NCBI GenBank assembly: GCA_963777505.1
Contig: CAVZQN010000005.1
Coordinates: forward strand, 64,001 to 128,000
DNA: 64,000 bases
Source of the DNA: an uncultured bacterium
GTDB taxonomy: Bacteria > Acidobacteriota > HRBIN11 > JAKEFK01
Direction of reading: 5' to 3'
The position numbers and the translations under genes were made by a program. Below are positions 1 to 64,000 of this stretch, one piece after another. The notes under the pieces are model-generated. The model was not told the origin of the DNA. It ran no database searches and was given only the letters and a program-made list of their open reading frames with translations. The first letter of the stretch is position 1. Each line of letters begins with the position of its first letter.

Positions 1-2
1 CC

Positions 3-524
3 GATATGAGCCCGGCCAAACTTTTTGCGTTATTAATAAATGTGTTCGAAATTCTAAAAGCTCCGTTGTATTTTGATGATCTGATCAAGCTCATGATCGA
101 TCTCATTGGGATCCATGAATTAAGACAAGTAGAAGAAGCAGGAACGGAAAAGGAAAGTATTTTAGAGCGAATCGAAGATCAGCGAATGGATACTTCAACA
201 GAAATTGAGCATCGTCATTATTTGAAAAAACTTTGGAGTGAAATGATCATTCTCCCTTTACGCCAGCGGACAGCGTTGTTTTTGAGTATCCGTGATGAAG
301 AAGGAAGCAGCGTTTTGCATCTTATTCCTGTAACACGAATTGCATCGATCCATGCTATCGCTGAGTGCCTGGTGCTTTCACCTGAAGACTTTGCGAGTAT
401 GTGGGATAAGCTTCCACTGGAAGACAATGAAATTGCTTTGCGCATGGGCATTACCAGACAGCAAGTGATTAACTTACGGAGATCTGCAAGAGAAAGACTT
501 GCAAGGAGAATGAAACCATTTTAG
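3..524 (+). CDS. ECF-type RNA polymerase sigma factor, C-terminal part (5' end outside window)
   Basis: Frame is open from the window edge. Region-4-like end (LPLRQRTALFL...DNEIALRMGITRQQVINLRRSARERL). Lies directly upstream of a zinc anti-sigma gene. Confidence 0.75.
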   Translation, partial: DMSPAKLFALLINVFEILKAPLYFDDLIKLMIDLIGIHELRQVEEAGTEKESILERIEDQRMDTSTEIEHRHYLKKLWSEMIILPLRQRTALFLSIRDEEGSSVLHLIPVTRIASIHAIAECLVLSPEDFASMWDKLPLEDNEIALRMGITRQQVINLRRSARERLARRMKPF

Positions 525-585
525 GAATATCTTTTGAAATCCCTGCTCTTATTAGATTAGAGGGAATGGACCACATAAATCAGGA

Positions 586-1899
586 TTGGACCGAACAGTG
601 AGCGTTCATTTAACTGACAAGGAAATCCGAAAATATCACGAACACAGCCTTACCGCTCAAAGGGTACTGACAGCCGATCTTCATCTAAATGAGTGTGAAG
701 AGTGTGCGAAGAAACTGCATGAACTATCTGTCTTATCCATAACAAAAAGGATCAGCAATTTGCGTCGAGATTTTCACGAAACTGGGAGATTAGAACACGA
801 TCATATTTCATATGAGGAATTGGAAGCTCTTACAGATGGCAAACTGGATGACGTGGAACGTGAGATTGTTCAGAGTCATATTGAGTTGTGTTCACAGTGC
901 CGCAAAGAGGCAGAGGATCTCCGCAATTTTCGAAGTAGTTTCATTCAAGAAGCAGGACAAGATACCGGACGTGTAATTCCATGGCATCGTAACGCAATCG
1001 GCATTGTTTTGAGAATGGCTGGTGCCGCTGCAATGATCGCCATTGTTGTCTGGGCCGCAACATTGCCGATGCGAGATCGCATTAAAGTGTTAGAGGCGCA
1101 ACTCAAAGAAGCCAAAGAAGAAAATGTACGATCGATGCTTAAGAATTCCGAATTGCTCCAGGAATCAAAGGAATTGCAAACGGAAATTGCTGAATTGAAA
1201 GGATCTCAATCGCAAATTTCAATCACCGCATCGCTCAATGATAAAGGCTCTGTGGTGAGCCTGGACAAGCAGGGAAATATCGCAGGAATTACTTCTGCTT
1301 CACCGCTGTTTTTGGAAATGGCAAAAGATGCTTTGAAAAAACAAACGGTTGAAACACCTGCATTCCTTGCTGGATTGATCGGCAAACAGGGAATACTGCT
1401 TGGGGAATCAAACAATGGACCTCCATTTGAATTGATTGCACCTGTCGGCACTGTTTTGATGGAAGGTCGTCCAAATTTTCAATGGAAATCTCTGAAAGAT
1501 GCATCAGGATATCGCGTGCGTGTATATGACAAAAATTTTAAAGATGTCGCTGCAAGCGAAGTGATCAAGAATACAAACTGGATTCCACCGAATACTCTTC
1601 AGAGAGGGGAGACCTTCAATTGGGTTGTAACTGCATATGTTGCTGATAAGGAAGTCTCATCACCAGTGCCGCCGGCACCCGAAGCACGATTCAGAATACT
1701 AGATTCTGCTCAGTACAAACAGTTGCAGCAATTAAAACAAGATCTCACAAAATCACATCTACTAGCGGGATTGGCATATGCACAACTGGGTTTGCTGGAT
1801 GATTCGATTCTAGAATTCCAGCAGCTTGTCAATGACAATCCGGATTCACCCATCGCGAAGAAATTATTAGGCCGCGTCGAAGCCCTCCGCAAAAAATAA
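586..1899 (+). CDS. Anti-sigma factor-like protein: two zf-HC2 motifs, TM helix, coiled coil, C-terminal Ig-like/TPR region
   Basis: HLNECEEC and HIELCSQC (HxxxCxxC) motifs. Hydrophobic AGAAAMIAIVVWA segment. TPR-like end LAGLAYAQLGLLDDSILEFQQL. Confidence 0.8.
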   Translation: MDRTVSVHLTDKEIRKYHEHSLTAQRVLTADLHLNECEECAKKLHELSVLSITKRISNLRRDFHETGRLEHDHISYEELEALTDGKLDDVEREIVQSHIELCSQCRKEAEDLRNFRSSFIQEAGQDTGRVIPWHRNAIGIVLRMAGAAAMIAIVVWAATLPMRDRIKVLEAQLKEAKEENVRSMLKNSELLQESKELQTEIAELKGSQSQISITASLNDKGSVVSLDKQGNIAGITSASPLFLEMAKDALKKQTVETPAFLAGLIGKQGILLGESNNGPPFELIAPVGTVLMEGRPNFQWKSLKDASGYRVRVYDKNFKDVAASEVIKNTNWIPPNTLQRGETFNWVVTAYVADKEVSSPVPPAPEARFRILDSAQYKQLQQLKQDLTKSHLLAGLAYAQLGLLDDSILEFQQLVNDNPDSPIAKKLLGRVEALRKK

Positions 1900-1951
1900 A
1901 CTCTGCGTTTCGGCGGTTAATCTCAATTCTGACCGAGCCCTACTATATCGT

Positions 1952-1978
1952 TGTCGATTTTATGCTTTTCCAAACGAC
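1952..1978 (+). promoter_or_regulatory. Putative ECF42-type promoter, TGTCGA-N17-CGAC
   Basis: TTGTCGATTTT...AAACGACTATT upstream of the ECF sigma gene. A near-identical copy lies at 3616-3642. Confidence 0.65.
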
Positions 1979-2014
1979 TATTCAGTGTACGAATAATAAT
2001 AAGGAGAAAATAAG

Positions 2015-2206
2015 GTGTTGACCTTCGGCCCAACTCGATCAGGAGTCAGAATCGGATCCAAAGAAGAATGGCTCGAGGCGCGTCTGAAACGGATCTGGAA
2101 AAATCGGAAGAACTGGAATCATGTTGAGGCGAATCGTCCAGAAAGCAAAGTTGAGCCTGTACAGGTCGGCAAACTTCCACTCCTGAGCATTAACAGAATT
2201 GCATAG
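2015..2206 (+). pseudogene. Possible degenerate DUF899-family N-terminal remnant
   Basis: SKEEWLEARL resembles the DUF899 start (SREEWLAAR). An AAGGAG RBS lies at 2001-2006. The ORF is short and soon diverges. Confidence 0.3.
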
Positions 2207-2346
2207 TACTATAAATATAGTACGCAATGGTACACTTTGGCCGGATCACCCACCCAAACAGGAATCAAATTGTCATTTAGCGCCACGAAACTGAAGGCGA
2301 TCTCACTTCCGCCCTGGCATCGGTATAATAAGAAGCAGGTGATCCC

Positions 2347-3606
2347 ATGGCGGAAAATATCCCTCCCGAAAAAATGCAGGAAACGGTGGAAGCCGTCTAT
2401 CATTCTGAATCGCGGCGGGTTCTTGCAACTTTAATCCGGTTGCTTGGAGACTTCGATCTTGCCGAAGATGCGCTTCATGATGCATTTGCTGCTGCATTAA
2501 ATCAATGGCCGAAAGATGGTGTCCCAGCAAATCCAAGGGCATGGTTAGTTTCGACCGGCCGATTTAAAGCGATTGATAACATCCGCCGCCGTGCAAGATT
2601 TGATGCATCGCTTGGCGAATTTGCTGATCGCCTGAATGTGGACACCAGCGGTGGCATCCAGATGGACAATGTAGCCGTTGCTGATGATCAATTGCGGCTC
2701 ATCTTCACATGTTGTCATCCCGCTTTACCTCCTGATGCCCGTATTGCACTTACATTGCGTGAAGTTTGTGGTCTCACAACTGAAGAAATTGCACGCGCTT
2801 TTCTTGTTACTGCTCCAACTGTTGCTCAGCGGATTGTTCGCGCAAAAGCAAAAATTCGAGATGCCGGCATTCCTTATCAAGTGCCATCCTTATCTGATCT
2901 TCCGGAGCGTTTGAACACAGTACTCCATGTGATCTACCTTGTATTTAACGAAGGATACTCTGCGTCATCCGGTGATTCATTAACACGAGCAGATCTTTCC
3001 GCTGAAGCGATCCGTCTTGGGCGGCTTCTTGTGGAATTGCTCCCGGAGCCGGAAGTGATGGGACTTCTAGCGCTGATGATCCTTCATGAATCGCGGCGCA
3101 TCGCGCGATCGGATGAAAATGGTGAATTGATTCTGCTTGAAAAGCAGGATCGCAAACTCTGGAATCAAGATCAAATTGCAGAAGGATCCGCACTCCTGGA
3201 GCGTGCTTTCTCTTCGCGAAGACGATTCGGTCCATACACACTTCAAGCTGCAATTGCGTCTGTGCATGCTGATGCAAAGAACGCAGATGCAACGGACTGG
3301 ACCCAAATTGTGGCATTGTATGATGTTCTGATGCGGGTGGAACCTTCACCGATTGTTGAATTGAACCGTGCTGCAGCCGTAGCGATGCGCGATGGACCAG
3401 AAGCCGGAATTGCACTGATTGATGAAATTCTCGGGCGTGGAGATCTGGAAGCATATCATCTTACACATTCAGCTCGTGCCGATCTATGTCGTCGCCTTGG
3501 AAGAAAAAAAGAGGCTAAAGCTTCCTACGAACGTGCTTTAGAATTGGCCCGTCAAGAACCCGAACGCCGGTTTATTCAGCGGCGCCTCGATGAACTGCAG
3601 AGTTAA
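2347..3606 (+). CDS. ECF42-group sigma factor with C-terminal DUF6596/TPR extension
   Basis: LAEDALHDAF, WPKDGVPANPRAWL, DDQLRLIFTCCHPAL, VIYLVFNEGY and GPYTLQAAIA motifs. Adjacent to a YciI/DGPF gene. Confidence 0.93.
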   Translation: MAENIPPEKMQETVEAVYHSESRRVLATLIRLLGDFDLAEDALHDAFAAALNQWPKDGVPANPRAWLVSTGRFKAIDNIRRRARFDASLGEFADRLNVDTSGGIQMDNVAVADDQLRLIFTCCHPALPPDARIALTLREVCGLTTEEIARAFLVTAPTVAQRIVRAKAKIRDAGIPYQVPSLSDLPERLNTVLHVIYLVFNEGYSASSGDSLTRADLSAEAIRLGRLLVELLPEPEVMGLLALMILHESRRIARSDENGELILLEKQDRKLWNQDQIAEGSALLERAFSSRRRFGPYTLQAAIASVHADAKNADATDWTQIVALYDVLMRVEPSPIVELNRAAAVAMRDGPEAGIALIDEILGRGDLEAYHLTHSARADLCRRLGRKKEAKASYERALELARQEPERRFIQRRLDELQS

Positions 3607-3615
3607 ACTTTTGGT

Positions 3616-3642
3616 TGTCTATTTTGTATTTTGCAAAACGAC
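3616..3642 (+). promoter_or_regulatory. Putative ECF42-type promoter, TGTCTA-N17-CGAC, upstream of YciI gene
   Basis: TTGTCTATTTT...AAACGACTATT, with the same spacing as 1952-1978. A GGAGG RBS follows at about 3670. Confidence 0.65.
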
Positions 3643-3681
3643 TATTTAATAAATTGACGGGCTCTATTTGGAGGATTTTTT

Positions 3682-4047
3682 ATGAAGTATATGTGCCTGA
3701 TCTATTATGACGATAAAAAGCTGGACGCTCTCCCCAAGAACGAATATGACTCACTTGTTGATGAAGCTTTGGAATATGATGAAGAGCTTCAGAAAAGTGG
3801 AAACAGCTTAGCGCGCGGCGCCCTACAGTCAGTACACACTGCAACCTCCATCCGTATCCAAAACGGAAAGTTAGTGATTACCGATGGTCCCTTCGTTGAA
3901 ACAAAAGAACAACTTGGAGGCATCGTTGTCATTGAAGCAAGAGACCTGAATGAAGCCATTCATATGGCATCGAAACTTCCACCGGCGCGACTCGGTGGTG
4001 TCGAAGTTCGGCCTATCAGGGAATTAAGCAAAAGTTCAAGGAAATGA
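3682..4047 (+). CDS. YciI/DGPF-family protein
   Basis: MKYMCLIY start. ITDGPFVETKEQLGG and VEVRPI motifs. Confidence 0.93.
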   Translation: MKYMCLIYYDDKKLDALPKNEYDSLVDEALEYDEELQKSGNSLARGALQSVHTATSIRIQNGKLVITDGPFVETKEQLGGIVVIEARDLNEAIHMASKLPPARLGGVEVRPIRELSKSSRK

Positions 4048-4074
4048 TTCGATCTGCGCGGTAAAAAGAATGCA

Positions 4075-4452
4075 ATGACCTCTTCAGAATTTTTAATTAC
4101 CTATCCAAAGAACCTTCGAGTGATCACAGAGCGCGTTCGCGATTTAGTGCGTTCTACATTTCCATCAGCGCAGGAAAAAGTCTACACAGGCTGGAAACTA
4201 ATCGGATACAGGTTACCTGCCGGTAAAAAGAGTCGATATTTCTGCTGCATTGTTCCCCAGAAGAAAGAAAATGATGTTTTGCTAGGATTCGAATATGGCA
4301 TCGCGATGCAGGACCCGAAAAATCTCATGGAAGGGAAGGGAACTAAAGTACGGTTTGTGCGGATCAAAAAGAACCATCAATACAACGATGAAGACCTGGT
4401 CTGGTTGATTGAGGAAGGAGCTAAAGTAGCATTGGACTTCAGGTCTATGTAG
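4075..4452 (+). CDS. DUF1801 (YdhG-like) domain protein
   Basis: EKVYTGWKLIGY and LGFEYG...DPKNLMEGKGTKVRFVRI motifs. Confidence 0.75.
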   Translation: MTSSEFLITYPKNLRVITERVRDLVRSTFPSAQEKVYTGWKLIGYRLPAGKKSRYFCCIVPQKKENDVLLGFEYGIAMQDPKNLMEGKGTKVRFVRIKKNHQYNDEDLVWLIEEGAKVALDFRSM

Positions 4453-4460
4453 AAAAAAAG

Positions 4461-5036
4461 ATGATAGATAAAGATGAAATTGTTCTGGCATTTCAATCTC
4501 AAAAAGATTGGAGACGATGGCTTGCGAAAAGCCATTCCACTTCAAATGGGATCTGGTTGAGACTTTTCAAAAAAGCCTCAGGTGTTGCGACAGTTACGCA
4601 TGATGAAGCTCTAGACGAGGCTTTGTGTTACGGGTGGATTGATGGTCAGGTAAAAAAATATGATGAAACTTCCTGGCTTCAGAAATTTACACCGCGGCGC
4701 ACGAAAAGCATTTGGTCTAAACGGAACAGAGATCATACTGCCCGGCTGATTTCACTTGGAAAAATGACTCCAGCAGGTTTGAAAGAGATAGAAACAGCCA
4801 AAGCAGACGGACGCTGGGAACAGGCGTATGATTCACCAGCGGCAATGCAAATGCCTCAGGATTTTTTAAAAGAGCTTTCAAAAAACAAAAAAGCAAAAGC
4901 ATTTTATGAAAGTCTGAACAAAGCAAACACCTATTCGATTCTGTGGAGGCTTCAGACTGCAAAAAAACCTGAGACGCGAGAAAAACGCATGAAAGCAATC
5001 CTCGAAATGTTAAAACAGGGTAAGAAGTTTCATTGA
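4461..5036 (+). CDS. YdeI/OmpD-associated family protein
   Basis: ALDEALCYGWIDG, FTPRRTKSIWSKRN and TAKKPETREKR motifs. Confidence 0.92.
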   Translation: MIDKDEIVLAFQSQKDWRRWLAKSHSTSNGIWLRLFKKASGVATVTHDEALDEALCYGWIDGQVKKYDETSWLQKFTPRRTKSIWSKRNRDHTARLISLGKMTPAGLKEIETAKADGRWEQAYDSPAAMQMPQDFLKELSKNKKAKAFYESLNKANTYSILWRLQTAKKPETREKRMKAILEMLKQGKKFH

Positions 5037-5051
5037 GCGGGGCTATTCTTT

Positions 5052-6690
5052 TTATTGGTTTCTGGCTAAACCAGATTGGCGTGCCTGACGTCTTGCAACC
5101 ATCAATTCGCGCTGAACGATTTCGGGCTGATTGTTAATCTTTAATCTTTCTTCGAGGATTGGAATTGCGATATCGGGACGTCCGGCCATGCGCCATGCGA
5201 CTCCAAGATTGAAAAGCGCATACGCGTACGAAACATCTTTTGTGCCTTGGGGAAAGGAGCGTACCGATTGCTCTAGTAGCGGAATCGCTTCTGAAGGGCG
5301 TCCAGCTTTAATCAATGTATAACCTTTGCTATTTAAGAAACGTCCTCTCAGGATTCTCTGCTGGTCATTCAACTCAAGCGCTCGCTGTGTTGATGCTGGC
5401 ATTGATGGATCAGGTTCCTGATCCTCCACGATCCCTGTCTCGATTTCGGTTGGCACTGCTTCGATGATTTCCGATTCTTCGGAAGGTTTAGGCGCTGGAA
5501 CACTTCTAATTTGTTTCTTTGGCCTTGATGTAATTTCACTTTTCGATTGAGCCGGCGATTCCGGCTTGGGAGATAAATTCGTTTTTTCTTTTAACTGTGG
5601 AACGTTAGGAGTTATTTCTGGATTGTTTGCATCATTTTCCTGAATAGGTGTGGGCTGGGAGAAACTCTGCTGCCACACAAAGAGCAAGAGGAGAAGAACA
5701 ACAACAGCTCCAGTCGCTGTACCGATTACAACTTTCGCGCGTCTTAATTTGGAGTAATTAAAATGTTCCTTAACATCTTTTCCGCATAGCGGACATAAAA
5801 CTGAATGATCCGGGATCAATTTGGAACAGTGTGAACAATAACGTCTCATGATCAAGATCTGGCAATGAGGACAATTGATGTCATCGGGTTTAATGGCTCC
5901 GCCACACTGCAAACAGATGGAACCATCGATTTCTCTTTCAGGTTCATCTTCAGATAATTGAATCCGCAGTGGTTCTGTTTTTTGAGTTTCTTCTATCGGA
6001 AATATTATCTTTTGAGTGTCCTCTTCGAGATGGTGAACGGCTGGTGCAATTTCAGCTGGTGCAATTTCAGCTGGAGCAATTTCAGCTGGAGCAATTTCAG
6101 CTGGAGCAATTTCAGCTGGAGCAATTTCAGCTGGAGCAATTTCAGCTGGAGCAATTTCAGCTGGAGCAACTTCAGCTGGAGCAACTTCAGCTGGATCAAC
6201 TTCAGCTGGAGCAATTTCAGCTGGAGCAATTTCAGCTGGAGCAATTTCAGCTGGAGCAATTTCAGCTGGATGCAACTTCAGCTGGTGCAACTTCAGCTGG
6301 CGCAATTTCAGCCGGTTCCATTTCAGGCGTTTCGCTTTTCTTCAGAACTGATTTCAATAACGCGGATGAAACGAAGTTATTTGCAGAAAGAGACAATGCA
6401 TTTTCGCCTGCAGCATTCACAAATTCTGCGTTTGCACCTGCGTCGATCAGGATCTCGACAATATTGACGGAGCCGCAGGCAGCTGCACTCATCAATGGTG
6501 TGCGTCCATTTTCATCCACGGCATTCACATCGGCTCCAAGCTGAATCAAGTCCGCAGCCATTTCCGCATCCTTTAAAAGTATGGCAACGGATAAGCCTTT
6601 TGATTTTGAAATTGGAAAGCCGCAAGTGAGACACATCAGAGCGCTCGATGAAACCTGGGAGGAACACTCCGGGCACTGCACTAAAGACAC
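5052..6690 (-). CDS. Zn-ribbon + ankyrin + EIAPA repeat + double Zn-ribbon + TM + TPR protein (frameshift at about 6271; joins ORFs 6262-6690 and 5052-6305)
   Basis: N-terminal CPEC/CLTC. Ankyrin GADVNAVDENGRTPLMSAA. Four more CxxC pairs, a TM helix and a C-terminal TPR. One extra base inside the tandem repeat splits the frame. Confidence 0.8.
6046..6316. repeat. 15-bp tandem repeat, about 18 units (GCAATTTCAGCTGGA; encodes EIAPA/EVAPA on the minus strand)
   Basis: 15 in-phase units at 6046-6270, a 1-nt insertion at about 6271, then 3 more units. Confidence 0.97.
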
Positions 6691-6758
6691 TGAATGACTC
6701 CTTTTAACTACTTTTAATTATAAGCACCTAAAACAGCAATTGGGTTACAACGGTGCTT

Positions 6759-9274
6759 TTACTGGAAGCTTCCAAACCCGGCGTCGCGTGCCTGCTGCTT
6801 GGCAGTTTTTAATTCGCGTGCAGCTTCGTCGCGCTGATTACTTATTTTAATTCTTTTTTCTAAAATCGGAATTGCTATGTCTGGTCTGCCCGCCATTCGC
6901 CAGGCAATGCCCAAATTAAGCAAAGCAGAGGCATATTCAACGTCTTTTTTCCCTTTTGACAAAGATCTCAGCGATTTCTCCAATAAAGGAATTGCTTCAC
7001 CGGGACGTCCCTGTCGAATTAAAGCTATTCCTTCATTGTTCAAGGATTGATTCTTTTGAATGTCCTCTACATCTGTTCTTGTGGGTTCTGGTTTCTTAAA
7101 AGTGGCGCTCGCAATCACTGCCTCGGCTGGCTGCTGTGTTTTTCGTTTCGATTTTGTTGAAACGGCAGAGGAATCTTTTTTGATCCACGATTGTTTGGCG
7201 TCTGCTCTTTTGGTCGAGCTTTTTTTAACGGTTGCCTTGCTCTCGGAAATTATTGGCTTCGGTTCCGGCTTAGTCTCGTGAGGAATAAACGTTACAGCTT
7301 TTTTGATAGGTTCAGTTTTCGAGGCGGACTGTTGTTGGATTGGACTACGAATTGCACCTTGTCCGGCTAATCTTGAGTTTGGAGTGGGCCACGTCAAAAA
7401 CATAAGAAAAACCAAAATACATAAGGCGCCGGTAATGCCGATTATGAACTTCTCAGGATTTAGATTCGAAAAATAGTACGGTTCAGGAATGTGTATTTGT
7501 TTTTCCTCTGGTTCGAACAACTGCTGGGAAGTTCTTCCTGATCCCATATAGTCGGTTCGAGCTCAATCCACTGCGGTTCACTAAACTTCGATCGAAACTG
7601 TTGAGCGGTAGGAAATTCTTTTGATGATTGCTCAAAAGCGAAATCAGTATTCGGTTGAGTGAATGCAGGTGTTTCGAAAATTGGCGCTTCAATAATTCCA
7701 GGTTGTACATCAGAGGCTTGCAGCTCAGTCATGAATGTCAGGAAAGGATCACTAGAATTTGGAGCATTTTCGATGAACAGCTCCTCAACAATGGGCTCTT
7801 CTATCTGAGTGTATGGTTCTTCTTCTTGAACAGATAGTTCTTCAACAGTCTCAACTTCCGGGAGCTCGGTTGGTGACTGGCTGGCAATTTCAATCGGTTC
7901 TGGAACGATTAATGGAGATATGAAAGCGGTTTCTTCAATAATCTCTTCATGGTTGAGAATGTTGGAGAATTCCTCGATTGCTCGCGGTTCGTAGGTTTGC
8001 AGCTCGGCGGTTTGAAGATCCTGCGGATTGTTAAATTGCAGACTGAGGAAAGGCTGATGCGGGTTGGGTATCTCCAGGAATTCGGCAACCGGTTCAGCGA
8101 TTGGATCTTGATCAGGCGCAGATTCCTGGGCATTCGATGTTGAAGGCACATAGTCTTCAACCCGATTTTCCCAGGTCATTGATTCAGTAAAAGTCTGCTG
8201 GTCTGCTATCAATCTCATGAATGGATCGTCAAGATCAGGATCGTTTTCGAGCGGTTGTTCCTCAACAGGTTCTTCTACTTGAGCGGCTGTTTCTTCTGCA
8301 GTCACAATTTCCGGCACAATTTTTGGCGCAGCTTCTTCCGTCTTGGAGTTGAATTCCACATAGTCTGTTATGAAACTCATGAAAGGGTCCTCAAAATCAG
8401 GATCGTTTTCGAAGAAAACTTCCTCGATAGCGAGTTCTTCTATCTCGGTGTTGGTTTCTGCGACTGCTTCCATTTGAGGTGGATCGTTCAGTGCCTCGAT
8501 GGCGATTTCAATCGGTTCTGAAACGATTAAGGGAGATATAAAAGCGGTTTCTTCAATAATCTCTTCATTATTAATGGTGCCGGAAAATTCCTCGACGGGT
8601 GGAGGTTCGGCGATTTGAAGGTCAGCGGCTTGAATTTCCTCCGGAATGTTAAAGGAAAAACTGAGGAAAGGTTCATGTAGATTATCAGGTATTGCCTGAA
8701 GTTCGTCGTCAACAGAAGCTTTAGGCTTCACTGCAGTTTCTTCGACTATATTTGGCTCTACCTGCATTTCTTGCTCATTGCGGGAAAGCGGCTGGGTAGC
8801 ATCAAAGTCTACTTTCTGCGCAACAGGTGATTCTGGTGTAGCTATGGATACGGGTTGGGATTCTTCGACGGTGGGCGTGGTGGATTGTTGAGGCTCTTTC
8901 TTATGAAGAGAAATAAATCTTGAAACGACAACGGCTCTTCTTAGAATCTTCTCGACATCTCTTGTTCTTGCTGTCGATATTGCCGTCTCGCCAGCCTCAT
9001 TTACAAATTCAGGTCTTGCACCTGCGGCCATGAGCATCTGGACGATTTCGGTGCTTCCTATAGATGAAGCAACCATCAAAGGGGTTCGTCCATTCTTGTC
9101 TACGCTATTTACGTCGGCGCCAAGTTGAATTAAACCGGCAACCATATCGCGATCGTTTGTTAAGATTGCAGACGAGAGACCCATCAACTTCGAAACAGGG
9201 AAGTTGCATTCAGGACACGCGATCGCCGTACCTGGTACTTCGACAGAACATTCTGGACAGTGTATGGAATTCAT
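6759..9274 (-). CDS. Paralogous Zn-ribbon + ankyrin + acidic linker + TM + TPR protein (frameshift at about 7527)
   Basis: CPEC/CPEC and ankyrin N-terminus. The C-terminal NLGIAWRMAGRPDIAIPILE is nearly identical to the neighbouring gene. Adding one base to the run at 7526-7528 joins ORFs 7460-9274 and 6759-7547. Confidence 0.8.
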
Positions 9275-9423
9275 TTCGAACCCTTATCAATCTATTATAG
9301 GCGTTCGAGTAGTTGTTGGTATAGGGGACGAAATAAAAAACTCAGGCTGAAACTTGTAAATTATTCTTTAGCGTACGCGAGTCAAGTTCCATATTCATCA
9401 AGCCCCGATGTAAAATAGAAATC

Positions 9424-10822
9424 ATGATTAAGAAAACTTTCATATTCCTTGCCGTTTTAGTATGGTCCACCTTTATTTTTGCTGATTCTGTCGATGAATA
9501 TCTTGAATCTCAGCTGAAGGAGCAGAAAATTCCAGGAATTTCGCTTGCCATTGTTAAGGATGGAACAATTGTCAAGGCGCAAGGTTATGGGTTCTCCAAC
9601 CTGGAACATCAGGTTCCGGCCAAACCAGAAACGATCTACCAATCTGGATCTGTGGGCAAACAATTCACAGCTACGGCTGTAATGATGCTTGTTCAAGACG
9701 GAAAAATCGCTTTGGATGATCCAATCACGAAATATTTTGAAGATACACCCAAGTTTTGGAAAAAGATTACCGTCCGTCATTTGCTGACCCATACCTCGGG
9801 AATTCCTGATTACACAGGTGGAGATGTCAATTACCGTAGTGATTATAACGAAGATGCTCTTCTTAAGATATTGATGAAATTGAAGCCAGAGTTTTCTCCT
9901 GGTGAAAAATGGAATTACAGTAATTCAGGTTACATGTTGCTCGGTTTTTTGATTCGCAAAGTCACAGGGAAATTTTATGGCGATGTGCTTGAAGAGCGCG
10001 TATTCGGTCCCCTTGGAATGACAACGGCGCAAGTAATCAGCGAAGCGCAGATTATTCCGAATCGAGCTGCCGGATATGAAGTGGATAAGGATAAATTAAA
10101 AAACCAGGATTGGGTTTCACCAACATTAAATACGACTGCCGACGGTGCACTCTATTTGACCGTTCTGGATATGGCTCGCTGGGATGAAGGCCAATACGGG
10201 ACAAAATTGCTTCAGCCGGAAAGTTTTACAAAGATGTGGACCCCTGTGATGCTGAACAATCAAACATCATATCCATATGGATTCGGCTGGCGCCTTGGGT
10301 TATCAGCGCGGCCATCGGATCATTGAACATGGTGGGCACTGGCAAGGTTTCAGTACAGCGATCAGCCGGTATCCTGATTACAAATTGACCGTAATCATTT
10401 TAACGAATCTTTCCGATATCAACGCAGTATCGATTGCTGAGGAAGTTGCAGGAATTTATGAACCTGCTTTGCAATCTGTCAGGAACCTGCAGCCAGCAGC
10501 AGAATCAGATCCAGTATTGACTGCAAAACTAAAGCAAATGCTGTTGGATGTTGGAGCGGAAAAAGATCCGGAAATCCTGATGCCGACGTTCCGTGAGTTG
10601 CTCGAGGACTATAGGGAGGAAGAAATTTCTATAATTGCCAGGGATTTGAAGGCCTTTGAACCTCTGGGGTGTGATCAAGTGCAAGGTGAACCGATGGAGT
10701 TTTATGGGGGCAAGGCTGTTCAATTCTGCAATTATCGCGTTGAGAGCCCTGGTAAGCTTCGCTTCCTGACGGCAGGGATTACTGCAGAAGGTAAGATTAC
10801 AGAATTTTCGCTGGCGAAATAA
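9424..10822 (+). CDS. Secreted serine hydrolase, beta-lactamase/AmpC-like family (frameshift at about 10297)
   Basis: Signal peptide, SVGK (SxxK), YSN and [13 protein letters not shown] continues in the other frame after a GGG run. Confidence 0.88.
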
Positions 10823-10867
10823 GCCGGGGTTTGTCGTAATTCGTCTCAATCACTACATTTAAATACC

Positions 10868-11836
10868 ATGAATATACGCAGCAAAATTTCCATCCTCAGT
10901 TTATTGGTCTTGTTGGTTCCATTTGCTTCCGCACAACAAATTGAAGAACAAGTAGAAGTTGACCTGGTACAAGTCGATCTTGTTGCAACAGATAAAAAAG
11001 GCGCGCTTGTTACTGATTTAACTGCAGAAGATTTTGTTTTGAAAGAAGGTGGCGATGTTCAGAAGATCAGCCATTTCTACAATGCCTCCAAGGAAGAGAT
11101 ACGATTTCCACTAACAATGTCGTTTCTGGTTGATACAAGTGGAAGCATGGGTGAATCCGTTGCGGGCTTGACCAGAATCGAGATTGCAGTACAAGCTGCC
11201 GAACTTATCATGGCCCAGATGAGACCGGAGGATAAACTTGAACTGATTGAGTTCAATAAAGAACCAATTGAACAAGTTTCATTTACGTCCGATATCCCAG
11301 CTGTCCGGGAGAAACTCAAGACGTTAACATTCAAAGAGGCAAGTACATCCATGCATGATTCTGTGATGTTTGCTCTGAACAAAATCAATACTCAGTCTGG
11401 GAGAAAGATTGTCGTGATCTTTTCGGATGGAATCGATTCATCCAGCAAGGCGATTGAGGATGATGTTATTGAAGCTGTGAAAAAATCTGATGCAACACTC
11501 ATTACGTTTTATACAGAATTTGTGAAACTCAATTTCCCGGCAGCGGGTGGAGGAATGGGCGGCGATCCAAACAACATCGGAAGAGTGAGAATCAGAATGG
11601 GTGAAGATCAACTTCGATTGTATTGTCAAATGAGCGGTGGATTGTTTTTTTCATTTAGAAAAGAGCCTGAACTGCTGAAGGCATTGGAAAGTTTTCGGGC
11701 ATTTGTGCGAAGCCAATATACTCTCGCCTATACACCACCAGCAAAAAAGAAAAAAGCGGGATGGCGAAAGATTAAAGTGGAATGCAAACGCAAAGACGTT
11801 GAACTCCGCCACCGCGAAGGTTACTGGGCTAGCTAA
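10868..11836 (+). CDS. VWFA-related (Acidobacterial-type) domain protein
   Basis: Signal peptide, VDLVQVDLVATDKKG, MIDAS DTSGS, FSDGID, QYTLAYTP and RHREGYW motifs. Confidence 0.9.
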   Translation: MNIRSKISILSLLVLLVPFASAQQIEEQVEVDLVQVDLVATDKKGALVTDLTAEDFVLKEGGDVQKISHFYNASKEEIRFPLTMSFLVDTSGSMGESVAGLTRIEIAVQAAELIMAQMRPEDKLELIEFNKEPIEQVSFTSDIPAVREKLKTLTFKEASTSMHDSVMFALNKINTQSGRKIVVIFSDGIDSSSKAIEDDVIEAVKKSDATLITFYTEFVKLNFPAAGGGMGGDPNNIGRVRIRMGEDQLRLYCQMSGGLFFSFRKEPELLKALESFRAFVRSQYTLAYTPPAKKKKAGWRKIKVECKRKDVELRHREGYWAS

Positions 11837-11849
11837 GTTGCCGCAGCTA

Positions 11850-11913
11850 GGGACCGCGGCTAAGGGACCGCGGACGTCCCGTCCGCATCGGGGATCGCAG
11901 GCGTCCCGCCTGC
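11850..11913. repeat. REP-like palindromic repeat cluster
   Basis: GGGACCGCGGACG-TCC-CGTCCGC (11864-11886) and GGGATCGCAGGCG-TCC-CGCCTGC (11891-11913): 7-bp stems with compensatory changes. A partial copy sits at 11850. Confidence 0.75.
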
Positions 11914-11926
11914 TATAAAATGAGCT

Positions 11927-13270
11927 ATGAACAAACGCGTGTTGATGGTTCAACCATGGATCCACGATTTTTCAGCCTATGATTTATGGATTCAGCCATT
12001 AGGACTGCTTTATCTTGCTGGAGTTCTTGAAGAACATGGTGTTGAAATTGATTACATCGATTGCTTGAGGAATCGGTGTGATATTCGTCCGGATGGGCGG
12101 GCAAAATTCGCTAAATCCGATTTGCCGGTACCTGAAGTGTTGAAAGGCATCAAACGCAAGTACAGCCGGTTTGGAATTACACCCGAAGATTTCAGAGCAC
12201 GTTTAACGTCTTTAGCGAAACCCGACTTAATTCTCGTTACTTCCGGAATGACGTATTGGTATCCTGGTGTCCAGGAAGCGATCTGCGAAATTCGCGCATT
12301 CTTTCCAGATGTGCAGATCATTCTTGGTGGAATTTACGCCACGCTGATGCCTGAACATGCCCGCCGTCATTCAGGGGCAGATCTGGTGATCACCGGTCAA
12401 TTTGAAAACGGAATTGTTGAATTCATTACAGGGTCTCGCGGCCGTACATATGATTCATTAAATGACTTTCCGTATCCGGCCTGGCATTTGACCGGTGAAC
12501 AAAACTATCGCGTGATCATGACCTCGAGGGGATGTCCGTATCGCTGCACCTTTTGCGCTTCCGACTTGCTCAATGCAGAACGTTTTAGCTTGCGAACCCC
12601 CGATGCTGTTGTGAAGGAAATAGAGTCATACTATCAAGATAATATTATGAATATAGTGTTCTATGACGATGCATTATTAATCCGTCATAAGCATCATCTT
12701 GAGCCAATCTTGCGTGGACTGATTGAACGTAAGATCAACGTATCATTTCATACGCCAAACGGACTGAATGCGCGTGAAGTGGACGAACAACTTGCGGAAT
12801 TGATGTTCCAGGCGTCGTTCCGTACGATCCGGCTTTCACTGGAGTCCGTAAATCCGGAAATTCAAAAGGTGCAATCCAACAATAAGGTGACTAACAGCTT
12901 ATTTGTGAATGCAATTCAGAATTTATATCGTGCAGGATACAAGCCCGGTGATATTGAGTGCTATCTGATTCTCGGACTCCCCGGACAGTCTCCGAAAGAT
13001 GTGCGTGAGAGTCTCGCATTCGTCCATGACCTTGGTGTGATTACGCGGCTTGCGGTATTTTCTCCGATTCCCGGAACAGTTGAAGCAGAAGCAGCTCGCA
13101 AAATAATCGGTGATGCATTTTTGCATGAACCGCTTTTGCAAAACCACTCAGCTTTTCCGCTCAAAGACAACTCAATGTCAGAAGATGAACTTCAGTCAAT
13201 TAAGCTGGAGTGCCAGAGCTATAACGAGTCCATTCGAAAGCCGGCGAAACTGGAAGTTTGCCTCTCTTAA
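11927..13270 (+). CDS. B12-binding-domain radical SAM protein
   Basis: QPLGLLYLA, ILGGIYATL and SRGCPYRCTFC (CxxxCxxC) motifs. Confidence 0.92.
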   Translation: MNKRVLMVQPWIHDFSAYDLWIQPLGLLYLAGVLEEHGVEIDYIDCLRNRCDIRPDGRAKFAKSDLPVPEVLKGIKRKYSRFGITPEDFRARLTSLAKPDLILVTSGMTYWYPGVQEAICEIRAFFPDVQIILGGIYATLMPEHARRHSGADLVITGQFENGIVEFITGSRGRTYDSLNDFPYPAWHLTGEQNYRVIMTSRGCPYRCTFCASDLLNAERFSLRTPDAVVKEIESYYQDNIMNIVFYDDALLIRHKHHLEPILRGLIERKINVSFHTPNGLNAREVDEQLAELMFQASFRTIRLSLESVNPEIQKVQSNNKVTNSLFVNAIQNLYRAGYKPGDIECYLILGLPGQSPKDVRESLAFVHDLGVITRLAVFSPIPGTVEAEAARKIIGDAFLHEPLLQNHSAFPLKDNSMSEDELQSIKLECQSYNESIRKPAKLEVCLS

Positions 13271-14359
13271 CTAATTTGGGAGGCCATCGGGGAAATCGCT
13301 GAGAGGTTGATCCAATTCACGATAGGCGCGGGCAACAAATACATTCAGAAAGTAAGCTTTGAATTCTGCAATCTGCTGAGAATCAGTTAAGCCAATTGTT
13401 TTGGCAATTTCAGAATTATTTTTTGCAGCAATTTCCTTCACTTGCTCTAATGACGATCCTTTGGCTTTCGCATCCTTCACAAGATCCATCACTTGCTTGA
13501 ACATCGCGATGTTCCGATCGATATAATCGGGCTTTTGTACATCTCCGTGGCCCGGGATCACAAGCGCAGGTTTGAGTGTTGCAAAGTTCTGTAGCGTCTG
13601 TAACCAGCTAGCTGGATACGTTCCCCCGGTGCCGAAAGGATAAGGACTCAACAAAATATCGCCTGTAATCAAGATCTTTTCTTTCGGCAAATGGAGATAT
13701 GTATCACCAATAGTAACCGCACGTGCATGAAGAATCTGAATCTCCCGTCCACCCGGACGAATCGTCATTGAATCTGAAAAAGTCTTGTTAGGAAGCGTCT
13801 TTTTCAATGATGTTTTTTGCTCCAGAAAGTTCTTGTCCGCCGCGAGCAGTTCTTTCATTGGTTTCAATTTTGATAATTTCGTTCCATCTCTTTTCGCCTT
13901 TTCAAATTGTTTTTCAAGATCATTCAAATATTGAGGCAATCCAACCTTCAAGCCTTGATCGTTCCATCGAGGTTCAACTGTCTTTAGTTGTTCTAGAGTT
14001 TTTTCATGGCTGATGATCTGTAGCTCGGGATAAGCAGCAAGATATACTTCATTGCCACCCCAATGATCCCAATGCCAGTGCGAATTGATTAAATACTTGA
14101 CGGGCTTGTCCGTAAGTTTTTTAATTTCAGCAAGAACAATCGAAGCGGTTTGAGGAATTGCCGTTGAATCAAAAACAACAACACTCTCTTCAGTTAAAAT
14201 GGCAACAGAATTTCCGCTCATGCCAACATCGCCGTACGGGCTCGTTCTAAAAAGATAAACGCCTTCGGCAACTTTCTGAACGTCGACTTTTCCATAGTCT
14301 TCGGCATAAAGCCCTATTAGTGAAAACATAGCCAAAACAAAAAAGATTAGAGATTTCAT
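13271..14359 (-). CDS. Secreted MBL-fold metallo-hydrolase (cyclase-like)
   Basis: Signal peptide, NSHWHWDHWGGN, ITGD and IPGHG motifs. Confidence 0.9.
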   Translation of the reverse strand: MKSLIFFVLAMFSLIGLYAEDYGKVDVQKVAEGVYLFRTSPYGDVGMSGNSVAILTEESVVVFDSTAIPQTASIVLAEIKKLTDKPVKYLINSHWHWDHWGGNEVYLAAYPELQIISHEKTLEQLKTVEPRWNDQGLKVGLPQYLNDLEKQFEKAKRDGTKLSKLKPMKELLAADKNFLEQKTSLKKTLPNKTFSDSMTIRPGGREIQILHARAVTIGDTYLHLPKEKILITGDILLSPYPFGTGGTYPASWLQTLQNFATLKPALVIPGHGDVQKPDYIDRNIAMFKQVMDLVKDAKAKGSSLEQVKEIAAKNNSEIAKTIGLTDSQQIAEFKAYFLNVFVARAYRELDQPLSDFPDGLPN

Positions 14360-14576
14360 AATGTTTCAATATCTTAAGCTGATTCGATATTTCAGCAATC
14401 GGATTGGAAGATCAGGGCGACTTATGGAATTGAACGGGCCAGAGCTGTTCTTAATCGGGATCGATTACGATGATGATTGTAATCAGAGTCTAAAAACCCG
14501 CTTTCATATTAACTCGGTACATTACAGGTTAATTTTGTGCAAGCGATCCGTTTCAGTCAGCCGTTATGCTTGAAAC

Positions 14577-15758
14577 ATGATTAACAAAACTGGATTCAAT
14601 ACGCGTGCAGCGAAGACTCACATCGATGGAAGGAAAATTCTCAGACCGCTTACAATTCCCATTATGCAAGGCACCACTTTTGAAATGGAATCAAGCGAAG
14701 AGCTTGGCTCGCTTTTCAAGAATACGGCGGATATCGTTTATACACGTTTTGGAAATCCGACAATCAGCGCTGCGTCGCAAAAATGCGCTTCTCTGGAAGG
14801 CGCCGAATCGGCAGTTGTGTTTTCGTCAGGAATGGGGGCGATTACAACATCGTTGCTTTCTGTTTTGAAGTCGGGTGATCATGTTGTTGCGCAGCAGAAT
14901 ATTTTTGCACAGACTTTTACATTTTTAACTAAAGTCGCAAAGACGCTCGGGATTGAAACGACTTTCGTCAATGCTTACGAGCCAGAGGAAATCAAACGGG
15001 CGATCCGATCTGAAACGGTTCTGATTTATATAGAAACTCCTTCAAATCCAGTTCTTGAAATTGCAGATATCAGAAAAATTGCAAAAATCGCAAAAGATGC
15101 AAAACTCCTTTTATACGTGGATAGCACATTTGCAACCCCTTACGTCCAAAAGCCGATTGAACTAGGAGCGAATCTTGTATTGCATTCCGGTTCAAAATAC
15201 TTCGGCGGCCACAATGATCTTCTGTGCGGGATTGCTGCCGGTGACGCATCTTTAATCCAGCGCGTCCGGTCTATGCAAATTCTGCTTGGTAACATCATGG
15301 ATCCACACGCAGCATGGGTATTGCTGCGCGGGATAAAAACGCTTGGACTGCGAGTTCAGCGACAGTCCGAAAATGCATACGAAATTGCGAAGTTCCTAAA
15401 AGCTCAAAAAAATATTATTCATGTGCATTATCCCTGGTTGAATTCATCGCGTGGTTTTGAAATTGCGCAATCTCAAATGGCAAGCGGCGGGGGAATGGTG
15501 TCATTTGAACCTTCTGGTGGTGTCGAAGCCTCTCGTGCTTTTTTGAATGCCTTGAAGTTAATTCCGGTAGCGACAAGCCTGGGCAGTGTAGAAAGTGTGA
15601 TCGAAATTCCGAATGATCTTGATTTCTCTGCCGATGAACTCGGTGAAGGTACAAAGCAAATGGCGATCAGCGATGCGTTAATCAGGCTGTCAGTCGGCAT
15701 TGAGGATGTGCACGATTTGAAAGCAGATTTGGAACGCGGTCTGGATGCGATTCGTTAA
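14577..15758 (+). CDS. PLP-dependent Cys/Met metabolism enzyme (cystathionine gamma-synthase / methionine gamma-lyase family)
   Basis: YTRFGNPT, FSSGMGAI, ETPSNP, DSTFATP, HSGSKYFGGH, SLGSVES and RLSVGIED motifs. Confidence 0.92.
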   Translation: MINKTGFNTRAAKTHIDGRKILRPLTIPIMQGTTFEMESSEELGSLFKNTADIVYTRFGNPTISAASQKCASLEGAESAVVFSSGMGAITTSLLSVLKSGDHVVAQQNIFAQTFTFLTKVAKTLGIETTFVNAYEPEEIKRAIRSETVLIYIETPSNPVLEIADIRKIAKIAKDAKLLLYVDSTFATPYVQKPIELGANLVLHSGSKYFGGHNDLLCGIAAGDASLIQRVRSMQILLGNIMDPHAAWVLLRGIKTLGLRVQRQSENAYEIAKFLKAQKNIIHVHYPWLNSSRGFEIAQSQMASGGGMVSFEPSGGVEASRAFLNALKLIPVATSLGSVESVIEIPNDLDFSADELGEGTKQMAISDALIRLSVGIEDVHDLKADLERGLDAIR

Positions 15759-16288
15759 GATTGTGCTGAAGTGATCTTCTTTGAATCTGCAATACGGCGA
15801 CGCGCCAGGTAGGGGAGAGCAAAAAGGTAAATGCCAGTAATCACCAACAACAAAAGGCAAAAACCTACAGGCAGAAAAATTCCGTATTTTACTGAACTAT
15901 GAAACCAGGATCCGTCATGGATGGATTCAATCAGATCGGAACGTCTGAATGCTACTTGTAAAACTTTCCCCGTTTCGCTATCGATTTGAATTTCCCAGTT
16001 TGATTTCGACCATACTTTTAGCATTCCTTTCGAAGGCCGAACATCAACACGGTTTATGTCGTCCCATGTGCGGATGTCTGCAACGGCAACCTCTTTGCAA
16101 ATTCTTAATACCTCATCAAATCCGATAATGGGAACCGTGCCAGTGCCAGCGGTTTCATTTGGCTGAATCCAATCAACGTGCTTTTTTAGCTGCAGCATGA
16201 TCCCGGTACAAATGATGATCAGCAGCGGCGTAGCAACGACAATTGCAACCCACGAGTGCAGCTTTCGATTAAAAATTTGAAACTTCAC
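15755..16288 (-). CDS. PepSY-associated TM helix protein
   Basis: RKLHSW...CTG N-terminus, IESIHDGSWF and ITGIYL motifs. Confidence 0.85.
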   Translation of the reverse strand: MKFQIFNRKLHSWVAIVVATPLLIIICTGIMLQLKKHVDWIQPNETAGTGTVPIIGFDEVLRICKEVAVADIRTWDDINRVDVRPSKGMLKVWSKSNWEIQIDSETGKVLQVAFRRSDLIESIHDGSWFHSSVKYGIFLPVGFCLLLLVITGIYLFALPYLARRRIADSKKITSAQS

Positions 16289-16434
16289 AACACTATATTA
16301 GACGCAAAAAATAGAAATTTCTTTCGTTTTCAGGAATTGTTTCAGACGATTAAAGATCGCAGCACAACTGTAATTAATAAACTTGATGGATGCTGTATGT
16401 ATTTGTCCAGCAGAATTAAAAGTACAATCCCGTC

Positions 16435-17253
16435 ATGATGCGGTTAACGCAAGCTGAATATCTTGGTTTGCCTGTACTTCGCCGCGAATTGAATGGTCTG
16501 ATCCTGACGGAAAAAGTATTTCCCGCCTCTTATCATCTTCCAACTCACACTCATGAGAAACTGTGTGTCTGTACAATTCTTCAAGGCACAATGCATGAAA
16601 TCGGCAAAGATTCAAAAAGAGTGTTTAACGCAATAACTACTGTGTTTCACCCGGCCGGCGAAATTCATTACGACAAGTTTGGTTCTGATGAAACCCATGT
16701 AGTGAGTCTGGAGTTTGGACAAGTCTGGCAGGAACGTTTGCGGCCTTATGCAGAATGGCTTGAAAGACCACGACAACATCAAAATGATTCAGTGACGTGG
16801 TTAGGTCTTAACATTCACCGTGAGTTTCAAAAATTCGATGTTGCGACGCCTCTAGCAGTGGAGGCGCTTGCGCTGGAACTTGTATCACGGATTATCAGGG
16901 CAGAGAAGCCGCGCAAAGAGAATGAAGCTCCAAAGTGGTTGAAAAGGATTGAAGAATTTCTAAATGAACATTTTGAAGATCCGATCACTTTGGATCAACT
17001 TTCACAAATTGCCGGAGTTCATGGCGTCCATTTGATTCGAACATTTCGGAAATTTCATGGGACAACCGTTGGAGAATATTTACGCCGCCGGCGGATCGAA
17101 TTTGCTTGCAAATTATTGCAGAACAGTAAACTCTCCGTAACGCAGGTTGCCATTCAGGCTGGTTTTTATGACCAGAGCCACTTCACACGCACCTTCCGCT
17201 CATTCGTTGGTCTGACTCCAGGCCAATTCCGTTCGCAATTAATAAACCGCTAG
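16435..17253 (+). CDS. AraC family transcriptional regulator
   Basis: Cupin HTH/HYD residues. C-terminal VAIQAGFYDQSHFTRTFR..VGLTPGQFR. Confidence 0.93.
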   Translation: MMRLTQAEYLGLPVLRRELNGLILTEKVFPASYHLPTHTHEKLCVCTILQGTMHEIGKDSKRVFNAITTVFHPAGEIHYDKFGSDETHVVSLEFGQVWQERLRPYAEWLERPRQHQNDSVTWLGLNIHREFQKFDVATPLAVEALALELVSRIIRAEKPRKENEAPKWLKRIEEFLNEHFEDPITLDQLSQIAGVHGVHLIRTFRKFHGTTVGEYLRRRRIEFACKLLQNSKLSVTQVAIQAGFYDQSHFTRTFRSFVGLTPGQFRSQLINR

Positions 17254-17280
17254 TAGGGGCGGGTCTAAGACCCGCCCGTA
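17254..17280. repeat. GTAG-type REP-like hairpin
   Basis: GTAGGGGCGGGTCTAAGACCCGCCC: stem GGGCGGGTCT/AGACCCGCCC right after the AraC stop codon. Confidence 0.65.
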
Positions 17281-17283
17281 TAT

Positions 17284-17331
17284 TTGACATTCTTCGAATG
17301 TTAGATTAGTATCTATCTACTATGATAGATA
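17284..17331 (+). promoter_or_regulatory. Sigma70-type promoter (TTGACA-N17-TAGTAT) with overlapping inverted repeats, likely ArsR operator
   Basis: -35 at 17284-17289 and -10 at 17307-17312. Palindromes ACATTC-ttc-GAATGT and TATCTATC-N6-GATAGATA, the second spanning the ATG at 17322. Confidence 0.65.
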
Positions 17332-18498
17332 TCAAACTGAAATTCCACTTCGAAGTTCATCCCTGGTTTGATGTTTTTTTTGCGCTTCAAGCACTCACCG
17401 ATGAAAGTTCACGCATTCACGAAATCTGGAAACGGCGCGCACTGCAGCGCCTCCCCGCAAGCTTTCATAAGAAGCTCAACCTGATCGGCGGGTCGCCCTA
17501 TATATGGCCGGCGATAGCAGATTTGTTGCTGGATTTGCCTTTGAGCATTTCATTCGAGGACAGACTTTCTAGAATTTCGCGTGTGGCGTCGCAAGACCTT
17601 CAATGGGCCTTGTTTGATGGAATTTTTCACGAACCGGGGCCAGTGAAGACAGCTTCTATCCGGCAAGCTTGATCTGAATCAAACAATCACGCAGGTTTCA
17701 AAAACGAAACGTGAATGGCTTGCGTTTATCGGACTGTATCCACCGAAAAAATCATCTCCACTTTTTAAAGGGCTTGAGATGCTGCTTCGCAGTCCTGTGG
17801 AATTTAGAAAGATTGTTGCAGAGCTTGTCGAAACATTTTGGGACAAAGAATTCAAAGAAACATGGGAACAGATTTACAAAAAGCTTGAGCGATCGAAGGA
17901 AGAGAAAGAACGCTTATTTCAATCGTGCACACTTGAAGAATTCACGCATCACGCACTCTTGCGAGTTGAAATCGATGAACGGAAAGGCGTGTTAAAAGCA
18001 TTGCGCGGTGGTTATACGTTACCGCTAAAAAATCTGGCAGAAGCAATTATTTTGCCTTCGGCCTTCAACGATAAAAGGCACTGGACTTGTTACGACAAAG
18101 ATCCAGGGAAGGTGATTGCTTATTTTCCGTATTTCGATCCTTCAATTTCGTTAAGTTGGATAACGACAGGAAGAGGCGCTCCGATCGAGGAACCAGAACT
18201 AGATCCTGCTTTGATTTTTAAGGCCTTAGGAGACACAACGCGTTATGCGATGGTTTCGCTTCTTGCGAAAGAACCGCTTACTTCAGCTGATCTTGCGAAA
18301 ACTTTGAATTTGTCGCGGCCTACAGTCTCGCACCATCTTCATGTTCTTCGCGAGGCCGGGCTTATCGCTGAAAAAGCGCAGGGCAATGCATTGCTGCTCT
18401 CACTCCGAAATGAAGTTTTTCAAAATCTTTCTGACCTTGTAACCAGCAAACTATTTCAATCCACCAACATTGATTTGAAAAAAACGCGAAACAAATGA
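17322..18498 (+). CDS. ArsR/SmtB family regulator with long N-terminal domain (frameshift at about 17648)
   Basis: C-terminal FKALGDTTR...LSRPTVSHHLHVLREAGLI. Removing one A at about 17648 gives a continuous frame (..QLLSGKLDLNQTITQ..) into ORF 17779-18498. Confidence 0.82.
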
Positions 18499-19325
18499 AT
18501 CCCGGAATCGGCAACGAACATCCATCAATCGAATATTACGATAGCGATTATCCATCGCCATTCGACACACTTTTTCCAGAGAACTTTGATCGTACTACGG
18601 AAGATCAGGGTCTCGCTTTTGATATTGAACGATACCGCGAACTTGTTCGTGAGGCCGGCGGACCTGTTCTCGAACTCTGTTGCGGTACAGGTCGGGTTGC
18701 AATCCCCCTGGCCCGGGACGGGTTTGATGTGACAGGCATCGATATCAATCCAGCAATGCTGGAGAAATTTCGTGACGCATTAAAGAACGAGGATCGATCG
18801 GTTTCTAACAGAATTGAAATCATCGAGCAAGATATTACAAAGCTGAACCGGGGTGAACCGCGATTTCAAATTGCGATTCTCGCTTTTAACAGTCTTCTTT
18901 GCATTCCAGATTTTGCCGGACAATGTGCGGCTCTCCGTTCGATTGCCGGTCAGTTGAAATCATCGGGAAAACTTCTGATCGATATTGTGAATCCACTCAA
19001 ACTCAAGATCGAAGGTGATTCCACACCCAGGCCCTTTTTCACAAGGAAGAGCAGAAGGACAGGGAACACCTACACACGTTTTGCAATGATGGGTCCATTC
19101 GATTCAGATCATAAGCAGCAATTGCATGGCTGGTACGATGAGATCCTTCCGGATGGTTCTGTAAAAAGGTTGCAGTATTCGCTTTATTGGCGTCCGATTT
19201 TCCGCTTCGAAATGGATCTCATGTTGCGTGAAGCCGGTATGCGCCTGCTTCAAATTGAAGGGGGCCATCGAAAAGAACCGTATACGGCACAAAGCCCAAG
19301 GATGTTTTTAGTTGCAGAAAAATAA
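18495..19325 (+). CDS. Class I SAM-dependent methyltransferase
   Basis: GPVLELCCGTGRVAIPLA and VTGIDI motifs. Overlaps the ArsR stop (ATGA). Confidence 0.92.
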   Translation: MNPGIGNEHPSIEYYDSDYPSPFDTLFPENFDRTTEDQGLAFDIERYRELVREAGGPVLELCCGTGRVAIPLARDGFDVTGIDINPAMLEKFRDALKNEDRSVSNRIEIIEQDITKLNRGEPRFQIAILAFNSLLCIPDFAGQCAALRSIAGQLKSSGKLLIDIVNPLKLKIEGDSTPRPFFTRKSRRTGNTYTRFAMMGPFDSDHKQQLHGWYDEILPDGSVKRLQYSLYWRPIFRFEMDLMLREAGMRLLQIEGGHRKEPYTAQSPRMFLVAEK

Positions 19326-19327
19326 TA

Positions 19328-21490
19328 ATGAACTCCGCTATCTATTCCCTCATTCTACTGTTGTCTTTTTGCCCAGTGCTATTGGGCAGCGACGACTTTA
19401 TTACGCCGCCGCGCATCAATAATCCTCCGCGTATTGATGGAATTTTGAATGATGAAGTCTGGCAACGCGCATATGTAGTTTCAGATTTTCTTCAACGATT
19501 TCCCAGAGAAGGAGCAGTTCCAACAGAAAAAACTGAGATCAGGCTTTTATATACAACCACAGCTTTATATATCGGTTTTCGTGCGTATGACACGAGGCCG
19601 GAGAAAATTGTTTCATCCGTGTTCAAGCGGGACGATTTTGATCTGGTTCAAAATGATCAACTCGCATTCGCCATCGATTCTTACAATGATGAAAGAAACG
19701 GTTATTGGTTTTCTACCAATCCGCTTGGCGCGCGCGTGGATGCTCAATTTGGAAACGAAGGGGATCTTTGGGAACCAAACTGGAATGGAATCTGGGAATG
19801 CAAAACTCAAGTCGATAATCAAGGTTGGACTGCAGAAATCGAAATTCCTTTTTCGACGCTCCGTTTTCGCAAAGCCGATGCAAACATTATGGGCATTAAT
19901 CTCTTTCGCAGAATTATCCGCACAAATGAACAGATTTTTGCTCCGCTGATTCCTCTGCAACTTTCCAATGGAACACCGAATGTTTCTGCAGCCAGGAAAT
20001 ATCGCTTTGAAGGCATTGAGGGGTCCGATCATCTGTTTGTAAAACCGTATGGGCTCAGTGGTTTCACCGCAGAAACGGATAGTACGGAAATGGAAAACGA
20101 TGGCGGTGTTGATGTGCGTTATCAAGTCACAAACAACTTAATTTCCAATTTCTCACTCAACATGGATTTCGCGCAGGCAGATGTGGATGACCGCCAGGTA
20201 AACCTGACACGTTTTAGACTCTTCTTTCCTGAAAAGCGTGAATTCTTCCTGGAAAGCGCTAATAATTTTCTATTTGGAATTGCCGGTGAAACTGAACTTT
20301 TTTTTAGCCGAAGGATCGGTCTCTCTGAAGATGCTACAACGACTGTTCCAATTCTATTTGGCGGAAAACTTACCGGGAAACTTCACGGATTTGATATCGG
20401 CATCCTTGATGTTCAAACTCGATCCCAGGATTGCGATGATGAATTCGATTTCTGTACAGATGATCCCGCCGAAAATTTCAGCGTTATTCGATTAAAGGGT
20501 GGATTGGGTTCGCGATCATACATAGGAGGCATCATCACAAATCGCTGGGCCGATGAATTGTTTTCCAGTCAATCCTATGGACTCGATATGAATGTTCACC
20601 TTGGTAATGAGATCTTCCTGAGCGGTTTTGCGTCAGGAGTTCATTCTCCAAAAACTACAAACTTTTTGGATTCTTCAGCCTTCGATTTGAATCTATCAAG
20701 AGGCGGTGAGCGAACCTCATTCCGTGTCCGTTACACGGATATCGCAGCTGACTTTGATCCAGCAATCGGTTTTGTGCAAAGACCTGATACACGGCGTTTT
20801 CACGGCAACTTGTTTACGCCGTTTTACAGAAAACAGGGGAGATTGCTGAGCCTTACACCGGGTTATGAATTGATTCGCGAAGAAGATCACACCGGAATTC
20901 TCACATTTTTTGGACAGGAAGCATCCTTCAAAATTCTGTTTCAAAGCGAGGATCAATTTCGGTTGTTTGTAAATCGCGAAGAGGAATTTGTGCCTGAAGA
21001 CTTTTTCATTTTTCGTGATGTTGAAATTCCAAAGGGGAGCTACCTGGAGAATCGAGCCGGAATTGAGGTTTCGTCGAAACCTGGAAGGAACTTTTCCGGA
21101 ACACTCATTGTTTCTCAGGGTGGATTCTTTGGTGGCTCCCGGCTGGAATTGAGTCCGTCGTTGATCTGGAAAGTGAATAAACATTTTACTTTATCGCAAG
21201 CAGTTCAATCGAACCTTATTGAACTTGAGCAAGACAATTTTAATGTTTACGTCACTCGTACGAGAATTGCGTATTCTTTGAATACAAATTTTTCTGCTTC
21301 AGCGGTTTTGCAATACGACAATTCTTCGCAGGAATTCGGACTTAACTTCCGCGCAGGTTATTTGTTTAAAGAGGGAACCGAGCTGTTTGTCGTTTACAAC
21401 GAAATCATGGAAGAGAGTTTCGTGACTCGTCCAGTTGCTCGGCGTGATCGATCATTTCTAATCAAGTTCACTTACATGTTTAGGATCTAA
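19328..21490 (+). CDS. DUF5916 domain protein with N-terminal CBM9-like domain (probable outer-membrane protein)
   Basis: [54 protein letters not shown] and LFFSRRIG motifs. C-terminal KFTYMF. Confidence 0.9.
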
Positions 21491-23186
21491 ACGTTTTTTC
21501 TATAATCTTCAATTCGATTTCTTTGCAGGATATTTCACGCATTTTGAATTTTTGGATTTTGCCTGTAACAGTCATTGGAAAGCTATCGGTAAAGCGCCAA
21601 TACCTTGGAACTTTGTAATGAGCAATTTTGCCTTGGCAATATGCGTGCAACTCTGTGGCTTCCACTTCGACTCCGTCTTTTAGAACCACCCAGGCCATGA
21701 CTTCTTCTCCGTAGAGTTCATCCGGAACGCCGATAACCTGGACGTCCTTGATTTTTGAATGTGAATACAAGAATTCTTCAATTTCTCTTGGATAAATATT
21801 TTCTCCACCGCGGATGATCATGTCTTTAGAACGGCCAACAATCTTCACAAAGCCTTCATCATCCATCACGGCAAGATCGCCTGTATGCATCCAGCGTGAA
21901 TGATCGATTGCATCAGCTGTGCCTTCCGGGTTGTTCCAATAACCAAGCATTACGATGTATCCACGCGAAAGAAATTCGCCAGTAACTCCGCGCGGAACTG
22001 TTGCGCCAGTAGAAGGGTCAATGATTTTACATTCAACATGAGGATGAGCGCGTCCAACGGTTGATACTTGTTTCTCAATTGGATCCTCAGGTTCGGTCTG
22101 ACAGGATACAGGCGAAGTTTCGGTCATGCCATAAGCAATCGTGATTTCATTCATATGCATGCGAGTCTTCACTTGTCTCATAACTTCAATGGGACACGGT
22201 GCTCCTGCCATAATCCCGGTTCGTAAACTCGTCAGGTCGTATGTATCAAAATCAGGAACAGCAAGCTCAGCGATAAACATAGTTGGCACACCATGCAGTG
22301 CTGTGCAACGTTCCTCCGAAACTGTTTTCATTGTCTGAACCGGATCAAAACCTTCAGAAGGCAAAACCATTGTTGCACCGTGCGTAATGCAAGCCAGATT
22401 TCCAAGCACCATACCGAAGCAATGATAAAAAGGAACGGGAATGCAGAGACGATCCTGATCAGTAAAGCGCATCCGTTCGCCGATGAAAAATCCGTTGTTG
22501 AGAATCGAATGGTGGCTTAATGTTGCGCCTTTCGGAAAACCGGTTGTACCGGATGTGTATTGAATGTTGATCGGATCATCAAAATTCAATTGCGATTGAC
22601 GGTTCTTGAGTTCATCATTCGAAATGTTTTCAGTGCGTGTCAAAATATCGGTCCAGGAAAAGGTTCCGTCAGCGGGTCTGGAGCTCAATCGGATTACAGT
22701 TCGTAGCTGCGGAATTTGCTTTGAATGCAATTGTCCCGGAGCGCATTGATTCAGCTCGGGACAAACCTCCCGAAGAATTTCTTCATAGTTAGAAGTTTTG
22801 AATCGTTCACAAATAATTAAGGCGGAACATCCGGATTGCCGGAGTGCATATTCTAATTCAGTGACACGATATGCAGGATTGATGTTGACAAGAATGGCTC
22901 CAATTTTTGCGGTTGCTAATTGCGTGACAATCCATTCAAAGTTATTGATCGACCAGATTCCAATTCGATCTCCTTTTGCAATTCCACACGCCATCAATCC
23001 CCGCGCGAAGCGATCACATATCTCGCGCAATTCTGCGTAAGTCAGCCGAACGTTTTGATGTCTTGAAATAACAGCCTGGTTGTGCGGGAACTGCTCAACT
23101 ATCCGATCAAAAAAGTCGCCAATTGTTGATCCAATCAGCGGAACTGTGGATGTTCCATGAGCATAGGATAGATGTTTCGGATCCAT
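21480..23186 (-). CDS. AMP-binding acyl-CoA synthetase (ACSF2-like)
   Basis: [25 protein letters not shown] and [20 protein letters not shown] motifs. Start placed at MDPKHLSY. Confidence 0.93.
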
Positions 23187-23193
23187 ACTGTAC

Positions 23194-26100
23194 TTAGCGT
23201 ATTTGCGGTAAAAGTTCTTCAAAACACGTACCAAGAGCAACGATCAATTGATCCCCATCCATTTTTGAAAAAGGCATTGGTGGGCGGATTTTGAGAACGT
23301 TATGGAAAGGGCCATCGGTGCCGAGCAAGACTCCGAGTTCGCGCATACGATTCACTATGTATGACGCTTCCTCGCTTGCCGGTTCAAGAGTTTCACGATT
23401 GCGAACCAGTTCTACTCCAAGGAAAAGACCGGAGCCGCGCACATCGCCAATCAACGGATAGTTCAGTTGCAGCTGTTTCAACTGTTGCAGCATGTAGGAC
23501 CCAACATTTAATGCATGATCTTGAAGTTTTTCTTCCAAAACAATTTTAAGAACGGTCAATCCGATTGCACACGAAACAGTGTTGCCGCCGAACGTGCTGA
23601 AAAACTCCATCCCATTATCAAAGGACGCTGCAATTTCTTTTGTTGTAACTACAGCACCGATCGGATGTCCGTTGCCGATAGGCTTTCCTAAAACAACAAT
23701 GTCAGGCACGACGTTTTGTGATTGAAATCCCCAGAAGTGTGTGCCGATACGTCCGTAGCCTGTTTGTACTTCATCTGCAATACAAACTCCGCCTGAATCT
23801 CGCACGCGTTTATATACTGCTGAAAGATAACCATCCGGAAATAAGATTTGTCCACCGACACTCGGACAGGATTCAGCAAGAAATCCTGCAATCCCTTTAT
23901 TTGTCCGAGCAATTATTTCAGAAATTTCCGCTGCATGGTTTTCAATGGTTTTTTTATTACGATACGGATCTGCAAGTGAAGCAACATGAACCCAATCGGG
24001 TGTGCCTTCGCCGCCTGGGCCATTGTGTTTATAGGGGCTTATGTCGATCAAAGTTGTGGTTATACCGTGATAAGCAGCATCGAGGACTATCATGTCACGA
24101 CGTTTTGTGTGAGCACGCGCAAGCCTGATTGCAAGTTCGTTTGCTTCGCTTCCGGAATTTACGAAAAAACAAACACGTAATGGTTCAGGAAGCGTGCTAC
24201 ATAATTGTTCCGCATACAGATTGATCAGATCATGCAGGTAACGCGTATTCGTGCTTAAAACATTCATTTGTTGTTGCGCAGCTTTTACGACACGGGGATG
24301 GCAATGACCAACATGCGGAACATTGTTGTAAGCATCGAGATATTTCTTTCCATTTTCATCGTACAAATACTGCATCCAGCCGCGAACAATCTTGACAGGA
24401 TTACGATACGAGAGCTTTACGTTTGCGCCTATTGCATTTTTGCGATCCGCGAGAGTCTCTCCCTTCGATGCTTCGGAAATGGGAAGTTTCAAAATCAAAT
24501 TTGGATCGGGTGAGAAGGCAGACCAGACTTCGCGTTCGCTCGCACGAAAAACACCGGGAAAATCGCAATCAAGTTCCAGCGGATCCAGGATGATTTGAAG
24601 ATGCAAATGAGTAGGCCATCCACCATTCACATCTTGTTCGCCGATGGTTCCCAGCTGTTCACCGGCAGAAATTTGTTTCCCAACTGAAAAGCTCGCAAGT
24701 GATTCAACATTGAGATGCCCATACAAGACATAAAAAGTATGCCCAGCATTCGTTGAATGTTTCAAAATCACAAGAGCCCCATAATCCTGAGGCCCTGTGT
24801 TGTTCGCAAATGCATGTACTTCACCGTCAAGTGGTGCAAATACTTTCGTGCCTGGTTCTGCAAAAAGATCCATTCCCATGTGGATCGTACGTCTTTCAAG
24901 CGAGGGGTGTGTGGATGCAAAAACTTCTGATGTATAGAGATTGCGCGGCTCATTGTATCGTCCGACTGCCACACGAACATTCGCGGAGTTCTTTTCCTGC
25001 AAAATGCGTTGACCTAATTGGGTTGCTTCATTCTCGAGTGCATTGCCGCTGAGAAGAGGGCTTGAATAACTTAAATCCAACACAATGAAGGGTTCTTTAT
25101 GCAAATCAATATCTAATACAGATCGGAAAGAATTTGCGTTGAGCCAATCACAAATAGCTTTAACATTGCGCAACGCAGGTAACCCGCAGGCATGTCGTAA
25201 TGTCGCTTCTGCAAATCTTGGATGGATCTTACTTATTTGAGGCAAAGTATTACGGATTGAGCGCTGACTGATCGTTAGATATTCATCATTCGGCCGCTGC
25301 TTTTGTTGATCTGCTGCGATGCAAATGCTCATACACAACCGTAGGCAAACAAATCCCCACAGTGACGAAAGTTCAGCTTCAGTTAGCGGATAAACCTGAT
25401 GATAACCGCGGACGATGATTGCGGCTGTTTCAAGTGGATCCGGTTTGTTCAGGATTGCATACGCAATTGCGATAGCCAGATTGCAGACAGTATAGCTGTA
25501 AACCATATCGCCGAAATCAAGAATTCCAACAATCTTCTGGTTTCGGGTGAACAAGTCATTTCCACCGCCTGCAAGAATATTGTGATCATTTGCGTCATTG
25601 TGAATGATGCTACGGCGCAGAGACTTGATGTTGGGCAGCGTTGTGCGTTTAAATTCCGTTGCTAATGTGTTCACAAGATCACGGATTGGTGGATCTTCGA
25701 TCAGCGCTTCATATTGATTGATAATCTGTAATCCGTTTGCGAGGTCCCAATAAAAATCGCGATGGAGGGAAGGATGATCAAAATCCGCGAGGGCATGATC
25801 AAGCGTTGCAACCGCACGTCCAAGATCCTCAAGTAAATCAGGTGAATGCCGTTTGACATTCGCGAGTGGAATGCCATCCAGATAATGCACTAAACGAACG
25901 AGGTGGGATTGTCCATCTTTCGATGTAGTTTCAACCGCGAATTCACCGGTCCGCGCTTTTACGATGCGAGGACACAGATCCGTATGTTTAGAAAGATGAA
26001 TCAGGGCTTGATTCTGTGCTTCCAGCAATCCGCGATCATCAGCAGAGCTTGAAATTTTTAGTACATACTTTTTGCCATCATCTGCTTCCAGCAAAAAGTT

Positions 26101-26211
26101 CTGATCTCTCTCGCTGGGCAATGGCTGCGCTGTTGCTCGAATGCCATAAAGCTGTAGTGTGAGGTTAAGAGCATCCTCCATTGTGAAACGTGGAGCATTT
26201 TGCAAATTCAT
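23194..26211 (-). CDS. Fusion of APH-like kinase, M23 peptidase-like domain and class-III PLP aminotransferase (hydroxylysine kinase/phospho-lyase-like)
   Basis: [16 protein letters not shown] and DFGD (kinase). HMGMD and HLH (M23). [28 protein letters not shown] and STFGGN (aminotransferase). Confidence 0.92.
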
Positions 26212-26266
26212 ATAAATAGTATGAACCACAAAGGCTCAAAGCGCCTCAGCGACTCTGCGGTTCATG

Positions 26267-27340
26267 TTATCCGGAAATCACTTCATCCTTTAATGACTGC
26301 ATATCGATAACAAACCGATACTTAACATCACTCCGCAGCAGACGGTCATAGGCTTCATTCACTTGCTGAATCTTGATCATTTCGATGTCACAGGCGATAC
26401 CATGATCGGCGCAGAAGTTCAGCATCTCTTGAGTTTCGAGAATTCCACCGATTGGCGAACCGGAAAGGTTTCGTCGTTTGAAGATTAAGTTGAAAGCTTT
26501 AATAGGCGATGGTTTTTCAGGAGCGCCGACAAGTGTTAGTGTTCCATCACGTTTGACTAACTCAAGATAGGCATTGATATCATGTGCTGCGGAGACCGTG
26601 TCAAGAATGAAGTCAAAACTGTTTGCATGTTTCAACATTTCATCAGGATTCTTTGAAATAACAACTTCGTGAGCTCCAAGACGTATTGCATCCTCAGTTT
26701 TGCCGGGTGAAGTTGTAAAGAGTACAACCCTTGCGCCAAATGCATTTGCGAATTTCACTGCCATATGACCGAGACCACCAAGGCCCACAACACCAACTTT
26801 TTTTCCTTCGCGAACATTCCAATGCCGCATAGGTGAATACGTTGTGATGCCTGCACACAACAACGGTGCTACTGCTGCAAGATTCTTAACTTGAGGCACC
26901 TTCAATACAAAGGCTTCATCGACAACAATACTTTCGGAATAACCTCCGAGTGTTTTTCCGCCAAGATGTTTATCATCAGCGTTATACGTAAAAACAACAT
27001 TATCGCAAAATTGTTCCTGCCCTTCACGGCATTGAATACACGTACGGTCGGAATCAACCATACAGCCAACAGCAACAAGATCGCCTTCCTTAAATTTTTT
27101 AACGCTGCTTCCAACTTTGACAGCGCGACCGACAATTTCATGACCCGGCACACAAGGGTAAACGGTAGGTAAACCGGCCTCTTCCCACTCATTTCGAACC
27201 TGATGCAAATCGGAATGACAGACACCACAATATAGGATTTCAATTTGCACATCTTGCGCACCTGGATCGCGTCGTTGAATCAATCCCGGAGCCATTGGTG
27301 AAGATTCGCCCTTCGATATATATGCTTTGCTCGTTTGCAT
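26267..27340 (-). CDS. Zn-dependent NAD(P)-dependent alcohol dehydrogenase (CAD/YahK-like)
   Basis: YCGVCHSD, PGHEIVG, APLLCAGITTYSP, GLGGLGH and VKYRFVID motifs. Confidence 0.95.
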   Translation of the reverse strand: MQTSKAYISKGESSPMAPGLIQRRDPGAQDVQIEILYCGVCHSDLHQVRNEWEEAGLPTVYPCVPGHEIVGRAVKVGSSVKKFKEGDLVAVGCMVDSDRTCIQCREGQEQFCDNVVFTYNADDKHLGGKTLGGYSESIVVDEAFVLKVPQVKNLAAVAPLLCAGITTYSPMRHWNVREGKKVGVVGLGGLGHMAVKFANAFGARVVLFTTSPGKTEDAIRLGAHEVVISKNPDEMLKHANSFDFILDTVSAAHDINAYLELVKRDGTLTLVGAPEKPSPIKAFNLIFKRRNLSGSPIGGILETQEMLNFCADHGIACDIEMIKIQQVNEAYDRLLRSDVKYRFVIDMQSLKDEVISG

Positions 27341-27473
27341 TTTGCATTCCTCCTTTCAACAATAAATGTAACAATTTAACTTGAATGGGGCACTAACAAA
27401 TTGCGCCAATGAACTCGCAAAACGCGCCATGTGGATTACTCCAAGGATGCAAAGCTGATAGAATCTCCGGGCT

Positions 27474-29468
27474 ATGACGAGGTGGAATTCAGGAAAACTG
27501 GCGTCGATAATTTTCTTGATCGCACTCACTTTTTACATTTACACGATGGCTCCCGTTGTAACATTCGTAGACAGCGGGGAACTCGCCGCCGTTGTTGGAA
27601 CTCGCGGAGTTTCGCATCCTACAGGATTTCCTTTATATTCTCTGCTAACTTCCCTTGTTGCCGCCGTTCCGGTCGGATCATTGATCCGTCGATTGAATTC
27701 ATTTTCAGCGCTCTGTGCAGCAATCAGCGTTGCTATGACTTATCTGATTTTTCAGAAAATCCTCAAGGACGTTTCGTCAAAGAAAAGGAAAACGAAAAGT
27801 AAATCTATTGGATTGCCTCTGGTTGAGATGGCATGGGTGGGCTCATCAGCTGCAGCATTCGCATGGATGACGAATCGCGCTTTATGGAGCACTGCAACCG
27901 TGACGGAAGTTTATGCTCTTCACGCAATGCTCCTGACGATCTTTTGTTTCTTACTGATTTCGTACTCCAGGAGCATTGAGCCCGCATCCACAAAGTATTT
28001 AGCTTTAGCATTTCTGATCGCAGGATTGGGAATCTCAAATTATCCCCCTTTTGCAATTCTTGCGCCTGCTGTTCTGTTCTATCTATATAAGAAGCGGCCT
28101 TCATCGATGAAATGGAAAAACATGCTATGGATGTGTGGTCTGTTCGCAGGCGGATTGCTTCCTTATATATTGCTACCCATCCGCGCTAATTCTGACCCGC
28201 TACTGAATTGGGGAAACCCTTCTAGCTGGGAACTCTTTTGGAATCATGTTTCGGCAGCACAATACAAAATCTTTCTAGGCAAACCAAACTTTGCACACCT
28301 TTCAGATGCAATTCTTCTGTGGTGGGATCAGTGGCCCGTACCAATTTGGCTGTTAATGGTTTCTGGAATTGTTTTTATTTTCAGAATGAGACGCGATGAG
28401 TTTTTTTTCACATTCATTATAGGGATTACAAATATCCTCTATGTTTTAAGTTATGACATCGTAGATGTTTCGAGCGCCCCAAGCGATTATTATGCATATC
28501 TTTTGCCTCTGTGCTGCGTAAGCTCCATTTGGATCGGCGCAGGGGTACAGTGGATTGTTGTAACGATCCAAAAACTTTCGATCAATCCTCAAATAGTGCG
28601 TACTATATGTATAGTACTATTAATTGGAATCCCTGTTGGCACAGCCGGGGCTTTTTGGGGGCAGTCCAATCGGCGGCAATATGTTTATGCTGATGACTTT
28701 GCTCGCAGCATCCTTGTGTCATTGCCTCGCAATTCACTTGTGCTCACACATGATTGGACCTTCGTTTCACCGGCATTGTATCTACAACATATTGAACAGG
28801 TTAGACCCGATGTGGTTGTTCTCGATACAGAGCTTTTGCGCCGTAGCTGGTATTTCAAATATGTGAAAAAAGTAGCCCCATGGCTGCTTCAATCAAACGA
28901 ACGGCAAATTTCAGCATTTGTGGCAGAGCTTGCAAAATATGAATCGGGTATTCCGTACGATGCTAATTTGATAACCGAAAAATATGTAGCGATGATCAAT
29001 GGTTTTGTCTCTACAAGCCTTTACGATCAACATCCTGCACACATTCTTTTGAACCTGGAAGCAAAAGAAGCCGATCCGCAAACATTCAGAGAATGGGAAC
29101 GATCGTTAGGTAGACCTCCATTTATTACACTTGGCGTAATGCCAAATGCAATCGGGGCAGGCTATCAATGGGTTCCCGAAAGTCTTGCGTTCAGACTCTA
29201 TGCAGACAACAAAATCCATTCTTTGCAGCCAATAACTGTACCTCCACGATCGATTGATCAAAGCCGTGAATATGATCCTGTTACGCGCGGAGTATTTGCT
29301 CGTTATGCGGAATTCTGGAGATGGCGTGGTGATTATTTGAGGTCTCGCCAGAATTGTACTGACGCAATAGAAAGTTATGAACGCGCGAGGCAAATCTTGC
29401 CTGAACTGAAGGAAGTGTCTGAAGGCTTAAGTGTTTGTGTTGAAACACTTTTGACAAACGAACAATAA
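27474..29468 (+). CDS. DUF2723 (TMEM260-like) membrane glycosyltransferase with C-terminal TPR
   Basis: DSGEL, GVSHPTGFPLY, TEVYAL, LPIRA...LNWGNP and RPDV motifs. Many TM helices. Confidence 0.9.
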   Translation: MTRWNSGKLASIIFLIALTFYIYTMAPVVTFVDSGELAAVVGTRGVSHPTGFPLYSLLTSLVAAVPVGSLIRRLNSFSALCAAISVAMTYLIFQKILKDVSSKKRKTKSKSIGLPLVEMAWVGSSAAAFAWMTNRALWSTATVTEVYALHAMLLTIFCFLLISYSRSIEPASTKYLALAFLIAGLGISNYPPFAILAPAVLFYLYKKRPSSMKWKNMLWMCGLFAGGLLPYILLPIRANSDPLLNWGNPSSWELFWNHVSAAQYKIFLGKPNFAHLSDAILLWWDQWPVPIWLLMVSGIVFIFRMRRDEFFFTFIIGITNILYVLSYDIVDVSSAPSDYYAYLLPLCCVSSIWIGAGVQWIVVTIQKLSINPQIVRTICIVLLIGIPVGTAGAFWGQSNRRQYVYADDFARSILVSLPRNSLVLTHDWTFVSPALYLQHIEQVRPDVVVLDTELLRRSWYFKYVKKVAPWLLQSNERQISAFVAELAKYESGIPYDANLITEKYVAMINGFVSTSLYDQHPAHILLNLEAKEADPQTFREWERSLGRPPFITLGVMPNAIGAGYQWVPESLAFRLYADNKIHSLQPITVPPRSIDQSREYDPVTRGVFARYAEFWRWRGDYLRSRQNCTDAIESYERARQILPELKEVSEGLSVCVETLLTNEQ

Positions 29469-29546
29469 GATCCGGCGCGTTTTTTGTTGAACAATTCATA
29501 CCATTCTGTTATTCTCACTTCCAACAAATTAGTGGAGGACAGGGAT

Positions 29547-29939
29547 ATGAGACAAAAGCCCTTAGTGTATCTACTACCGTTAGTGTTACTATCTTTCACC
29601 GCGATCTGTTTTGCGGGAGCATTTCCAAAATCCGTAATGCTCCACCCAAAAGCAGGCGCAACATTTAGTCCAGGTGAAAAAGTTACGATCCGTTGGAAAA
29701 TCACTGATGCTGATAAAGCCGTGTTTTGCGAACAGGAAATCTATCTGATCGTTGGGGACGTAAAATATCAAATCAGTCCAGAACTTCAAAAAGACGTTCG
29801 CAAATACAAATGGGTTGTGCCAAATATTCCCGCTGAAAAGGCATATCTCGAATTGCATCTTGGCTGTGAAAGGGGATCAGCATTTGAAGCTGCGTACGTT
29901 CAAAAGAATCATCCCATCACGATTCGAGAAGATCAGTAG
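29547..29939 (+). CDS. Small secreted hypothetical protein (Ig-like/beta-rich)
   Basis: GGAGG RBS, then a signal peptide. P..G..FSPGEKVTIRW and YKWVVP pattern. Confidence 0.65.
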   Translation: MRQKPLVYLLPLVLLSFTAICFAGAFPKSVMLHPKAGATFSPGEKVTIRWKITDADKAVFCEQEIYLIVGDVKYQISPELQKDVRKYKWVVPNIPAEKAYLELHLGCERGSAFEAAYVQKNHPITIREDQ

Positions 29940-30010
29940 TTGCAGTTCAACTTTAGCTTTTGTTGAATTGTGACAATTTGTATCCGTGGATCGAACTGAA
30001 GGACTAAATC

Positions 30011-30412
30011 GTGAACTTTCCATTAGTCTCTAACAGACAAATTTTATTCCTAATACTCTCTTCTTTGCTTTATTCACTGTCTATTTATGCTGATTCTCAA
30101 TTAGGAAAGACAGTGGTCCAATTGAAAGAAGGAGAAAGTGCGTTCGTTCCTGGAACAGAGATCAAAATTGTTGTTAAATCTGTGATCGACTTAACATCTT
30201 CGGGATGCATGGGGGGGCCGATTGGTTGCCGCGATCAAGTAACAATCGAGATTCAGTCCAGTAAGGACAACAGGCTGGAGGTAGTTCTTGAGACTGCCAA
30301 AACTGTGGATCAAAAAAAGCGAAAGATCGACCAAACATCCATTCACGGGAAAACGATTCGTTTGATTCGTCTCAACAAAAAGGAAGTAGAACTTGTTGTG
30401 GAGAATCCTTAA
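30011..30412 (+). CDS. Secreted hypothetical protein
   Basis: Signal-peptide-like N-terminus. LKEGESA and a Cys pair (GCMGGPIGC). Confidence 0.6.
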   Translation: MNFPLVSNRQILFLILSSLLYSLSIYADSQLGKTVVQLKEGESAFVPGTEIKIVVKSVIDLTSSGCMGGPIGCRDQVTIEIQSSKDNRLEVVLETAKTVDQKKRKIDQTSIHGKTIRLIRLNKKEVELVVENP

Positions 30413-30488
30413 GGGATGAAACGAACCATTGACTCCTGAGATGCGTATCACAAAAAAATTCAAAACCCATCATAAGGAGGGGCTTTTG

Positions 30489-33400
30489 ATGAAAAAGACT
30501 CCAGGTATTTCTCTCATCGTGCTATTGATGATTTTTATCAGTGGCGCACTTTTCAATCTCAACGCTGAATCCAAGAAGAAAGATAAACCCGCCGCGAAAG
30601 ATTCAATGCGGTACTACTACGATAATAAAGCTGTATTTGAAAAATTATCGGGAGCCGCACAATCGGCATTAATCCGTGCATACGGACCCAAAAAGGGAGT
30701 AGGTACTTTAGGAACACCGAAAGAGAATCCTAAAGGTAAACTGAATCCAACAGCTCCGAATGCCGTAATTGTGAATGTACCGGTAAATAATCCTGCATTG
30801 GATTTAACGGCTCAGAATACTCAGAGCGAAACCAGTATTGTTCTCGCTGATGGCAACATAGTTGTTGGCTACAACGATTCCGGTGAATGTACTAATCTTT
30901 GTGCTGCAGACGAACATTTTACCGGATTTTCGTATTCGACAAATGGCGGTACATCTTTTGTTGATGGAGGCGCGCTTCCGGATGATCCTGTTGCTAATTT
31001 CGGAGATGTAGGCGATCCCGTTCTTGGGTACGACGTTACAAATGATATTGTTCATTTCTCAGCACTGGGTATGAATTTTCCTACAGGAGATGGACCCAGC
31101 TTAAAGTGTTTTCGATCTACAGATGGTGGGATCACATGGTCTACGCGAGTTGATTGTACACCTGGATTTGCGGCCACCGATTTTCAGGATAAGCAGTGGA
31201 TAGCCGTAGACAATTTTGCCGGTGCAGGACAAGGAAATGTCTACCAGGTATGGCGGCAATTCTCCGGCTCAAACCCACAAGGGATCCGATTTGTCCGTTC
31301 AACAGATGGAGGCCTGACATGGGGACCTTCACCTGGTACTTTAATTGCAAATCAGGGCTCTTTTAACGTTCAAGGTGCTTTTGTTGCTGTAGGACCTGAT
31401 CATGCAGTTTATGTTTTTTGGCTAGATCAAAGTGCTGGTAGCGGTACCGCTCACATACTGAAAGGTAGAAAGTCGACTGATCAAGGTGTTACGTGGAGTG
31501 CAGCGGCCAATATGTACACCTTCACAAATACACTTACAAACGGAAACCTGAATCTAACTGGCGGTTTCCGATCGAATTGTTTCCCGCACGCTGTTGTTAT
31601 TCCGGCAGGAACGAATGCGAATACTATCGTGCTTACATTTAATGACAATGATTCAGTGAATGGAGATCCTGATATCTATTCTGTGGAATGTGACGCAGGG
31701 GATATTACGACTTGTGCTGGGAAGGTTCAAGTCAACACTGAGTCAGTCAATAATCAACAATTCATGCCCACGCTTGCGACTACACCAGATGGAGGCGCTA
31801 CGTTTTTCACCTGGTATGACCGTAAGAATGATCCAGGTAATATGCTCATTGAAAGATTCGGTAGGATTTTTAGTGGCGGCGGAAGTACTGTCGACTTTGT
31901 AATGAGTGACAATCCGTTTTTGCCTGTTTTCGGATCGGATCCGGTCGTCAATTCAACTTACATGGGTGATTACGATCACGCAGTTGCTGATAACGCCTTT
32001 TTCTACGCATCGTTTTTGGATACGGAGGAAGGAAGCCAGGATGTTGTCTTTGCAAAGGTTCCTAGGACCGGTCCTGGAACGATTTTAAGTCGTGGTGCCG
32101 TCACAATCGATGATAGCGGCGGCAACAATAATGGAACTGTCGAGTTCAACGAATGCTTGACGATGAATGTTGCTTTAAATAATTTCGGCACAAGCACCGC
32201 TACCGGTGTGAATGCGACGTTGAGTACAACGACACCGGGTGTAACAGTTACAAATGCCGTCTCAGCGTATCCCAACATTGCCATTGGCGGAACTCAAACA
32301 AACTCCACTCCTTTCCAATTTGAAACATCACCAAGTTTCGCCTGCGGTACGCCGATTGAATTCACTTTAAATGTCACTACCAGTTCATCCGATCCGAGTG
32401 GAGGTGCTTCATTTAGCTTCACATTTACGATACCTACTGGTTTGGGAACTCCAGTGCCATTCGATAACAATACAGTCACACCTTTAGTTGATGCCGGGAC
32501 CGTAAATATTCCATTTAATGTAAGTGGATTCACAGGAGCTATTGGCAAGGTGACATTCTCTTTCCACACTACACATACATGGGACGGAGATTTAGATATT
32601 ACGCTGATCGCCCCCGATGGAACCGAAGTAGACTTAACAACGGATAATGGTGGCAGTCTAAATAACTTCGGTTCAAACTGTTCAAGCCGCACCGTTTTTG
32701 ATGACGCGGCGGCAGCATCGATTACCGCTGCTTCTCCACCGTACGTCGGTACGTTCCGGCCGGAAGAAGCGCTCACAGGCTTTGACGGGTTATCCGGAAC
32801 TGATGTGAATGGCACATGGATGCTGCGGATTACGGATGATACATCTGTTGATACCGGCAGTTTCCAATGCGGTTCACTGTTCTTGACTCCATTGACTTGT
32901 ACAGATGGAGGTGGCGCTTGTGGTGGCGGCGGTTGTGCGGATCCACCCGTAATTACAACAACAACTTTGCCAGATGGAACTGATGGCGTTGCATATAGTC
33001 AGACGGTGCAAGCTACAGACGGAACTCCGCCATACACCTGGTCTATAAGCGCAGGTACTCTGCCTACCGGACTGACTCTTAACACATCGACGGGTGAAAT
33101 TTCAGGTACGCCTACCGCTACTGGTACATTCAACTTCACTGTGATGGTCACTGATACAGTTGCAGGCTGCGAAGATACGCAGGCTCTCAGTATCACGATC
33201 GATCCTGCGGCAGCTTGTTCATATGAGGAACTGTTCAGTGATGGTACGTTGACCTACCTCGAATTGAATCCGGAAGTAACAGAGGCGAATGACTTTTTGA
33301 ATTTGGATCCAACAAAGAAAAAAGCCTACGCAACCTCTGGTACCGATTTTACGGCTCAGCAAAATGGAACGATTACAGCCGAGGTACAATTCGCATCAGG

Positions 33401-33728
33401 CGGCGAACTCAAATCAAAAGCTTTCATGTTCACAAATTGGGTAAGCAAGAAACTGAATGTTGAGATTTCGCTCAATCCGCAAAGAGGTAAGGTGATTGCG
33501 AAACAGAGATCCACTTTTGTTCTTGCCAAAGAGAGAGCAGACTTCACCTTTGCTTTTGATACTGTGTATACAGTGGCTGTAAATTACGATGGAACCGATG
33601 TTGAAGTGTCAATTGACGGTACTCCTGTTCTGACACTAACACCTGTTGGAACCATCCAATCAGGGATCATCGGATTTGCATCCAGAGGCATGACTACGAT
33701 GGTAGATCGGGTCTGTGCGACTCCGTAG
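30489..33728 (+). CDS. Large secreted protein: BNR/sialidase-like propeller, proprotein-convertase P-domain, putative Ig domain
   Basis: AAGGAGG RBS and signal peptide. Asp-boxes STNGG/STDGG/STDQG. HTWDGDLDITLIAPDGT and NGTWMLRITD (P-domain). GTPPYTWSI..GTLPTGLTL..TGEISGTP (He_PIG). Confidence 0.88.
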   Translation: MKKTPGISLIVLLMIFISGALFNLNAESKKKDKPAAKDSMRYYYDNKAVFEKLSGAAQSALIRAYGPKKGVGTLGTPKENPKGKLNPTAPNAVIVNVPVNNPALDLTAQNTQSETSIVLADGNIVVGYNDSGECTNLCAADEHFTGFSYSTNGGTSFVDGGALPDDPVANFGDVGDPVLGYDVTNDIVHFSALGMNFPTGDGPSLKCFRSTDGGITWSTRVDCTPGFAATDFQDKQWIAVDNFAGAGQGNVYQVWRQFSGSNPQGIRFVRSTDGGLTWGPSPGTLIANQGSFNVQGAFVAVGPDHAVYVFWLDQSAGSGTAHILKGRKSTDQGVTWSAAANMYTFTNTLTNGNLNLTGGFRSNCFPHAVVIPAGTNANTIVLTFNDNDSVNGDPDIYSVECDAGDITTCAGKVQVNTESVNNQQFMPTLATTPDGGATFFTWYDRKNDPGNMLIERFGRIFSGGGSTVDFVMSDNPFLPVFGSDPVVNSTYMGDYDHAVADNAFFYASFLDTEEGSQDVVFAKVPRTGPGTILSRGAVTIDDSGGNNNGTVEFNECLTMNVALNNFGTSTATGVNATLSTTTPGVTVTNAVSAYPNIAIGGTQTNSTPFQFETSPSFACGTPIEFTLNVTTSSSDPSGGASFSFTFTIPTGLGTPVPFDNNTVTPLVDAGTVNIPFNVSGFTGAIGKVTFSFHTTHTWDGDLDITLIAPDGTEVDLTTDNGGSLNNFGSNCSSRTVFDDAAAASITAASPPYVGTFRPEEALTGFDGLSGTDVNGTWMLRITDDTSVDTGSFQCGSLFLTPLTCTDGGGACGGGGCADPPVITTTTLPDGTDGVAYSQTVQATDGTPPYTWSISAGTLPTGLTLNTSTGEISGTPTATGTFNFTVMVTDTVAGCEDTQALSITIDPAAACSYEELFSDGTLTYLELNPEVTEANDFLNLDPTKKKAYATSGTDFTAQQNGTITAEVQFASGGELKSKAFMFTNWVSKKLNVEISLNPQRGKVIAKQRSTFVLAKERADFTFAFDTVYTVAVNYDGTDVEVSIDGTPVLTLTPVGTIQSGIIGFASRGMTTMVDRVCATP

Positions 33729-34731
33729 AATTTTGTTCTATTGAATTTTGGGGCGGCGATTTTCGTCGCCCCTTTTGTTTTTCTGTGTCTTTATGGCTAA
33801 GAGCTACATCCAGCACTAACGGAAGATGATCTGATCCGATACTTGTACCTGTTTGAAAATTCAGAATTTTTACATTCGAACTCACAAGAAAATGGTCAAT
33901 CGGAATCATTACTAATGGCATATGTGTTGGCCAGGTAGGCACAAGTCCGAATCCAGTCCGTGCATCTTTCAGGTGAGTCTCCTTCACAAACTTCGTATAG
34001 TACGGTGACCAAATCGACATATTAAAATCACCGGCAACAATGACATAACCCTCCGTCGAACGAATAATGGAACCGAATTCGCTCAAATCCTTATTCCGGT
34101 TTTCAAATCTCCATGCGCTCGTTGGCGTAAATAAGTGCGTGTTCAGTACTGTTACTTTTCGACCTTTTAGCTTAATTTCCGCCCGGAGGTAAGGAACACT
34201 AAAGTTACTAGATTCAAATTTGCTGATTGGATAACGGCTTAATATTGCAATGCCGTGAATATTCCTGTTTGGTTGATATCGCACATGAGGATATTGCGAA
34301 CGCAAAATTCTGAGTTGTTGCAAGCTTTGCGTTGTTGCTTCCTGTAGGACAACCACGTCTGCATTCGAATTCCCTATAAAATCAATAATGCGATCATAAT
34401 GTTTGTTCCTGAAATAAAGATTGGATGACACAATCCGAAGTTTATGATTGTCTGAATATTCAGGCGTTTCCGCAGTGCTCACATAATAAGGAGCGATCAC
34501 GAATGCATTCAAAAGAAGCGACAGGATCGAAACGCTAAGATATTTCCATGAGCGCAGAAAAATAAATACAGAAGTCAGTAAGACTCCAACAAGTAAATAT
34601 TGAAGCCTGAAATGACAGCTTAACTCGAAATATCTATTTAGATTTCCAAGAAAACTCGTAATGCTGAAAAACAGCAATGAAAGTGCGGCTATCCGAAGTC
34701 CCCAAAGCCTGAGTTTCAAATAGTTTCGCAC
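33694..34731 (-). CDS. Endonuclease/exonuclease/phosphatase family membrane protein
   Basis: N-terminal TMs (HFRLQY). DVVVLQE, VAGDFN, PTWP, IDHFLVS and GSDHLP motifs. Confidence 0.9.
   Translation of the reverse strand: MRNYLKLRLWGLRIAALSLLFFSITSFLGNLNRYFELSCHFRLQYLLVGVLLTSVFIFLRSWKYLSVSILSLLLNAFVIAPYYVSTAETPEYSDNHKLRIVSSNLYFRNKHYDRIIDFIGNSNADVVVLQEATTQSLQQLRILRSQYPHVRYQPNRNIHGIAILSRYPISKFESSNFSVPYLRAEIKLKGRKVTVLNTHLFTPTSAWRFENRNKDLSEFGSIIRSTEGYVIVAGDFNMSIWSPYYTKFVKETHLKDARTGFGLVPTWPTHMPLVMIPIDHFLVSSNVKILNFQTGTSIGSDHLPLVLDVALSHKDTEKQKGRRKSPPQNSIEQNSTESHRPDLPS
33750..33782 (+). terminator. Rho-independent terminator
   Basis: GGGGCGGCGA-TTT-TCGTCGCCCC followed by a T-rich tract. Confidence 0.8.
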
Positions 34732-34966
34732 CTCTAATGTAGGACACTGCCTCGCCGAAATTATCCAAGAAGCATGCCAGTAGAGTTCCTTCTCGCAAAT
34801 TCACATTGATGTTCCTGAAATCTGTTTCGGGATTCTGAGTGTGTGTCAAAATGTCGTCATTTTGAACCTTCCATTGTTCTTTTTCAAAGCCGGCCGTCTA
34901 GCTGAGGATGGAGTTCCCTATGTTTTGTTTCGTACTGACCGCAGAGACGCAGAGTATTTTTACGGA

Positions 34967-37320
34967 TTAATCGACCGGAAGGTTCAATTGTTTCAAAAAC
35001 ACCGGCCAGCGTGGATCGTCTTGAAGATTTTGAAGCAGGGGATCGCCTTTTATTTCTGTAACGCCGCCATCACGATTCTTGTAGGCGAGTTCTAACCATT
35101 CAAACGCTTTGTCCTTTTCTCCGCGAAAGGCGTAAATTTCTGCAACCTGAAAATAAACATCATCAGAAAATGTTTCGATGAATTCATTTAACGTAGCATC
35201 GGCTTCCTTTTTCTTTCCTACGGCATGATAGTAAAGTGCCAGTGCTTGAGTTCGCCAAAAAGGTTCGGCCTCCATCTGTATTTCGGTAAAAGCTTTTTCA
35301 TGTTGCGATTGAAGAAGATAAATCGTTCCTAATGTGGAGTGCACTGCTGGAGCTTGTGGGCTTAATTCGAGGGCTTTTCGGAATGCAGCCTCCGCTTCAT
35401 TAAACCGTTTTGCGTAATACAAATGTATACCCAGGTTACTGTATGTGGCCGATTGCAAAGGGTCCAGTTCGATTGCGCGACGTCCGAGTGAAATCGCTTC
35501 ATCCAAACGTCCCATAATTGCTGCCAGGAGTGCTGCCGTACGCATGGCAAGCGGATTTTCAGGTTCCAACTCCAGTCCGCGCTTGCAAGCTTCACTTGCA
35601 GCAGTCCAATCCCAAACATAACTCATCTGAACATGTGCCATTTGTGCATGAGCTTCAGCCAAGTTTGGATCGAGTTGCAATGCCTTCTCGACCGTTTTTA
35701 GTGCTTTCTCTTGAAGCATTTTCGGTACGTTGCTAACATTCTGTAGACTGCGATAGGTTCTGGACAATCCAACCCAGGCCGGAGCGTAGTTCGAATCGAT
35801 CTTTAGCGCTTGCTCAAAATAGCCGACCGCTTTTTCCAAATTCTCCCTTGTGCGTCGCTCTAGAAAGTACTGCCCCTGCAAATATGCATTGTATGCTTCA
35901 ACACGGGTCTGTTTTGTTTTGAGATTTTGGTCTCCATGGAGCGTCGCTTTTAATGCTTCTGACACCGATGCAGCAATTTCATCCTGAACGGCAAAAACGT
36001 TCTCCATCTGACGGTCATATGTTTGTGACCATAGATGCGAATCGGATGATACTTCAATTAATTGAGCGGTGATCCGCAATTGATTTCCTGATTTGCGAAC
36101 ACTTCCCTCCAGAACGTGCGTGACTTTCAGCTTTTCAGCGATCGTCTTCATGTCCGTTTTTGTTCCCTTAAATGAGAACGCAGAAGTGCGGGAAGTTACC
36201 TGAAGCTTTGGGTTTTTTGCCAGCACATTAAGCAACTCTTCGGATAGTCCATCGGAAAAATATTCTTGTTCTTTGTCTGGACTCATGTTCGTAAATGGCA
36301 AAACTACGATCGCCGTCTTTGTTGTTGTTGGCGAGTTGACGGGTTTTGAATCACGACGAAAGTACAGGATGGAAGCGATCAATAGTACTACAAAGATAGT
36401 ACTAACAGGAATCCAAAGGCTCATCTTTTGTGGGGCGCGGGGCAGTGAGTCAGTGGTTGAAACATGCATTGTATTCCGTTTCAGCCGTTGCAAATCGGTC
36501 CGCATCTCCGCAGCACTCTGGTAGCGTAAAGTCCGATCCTTTTCGAGCGCTTTTGCGATGATCCGTTCCAGGTCTGCCGGTACTTTTGAATTCCAACGAA
36601 TAGGCGCAATTGGCTCTTTAGTGAAAATTAATTCCAGAGTTTCTCCGGTTGTTTTGCCTTCAAACGGAAGTTTGCCCGTTGCCATTTCGTAAAGCACAAT
36701 TCCAAAGGAAAGAGATCGGAGCGCGGATCGAGTTCCTGTCCACGGGCTTGTTCAGGTGACATATAGGACACCGTACCCATTGTCGATCCACTTTTCGTCA
36801 GTTGTTCCAGCGCGCTGGCTGTTGGTATTTCAGTTTCGGTTGGTAGCAGACCCGATTGTTTGGCCAATCCAAAATCGAGGAGCTTTCCTTGTCCCCGTTC
36901 TGTCACAAAAATATTTGCCGGTTTTATGTCTCGATGAATGATGTGTTCCGCATGTGCCGCATCAAGTGCATCTGCAATTTGGGATCCGATTTCAAGGATC
37001 TGATCGATTTCCATTGAACTTCCGTTGATCGCATGTTTTAAGGTTTTGCCTTTCATCATTTCCATTGCGATGAACGGACGTCCCTCGTGTTCGCCGACCT
37101 CATGGATGGTGCAAATGTTTGGATGATTTAATGCGGATGCCGATTGAGCTTCTCTACGGAAACGCTCCAGAGCTTCTGGGGTTGCGACTAAATCCTCGGG
37201 TAAGAACTTCAAAGCAACATGACGTTTGAGGTTCAAATCCTCTGCTTCATATACCACGCCCATACCGCCACCGCCAAGCTTATTTAAAATGCGGTAATGT
37301 GAAACTGTCTCCCCGATCAC
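34967..37320 (-). CDS. Ser/Thr protein kinase - TM - TolB-like - TPR (frameshift at about 36710)
   Basis: [29 protein letters not shown] and [13 protein letters not shown] motifs, plus TPRs. One missing base in the run at 36709-36711 breaks SDLFSFG. Confidence 0.9.
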
Positions 37321-37463
37321 AAATTCATCACGCTGCTAAAATTCAAAGCTATCATTGTATAGCACGATACGGAATTGTGAAGGTAGTGAAAAACTTGACA
37401 CAGCGAATCGGTGTTAAGATCAAAAGTAATTGAATTGTCGCAACTCAAACGGAATAGTAGCAT

Positions 37464-37964
37464 ATGCCTGACACACAAGACCAACGTTTACTTGAGGCTC
37501 TGCTGGATTCCTGGGACCGTAACAACATCATTCTGATCAACCTGCTTCGCTCGCTGCCTGAAGGCGGATTGGATGCGAAAGCGATGGCGGACAGCCCATC
37601 CGTTTCGGAGATGTTCACACACATCTACCATGAACGAATGGTGTCTGTCTTTGAGGAAGCGCCCGAGTTCGCGGGAAAGGTGCCGGAGAAAGAATGGGTA
37701 GTTGAGAGTGACCGTGATCGCATCAGGCAAATGCTGAACGAAAGCGCCAAAAGAGTGCGAGATGCAGTAAAGAGCAGGGTAGAAACTGGCCGTGATATGA
37801 ATCTTAACTACGACCATCCGATTCTTCTGATCCAGCTGTTGATCTTTCACGAATCCTACCATCACGGTCAGATCAAGCTCGCTCTCAAAATTGCAGGATG
37901 CCCGGTGACCAACGATGAAGCCGGGCCGCTAACGTGGGACGTTTGGAGACGTAAGAATGGATAA
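37464..37964 (+). CDS. DinB family protein
   Basis: MFTHI, HESYHHGQI and WDVW motifs. Confidence 0.9.
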   Translation: MPDTQDQRLLEALLDSWDRNNIILINLLRSLPEGGLDAKAMADSPSVSEMFTHIYHERMVSVFEEAPEFAGKVPEKEWVVESDRDRIRQMLNESAKRVRDAVKSRVETGRDMNLNYDHPILLIQLLIFHESYHHGQIKLALKIAGCPVTNDEAGPLTWDVWRRKNG

Positions 37965-38306
37965 TCGATACGTTTCGGCCTGTCTCAGAAGCGAAAAAAC
38001 AACGATGAAAAATTCGTAATACCGTTTGATGATCCGAATGTCACGTTTGTAGATTTTCATGAAAAAGAAAATGGATTCCGGTGAACTCAGCGGAAAAGTA
38101 CGATCCGTGATTTTACTCATGCAATCAATATATTTTTGAAGATCGAGAACCGCGATTTCTTTTTTTACGTTGATGAAACTGCATCGAATGAAATAATAAG
38201 TGTCATTATTTCTTCAAAAACTTTTGTTCCAACAGAAAAAGGGTTAAACTTAGACCCGCGTCATCTGGGTATTTGTTTTACAAAAGTAACACACCAAAAA
38301 GATTAA
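37965..38306 (+). pseudogene. Gene remnant: C-terminal beta-domain of a glycosyl/methyltransferase-like protein, with in-frame TGA and no start
   Basis: Manual translation gives ..DFHEKENGFR*TQR..SSKTFVP..DPRHLGI.. with TGA at 38082-38084. The TAA abuts the next ATG at 38307. Confidence 0.5.
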
Positions 38307-39197
38307 ATGTTTCTATCAAAAGCTGAATCGACTTTAAAAGGTCTTATCAGTCCGCTTGGTCATCACAGGCTAAACAGGATGATGGAAGATGGTTTCCCTG
38401 AACATTTTAAGGAACCCTTGCAGTACCTGCTATCTTCAACTTCAGCTGAAATGGATCGTTCGATTGAAGAAAAGGTGACAAAGGTAGAAAAGATCCGCTC
38501 CGACATTTCTAGAAAAAGCGAACAGTATATAGTCGTTCGTTCTTCCGGCATTGATAAGGATATTAATTCGCAGGCAGTGAATCTTGTTCAAAGAAAATTA
38601 GGATGGTTGGTTGCGACTGCGAGCATCACAAAATACTGGGGTACTTTTTTGTATCTTTGTTCGAAAGCGACGAAGGCCGAGACGATCCTTGAGCTCGGTT
38701 CTTGCGTTGGGCTCTCGTCTTGCTATTTAGCTTCAGCCGAATCTTGTAAGAATTTCATTACGATTGAAGGGTCAGATGGTTTGGTCAGCTTGATTGAATC
38801 AAACCTTCGTCAAGTAACAAACAATTTTAAGGTTGTCCATTCGTTGTTTGATTCAGGATTGGATCAAGTTCTTCCTTCATTGAATACTCGTCTTGATTTG
38901 GTTTTTATCGATGGAGATCATACCAAGCCAGCGACATTACATTACTACCGAAGAGTCAAACCATTCTTGAAGCCTGGTTCGGTAATCCTGTTCGATGACA
39001 TTCACTGGTCAAGAGGCATGCGGCATGCATGGCAAGAGATATGCGAATCTTCAGGATTGTTGTTCACTGTAAATCTCGGAAAGTTAGGGTTATGTATTTG
39101 GAATGGTCAAGAAAATAAGCCAACAAATTTTAATCTTTCAAAATTTACATTGGATTGGGGAAGGGGAGAAGGCTCAAAGTATCTTTCATGTTTTTGA
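38307..39197 (+). CDS. Class I SAM-dependent O-methyltransferase (Methyltransf_24-like)
   Basis: ILELGSCVGLS, DLVFIDGDH and FDDIHWS motifs. Confidence 0.9.
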   Translation: MFLSKAESTLKGLISPLGHHRLNRMMEDGFPEHFKEPLQYLLSSTSAEMDRSIEEKVTKVEKIRSDISRKSEQYIVVRSSGIDKDINSQAVNLVQRKLGWLVATASITKYWGTFLYLCSKATKAETILELGSCVGLSSCYLASAESCKNFITIEGSDGLVSLIESNLRQVTNNFKVVHSLFDSGLDQVLPSLNTRLDLVFIDGDHTKPATLHYYRRVKPFLKPGSVILFDDIHWSRGMRHAWQEICESSGLLFTVNLGKLGLCIWNGQENKPTNFNLSKFTLDWGRGEGSKYLSCF

Positions 39198-39449
39198 TAT
39201 CCTCAAATGCTCGAACTTCCATTTTTTTCAATTGTAATTCCTACCTATAGTCGCCCTTCACAATTAACAAAGTGTCCGTTATCCCCATACGCCGTTTGAA
39301 GTCGTGGGCTAGCGCTCGTAGCATTCCAGTCGCATCGAACTGAACTCAACCGCCAAGTCGACAAGAAGACTTTTCGTTCACTGTCTTTGACATACGTCTT
39401 TGTTAGGGAAGTTGCATATTGAGCACTCAAAACTCAGGAGGTTTAGAAC

Positions 39450-39980
39450 ATGTCTAAGATAGGAAATTTACCGACAACGGATCCATTATGGATCGACCAA
39501 AGAATCATGGATGGCAAAGAATTAACAACCGGCGAATCTCAGATCGCGAAGGATCAGACGAATGCGATGTCAAAAACCCTGGAGATCCTTGGTAAGCCAG
39601 TTGCGAAAGGAGATTACAAAGCTGCAAATGCAAAGGCAGCCGAGTTACAACAGCATTTTGAATCACTTTCACCGGACGTTAAAAAGAATCTGTATAACAA
39701 CCTGCAATCCAAAACGGGAAGCGGCATTATCGACGGGACTCTCGCTGGACAATTCCGCTATTACCTTTCGACCGGACAAAGAGACAAGTTGTTAAAGACG
39801 CTTAATCCAGACCATCAAAAAGATCAGATCAAAAACTACACATTGAATGATGCTAAGGAAAAAGCAAGCAAAAGCCTTGAAATGAACATGCAAGGAACAC
39901 AAAAGCAGAAAGAATTGGAAGAATCGATTAAAAGGTTAGGAGAAGAAAATAGAGGCATCATCAGTAATCTGCGGGGCTGA
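39450..39980 (+). CDS. Hypothetical helical protein, no signal peptide, C-terminal IISNLRG
   Basis: AGGAGG RBS and its own terminator. 176-aa ORF. Confidence 0.8.
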   Translation: MSKIGNLPTTDPLWIDQRIMDGKELTTGESQIAKDQTNAMSKTLEILGKPVAKGDYKAANAKAAELQQHFESLSPDVKKNLYNNLQSKTGSGIIDGTLAGQFRYYLSTGQRDKLLKTLNPDHQKDQIKNYTLNDAKEKASKSLEMNMQGTQKQKELEESIKRLGEENRGIISNLRG

Positions 39981-40002
39981 ATTTATTATCTTCTACGTTC
40001 AT

Positions 40003-40059
40003 GAAGTATGATCCGGACGAATGCTTACAGCAGGTTGTCCGGATCGTACTTCTTTTTTT
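40003..40059 (+). terminator. Long hairpin terminator between convergent genes
   Basis: GAAGTATGATCCGGAC...GTCCGGATCGTACTTC followed by a T7 run. Confidence 0.8.
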
Positions 40060-40070
40060 AAGATGCCGTT

Positions 40071-40499
40071 CTAGTTAGTTCCCGATTTCCAGCTTTCTTT
40101 TTCAACTTTCCAGGTCTTGTCTTCAAGAATCATGTGAATCGTACCGGTTTGTTTCGCACCAGTTTCGTCTTTACCTTCCGCATTCAGGTTCGCATCTTTT
40201 GAAGTCATCGTTCCGCCAATGACCTTAATGTCCTTCGGTTGAAGCGCCTGAATCATTGGAAGCATCTGTTTCATTTGTGGATCATCAAGCTCTTTCGCAC
40301 GGGCTGCTGTAACCATTTTCTTGAGAGCTGCTACATCTCCAGATGCAAATGCTTTGGTATAGGTCATGTAAACTTTTCCGGGTTCGCCTCCATCTGCAGG
40401 CAATGTTGTCGGTTTTTCGGCAGTCGTTTCAGCCGCAAATGACAGCACCGGTGAAATAACGAACATCAACATGAAAAGAACACAAAATCTTTTTAGCAT
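40071..40499 (-). CDS. Secreted hypothetical protein (NTF2/DUF4878-like)
   Basis: GGAGG RBS and signal peptide. C-terminal GTIHMILEDKTWKVEKESW. Confidence 0.75.
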   Translation of the reverse strand: MLKRFCVLFMLMFVISPVLSFAAETTAEKPTTLPADGGEPGKVYMTYTKAFASGDVAALKKMVTAARAKELDDPQMKQMLPMIQALQPKDIKVIGGTMTSKDANLNAEGKDETGAKQTGTIHMILEDKTWKVEKESWKSGTN

Positions 40500-40563
40500 A
40501 GAGTCCTCCCTTGTTAGCTGAGAATGCTAGCATGATTTTTAGGATTGTAAAGTTTTTGATGGT

Positions 40564-42180
40564 CTAATTCGATGCAGGAGAGGTTGCGGACTTTTTAAGG
40601 TCTTGATATTTCGAGACTGATTCCGATTTGCCCAGTAACTCGTAAAGAGCAATAAGTCGATTGAGTGTGCGTTGAGTTTGTTTATTTTGGTCGCCACGAT
40701 TGGTTTTAAGAATTGAATAGCTTTTTAGCAAAAGACGCTCAGCTTCATCGTAACGATCCAGTGCAAACATGCACTCGCCGAGTGCGCTTTCTGCTTCGGC
40801 AGTTTGCCAGTGACCTTCCGGTAATTTATTCTGCCAAACGGATAGTGCTTCACGTAAGAATGGTTCTGCATTCACAGAATCGCCTTTGTCCAAAAGCAAG
40901 CAACCGAGCCCGTAAAGAGTTTGCCCAATAAATGTGTCTTCGGAAGGCTGTGCGCGATAAATCGCAAGAGCCTCGCGGTAGTAAGATTCCGCTTCAGAGT
41001 AATCCCGTTTTTCGGAAAGAACATTTGCGAGGCTTGTCAGATCGTAGGCAACGTTCGGATGATTTTCGCCGCGTAATTTTCGATCGAGCTCCAGTGCTTT
41101 TCTTAACAGCGCTTCCGCGGAATCCAAATCACCTTTGTGACGCAATACGCGCGATAGATTCACCATCGTTGTTACGGCTGTCGGATGCTCACCGCCGTAT
41201 AAAACATTTTCAATGGCCTGAGCCTCTCGATACAATTTTTCTGCGTCATCGTATTTTCCTGTGGTATCCAGGAGAATCGCAAAATTATTCATTGTGAAAG
41301 CAACCTGGGGATGATTTTGTCCGAATACTTGTTTGCGAATAGTCAGGGCCTCATGAAACAGTTTTTCTGCTTCATCATATTCAGCTTTTTCATATAAAAC
41401 GGCGGCAAGATTATTCAAGCTTTCGCTTGTCTCCGCACTCTGCGGGTTCGTGAGTTTCTTTCGGATCGATAGTGCATCGCGATGAAGAGCCTCTGCCTCC
41501 TGATATTTTTTCTGGACAAAAAGCAACCATCCGAGATCGTTCTTGCTCAGGGCAACGTCCAGATGTTCTTTTCCAAGCAACTTTTGGCGAACTTCAATTA
41601 ACTTGCGCATCATTCGCTCGGACTCTTCATAATTACCTTGTTCATAATGCAAATATGCAACGCTGTTGAGGCTTTCAACGACATCCAGATGTTCTTCGCC
41701 GTGAATCTTGCGGCGAATATTTAACGATTTTTCCAAAAGCGGTTTCGCTTCGTTATACATTCCAAGACTTTTGTAAACATCACCGATTACATTCATCATT
41801 TTTGCTTGAACTTCCGGCTGGTTTGCCGTCTCTTTCTCAATTTTTGACGCACCTCGCTCCAACAATTCGCGGGCTGTAATGGTCTGTCCTCTTGATTCGC
41901 TGGGATCGGAAACTTGAAATAGTTCGATCAAATATTTTGAAACTTGTTTGGCTTTTTCTGCTTCGATCTTCGCGCGGTCACGCTCATTCGATATCTGGCG
42001 AATATAAAACCCAAACAATCCTGCAATGACAAGAACAACAATCGCAATTGAAACAACGCCTGCAGTGGGACGGCTTACAAATTTGCGTGCGCGATATCCA
42101 ACAGTAGATGGCCGCGCAATTACTGGACGTCCTTCTAGATGGCGCCGGATATCATCAGACATTTGTTCCGGTGTCTGCAT
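40564..42180 (-). CDS. TM + TPR-repeat protein; appears to be a Ser/Thr kinase-TPR gene lacking its kinase domain
   Basis: Starts at the post-kinase tail DDIRRHLEGRPVIARP..YRARKF. TM helix, ITARELLERG, then kinesin-light-chain-type TPRs. Confidence 0.85.
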   Translation of the reverse strand: MQTPEQMSDDIRRHLEGRPVIARPSTVGYRARKFVSRPTAGVVSIAIVVLVIAGLFGFYIRQISNERDRAKIEAEKAKQVSKYLIELFQVSDPSESRGQTITARELLERGASKIEKETANQPEVQAKMMNVIGDVYKSLGMYNEAKPLLEKSLNIRRKIHGEEHLDVVESLNSVAYLHYEQGNYEESERMMRKLIEVRQKLLGKEHLDVALSKNDLGWLLFVQKKYQEAEALHRDALSIRKKLTNPQSAETSESLNNLAAVLYEKAEYDEAEKLFHEALTIRKQVFGQNHPQVAFTMNNFAILLDTTGKYDDAEKLYREAQAIENVLYGGEHPTAVTTMVNLSRVLRHKGDLDSAEALLRKALELDRKLRGENHPNVAYDLTSLANVLSEKRDYSEAESYYREALAIYRAQPSEDTFIGQTLYGLGCLLLDKGDSVNAEPFLREALSVWQNKLPEGHWQTAEAESALGECMFALDRYDEAERLLLKSYSILKTNRGDQNKQTQRTLNRLIALYELLGKSESVSKYQDLKKSATSPASN

Positions 42181-42265
42181 CTATCTCCCATGATGTCTAA
42201 GATTGACCTACTATAAACTGATCGGCATGCAAGAACAAATTACGGACAGAGAAGAATTTCGTGAC

Positions 42266-42808
42266 TTAGCGGGTGGATCGTGTTTGAGCTAGATGCAAAA
42301 CGGCTCCAAGTCCGGCACCAAGACAAAGGCCGTAGATCACGCCCCAGAGCAACATTCCTGGCTTTCCTTGAACGGCGTTGTTAACAGCAGAGCCAGCAAA
42401 ATATCCAATCGAGTTTGCGGCAAAAAGAATGACCGCGAACACGATCGTGGATTGCATGATGCGGAAACCGATAGCTAGAATCAAGGCCATTAAAATGGAT
42501 CCGGCAATTGATCCGACCCATTCACCGGCGGATCCTTTCAGAATAAAATATGCACAGATCCAACCTGCGGAATAAGCAAAAAAGGCCAGAACAAAAAGAA
42601 AATAGAAACGCATCCGGTGTTCCTGGTGAACAACAAGTCTGCCAAGAAGAAAGGCTCCCAGCGCAATGAATAGAATTGTCCAGGCAAAATATGCACCTAT
42701 TACGGTGAGACTTTTGTACATCCATGTTTCCGCGAATGCTACAGTTGCGAAAACGCAAAGACTTGTTAAGCCGAAACCTAGGGCGCCGCGAAGAATCGCT
42801 TGATTCAT
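42266..42808 (-). CDS. Hypothetical integral membrane protein
   Basis: About 6 hydrophobic segments. Directly downstream of the oxidoreductase. Confidence 0.75.
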   Translation of the reverse strand: MNQAILRGALGFGLTSLCVFATVAFAETWMYKSLTVIGAYFAWTILFIALGAFLLGRLVVHQEHRMRFYFLFVLAFFAYSAGWICAYFILKGSAGEWVGSIAGSILMALILAIGFRIMQSTIVFAVILFAANSIGYFAGSAVNNAVQGKPGMLLWGVIYGLCLGAGLGAVLHLAQTRSTR

Positions 42809-42811
42809 AGT

Positions 42812-44789
42812 TCACCCTTTTTGCAGAATTTCGTTTACGGCGCGATAAGCTTGATCAATTGCAGCATCAGCATACGAATAGGCTGCAGCATCGGCGTTTG
42901 CGATTGCCAACCGTCCGAATGGTTTTCGTGCACGTTCACAGGGCAATTCACTTCCATCCAACCAGAATGAATCGTATAAGGAATTGTATTGATACGCATA
43001 ACCATGCGCCCAGCGATTGACTGTAATTGCGCGAATATCTTTTGCCGCATCGAAACCTGAAGGGCTCAGCATTCGCGAAAGTTGTTCGCGAATTTTTAAT
43101 TCGTACGTTTCGAATTTTGTAGTAAACATTTCGAGCCTTCCAGCCTGATGCTGCTGGCGCGCGGGCAAGCCTGGACTGCATGGCGTGCGCACCATATGAA
43201 CGACCATCGGCTCTTCCGGTTGCGTTGAACATTTGTAATTTCCAATACTCACCGGCAAATCCAAGCTTACAAATGAATGATACGAACCGGGACAATAAAC
43301 CATAGACGCGCCAGCCTTCACAAAAGATTTCCAATTCGAAATCAAGACATTTGTATAAAGCAGCGGCACCTTTATACCGTATTCAAGAGCTTCTTGTTGC
43401 GGCTTCGGCAATTCAGGGCAAATATATGGAATTACTGCATTCCAGCACGCAAGAATACAATGCTTCGCTTTCACCTTTTGAAATTTCTTGTCTTTTACAA
43501 AAGCCACATCAACGGAGTTCGAAGAGGCTGGATCGCCATTATGTTTTACCTGAACAACAGTACTGTTTAGACGGATCCGAGTTGGTGAACTGGATTGATC
43601 AAGCTTTGAATAATTACAATGCGCGGTGACGATGTCATCTATGGTTCCGCCGGGAAGCACCCCAGGGATTAAACGCCGGACTAGCAATCGTGCGACGCTT
43701 GCATTCCCATCCGGAAAATGGAAAAAGAATGCTTCGCCGGCTTCCGGATAATACATCGCATCAAAATTCATTCCTTTGCCAAAAGATTCATCCAAATCCA
43801 AGGCCATCAAATCCTGGCAATCCAAGCCCCCATGCATCTTGAGCCGGTACAGCTTCAATCCCCACACCGAAAAGGCCATGAATCCGCGATTGAAAAAACT
43901 TCACAACATCCGTGTGCACTTTCACAACATTTGTTAAAAAATCTGCATAGCTCATGCGCGCGAGCCGATCTTTCTTTTTCGATGAAGATAGACCGGGCAT
44001 GTAATCAACACTTTTTGTATAGAGGCGTTCGAGATCGCGTTTGGCAACTTCGCTAATCGGTGCTTCTGCAAGAAAAGTTTTCCAGGTCTCAGGGTTGCTT
44101 GCTATTTCGTCACCGGTGTCGTCCCATAATCCCCTTAAAGGAAACTTCACAAGGCGGTCTGAACCGAAAGTTTCGCGGTCAAAAAAGACTGCAGGTTTCA
44201 GATTCAAAGAATTATAAATTTCACGTTTCAAAATTTTCGGCCAGCGTTTCATATCAATGCCGAGTTCTTGAATCAATCCTTTTGCAACGGAGCTGAAGGG
44301 AAGTGGACTATCAATAGAAAAAGAGCCGCCAAAACCGAGCATTGTACGGTTGTCAATTCGGAACTCATTCCGCTTTGCGTGTCCGCCAAAATCATCGTGA
44401 TTATCCAAAAGGAGAATTCGTGCGTTATTTCCGATTTGTTTTCTATAGAAATATGCTGCGGAGAGTCCGCTGATTCCTGCACCAACAATCACCAGATCAT
44501 ATTCTTCGCCTGTTTCAGAAGGTGTTCCTGATTTTTTCCAAAATGAACCGTCACGCAATTCATGAGCTACTTCAAATGAACCAGCATGATTTCCGCGCAT
44601 TCCGGTAAGAGCCGGAGGATAGTATTCATCGATCTGTTCCGGTGTGAACTTTGAAGCTTTGTCCGATTCTTTTGAACAAGCAGGAAACAGGGAAGAGCCA
44701 ACGGTTAAGGCAACGCCGTTGAGGAAATCGCGCCGTGTAATCCGGCGGTTCATTCCGAATTTTTCGGAATCACTCTTTTTGTTTTTCAT
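42812..44789 (-). CDS. spdH: Tat-exported FAD-dependent oxidoreductase, spermidine dehydrogenase-like (frameshift at about 43800)
   Basis: ITRRDFLNG Tat motif. YYPPALTGMRGNH, GAGISGL, DFGGHAKRNEF, FHFPDGNAS and ITVNRWAHGYAY motifs. One extra base near 43800. Confidence 0.82.
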
Positions 44790-44888
44790 CGAAAATTATT
44801 GCGGAATTGTGTCGTTCCAGAGGCTTGGCCATTTTAGCATGAGCCATTCTTTGTGGAAATTGTGAGTCGCTATATATATGATGCGTTC

Positions 44889-47320
44889 TTAATCCACCGG
44901 AAGTTTCATTTTTTTCAGAAACGCCGTCCACCGTGGATCACGCTCAAGGCTGCGCAGCAGCGGATCGCCTTTCATTTCGCTCAGGCCGCCGTCGCGTTGT
45001 TTGTAGGCGCGCTCGAGCCACTCGAAGGCTTTGTCCGTTTCGCCACGGTAAGCGTAGATCTGAGCAATCTGGAATGCTGCACTCACTCTGAAATTTGTCA
45101 ATGATACTCCGCCAGTGCAGCATCGGCTTCCTTCTTCTTTCCTGAGGCATGATAGGCAAGTGCAAGTCCTGTACGCGCGCCAGCGGGCTCCGGTTCTTTC
45201 TGGATCTCGGCAAGTGCTTCTTCTGATTTGGATTGCATCAAATAGAAGAGGCCCAGAGCACCTGTGCGTACCAGGAAATTGTGGGTTCAGCTCCAGAGCC
45301 TTCCGGAACGCTGCATCAGCTTCTTCCAATCGTCCGGCGGAATATGAAGTGATTACCCAGATTGCTGTATGTTGTGACTCGGAGCGGATCGAGCTGGATT
45401 GCACGGCGGTCGAGCGGGATCGCCTCGTCGTAACGACCAAGCGTTGATGCAAGGGCAGCTGCGCCGCGGACGACATCCGTATTTCCTGGCTCAAGCTGCA
45501 ATGCACGCTGGTAGGCTGCATCAGCACCGGTCCAGTCCCAGTCGTAATTGCCCAGCTTAATCCATCCAATCTGTGCATAAGCCTCGGCCGAGGTTTGGAT
45601 CCAGTTCCAGCGCCTTTTCTGCTTCCTTTCTGCGCTTTTGCAAGTAACCTTCGTCTACAGGCACGTAGCCAGAATCGGCCTGAGCGAAGTGTGCACCGTG
45701 GACAATCCCGACCCAGGCTGCGTGCATAATTCGGGTCGATCTGCAGCGCCTGCTCGAAGTAGTCCAGTCGCGTTTTCGAGATCTTTCTTGGTCGCGACGG
45801 TCGCGGAAGTAGCGTCCTTGCAGGTACGCGTTATAGGCTTCGGGATTTGTCTGCTGTGCTTTTGGATTCTGTCCGCCGTCCAGCGTTACTTTCAACGCTT
45901 CTGATACCGATCCAGCAATTTCATCTTGAACAGCAAAGATATTTTCCATCTGCCGGTCGTAAGTCTGCGACCACAGATGCGAGTCGGTTGATACTTCGAT
46001 CAACTGCGCGGTAATTCGCAACTGGTTTCCAGCCTTCCGAACACTCCCTTCTAATACATGCGTCACATTCAGTTCTTTGGCGATTTTTTTGATATTGACT
46101 TCTTTCCCTTTGAAAGAGAAGGCGGAGGTGCGCGAAGTAACTTGCAGTTTCGGATTTCTTGCAAGCACGTTTAGCAGTTCTTCGGTCAGTCCATCGGAAA
46201 AGTATTCTTGCTCTTTGTCCGCGCTCAAGTTGGTAAACGGCAGAACGGCAATGGCGGTCTTGCTGGTTGCTGCAACCGGCGCGGCCGTTTTCGGCTGTTC
46301 GCGTTTGAAGAGGAAGAATGCTACTGTGAATAGTACTACAACGATAGCAGCAATGCCGATCCATACTCCCATCTTTTTCGGAGGGCGGCCCTCCGTGGCC
46401 GCCGTTTCAATGGCGGGCAGGGACGCCTGCCTCCGTGCAGGGAGGGCCCGCACCACATTCGAAAACGATGTATCACGTTTCAATCGCTGCAAATCGGTGC
46501 GCATTTCTGCTGCACTTTGATACCGCAGATTGCGATCCTTCTCCATTGCCTTTGCAATAATTTCTTCAAGCTTTGCAGGAACTTTCGGATTCAATCGCAC
46601 AGGTGCAGCAGGCTCCTTAGTAAAGATTGCTTCCAGCGTTTCACCGGTGGTTTGACCGCCGAAGGGGAGTGCACCGGTTACCATCTCATAAAGCACTACA
46701 CCAAATGAGAAAAGATCGGTGCGCGCATCCAAGTCTTTTCCGCGTGCTTGTTCGGGAGACATGTAAGCAACAGTCCCCATGGTCGATCCACTCTTGGTCA
46801 GTTGTTGCGGTTCACTGGCTGTTGGCATTTCAGTATCTGTTGATTCGATGCCGCTTTGTTTGGCCAAACCGAAATCGAGGACCTTTGCCTGTGCGCGTTC
46901 GGTAACGAAAATATTGGCTGGCTTTATGTCGCGATGAATGATCTTTTTCGCATGAGCTGCATCGAGTGCATCCGCAATCTGTGATCCCAGTTCCAGAACT
47001 TGATCGATGTCCATCGGCTTTTGATTGATCGTATGCTTGAGCGTCTTTCCTTCCATTAGCTCCATCGCGATAAACGGACGCCCTTCATGTTCACCGATTT
47101 CGTAGATCGTACAAATGTTTGGATGGTTGAGTGCCGATGCAGATTGCGCTTCGCGGCGGAACCGTTCCAGCGTTTCGGGAGTCTTTGCCAGATCCTCAGG
47201 CAGGAATTTGAGCGCCACATGACGTTTGAGGTTAAGATCTTCCGCCTCATACACCACGCCCATTCCGCCACCACCGAGCTTATTTAAAATACGGTAATGA
47301 GAAACGCTTTCCCCGATCAC
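44889..47320 (-). pseudogene. Ser/Thr kinase - TM - TolB-like - TPR paralog with multiple frameshifts in the TPR region
   Basis: Intact kinase and TolB-like parts closely match 34967-37320. TPR motifs are scattered over three frames at about 45050-45800. Same C-terminal LPVD. Confidence 0.8.
46380..46452. repeat. Nested REP-like palindromes inside kinase linker (in frame)
   Basis: GGCGGCC-CTCCGT-GGCCGCC, and GCGGGC..[CCTGC-CTCCGT-GCAGG]..GCCCGC. Absent from the paralog. Confidence 0.7.
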
Positions 47321-47494
47321 ACTTCCCCGAATTTAGTTGCACATACTTTAACATCAAAATCATCAACTAGGAATGACAGAAGATTCTTAAACGTAACTCT
47401 TTTTGCGGTCATTACTATCGGGTTCAGCGCGCACAAGCATCGTTATTTGCCAGTGCGCGCATTCCCTAGAGACTAAAGGAGATTTATTTACGTA

Positions 47495-50400
47495 TCAGGC
47501 TGAAATCTTTTCAAATCGCGGGGTGCGATACCCTGAGTGTTGAATCAGGTGTTGCGCTATACCCATAAAATCTTCGCCATAACGTTCCTCAAGCTGGCGA
47601 GTGGATTCTTCCAGTTTTTCAAAATGTTCCATTTCGTTTTGTAGTTCAACAAGTTTCTGTAAACTAACGCGATACGCTTCGAGCGATTTTCTTGCGTTGC
47701 CTTGCACCATTTCCGCAAACGGTTCGAATATTCCGAACTGATCTGCGACGTCTGCTGGGATGTGGTTATTACGCAGTTCAGCTAATCCTGCTTGATAATC
47801 GCCATGGACCATAGACTGGAACAGTGGCTGTGCGGACGTCAGCATGCTCAACAACTGTTGCACGTCTGTTCCTGCGAATGCATTGAGTCCTGAAAAATTG
47901 TTCAAAGTTGAACGAAGATCTCCACTTGCAATCGCGTTCAAGAATCTAGATCCTGACCGTGTCAGATCATTCACCATCTGAAATTGCGGCGAGCCAAGGA
48001 TCTGGTTTGCTGATGCTGAGATTTGACCGACTGCTTGCGACAGACCGCCACCGCCGATTACTTGCAGGAATCCGTTTTCACCACGCAGTACATTTACGAG
48101 TTGCTGCGGATTGCCGCTCCCTAACGCTCCAATCAAATTTGATACCTGACCGAGCGAATTAATAAGACTTGCACCAGGTCCGGCGTTCAGCAATTCATGG
48201 CTTGTAAGTAAACTGCCAACTGCTCTACCGTAGTCGCCCTTGCTCAAGGAATTAACAAATCCTAATCCGTCATTCACCCAACCTAAAGCCCGCGCAGCAT
48301 CAGGATTATTGGCAATGAACGGGGCCAGTTCATTGGAAACAATTCCAAGCGCCTTGCTTGCATCTCCACTTGCAATTGCATCGATGAATGGAGCAGCTTT
48401 TTGGCTGTACTGAGTAACTTGCTGAATGAGGGGGTTATTACCTAAGACAGGTCCTAAAACTCCGGTGGCGCCATTCACAATTCCTGTAACATCGCCACGG
48501 CTGATTCCATCTGCTAGGGCGAATGTTTTCTTTGCATATTCCATTACTGGACCGGAACCGACTCCTGCAAAACTACCGACCGCTCCTAGAACATTTCCAT
48601 CTGCTACACTCGTTCCAATGCCGATAGCTGCTTGACCTACTTTACCAGCGGTAGTAAAAGCTGCTTTTGTTGCGCCACCAATTGCAGCACCCACACCGGG
48701 AAGTGCACTGGCCATGTTTGAAAACATTCCCAGTACGTCACCTTTCGCGGCTGACATGGCTGCTTTTACGCCGAAATAAATTCCACCAATCACATTCCCT
48801 ACACCAGGAACACAAGCAACAACTGCCATTGCTATATCAGCGATCGGTCCAAGAGATGCAATAAAATCCTCTGTGAAACTGGTTGGAACTGGATACATAC
48901 TGCGAGCGGCTTCACTAACGTTACCCAAATGTTGAGTGAATGCACCGGTTGAATTCTCAAATTTCGCGATTCTTGCGCGCAATTCCTGAGCTTCCCGACT
49001 GTTCGGTCCTAATGTTCTTTCTATAGTGGCAAGCTGATGTTTGAGCGGACCGACAATGGCCTGACTGTGGCCATGCATTTGCTCGGCTCCTTTGCCATAA
49101 ATGTGAGCCATCCGTTTTGTTACAAGTCCACTCATTTCTTGTTCTGTAAGGCCATACTTAACCCGAAGTGAATCCATTTTCTGAGTCATATACTTTTCTC
49201 GGGCTTCCTTTAGATCAAGGTCATTTTGCTGTGCATATTCCTGGACCTTCTGTTCGAAATCAGGAGCGCTTGCGATTCTGTTTGCTTCAGCTGTTAATTC
49301 AGTGAAATCCATCTTCGGATGACCCTTGAGTTCACGATCACGCTGAATGAGTGCAAGCTCATTTTCGGCCTGTGGATCCTCATCAAGAGCGTACATATCC
49401 TTCGCCATGTCTTTTTTAACTTTGCCCGCTGCTTGATTGCCTGCCTGCTGGAGTGGATCATTGGCGTCATTTGGATCCATCTTGTATTCCGGACCCACTG
49501 CATCAACTTCGTTCTCCGTCGGATTGCGGGTAGCGGTATATTCTGCATGCTTTTTTGGATCCGCTAATATGTTCTCGTGTTGCTTGGCAAGCGCTGGATC
49601 ATCGGCTAATTCGGTTCGTCCCCATCCCCCCATTAGCTTATTGATTTTTTCTTTGCTTTCATCATCATCCATGTCATTGAGAATTTCTTTTCCGCCAACC
49701 AGATTCACAAGCTCATCAAACTCTGCCTTATCTTTGCAGCTTAACAGGATTCTTTTAATCGCAGCATCCTGATGATCTTTTGTATAACCACGCTGAAGTT
49801 CTTTGATTAACTTTGCCTTCTCGCCTGGTGTTGCAACTTTCATAGCGTCTTTGTCTTCCGATAGTTTGACCGCAAGATCGGAATCTTCATACATTGCCGC
49901 ACGCCCAAATGCTTCGCGATATTCTTTTACTTTTTCAGGCGGCAAACCATAACCTAGTTTGGGCATATCAAAACGCTTTGCCACTGCCTCGAGCCGTTTT
50001 AATAGTTCAGGATCTTTGACCTGGTGTTTCAGATCCAGGCCGCCGAGTTCAGTTGCCAGTTCTCTAGCCTCTTCGGGTGTTTCGCACTTTTCTAACATCT
50101 CGATAGCTTTAGTTGCTGATTCTTTTTCTGTATTAATCCACTTGCTTTCAGCTTCTTTGAACCATTGCTTTGCCTGATCTTCTTCAAGTTCGTCGAAAAC
50201 TAAATGGCCTCCTGCAAGTTCCGTAACTTTGTTCCATTCGGCTTTGGAATTTACGCTAGCGCAAATTCTTGCGATAGAGCAGTCTTGACTTCCATCGGTA
50301 TCTCCATCCATCAGTTGCTTGATGAGCTTCGCTTTTTGTTCAGGAGATAGTTTTTTTAGCATTTCAGGGTCATTAGAAATCCTTTCGGCTTCTTCGTCAT

Positions 50401-51271
50401 CGGCACAGGCAATTCTGTCATCAATCTTTTTTTGATCTTCTGCGGAAACCTTGGGCTTCTTTGATTCGTCAATTTTTCCGCCAGCAAGGCCGCCTGAATC
50501 TTTAAGCTTTTTCGCTTCTTCCATACGTTTTTGATGTGCAGCCGGATCTCCAGAACCAAACTCTGTTACCTTTTCGCCTTCAGAAAGCTCACCGGATTCC
50601 GGATCTAATTCACTTTTTTCTGTTTTTGTAGATGTCGATTTTTTTGGATTAAATGCATCGGGCGAATATCCAAGAGGCATTTGGCCGGGTCGTCCTTGTA
50701 ATGCAGAGAGCATCATTGCAAATTGTCTAAGGATTTCACCCATTGGATCTCCTGACTCGGCTTGATTGCCAGCCGGCTGCGCAATCTTTTCAGAAATCGT
50801 TTCGTGAAGGGTGGTCTCTGCCTGATCACCTGCATCTAACAGATCAAACGCAGCACGTGTATCCATTTCAGGTGGTAATGACAAGTTTTGAGCTTGAGAA
50901 AGAATCATGTCTAGTTGTTGAAAGGCTTCCAACATCGGATCAGACTCTGGTAAACCTTGTAGATGCTGCTCAAGATTGCGGATTTGTCTGCTAAGTTCGG
51001 AGAGCGGCACCTGGCTCTCTTGAACTACCGCTTTCTTTGATGCGGTTGTGTCCATTTTCAAAAACTGATTTTGTAAAATTTGAGCGGTCAGAGTTTCTAT
51101 TGCTCTGATCTGTTGTCTTTCAGTTCGAATTCCCTGTTCCGTTTGTGGCTGATGAGACGTCTCGCTATGAATCAGCGCTTCGTCTTCTGATAGTTGATCA
51201 ACAGAAGCTTGATCCAGTTTTTCCGCTAAGATTTGCGCAAGTTGTTGATTGTTGTTTGTGCTGCGAATCAT
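47495..51271 (-). CDS. 1258-aa hypothetical protein: annexin-like helical repeats, hydrophobic Gly/Ala-rich region, C-terminal coiled coil; putative secreted translocator/effector
   Basis: AAGGAG RBS and no signal peptide. Duplicated KAKLIK.L..G.T...QD..I.RI unit. Hydrophobic IADIAMAVVACVPGVGNVIGGIYFGV. Repeated xxGD/GN helical units. The CDS is solid; the function is inferred. Confidence 0.85.
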   Translation of the reverse strand: MIRSTNNNQQLAQILAEKLDQASVDQLSEDEALIHSETSHQPQTEQGIRTERQQIRAIETLTAQILQNQFLKMDTTASKKAVVQESQVPLSELSRQIRNLEQHLQGLPESDPMLEAFQQLDMILSQAQNLSLPPEMDTRAAFDLLDAGDQAETTLHETISEKIAQPAGNQAESGDPMGEILRQFAMMLSALQGRPGQMPLGYSPDAFNPKKSTSTKTEKSELDPESGELSEGEKVTEFGSGDPAAHQKRMEEAKKLKDSGGLAGGKIDESKKPKVSAEDQKKIDDRIACADDEEAERISNDPEMLKKLSPEQKAKLIKQLMDGDTDGSQDCSIARICASVNSKAEWNKVTELAGGHLVFDELEEDQAKQWFKEAESKWINTEKESATKAIEMLEKCETPEEARELATELGGLDLKHQVKDPELLKRLEAVAKRFDMPKLGYGLPPEKVKEYREAFGRAAMYEDSDLAVKLSEDKDAMKVATPGEKAKLIKELQRGYTKDHQDAAIKRILLSCKDKAEFDELVNLVGGKEILNDMDDDESKEKINKLMGGWGRTELADDPALAKQHENILADPKKHAEYTATRNPTENEVDAVGPEYKMDPNDANDPLQQAGNQAAGKVKKDMAKDMYALDEDPQAENELALIQRDRELKGHPKMDFTELTAEANRIASAPDFEQKVQEYAQQNDLDLKEAREKYMTQKMDSLRVKYGLTEQEMSGLVTKRMAHIYGKGAEQMHGHSQAIVGPLKHQLATIERTLGPNSREAQELRARIAKFENSTGAFTQHLGNVSEAARSMYPVPTSFTEDFIASLGPIADIAMAVVACVPGVGNVIGGIYFGVKAAMSAAKGDVLGMFSNMASALPGVGAAIGGATKAAFTTAGKVGQAAIGIGTSVADGNVLGAVGSFAGVGSGPVMEYAKKTFALADGISRGDVTGIVNGATGVLGPVLGNNPLIQQVTQYSQKAAPFIDAIASGDASKALGIVSNELAPFIANNPDAARALGWVNDGLGFVNSLSKGDYGRAVGSLLTSHELLNAGPGASLINSLGQVSNLIGALGSGNPQQLVNVLRGENGFLQVIGGGGLSQAVGQISASANQILGSPQFQMVNDLTRSGSRFLNAIASGDLRSTLNNFSGLNAFAGTDVQQLLSMLTSAQPLFQSMVHGDYQAGLAELRNNHIPADVADQFGIFEPFAEMVQGNARKSLEAYRVSLQKLVELQNEMEHFEKLEESTRQLEERYGEDFMGIAQHLIQHSGYRTPRFEKISA

Positions 51272-51355
51272 AATTCTTTCTCCTTACTCAGGAACCTTAG
51301 TTCCAATTATTTTTTGACTAGCACTTTTCAATTTCTGTGCCTCACATTCCCCTTA

Positions 51356-51371
51356 AGCAATCGCCATACCA
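51356..51371 (-). promoter_or_regulatory. Sigma54 (-24/-12) promoter for the 1258-aa gene
   Basis: Minus strand TGGTATGGCGATTGCT matches TGGYAYG-N4-TTGCW, 85 nt upstream of the ATG. Confidence 0.75.
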
Positions 51372-51457
51372 TGCTTGGAATTGTGCCAACACGAGGATGC
51401 TACTGATGAAGCCACTGGAATGGTTCAAAGTCTTTTTAGCGGAAACGCTAAAATGTT

Positions 51458-51471
51458 TGGCAATTTTGCCA
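51458..51471. promoter_or_regulatory. Palindrome, candidate enhancer (UAS) for a sigma54 activator
   Basis: TGGCAATTTTGCCA, about 90-110 bp from both sigma54 promoters. Confidence 0.5.
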
Positions 51472-51577
51472 CTCTAAGCTGAGTCCTGCTGAAAAAAATC
51501 TTCTTCTAACTTCAAGAAAAATTTACATGCTCTCAATAACTTAAAATCGTCCTGCCAAATTCATGTTGAATACCGTC

Positions 51578-51593
51578 TGGCATGCTGTTTGCT
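51578..51593 (+). promoter_or_regulatory. Sigma54 (-24/-12) promoter for the 696-aa gene
   Basis: TGGCATGCTGTTTGCT is a consensus match, 44 nt upstream of the ATG. Confidence 0.8.
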
Positions 51594-51637
51594 AAACGAT
51601 GTGAGGCAACAAAAATAAATAGCCGGGAGAAGAAAAA

Positions 51638-53728
51638 ATGATTAGAAAAATTGATGGCGCGTTCACCGGAACGATTGCTCAATCTGCAGAGCCAGCTAGC
51701 GCAGAAAAAACAAACCAACCAATTCTTGAAAATGCAAAGCAGGTCATTGAAAACTCAAATTTGGCTGTTCGCGAAGATGCTAAAGCACCCCCCGATCTGC
51801 GTAACACTCAACTTCAAGAGAGTGCGCTGGCCGGACAAACAATGGCAGTGCGACTTTCATCAATGATTACATCTTCGCCTGTCACAGAAACAGAGACCGA
51901 TAAGAAGCCTCCGAAATCCACAGAAACTGCGGCGCCGCGTGAACTATCCCGGTGGAAAAATAATGAAGGTACAGACGTTGAGAGTATGCAAACACAGATT
52001 AATGAATGGAGGGCACAAAATGGAAAACCTCCAATTAAAGTAGACGGCAAATTTGGAGCAGAAACCGAAAAAGCAGTGATTGAATTTCAAAAGGCAACAG
52101 GTCTGAAGGCAGATGGAATTGTTGGAGCGAATACACGCAGCAGACTTCAATTAGAGAATGACGCCAACTTCCGAGCGTTGCCGGATGCGACTAAAAAAGA
52201 AGTTCGCGACTCTATGAACAAATATCAAAAAGATCCTGCAGCACGTGAAAATCTTCATGAACTTGCAACCAGTTCAGCTTTTAAGGGTATGTCACGCGAT
52301 GGCCAGGAGCTTGCCCTCAAAAAACTGGCAAAGAACCCAGGAGATGTATCACATGCACAAGACGTGGGTGAGTATGCAAAGGATCGCTCTTACATGGAAT
52401 CGCATGGCAATTTCAAAGCTCTCGATGCTACATATAAAGAAAAAGTGCTGAAACAGTTTGATGGTTATGCAGGCAATGCGGAAGCACGACAATCCTTAAT
52501 GTATATCGCAACCGATGAAAGTTTTGTCAAATTGACCCCGGATCAAAAAGACAAAGTTCTTAAAGCTTACGCTGAAAATCCAAACTTTGAGACATCCGCC
52601 GATCTTCGCAAGGTTATCAGTAACGAAGCATTTGCTGGAATGGATGATTCGCTAAAAAACCGATCACTCGACATCGCCGTAAAAAATGCGAAAGATACGC
52701 AAGCCAGCTTCGATCTCGGGATGCTTTTTACGGAAGACAAGTTCGCTAGCTTGTCAAATGCTGATAAGGCGAAAGTGTTGAACGTATTTGAAAATGCTAC
52801 ACCGGCAGGCAGAAGAGAACTCCGCCACTTATTAAATAAGGAAGTAAATGGAAAGCCTGCTTTGTTGGCTACTTCTCCTGGCAGCAGTGCGACTACTCTG
52901 GATCATCTAAATCGTTTGGCTGAAACTCCTTTACATTCAGCGATCACAGACAGCACAGGCTCACCTCAAAACAAATCAAAAGTCATGGAGGATGTGCTGA
53001 AGGAGATCAACAAGCCGAGCCAAAATCTGAATCAAGGCAACAAAGGGACATGCACGGTTACCAGCATGACACACACTCTGGCAGAACAGAATCCAGCTGA
53101 ATATGCGCGCATCGTTACCGATCTTGCTACAACCGGACAATCTAAAATTGCGAATGGCAACACGATTACTCCACCCGCAGATGGATTCGCGCAGGACAAC
53201 AGTGATCGATCAGTCAGCGAGCGTCTGTTGCAGTCGGCTTTAATGAACTACGCTCGGCCGAGCGCAGGGTATCAAAATTGGAACAAAACCGGATTTCCGA
53301 CTTCCGGCGGCGGAACTGTTGATAATGGCTTTCCACCGAATGGAAGTGGTCTAGTTGCGGCTGATAACATGCGGATCATGCAAGGACTCTATGGAAAACA
53401 AATGGTAAATCATACCGATAAAGCTAAGCTTCAGGCCCAAATCCAAAACGAAATTAATAAAGGCAATGTTCCAATATTCACTGGGGTCAATTGGGGTGCG
53501 GGGCAGGCTCATGCTATTGAAGTTTTGAAAATTGAAAATGGCAGGGTTTATTTTAGGAACCCACATGGGCCGGGAGCGGTATCTTCAAATGGCACAATGA
53601 TGGGTACTGCTGCCAACAACACGAATGCCGGACCGTTGCGCCGAACCGAAGACAGCGCCAATGGCGTCCAATCAATGACCATTAACGATTTCAATAACGC
53701 TGTGAGAGACATCATCGTTGCGAAGTAG
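51638..53728 (+). CDS. Peptidoglycan-binding domain + helical repeats + papain-fold cysteine peptidase-like domain
   Basis: [32 protein letters not shown] (PG_binding_1). Six F-x-x-L/M repeats. QGNKGTC (C472), HAIEV (H625) and RNPHG (N641). No signal peptide. Confidence 0.85.
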
Positions 53729-53738
53729 GAGTAAAATC

Positions 53739-54587
53739 ATGAATACAAATATGGAATTGAATCATAGTATGCTCTTTGTCCCTGCTGGAGAATTTAGCAT
53801 GGGCATCTCCACGGAACAGGCTGATCAATTTGCGCAAAAATTTCTGAATCTTGAATCCGGAATGAACCCATATCTCTTCTACAATGAAATTCCGGTGCAT
53901 CCAATGAAGCTTAAGGCATTCTTGATCAGCAAGAACGAAGTCACCAATCAAGAATATTTGAAATTCGTTCAAACAGGAGGCTATCAAAACCCAGACTATT
54001 GGAAAGAACTGATTTCAGTCGAAGAACCGAACGTGCCAGGAAGCGGCGCAGACAGGATCCAGGTTTTTGTGGATAAGACCGGTAAACCAGGTCCGGCTGT
54101 TTGGCAGGATGGAACATTTGTAAAAGGAAAAGGGGATCATCCTGTTGAGGGGGTATCATGGTATGAAGCCGCAGCCTATTGCCGGTGGAAAAAAGTACGT
54201 TTACCAAGCGAGGCAGAGTGGGAATATGCAGCGAGAGGAACGGATCAGCGTATATTTCCCTGGGGTAATACGTATGAGATTTTGCAGCAGCTGAATTCCG
54301 GTGAATCGAATGAAGTTTCCGGAGCTGGCGCAAGGCAAGATAAGAGTCCCTTTGGGTTGGTTGATCTTGCGAAGAATGTGTCGGAATGGGTTAACGATTC
54401 ATGGGCTTTATATATAGGATGTCCAATCGCCGTGCAATCGTATGATGAACCGATGGGGGTTGTGAGAGGTGGAAACTATTATTCTTCACCCTATGAAATG
54501 AGAACAACCTTCAGGAAAATGCGACCACGTTCAGATCGATCTGCGGGTATTGGATTTCGTTGTGCAGTGGATTCGGTTCGGCAGTGA
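53739..54587 (+). CDS. FGE-sulfatase (SUMF1/EgtB-like) domain protein
   Basis: VPAGEFSMG, EVTNQEY, HPVEGVSWYEAAAYC, RLPSEAEWEYAARG, NVSEW, RGG and GFRCA motifs. AGGAG RBS overlaps the upstream stop. Confidence 0.92.
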   Translation: MNTNMELNHSMLFVPAGEFSMGISTEQADQFAQKFLNLESGMNPYLFYNEIPVHPMKLKAFLISKNEVTNQEYLKFVQTGGYQNPDYWKELISVEEPNVPGSGADRIQVFVDKTGKPGPAVWQDGTFVKGKGDHPVEGVSWYEAAAYCRWKKVRLPSEAEWEYAARGTDQRIFPWGNTYEILQQLNSGESNEVSGAGARQDKSPFGLVDLAKNVSEWVNDSWALYIGCPIAVQSYDEPMGVVRGGNYYSSPYEMRTTFRKMRPRSDRSAGIGFRCAVDSVRQ

Positions 54588-54755
54588 AGGCAGAATTTAA
54601 TTTCGAGCTCATTTGAAGAAGAAAACCGTTAGAAAAACAATAGATATTCTCAAACGCAAACTCATGGACTTTTTCTGTCATTCCTATATCGTGGTGGTCA
54701 TTGATTTTTGAAATGCGTCCATTAGAATTCATGCGAGAGCTACGGAGAAACTTCA

Positions 54756-57700
54756 ATGAGAAGATTGATTGCCATATTTCTGCTTTTATTTGCGCTGAGA
54801 CAAATTACAGACGCGGCCGAGCAGCCGTATCTTTTTCAAAGCCCGACGTTAAGCAAAACGCAAATTGCGTTTGCATTTGCAGGCGATCTATGGATTGTCG
54901 GACGTGATGGTGGACGCGCGAGCCGTCTAACGACCGGGCCGGGAATCGAGTCACATCCATACTTTTCACCGGATGGATCATTGATTGCTTTCACAGGTCA
55001 ATATGATGGCAATACAGACGTCTTTGTAGTTTCTGCAAATGGCGGTGTGCCACGGCGTCTGACTTATCATCCGGGTGAAGATCTAACCGTTGGCTGGACG
55101 CCGGATGGTACGAAAATTCTGTTCCGATCAGCGCGCTTCAGCGCTCGCGATACACATATATTATTCACGGTTGCACCCTCCGGTGGATTTCCAATAGAAC
55201 TTCCACTGCACAGGGCCGATCACGGCAGTTATTCTCCCGACGCTCAACGGCTTGCCTACGTTCCATTTTTCCCCTGGCAGCCTGCGTGGAAACGATATCG
55301 CGGCGGACAAACCAAGCCGATCTGGATCGCAAATCTAAAAGATTCCAGCGTTGAGCCACTTCCACGCAATAATTCCAATGACTTCAATCCGATGTGGATC
55401 GGAAACGCAGTCTACTTTCTCTCCGATCGCGAAGGTGCATTCACACTCTTCCGCTATGACCTTTCCAGCAAACAAGTAGAAAAGGTTTTGCCAAATGACA
55501 GTTTGGATTTGAAATCAGCAACTGCCGGCCCTGGTGGAATTGTGTATGAGCAGTTTGGCTCGATTTATTTGTTTGATGTTGCAGCAAACAAATCGAAACA
55601 GATTGCAATTACGCTGGAAGGCGATCTTCCTGAAGTCAGACCTCATTTCCAAAAAGTAGAAGCTGCAACATTATCCAATGCCGCCGTTTCTCCAACTGGA
55701 GTAAGAGCTGTCTTTCAAGCCCGCGGAGAAATCATCACCGTTCCTGGAGAGAAAGGAGACATCCGCAATCTCACACGAACGCCCGGCATTGCGGAACGCG
55801 ATCCCGCATGGTCTCCTGATGGGAAATGGATCGCCTATTTTTCTGATGAATCGGGCGAATATTCCTTGCACATCCGGAATCAAAATGGTCTGGGAGATGT
55901 GCAGAAAATCAATCTTGGAAATCCGCCGTCCTTCTTTTATAAACCGCAGTGGTCGCCTGACTCGAAAAAAATCGCATATACCGATAAGCGGTTAAACGTC
56001 TGGTATGTGGACATCGCAAAACAGAGTCCGGTGAAAGTTGATACTGATTACTACGAAAGTTTTATTCGCGAGCGCGATCCGGTATGGTCACCCGATAGCA
56101 AATGGATTGCATATCCAAAATTTCTCCGAAATCATTTGCATGCGATCTTCATTTACTCGCTTGAGTCGGGAAAGAGCAATCAAATAACGGATGGCATGAG
56201 CGACGCACTGTACCCACAGTTTGATGACAATGGCAAATATTTGTATTTTGCCGCCAGTACTGATATCGCACTATCTGTTGCATGGTTGGACTTGTCGAGC
56301 GTCGACCGTCCTGTCACACGGTCGATCTATGCAATCGTGCTTGATAAAGATGAGCCCTCACCGGTCGTTCCGGAAAGCGATGAAGAGAAGGGGGCTGCCA
56401 AAGCGGAAGAAACTAAAGATAAGGAGAAGAAGGAAAAAAAGGTTCCGATAGTCCAAGTCGATTTTGAAAATATCGGACAACGAATCGTTGGTTTGCCGAT
56501 TCCTGCGCGGAATTACATCGCAACGGCTTCCGGTAAAGAAGGAAATCTCTTTTTAATGGAAGGTAGTCCTGTGCTTCTTTCCGTTGCAGATGAAATCCCT
56601 ACGATGACTGTTTACAAATTTGATCTGAAAGGCAGGAAGACGGACAAATTTCTGGAAGGCATCAAATCTTTTTCGGTTTCTGATGATGGCGAAAAAATGC
56701 TGTATGCGAAAACGGAAAAGTGGTTTTTTGCACCTTCGGAGAAGCCTCCAAAGCCGGAAGATGAAAAAGAATTACAGTTGGATGCTCTTGAAGTTTACGT
56801 TCAGCCGAAGGAAGAGTGGGCCCAAATGTATCGCGAAGTTTGGCACATCGTTCGCGACTTCTTTTATGATCCGGGATATCACGGGCTTGACATCAATGCT
56901 GCCGAAAAATTTTACGCAAGTTTTCTACCGAACATATCCAGCCGCACAGATCTGAACTATTTATTTGAAGAAATGTTGGGCGAATTAACGGCTGGTCATG
57001 TCTTTGTGGATGGTGGCGAAACGCCAGAGATCAAGAAAGTAAAAGTCGGGCTTCTTGGGGCCGATTATAAGATTGAAAATGGTCGATACCGTTTTGCACG
57101 CATTTACAATGGCGAGAATTGGAATCCACAGCTACGCGCCCCACTAACTCAGCCAGGAGTGAATGTTTCCGTAGGTGAATATTTATTAACCGTAAACGGT
57201 CAGACCGTAGATGCTTCGAAAGAGATTTACAGCTACTTCGAAGGAACTGCGGGAAAATCGACGATCCTTCAAGTAGGAAAAGATCCGGACATTAAAAACA
57301 GCAGGGAAGTGACGGTTGTTCCTCTAGAAAGTGAGACGAATCTACGATACCTGGCATGGATTGAAGGAAATCGTCGCAAAGTTGATGAGCTCAGCGGCGG
57401 ACGTGTTGCGTACGTTCATTTGCCTGATACGTACAGCGGAGGTTACTCGAATTTCAATCGATATTATTTTGCACAGGTTGGAAAAGAAGCAGCTGTGATC
57501 GATGAACGGTTCAATCATGGCGGAGATATTGCTGATTACGTTGTTGATTATTTGCATCGCCCTGTGATGAGCTTGATGATGACGCGCGAAGGTTCGCAAA
57601 TGGCAAGCCCCTTTAGTTCGATTTATGGTCCAAAAGCAATGATCATCAATGAAATGTCTGGTTCCGGTGGAGATGCGATGCCCTGGTACTTCCGAAAAGC

Positions 57701-58028
57701 GGAAATCGGTCCGTTGATTGGTAAAAAAACGTGGGGTGGCCTGATCGGGATTTATGATTATCCTGAGTTGATGGATGGTGGATCCATTACTGCACCCCGG
57801 ATTGCGATTTACGGACTCAATGGCGAATGGGAAGTAGAGAATGTTGGAATCTCGCCCGATATCGAAGTCGAGGACGATCCCAAAAAAGTCCGGGAAGGGC
57901 ATGATCCTCAATTAGAAAAAGCGGTTGAAGTGGTGCTGGATCTGCTGCAAAAAAATCCACTTCAAAAATATAAACAGCCCGCGTACCCGAATTACAATCA
58001 GAAAATAAATCAGACTAAGCCGGAATAA
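54756..58028 (+). CDS. Tricorn protease homolog (S41 family, PD40 repeats, PDZ)
   Basis: Signal peptide, GDLW, RRLTYHPG, DERFNHGG, SGSGGD and GKKTWGGLIG motifs. Confidence 0.95.
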   Translation: MRRLIAIFLLLFALRQITDAAEQPYLFQSPTLSKTQIAFAFAGDLWIVGRDGGRASRLTTGPGIESHPYFSPDGSLIAFTGQYDGNTDVFVVSANGGVPRRLTYHPGEDLTVGWTPDGTKILFRSARFSARDTHILFTVAPSGGFPIELPLHRADHGSYSPDAQRLAYVPFFPWQPAWKRYRGGQTKPIWIANLKDSSVEPLPRNNSNDFNPMWIGNAVYFLSDREGAFTLFRYDLSSKQVEKVLPNDSLDLKSATAGPGGIVYEQFGSIYLFDVAANKSKQIAITLEGDLPEVRPHFQKVEAATLSNAAVSPTGVRAVFQARGEIITVPGEKGDIRNLTRTPGIAERDPAWSPDGKWIAYFSDESGEYSLHIRNQNGLGDVQKINLGNPPSFFYKPQWSPDSKKIAYTDKRLNVWYVDIAKQSPVKVDTDYYESFIRERDPVWSPDSKWIAYPKFLRNHLHAIFIYSLESGKSNQITDGMSDALYPQFDDNGKYLYFAASTDIALSVAWLDLSSVDRPVTRSIYAIVLDKDEPSPVVPESDEEKGAAKAEETKDKEKKEKKVPIVQVDFENIGQRIVGLPIPARNYIATASGKEGNLFLMEGSPVLLSVADEIPTMTVYKFDLKGRKTDKFLEGIKSFSVSDDGEKMLYAKTEKWFFAPSEKPPKPEDEKELQLDALEVYVQPKEEWAQMYREVWHIVRDFFYDPGYHGLDINAAEKFYASFLPNISSRTDLNYLFEEMLGELTAGHVFVDGGETPEIKKVKVGLLGADYKIENGRYRFARIYNGENWNPQLRAPLTQPGVNVSVGEYLLTVNGQTVDASKEIYSYFEGTAGKSTILQVGKDPDIKNSREVTVVPLESETNLRYLAWIEGNRRKVDELSGGRVAYVHLPDTYSGGYSNFNRYYFAQVGKEAAVIDERFNHGGDIADYVVDYLHRPVMSLMMTREGSQMASPFSSIYGPKAMIINEMSGSGGDAMPWYFRKAEIGPLIGKKTWGGLIGIYDYPELMDGGSITAPRIAIYGLNGEWEVENVGISPDIEVEDDPKKVREGHDPQLEKAVEVVLDLLQKNPLQKYKQPAYPNYNQKINQTKPE

Positions 58029-58045
58029 ACTCATGTGCTGCACTG

Positions 58046-59602
58046 TTGCTCCGGAGGCACTGGCTTTTGTATCTGAGTATAATGTGTCTCATTGTTTTTG
58101 CTTTCGAATCTGCATGTGAAGACGTCATTTATAGGAAGAGCTTTATTGTGAGCGCACGATCTGTCCTGAAGATCCTTCTGGCGATTGTATGTTTAGCGGT
58201 GGTAGTGATTCTTGTTTTTCGCATGAATCGTGCAAGGCCGGTTGGCGGAATTGATGAAGGACGTTTATTTCTGGCCGGTGCGACTTCGCTCATGCAAGGG
58301 AAAGGTTTTCAGATTGTCCAACGAACTCCGCTTTACAGTCTGTTTTTGGCATCATTAGGTTATGCGGCACGTGTAGATCCAAATCAAACGATTCCGGGTG
58401 CGCATGAATACGGAAACATTGAAAATGTGGACGTTGCCACTGGTTTTCTTCAACCACGTTTTCAACGATTGGTTTTAATCGTACAATTGGCGATCTGGAT
58501 TGCGACACTATTCCTCGTGTATAAGATTGGTCGCAGCGTAAACCTCCCAATTGAATGGGCCCTCGTTTTGCTAATCGGATTCATCCCCATCTCCTGGATT
58601 CTTGTAACCTATATATATGATCCTATTCTGACTCAGTTTCTTCTGGTGCTTGGCCTCTTTAGTTTTTGCGCCTGGCTCAATCATCCCAAACATTTTGGAT
58701 GGATCTTCCTGAGCGCAGCAAGTTTCTCGATCAGCGCATTGAGCCGTCCTACTTTCCAGATTCTCACTCCCTTACTTGCATTGATCATATGGCTTCTAGC
58801 ACGCGCAGGAAAACTGCGACAGCTTTCTGCATCGTCGGAAGGAGACGAAAAAGAGAGAGTCCAATATTGGAAAAAGGCAGGGACAAAGGCAGCGATTATT
58901 TTTGTTCTCTCGTGGTTTGTTTTAATCGGGACATACAGCTTACGGAATTATTTAAAACATGGATTTTTTGGTGTTAGTGGCGCAACAGGCCTGAGCCTGA
59001 GCGGCAGAGCGGCCCCGTTTTTGGAAAAAGCACAACCTTTTTTCCCCGAAGAGGTAGGTGAGTTTCTGAAGATCCGTGAAATTCGTGGAAATACCTGGGG
59101 TGCCCGCGGCATTAAATGGTTGATGTCCAGCCGTGGAATGACATGGCCTCAAGCAAATATTTTTCTTGTGAAGGTGTGTACAGCGGCGATCGTTCGCGCG
59201 CCGATGCGATATCTAGTAGAAGTTGGCAAAAGCGTAATTACATTTCATATGCCTAGCGCGCTAAAAGGTGAACGCAGCATCTTAATTCCTTTTTATTTTC
59301 TTGACGCTTTATTGATAGCATTATTTTTGATTTGCAGCATGATGTGGGTGTCGTTCCATCTGATGCGCGTGTTTACTCCCGTTATCTCTGGTGTATGGTC
59401 CGTAGATGACAGTATCATTCTTCTTTGCCTGGCTGTGTATTGGTACTGTGCGTTGATTTCAAGCGGTGTTGATTATGGCCGCCCCGAACATCGCATTTCT
59501 GTTTTGTTTTTGATTCCATTGACAAGTCTGTTGATCCTTCGCCGTTTTGAATTTTCAAGAAGTCCTGTTCTCCTATCCATACAGAAAAGATTTCACAAAT
59601 GA
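58046..59602 (+). CDS. Multi-TM GT-C-like membrane protein (start uncertain, possibly 58082 or 58148)
   Basis: DE..F..GA, RTPLYSLFLA, ALSRP and RNYLKHGFF motifs. Many TM helices. Confidence 0.75.
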   Translation: MLRRHWLLYLSIMCLIVFAFESACEDVIYRKSFIVSARSVLKILLAIVCLAVVVILVFRMNRARPVGGIDEGRLFLAGATSLMQGKGFQIVQRTPLYSLFLASLGYAARVDPNQTIPGAHEYGNIENVDVATGFLQPRFQRLVLIVQLAIWIATLFLVYKIGRSVNLPIEWALVLLIGFIPISWILVTYIYDPILTQFLLVLGLFSFCAWLNHPKHFGWIFLSAASFSISALSRPTFQILTPLLALIIWLLARAGKLRQLSASSEGDEKERVQYWKKAGTKAAIIFVLSWFVLIGTYSLRNYLKHGFFGVSGATGLSLSGRAAPFLEKAQPFFPEEVGEFLKIREIRGNTWGARGIKWLMSSRGMTWPQANIFLVKVCTAAIVRAPMRYLVEVGKSVITFHMPSALKGERSILIPFYFLDALLIALFLICSMMWVSFHLMRVFTPVISGVWSVDDSIILLCLAVYWYCALISSGVDYGRPEHRISVLFLIPLTSLLILRRFEFSRSPVLLSIQKRFHK

Positions 59603-61035
59603 AGTCCTCAGCCAGTGAAATTTTCCTCACGATCGTGATTCTTATTCTTGTCATTGCTCCCGTAACTCGCATGTTTTACCGGTTCTCAATCACGTACAAC
59701 GAAGGCTGGACTGTCTATCATTCTGAGGAGGTCGCAGAAGGAAAACAGATTTATGATACAAAAAATTCATTTACTCCTGTTGTTTATCCTCCATTGTTTT
59801 TTTATTTAGAAGGACTGCTGGGCAAAGTTCTTGGAGATTTCTTGATGGTCGGGCGGGTGCTATCGCTTCTTGGTTTGCTTTGCACAGCGATTCTTGCTGG
59901 TCTGATTGTTCGGATTTATACAGCAAATGTAATTGGGTCCATTTTCGCAGCAATCTTTTTTTGTGGAGCTGTCGCTGCAATTGCACCCCAATACGTCGCG
60001 ATGAATGATCCGCAGCTACCGGCTCACGTGCTCTCGATTGCAGGATTGTGGGCTTACCTGCGCGCTGTACGAAAGAGTTCTTCACTATGGGTTGCGGCGT
60101 TCCTTGTTACCGCTGCTTTGTTTACAAAACATAATCTGATTGCTATTCCTGCGGCAATTACAATTGATTTGTTGCTTCGATCAAGACGGCAATTGTTGCA
60201 ATGGTGCTTGTTCTGTTCAGTTTTTATTGGGATCTTGACGGCATTAACACTCTTGTTCGCAGGACAAGGATTTGTTGATCAGGTATTTGCAGGACGTTAT
60301 ATAAGCGTGGAAAAGATGATTGTTCAAGCACGGCAATTCGCAACTTTCACTATTGTTCCACTTATTGTTTCCAGTGTGTGGTGTCTAAGAGCATGGAAAA
60401 ACTCCGAGCAACGTGTTCTTGTATTATGGCTGTTTTTCTCAATACTGATTGGATCGATCACTGCGGCTGGATTCGGGACCGCGATGAACATGTTTTTCGA
60501 TGCATTTCTCAGCATAGCCGTCATCCTTGGTATTTTGATTTCAAATCTGAACCCGCTACCACAGGCTGTACTACCTCTTCTTGTGTCTGTTTCAATTATT
60601 TTTGCCACGGTCTCTGAGCTGCAAATTTTGTTAAACAAGAACCTGAAATCACGTCTTGTAAAACAGGAAGCTGAATACATTTCAGATGTTCAGTTTCTGA
60701 AGAGTCAATCTGGAAGCGTCGCGTGCGGGAATCCTTTGCTATGTTTTGATGCGGGAAAGCCATTGGAGTTTGATCCATTTAACATTTCGCAGCGGATAAT
60801 TACTGGAAGGATGAAAGAAGATGACGCAGTTCGCCTTTTTGAGACAGGACATCTTCGGGTTGTGCAGATTAAAGAGCAACACTATGAGAAGAACTCAAAA
60901 CGTACCATTGAACCAGAAATGTTTGCCGATACTTTTTTCACGCAGAATATGATTGCTGCAATTCGCGAGAATTACATCGTTGAGCGAAAATCACGGACCG
61001 GCAATTTTTATGTTTATCGGCCCGCACGTTTTTGA
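59599..61035 (+). CDS. GT-C / glycosyltransferase family 39-like membrane protein
   Basis: YNEGW, YPPLFFYL, GRVLSLLG, MNDPQ and FTKHN motifs. Confidence 0.82.
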   Translation: MKSSASEIFLTIVILILVIAPVTRMFYRFSITYNEGWTVYHSEEVAEGKQIYDTKNSFTPVVYPPLFFYLEGLLGKVLGDFLMVGRVLSLLGLLCTAILAGLIVRIYTANVIGSIFAAIFFCGAVAAIAPQYVAMNDPQLPAHVLSIAGLWAYLRAVRKSSSLWVAAFLVTAALFTKHNLIAIPAAITIDLLLRSRRQLLQWCLFCSVFIGILTALTLLFAGQGFVDQVFAGRYISVEKMIVQARQFATFTIVPLIVSSVWCLRAWKNSEQRVLVLWLFFSILIGSITAAGFGTAMNMFFDAFLSIAVILGILISNLNPLPQAVLPLLVSVSIIFATVSELQILLNKNLKSRLVKQEAEYISDVQFLKSQSGSVACGNPLLCFDAGKPLEFDPFNISQRIITGRMKEDDAVRLFETGHLRVVQIKEQHYEKNSKRTIEPEMFADTFFTQNMIAAIRENYIVERKSRTGNFYVYRPARF

Positions 61036-63335
61036 GCTTCAGTTTTCGACAAAGTCTTTCGCATTATTGGCCATGCGGCAACAAACACAATCAGCAAGAA
61101 GGATCCTGCAGTAATGATCAAACCCCATCGGAAACTTGCTGGTTTGTATTTCATTCGAACTGTGCTGGTACCGGAAGGAACAAGAATGCCGCGAAATAAA
61201 TAATTTGTTCTGTAAAGATGAGCGAATACACCGTTAATCGTCGCCGTCCATCCAGGATAATATGTGTCGCTAACAACTAAAAATGCGGGATGGGCTGTTT
61301 CCGCTTGGATCTCCATTAGGCCTTTGTCGATTTTTACGATTCGAACCTTTGCTTCCGGATCTTCTTCAGCCTCAAATGTAAAGTCTTCTTCAACCAGAGC
61401 GATATCCTCAGGCCTATATCTCGTTCCATGCAGAACCGAGTTATGTATAGCGTTCCGCACTTCCAGGGGTGTTGCTTGCATCACTTTCGAGACAAGCCAT
61501 ACCCGCGGCATCGCGCGCCGGTTCTCAAGAATGACCGAGCTTCCGAATTGACGCACGAGCTCCCAGCGTTTGCTAGATGTAACATTAGGAGCAACTCCGT
61601 TCTCTTCCTCAGGCTCATTATTTGCTGATAGATAACGTATTGCCATGAGATCAAGACTTCTATTTGCCGAGGCCATCCAGTTTCCCCGCAGATTCCCTTC
61701 TGCAGGCATGGAAAATAACTCATTGGTTCGTTTCAAAATAAGCGATCCATAACCGCCACCGCTGGGGATGGACCATAAACGTGTGAGATTTGGCCTTCCT
61801 TCTTCGATATCGGACCATACACCACGCACAGGCAAAAAACGCTGATGGGTTTTTTCTAGCTTTTCTGGCAGATCCTTCAATGGTTGCGGCAAGCGCAGTA
61901 CTGTTTTTTCAGGCACTAACTTCCAGTCACTATAGAATCCAAGGCTAGCAAGATCGAAAATTAAAGTGCCCAGAAGGATTGATGCGCGAAATGTGGATGG
62001 ATTGCGAACATAGAAAAAGAGAACAAAGGCACCCATACAAAAAAGTAAGATTGGAATCGTGATCGCTAGATTGGCCCAGGGAGCAAGGGTGAGGTTTGTC
62101 ACGCCTTTTTGTAAGGCCATGTTTTCAATTTTATGTGAATTCAACCAGACGCCCGCACCGGCAACAACAAAAATAAATCCTCCTGAAATTACAGACCATT
62201 GAACCGATTTTTGTGTGGTATGTCTTTGATGGATTGCAGCAGCACCGAATCCAGCAAGAAAACTCATTGCCAATGTCATTTCAAAAAAATGTCTGGCTGG
62301 CACGCGAAAATTTTGTAATCCAGGAATAGAAAAGAGCAAGCGACCTAAAGGAAACGTATCACTTAGAGTTAGCAACAGAGCAATGATCAATATGATCACC
62401 CAGAACCATATGAGACGCTTTTCCTTGTAACGCTGCATTCCGACAAAACTCAAGAGTATCGTAACCAGACCGAGATAACCTGTCTTCTCCGTAAAGTTCC
62501 TCGGTCCGAAGTAAGAATAGTAAAGACTGGGATCCGGCGTACCGAAAAGCGCTGGAAAAATAAATGTCGTTAAGCTTAAAGGTTTCAACGAAAGTGTCAG
62601 AAAAAAACGGAGGTCTGGTTTTTCACGTATGCTCTGCGAAACGAGTTCAAAAAGTGGAAGCATTTGGATCGCTGTTAATGCCGCTCCGGCTATGAACATT
62701 CCGGCGCATGTTGTAAAAAAACGGATGCGATGATTGGACGTTGATAACCCCAGAGTCAATGCATAAAAGCCAGCAACAATCAAACCATACGCTGGAATTT
62801 GCGGATGGCCTGAAAGGAGACTGAAAGCAATCGCGCCTGATCCAATCACAAACCACGTTCCGCTACTTTCAATTTTCAATTTTTCAATTGCAAGAAGAAC
62901 CAGGGGGATCCATGCCATTCCATGAAGGATTACCGTGTGGCAAAAATGAGCCATAGCGAATCCGGACATTCCGGCTACAATTCCAGAAACCGCCGCACCC
63001 ACCCAGGATTTTGTCAAGAAATAAACATATGCGTACGAAAAGCAGCTCAGGAGTACATAGCCACTGATAACAAAACCATTCCAGAACCGGAATATGGAAA
63101 ACAACCGTGCAATTGGATACCAGGAGGCATTCTGTAAATCCGCGGCTACAGGAAATCCTCCCTGTAAATCTGGCTCCCATAAGGAGACTGGACTCAAGAA
63201 GCTGGGAAGATAAAGAGCAAGTGAATCAAGAATCGCAAGAATGCGGCCTGAAAATAAAACAGGTGAAAAGAACAGGCAATAAAGCAAAATGTAAAACGAA
63301 ACAACAATTGCCGAATGATTCAACTGTTTGTTCAT
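61014..63335 (-). CDS. YfhO family membrane glycosyltransferase
   Basis: LWEP...GGFPV, SGHPQ, FRVPAR, EN..AMPRVW and VVSDTYYPGWTATING motifs. Confidence 0.9.
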   Translation of the reverse strand: MNKQLNHSAIVVSFYILLYCLFFSPVLFSGRILAILDSLALYLPSFLSPVSLWEPDLQGGFPVAADLQNASWYPIARLFSIFRFWNGFVISGYVLLSCFSYAYVYFLTKSWVGAAVSGIVAGMSGFAMAHFCHTVILHGMAWIPLVLLAIEKLKIESSGTWFVIGSGAIAFSLLSGHPQIPAYGLIVAGFYALTLGLSTSNHRIRFFTTCAGMFIAGAALTAIQMLPLFELVSQSIREKPDLRFFLTLSLKPLSLTTFIFPALFGTPDPSLYYSYFGPRNFTEKTGYLGLVTILLSFVGMQRYKEKRLIWFWVIILIIALLLTLSDTFPLGRLLFSIPGLQNFRVPARHFFEMTLAMSFLAGFGAAAIHQRHTTQKSVQWSVISGGFIFVVAGAGVWLNSHKIENMALQKGVTNLTLAPWANLAITIPILLFCMGAFVLFFYVRNPSTFRASILLGTLIFDLASLGFYSDWKLVPEKTVLRLPQPLKDLPEKLEKTHQRFLPVRGVWSDIEEGRPNLTRLWSIPSGGGYGSLILKRTNELFSMPAEGNLRGNWMASANRSLDLMAIRYLSANNEPEEENGVAPNVTSSKRWELVRQFGSSVILENRRAMPRVWLVSKVMQATPLEVRNAIHNSVLHGTRYRPEDIALVEEDFTFEAEEDPEAKVRIVKIDKGLMEIQAETAHPAFLVVSDTYYPGWTATINGVFAHLYRTNYLFRGILVPSGTSTVRMKYKPASFRWGLIITAGSFLLIVFVAAWPIMRKTLSKTEAQKRAGR

Positions 63336-63427
63336 CGAAATAACAGCAGGATGTAATTTCAGTTATTCGTAATATCTTACACTGCCTTAGCGTCTAATGC
63401 AGAAGCGTTGCGGTATCATGTTAGGCA

Positions 63428-64000
63428 ATGACAACCGGGCGTGTCCGTGTCTGCTACATAATTTTGTTCGCCCTTCTTCTTTATTCGCTCGCGATCCGGA
63501 TTCATTTAACATCGAACCGGCGTTTCAATGCGGATGAATTTCAGCATCTGCATGCCGCATGGATGGTACATTCAGGATATCTTCCCTATCGTGATTTTTG
63601 GGATAACCATACTCCATTGCTGCACTATTTTCTTGCTTCAAGTTTTCCCTTTTTTGAAGAAGGAATTCCTTTAATGATGATAGTCAGAGGAATTATGTCT
63701 ACTGTAGGACTGCTCATCATTTGGTTGACGTATCGAATAGCACGACTCGATCATGACCGGTTTACTTCATTGCTTTGCGCACTCGTTTTGAGTTTTTCAG
63801 TTCTTTTTATCCAAAAAACGATTGAAATTCGGCCGGATCAATTTCTTGTTATCTTATGGTTAGCCAGTTTCTGGATTTGCCTCCGCTCCTTCCGTTTAAG
63901 AAAAAACGGAATCCATTTGATTGCCGCCGGAGCGTTGCTGGGAATGGGCATGCTGTTTACACCAAAAGCCCTTTTATGCTTTGCAGCTGTTACGTTGACC
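63428..64000 (+). CDS. GT-C / glycosyltransferase family 39-like protein, partial (runs off window; not in ORF track)
   Basis: Manual translation: MTTGRVRVCYII...DEFQHLHAAW..GYLPYRDFWDNHTPL...EIRPD...FTPK. Confidence 0.85.
   Translation, partial: MTTGRVRVCYIILFALLLYSLAIRIHLTSNRRFNADEFQHLHAAWMVHSGYLPYRDFWDNHTPLLHYFLASSFPFFEEGIPLMMIVRGIMSTVGLLIIWLTYRIARLDHDRFTSLLCALVLSFSVLFIQKTIEIRPDQFLVILWLASFWICLRSFRLRKNGIHLIAAGALLGMGMLFTPKALLCFAAVTLT

Follow-up and report, generated by a model that had tools for sequence, protein, structure and literature searches.

The locus lies in a window of 64,000 nucleotides, the whole stretch of DNA that we analysed, and consists of two divergent genes on either side of a shared intergenic region, one for a 1258-aa protein and one for a 696-aa protein that is tightly followed by a gene for an FGE-fold protein (Table 1). 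The initial annotation read the three genes as a co-regulated module of translocator or pore-former, envelope-attacking effector and partner protein, and every sequence feature on which it drew was present when the ORFs, domains and sites were re-checked. Sequence and hydropathy confirm that both large proteins start with MIR, have polar N-termini and lack a Sec or Tat signal. If translation begins at TTG, the FGE-fold ORF shares 11 nt with the 696-aa gene; an alternative ATG at 53739, 10 nt past the 696-aa stop, is a better fit to the starts of its relatives, and the protein is probably 282 aa long. The window encodes no secretion machinery, as had been stated, and no phage genes were found near the protease locus or the family loci examined.

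Table 1. Features of the locus and its immediate context, in window coordinates.
Feature	Position	Strand	Remark
696-aa effector-like protein gene	51638-53728	+	ORF
Calpain-like protease domain (residues 420-696 of the 696-aa protein)	52895..53725	+	part co-varying with the FGE-like gene
FGE-sulfatase-fold protein gene, candidate cognate inhibitor/immunity protein	53718-54587	+	289-aa ORF from TTG
1258-aa all-helical protein gene, rare unnamed family	47495-51271	-	ORF
Intergenic region between 1258-aa and 696-aa genes	51272-51637		366 bp
Sigma54-type promoter-like site TGGCATGCTGTTTGCT	51578-51593	+	45 nt upstream of 696-aa ATG
Sigma54-type promoter-like site TGGTATGGCGATTGCT	51356-51371	-	85 nt upstream of 1258-aa ATG
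Ser/Thr protein kinase gene, context only	45557..47320	-	174 nt downstream of 1258-aa gene, same strand
TPR protein gene, 229 aa, context only	44889..45578	-	22-nt overlap with kinase gene

Both outward-facing sigma54-type sites of the initial annotation were recovered, one per direction, and the motif was sought across the genome, as had been suggested. The pattern TGG[CT][AT][CTG]N5TTGC occurs 204 times; 75 of these sites fall in non-coding DNA, which makes up 8% of the genome when taken as the remainder after a crude ORF call, and 61 face a gene start no more than 300 nt away. This enrichment indicates that the motif is a real signal in the organism, whose genome also contains rpoN and about 30 tblastn matches to sigma54-activator domains.

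The 696-aa protein opens with a disordered but conserved leader of about 100 residues (MIRKIDG..., then a helix at 52-78), followed by a PG_binding_1 domain (residues 111-170, E 4e-14), helical-hairpin repeats (176-400) and a calpain-like papain-fold cysteine-protease domain. At least 90% of 66 aligned sequences keep the residues Q466, C472, H625 and N641 of this last domain, which bears out the Cys-His-Asn triad originally described. In the AF2 model (pLDDT 87.7), the best structural match of the C-terminal domain is the calpain-1 core 1tlo (VIA Z 10.7, rmsd 4.2, 208 residues aligned), and calpain cores of peptidase family C2 as a group (1tlo, 2g8e, 6bkj; Z 10.4-10.7 over 206-210 residues) share its Gln-Cys...His...Asn order. 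However, identity to these cores is 12-15% at an rmsd of about 4.2 Å, the protein has no match to the Pfam family Peptidase_C2, and calcium-binding or penta-EF-hand parts are lacking in what is here a bacterial, PG-binding context. Next, at Z 8.7-10, come further proteases of papain fold and a pair of toxin-immunity entries (8ssm, 9l5u). The PG_binding_1 domain matches wall-binding domains (Z 9-10, rmsd 1.3-2.5), and PDB sequence and fold matches that cover it include the endolysins phiKZ gp144, AP3 and LysT84 as well as SleB/SleC. Since the 19-residue hydropathy of the 696-aa and FGE-like proteins never exceeds 0.75, both are without a signal peptide or membrane segment. With its disordered leader, PG-binding domain and papain fold, the 696-aa protein resembles an effector that is exported to attack the envelope, as had been proposed.

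The downstream protein matches the FGE-sulfatase family (E 1.5e-47), but in all eight FGE-like partners examined the cysteine pair between RGG and GFRCA is absent, making copper-dependent FGE chemistry unlikely. An FGE-like gene lies directly downstream of all three paralogues with a calpain-like domain in this genome, at 8 of the 11 loci compared across five genomes, and at 12 of the 36 metagenome loci whose downstream sequence reaches 900 bp or more, where protease identity falls from about 50% to 29%; it is missing from 3 of the 11 genome loci and from 24 of the 36. Three predictions of the protease-FGE complex gave ipSAE values of 0.00, 0.75 and 0.66 (median 0.66; best control 0.00). Of 157 solved complexes 116 attained this mark, as did 2 of 215 mismatched pairs, counts that are a rough guide only because the alignments were our own. 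At least 19% of contacts are common to the runs, the partner pLDDT is at least 78, and the predicted interface takes in protease residues 466-472, 621-625 and 643-651, with the partner lying over the catalytic Cys and His. On the partner's side it uses the 243-256 loop region, where the active-site cysteines of FGE sit, and it touches C472. Conservation and predicted binding together support the view that the two genes form a conserved functional pair, and the annotation of the FGE-fold gene as a partner of the 696-aa gene holds.

That loop contact could also be made by a modifying enzyme that acts on the catalytic cysteine, or by an export chaperone that keeps the protease secretion-ready: linkage of the two genes is tight and conserved, a chaperone would fit a location in the cytoplasm, and FGE-fold enzymes do act on cysteines, by chemistry covered in a preprint (Lopez et al. 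2021, bioRxiv 10.1101/2021.05.21.445229). We nonetheless consider such a role unlikely, given the missing cysteine pair, a partner that would cover the whole catalytic cleft as inhibitors do, and the many metagenome homologues with no FGE-like gene, since an enzyme essential for maturation should have been retained. FGE-like immunity proteins moreover have a precedent. In the same preprint, FGE-like Tsi3 proteins are T6SS immunity proteins of Acinetobacter baumannii: they lack the catalytic cysteines, are encoded beside the antibacterial effector Tse3 and are proposed or shown to protect by binding, and, as here, a single genome holds further relatives of the partner gene. The systems differ in that no T6SS marker was found in our assembly and in that the partner here is a single copy on the same strand directly downstream, whereas Tsi3 genes often form arrays and lie on the opposite strand. 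Our effector is a calpain-like protease with a PG-binding domain, while the function of Tse3 is given as unknown. The likeness drawn between the partners is one of fold and gene position. The absence of a signal peptide from the partner would be unexpected in a protein that protects against a wall-acting toxin coming from outside.

The protease belongs to a family of 11 PG-binding paralogues in this genome, and a leader alignment and profile find five more ORFs at E<0.01, making about five leader-only relatives. What the members share is the leader, M-[IV]-x-[KR]-[IV]-x-G followed by a polar stretch and a helix with E..[IL]xGQ...L; their C-termini differ, and each C-terminal class has its own kind of downstream ORF. 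Relatives in other genomes also carry the N-terminal motif, as do myxobacterial homologues (MIRRVDGG... is one example), including protease-domain homologues assigned by source name to Hyalangium and Archangium, and in its strict form it is found in 23 of 67 homologues as against 205 of the 4492 ORF starts of this genome. Of 15 leader-family genes, 4 have a sigma54-like site upstream, as has the 1258-aa gene, and an FHA-sigma54 activator is encoded 176 nt away from one protease-family paralogue. Judged from sequence, the layout of the family is that of polymorphic toxin-immunity systems. Close parallels are CdiA-CT/CdiI of Citrobacter rodentium (8ssm, Z 9.0) and the papain-like toxin/immunity pair 9l5u (Z 8.7), in which a papain fold likewise ends a larger delivery protein and a cognate neutralising protein is encoded next to it. 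In contrast, those toxin domains have about 130-140 residues, and the domain here has about 260 and is closest to calpain cores; their delivery routes are also different (CDI for 8ssm, according to the entry title), and the entry titles make no mention of an FGE fold in the immunity proteins. We favor, at somewhat better than even odds, a model in which the protease and its FGE-fold partner are an effector-inhibitor pair within such a polymorphic family.

Two other readings of the protease have to be weighed against this model. Phage endolysins such as phiKZ gp144 (3bkh) and Burkholderia AP3 (5nm7) likewise lack a signal peptide and place a catalytic domain after a PG_binding_1 domain, and with the endolysin and SleB/SleC matches and no specialised secretion system found in the assembly, the family might comprise not weapons but the cell's own wall-remodelling or lytic enzymes, reaching the wall by lysis, a holin-like route or vesicles. 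Endolysins, however, sit in a phage context and have no 100-residue leader, 225-residue repeat spacer, cognate inhibitor gene or multi-copy family. Eleven paralogues with a shared disordered leader, differing C-termini and cognate downstream genes do not follow their pattern, phage genes are lacking nearby, and the family co-occurs with T3SS markers in other genomes, all of which makes an endolysin-like function unlikely. Calpains, on the other hand, are cytoplasmic regulated proteases, and the pair might instead act inside the cell as a protease and its regulator, controlled by sigma54 and kinases, its PG_binding_1-like domain binding a ligand other than peptidoglycan. The lack of an export signal in both proteins, the failure to find a secretion system and the Ser/Thr kinases and FHA-sigma54 activator adjoining family members would fit such a system. 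It is nevertheless very unlikely in view of the strong PG_binding_1 match with its wall-binding structural neighbors and of the variable C-termini and cognate small partners, which are typical of exported toxins; one downstream partner (C7:142563-143156) also starts with a hydrophobic stretch that, judged by eye, resembles a signal peptide.

How an effector without a Sec or Tat signal would leave the cell is less certain. The initial annotation suggested type III-like export by machinery lying elsewhere in the genome, and proposed that the lack of any non-Sec secretion system there would refute its module. Searches of this assembly for T3SS, T6SS, T4SS, sheath and WXG100 markers (FHIPEP, VipB/TssC, phage sheath, WXG100 and VirB4) found none, an outcome that, for this assembly, goes against the module. 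In G041, a genome of the same genus, SctV/U/T/S/R/N/L/J are clustered with a YscO-like gene, a FliK-like gene and an SctQ-FHA fusion, yet tblastn with SctU, T, S, R, O, L and J and a C-terminal SctV fragment of that genome found nothing in our assembly, and the only matches to SctN were ATPases at 27-31%. An assembly that is 95.9% complete, in 14 contigs, does not prove absence; with no T3SS core gene found, the proposed export machine is missing where its putative substrates are most numerous. The relatives fit the suggestion better. A non-flagellar T3SS marker is present in all seven other genomes with either family (three of three for the protease, four of four for the large protein) as against 24 of 401 in a sample of the phylum. 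The SctQ-FHA fusion occurs in 6 of the 401, including all three other protease-family genomes, and a YscO-like gene in 24 of the 401, being present in G041, G071, G096 and all four other large-protein genomes. The three protease-bearing relatives belong to one family, and the co-occurrence is thus confounded by descent. A TPR gene adjoining the G041 cluster matches the class II chaperones AcrH, PcrH and SycD (E about 1e-9 to 1e-8) and has five homologues in the present genome, three of them within 4 kb of leader-family genes. The leader profile matches no protein of the G041 cluster (E>0.1). In P0075, a homologue from a metagenome, a T3SS_HrpK1 match (37.7 bits against a cut-off of 30.9) and the calpain-like domain occur in one protein.

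A possible counterpart is the "needleless" T3SS* of Myxococcus xanthus, which acts together with the Kil Tad pilus, is required for the lysis of prey and has unknown effectors (Nat Commun 2025, PMC12075869; Abby and Rocha 2012, PMC3459982). Like it, the acidobacterial gene sets encode non-flagellar T3SS-like export without an evident needle or secretin; they are seen in relatives (G041 and others) but not in this assembly. Export by a T3SS-type route remains a tentative proposal, to which we give somewhat less than an even chance.

In the 1258-aa protein a polar N-terminus precedes two repeated helical modules, a long coiled coil and a hydrophobic region (about 791-935), after which come some eight 42-residue repeats, each with an S/K-G-D motif. 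The hydrophobic Gly/Ala-rich core of the initial annotation is evident at residues 791-935 (17.9% Gly, 17.9% Ala, 11.7% Val), with a 19-residue hydropathy peak of 2.09 over 802-835. This order of coiled coil and hydrophobic segment, in a helical protein without a signal peptide, recalls T3SS translocators (YopB/IpaB; HrpK1/HrpF, PF16937), and with divergent genes, a sigma54-like site on each side, no signal peptide in the 696-aa protein and the YscO-like marker in the other large-protein genomes, it could be a translocator or pore-former working specifically with the protease and its partner as one co-regulated unit. Yet it is two to three times larger than such translocators, has only one clear hydrophobic stretch with about 300 residues of SGD-motif repeats after it, and matches no Pfam or NCBIfam family; Foldseek returns only generic helical solenoids. 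No class II chaperone gene is adjacent, and the 229-aa TPR protein of the window bears no specific resemblance to these chaperones. Neither protease nor FGE gene lies beside its relatives at any of five other loci, its family turned up in none of six related genomes of the same taxonomic family (three of which have protease-FGE pairs), and the protease family turned up in none of the four other genomes that carry it; the two families co-occur only in this genome. A leader profile built without the 1258-aa protein does not recognise it (1.1 bits). A three-gene unit is thus quite unlikely, and the gene-neighbourhood comparison that had been recommended went against the module; on sequence grounds, the 1258-aa protein is a neighbour of the pair and not a dedicated partner of the protease.

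We therefore envision a two-gene sigma54-driven effector-inhibitor operon as the core of the locus. The 696-aa effector would be made in the cytoplasm, where the co-translated FGE-fold protein is predicted to bind over the Gln-Cys-His-Asn site and keep the protease silent, much as the FGE-like Tsi3 proteins do in giving protection from a T6SS effector. We infer that the leader may then direct export by a non-flagellar, Myxococcus-type T3SS-like apparatus such as that of the related genomes. After delivery, the PG-binding domain could anchor the protease on the wall of a rival or prey, and the wall-held enzyme might cut wall-linked peptides or envelope proteins. The divergent gene would stand apart, with its own sigma54 promoter, and encode a membrane-active helical protein that is possibly also exported by this route. 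If so, some sixteen look-alike "weapon" genes in a soil Acidobacterium may be the cargo of a little-understood needle-less type III machine. The Ser/Thr kinase encoded beside the 1258-aa gene is a possible regulatory input; a relative is found near the paralogue on contig C1.

The 696-aa protein and the FGE-fold protein encoded directly downstream of it form a conserved protease–partner pair, and this pair lies inside a family of proteins that share a leader and vary in their C-termini. By sequence and model, the 696-aa protein carries a PG_binding_1 domain (PF01471) at residues 111–170 and is predicted to bind peptidoglycan: the domain scores 52.9 bits against a Pfam cut-off of 23 and has the three-helix fold of the SleB, SleC and endolysin PG-binding domains (VIA Z 9.5–10.2, rmsd 1.3–2.5). 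An AlphaFold2 model built on a 66-sequence alignment (pLDDT 87.7) places a helix at residues 52–78 between two disordered segments (residues 1–48 and 78–92, pLDDT below 50), followed by the PG-binding bundle, helical hairpin repeats over about 225 residues and a compact domain at 420–696, across which the model is confident. Foldseek matched this last domain to calpain protease cores with probability 1.0 but weak E-values, and VIA gave Z 10.7 and rmsd 4.2 over 208 aligned residues for the calpain-1 core 1tlo. Other papain-fold proteases, including ComA C39 domains, staphopain and streptopain, fall at Z 8.5–10.1, a range that also takes in the CDI toxin 8ssm and the "papain-like cysteine protease toxin/immunity pair" 9l5u. 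Papain-fold proteases carry a nucleophilic Cys at a helix N-terminus, followed by His and Asn/Asp and preceded by an oxyanion Gln, and Q466, C472, H625 and N641 are kept in at least 90% of the 66 aligned sequences. Because of these matches and conserved residues, we assign the domain to the papain fold, nearest to calpains, as a predicted cysteine protease (clan CA-like). At E≤0.01, Pfam finds in the whole protein PG_binding_1 and three sub-threshold families, without Peptidase_C2; since the Peptidase_C2 family gives no match, the domain lies outside the calpain family (peptidase C2) by sequence and its likeness to calpains is structural only. The UniRef name of a myxobacterial homologue (one entry) is "Calpain catalytic domain-containing protein". 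Hydropathy over 19 residues peaks at 0.75 in the 696-aa and FGE-like proteins, which have no hydrophobic stretch. The initial annotation had described a signal-less, PG-binding protein with a Cys-His-Asn triad, and Pfam, the conservation of C472, H625 and N641, and hydropathy all bear this description out.

The partner belongs to the FGE-sulfatase fold (PF03781, E 1.5e-47). In profile comparisons it matches FGE chains of human and bacterial origin at E 1e-27 to 1e-32, and FGE, EgtB and OvsA chains taken together at E 1e-27 to 1e-34. Between RGG and GFRCA, the segment in which we take the catalytic Cys pair of FGE to lie, none of eight partners has a Cys pair: six have no Cys and two have one. 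A true FGE needs two active-site cysteines (Lopez et al. 2021, bioRxiv 10.1101/2021.05.21.445229), and these bind copper. The partner thus has the fold without the two cysteines in all eight partners compared, which makes a true formylglycine-generating enzyme unlikely.

Pairing of the protease with an FGE-like gene recurs well beyond the window. All three calpain-domain paralogues of this genome have an FGE-like gene directly 3′, and these genes are 49–53% identical to one another. The calpain-like domain was found in 5 genomes of a 401-genome sample of the phylum, and at 8 of 11 genome loci an FGE-like gene follows directly; the three loci that lack one comprise a distant locus, a 390-aa form and a partial form. 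Among 36 metagenome loci with at least 900 bp of downstream sequence, 12 carry the FGE-like gene, starting 37–296 bp past the protease match and at protease identities down to 29%. It is missing from the other 24, of which L047–L049, L051 and L052 resemble each other in match span and identity.

Structure prediction suggests that the two proteins bind each other. For residues 420–696 together with the partner, three prediction runs gave 0.00, 0.75 and 0.66 (median 0.66), and none of three controls scored above 0.00. In calibration sets, 116 of 157 solved complexes and 2 of 215 mismatched pairs attained this median, counts that apply only approximately here because the runs used alignments made for this analysis. 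The runs share at least 19% of their contacts, with a partner pLDDT of at least 78. On the protease, the confidently predicted interface (466–472, 621–625 and 643–651) would coincide with the catalytic cleft; on the partner it would involve loops 37–46, 229–234 and 248–253.

A precedent exists in the Tsi3 proteins, FGE-like proteins without the FGE cysteines that, as set out by Lopez et al. 2021 (bioRxiv 10.1101/2021.05.21.445229), act by binding as immunity proteins against the T6SS effector Tse3; the same study states that about 98% of Tsi3-encoding bacteria possess a T6SS. Like Tsi3, the partner has the fold, lacks the Cys pair and is encoded beside a candidate cognate effector, as the pairing counts above indicate; the modelled complex predicts that it would bind and block this effector. 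Unlike Tsi3, it shows no T6SS association, VipB/TssC being unmatched in this genome. The main rival reading is that the partner is a maturase or chaperone of the protease. We favor a model in which the pair is a protease and its cognate inhibitor or immunity protein, because the pairing is conserved, the predicted complex occupies the cleft and Tsi3 provides a precedent. The logic would be that of known toxin–immunity systems, and the new part is a candidate FGE-fold immunity protein outside a T6SS setting. A search of the open-access literature returned no paper on the protease or the leader family.

The wider family supports this model. The 696-aa protein has 10 paralogues in the genome with a common front end and different C-termini, and the starts of family members are preceded by GGAG-type ribosome-binding sites. 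The leader reads M-[IV]-x-[KR]-[IV]-x-G, continues with about 40–60 polar residues and then has a helix with E..[IL]xGQ...L. A leader profile found five more ORFs at E<0.01, all without a PG-binding domain, one of which has by eye another Cys...His protease-like C-terminus. Each of the three FGE-like genes pairs with a calpain-class C-terminus. Two class-B C-termini, 75% identical to each other, are each followed by one of two homologous ORFs (141 and 144 aa, 45% identity), and one unique C-terminus pairs with a unique 197-aa ORF. Polymorphic toxin–immunity systems are defined by a constant N-terminal delivery part, variable C-termini and co-varying cognate downstream genes; judged from gene content, this is the layout of the family, whose toxicity is predicted. 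Relatives in other genomes also carry the N-terminal motif, and so do homologues named Hyalangium by their sources, with MIRRVDGG... as their first residues. The strict leader pattern occurs in 23 of 67 homologues versus 205 of 4492 ORF starts in this genome, and some of the homologues without it are near-variants or have doubtful starts. Altogether, the PG-binding family with variable C-termini was seen in one family of Acidobacteriota and in myxobacteria.

Several further features of family loci are worth recording. A leader-family member on contig C6 shows, ahead of its PG-binding domain, what by eye resembles an annexin repeat (..GVGTDE..), and a TAA stop falls inside the stretch matched to the PG-binding region. 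In G041, a genome of the same genus, the protease-family genes at L023 and L026 appear split, each into an N-terminal leader fragment (145 and 107 aa) and a remainder, possibly through frameshifts or sequencing errors. The 197-aa ORF that follows the unique-C-terminus paralogue begins with a hydrophobic, signal-peptide-like stretch. FGE-like partners mostly have no such stretch, although two FGE-like ORFs in relatives might start further upstream and would then gain one.

The gene arrangement in the window (C5:64001-128000 of a 5.23 Mb assembly in 14 contigs, rated 95.9% complete) is as first annotated, with three ORFs and two outward-facing sigma54-like sites in a 366-bp spacer (see table). 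The FGE-fold ORF more likely begins at the ATG at 53739, a start that agrees with the N-termini of seven relatives. A sigma54 promoter is expected to have GG-N10-GC with TGGCA..TTGC flanks 12–24 nt upstream of the transcription start, in a genome with rpoN and activator genes. Both spacer sites fit this pattern and are candidate promoters; rpoN is present and tblastn gave roughly 30 matches to sigma54-activator domains. A genome-wide search for the motif, which the initial annotation had proposed as a check, gave 204 matches enriched in intergenic DNA: 75 lie in the 8% of the genome that falls outside the ORFs of a crude call, and 61 point towards a gene that starts no more than 300 nt away. 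Sigma54-like sites were found upstream of 4 of 15 leader-family genes examined. Outside the window on C5, an FHA-domain sigma54 activator gene and a leader-family paralogue with a sigma54-like site are divergently transcribed, 176 nt apart, and a gene for a 1141-aa Ser/Thr kinase converges on this paralogue. This arrangement suggests a control circuit for the family running from kinase to FHA-activator to sigma54. Back in the window, a tricorn-protease-like gene (PD40 repeats, Tricorn C1, PDZ, Peptidase_S41) lies 168 nt 3′ of the FGE-like gene and is not conserved at other loci of the pair.

Coordinates of features in the window and at related loci
Feature	Reference	Positions	Strand	Remark
1258-aa ORF	window	47495-51271	(-)	
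696-aa ORF	window	51638-53728	(+)	
FGE-fold ORF	window	53718-54587	(+)	
Sigma54-like site TGGCATGCTGTTTGCT	window	51578-51593	(+)	in 366-bp spacer, outward-facing
Sigma54-like site TGGTATGGCGATTGCT	window	51356-51371	(-)	in 366-bp spacer, outward-facing
Tricorn-protease-like gene	window	54756-58028	(+)	
1011-aa ORF	window	23194-26229	(-)	three-domain mix
Protein-kinase and TPR ORFs	window	34967-37320	(-)	overlapping
Small TPR homologue	this genome (G000), C7	84665-85810		
Small TPR homologue	this genome (G000), C7	117676-118735		
Small TPR homologue	this genome (G000), C7	165464-166473		
Small TPR homologue	this genome (G000), C5	6134-6661		
FHA-sigma54 activator and leader-family paralogue	this genome (G000), C5	8316-15065		outside window; paralogue at 8316-10151
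Leader-family member with annexin-like repeat	this genome (G000), C6	267238-268203		
197-aa ORF	this genome (G000), C7	142563-143156		after unique-C-terminus paralogue
T3SS-like cluster (L036/L037)	G041, C3	74000-114000		same-genus genome

The divergent 1258-aa protein had been proposed as the translocator-like member of a co-regulated module of three genes, and this proposal did not hold. The protease–FGE pair is near relatives of the 1258-aa protein at none of five other loci, and these loci (L003, L012–L015) have no conserved neighbour in common. The 1258-aa protein was found in none of six genomes of the same bacterial family as this one, and the protease family in none of the four other genomes with a 1258-aa protein. 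The common leader is likewise unsupported: a leader profile built without the 1258-aa protein gives it 1.1 bits, and in a 16-sequence test the scores of its paralogue and of one homologue are no higher than 12.5 and 16.9 bits. The tie between the 1258-aa protein and the pair fails each conservation test run, and the proposal that it serves a common module as translocator finds no support.

The 1258-aa protein has no family in Pfam or NCBIfam. Among 5.8 billion proteins searched, 13 matched it, counting the protein itself and a paralogue on contig C1 that is 54% identical to it. For its C-terminal half, 54 remote relatives were found, and Pfam assigned no family to any of the 34 searched. A model of residues 251–1258 is all-helical (pLDDT 70.7) and confident over its first 550 residues, falls below pLDDT 50 at residues 799–928 and continues into a moderately confident repeat region. 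Region 791–935 is 47% Gly/Ala/Val with a hydropathy peak of 2.09, and the model gives the hydrophobic region pLDDT values under 40. About eight repeats with an S/K-G-D motif are spaced 41–45 residues apart. Foldseek against the PDB gave generic helical-repeat or solenoid matches only (E≥0.002), and the best ESM Atlas scores (0.75–0.76) are below a useful level. A putative membrane-active role is plausible. By appearance, two repeated helical modules of the protein are similar to the annexin-like repeat of the leader-family member on C6.

How the family would leave the cell is suggested by the relatives of this genome. The 696-aa protein shows two traits of T3SS substrates, namely no cleavable Sec/Tat signal (hydropathy ≤0.75) and the disordered N-terminus of the model. 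FHIPEP, and with it the export apparatus, is present in five of six genomes of the same family. In G041, a cluster within the 40 kb examined encodes FHIPEP (SctV), SctU, T, S and R, FliK-like and YscO-like proteins, SctN with a T3SS ATPase C-domain, SctL, SctJ, a small TPR protein, a sigma70-family factor, FliO and a SctQ-FHA fusion whose best match is SpaO/YscQ. Among 33 ORFs scanned in these 40 kb there were no flagellar rod, hook or filament genes, and by its gene content the cluster is a candidate non-flagellar T3SS-like gene set. Of 401 genomes sampled from the phylum, 6 have the SctQ-FHA fusion, among them all three other protease-family genomes; none of the four other 1258-aa-protein genomes gave a match to it at E≤1e-20. 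A YscO-like protein occurs in 24 of the 401, and G041, the related genome G071 and all four of these others have one. Since the genomes are mutually related, such counts overstate independence. One of the four has FHIPEP in a flagellar-like context adjoining an FlhF-type GTPase. The leader profile matched no protein of the G041 cluster (E>0.1); by eye, one small cluster protein begins with a leader-like MKIKGPGG...

In this assembly, searches for FHIPEP, VipB/TssC, Phage_sheath_1, WXG100 and VirB4 gave no match, and three secretins were found. G041's SctU, T, S, R, O, L and J and a C-terminal fragment of SctV gave nothing by tblastn, and G041 shows no nucleotide-level similarity or synteny to this genome across the 40 kb examined. 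A gap is a possible cause of this absence because the assembly is 95.9% complete and in 14 contigs. The earlier proposal of type III-like export by machinery encoded elsewhere thus gains from the apparatus carried by relatives and loses by its absence here; a T3SS-type route is a reasonable reading of the relatives that the assembly, as it stands, contradicts.

A 182-aa TPR gene adjoining the G041 cluster has end-to-end matches to AcrH, PcrH and SycD at E 1e-9 to 1e-8, with generic TPR proteins scoring higher. It has five homologues in this genome, three of them within 4 kb of leader-family genes and none beside the window's pair. Just upstream of three of the five is an unannotated ORF of 188–220 aa, a layout like that of a substrate and its chaperone. 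A TPR protein of the window was considered as a class II chaperone and rejected, as its PDB sequence matches are to generic TPR proteins only. A metagenomic homologue of the protease, P0075 (659 aa), combines a calpain-like C-terminal domain with a match to T3SS_HrpK1 (HrpK1/HrpF, PF16937; 37.7 bits, cut-off 30.9).

Little is known of antagonism and secretion in Acidobacteriota, a phylum abundant in soil. The predatory Myxococcus requires a "needleless" T3SS* to lyse prey, with effectors yet to be identified according to PMC12075869. Secretin-less systems of this kind were described in Myxococcales by Abby and Rocha in 2012, in a survey that lists Acidobacteria with flagella only (PMC3459982). 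Of the Acidobacteriota sampled here, about 6% carry non-flagellar T3SS-like gene sets. We speculate, as a combined reading that we consider rather unlikely, that the leader is an export signal for a Myxococcus-type needleless T3SS, that the family represents its long-sought lytic effectors with their self-protection proteins, that FGE-fold immunity extends beyond the T6SS and that the 1258-aa protein is a second, membrane-opening cargo. If true, cargo candidates for needle-less systems would be recognisable as signal-less, wall-binding proteins with a common leader and cognate protection genes, and FGE-fold immunity would have a new delivery context and a defined enzymatic target, a calpain-like protease. 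The candidate family occurs in genomes with such a machine in two phyla, so that the question of cargo could be tested by knock-outs and reporter fusions.

Two other arrangements were seen in the window. A 1011-aa ORF unites APH-type phosphotransferase, Peptidase_M23 and class-III aminotransferase domains, an unusual three-way mix. Elsewhere, two ORFs on the same strand overlap by 70 nt, a 230-aa protein-kinase ORF running into the start of a 576-aa TPR ORF; the two may be one gene split by a frameshift or a mis-called start.
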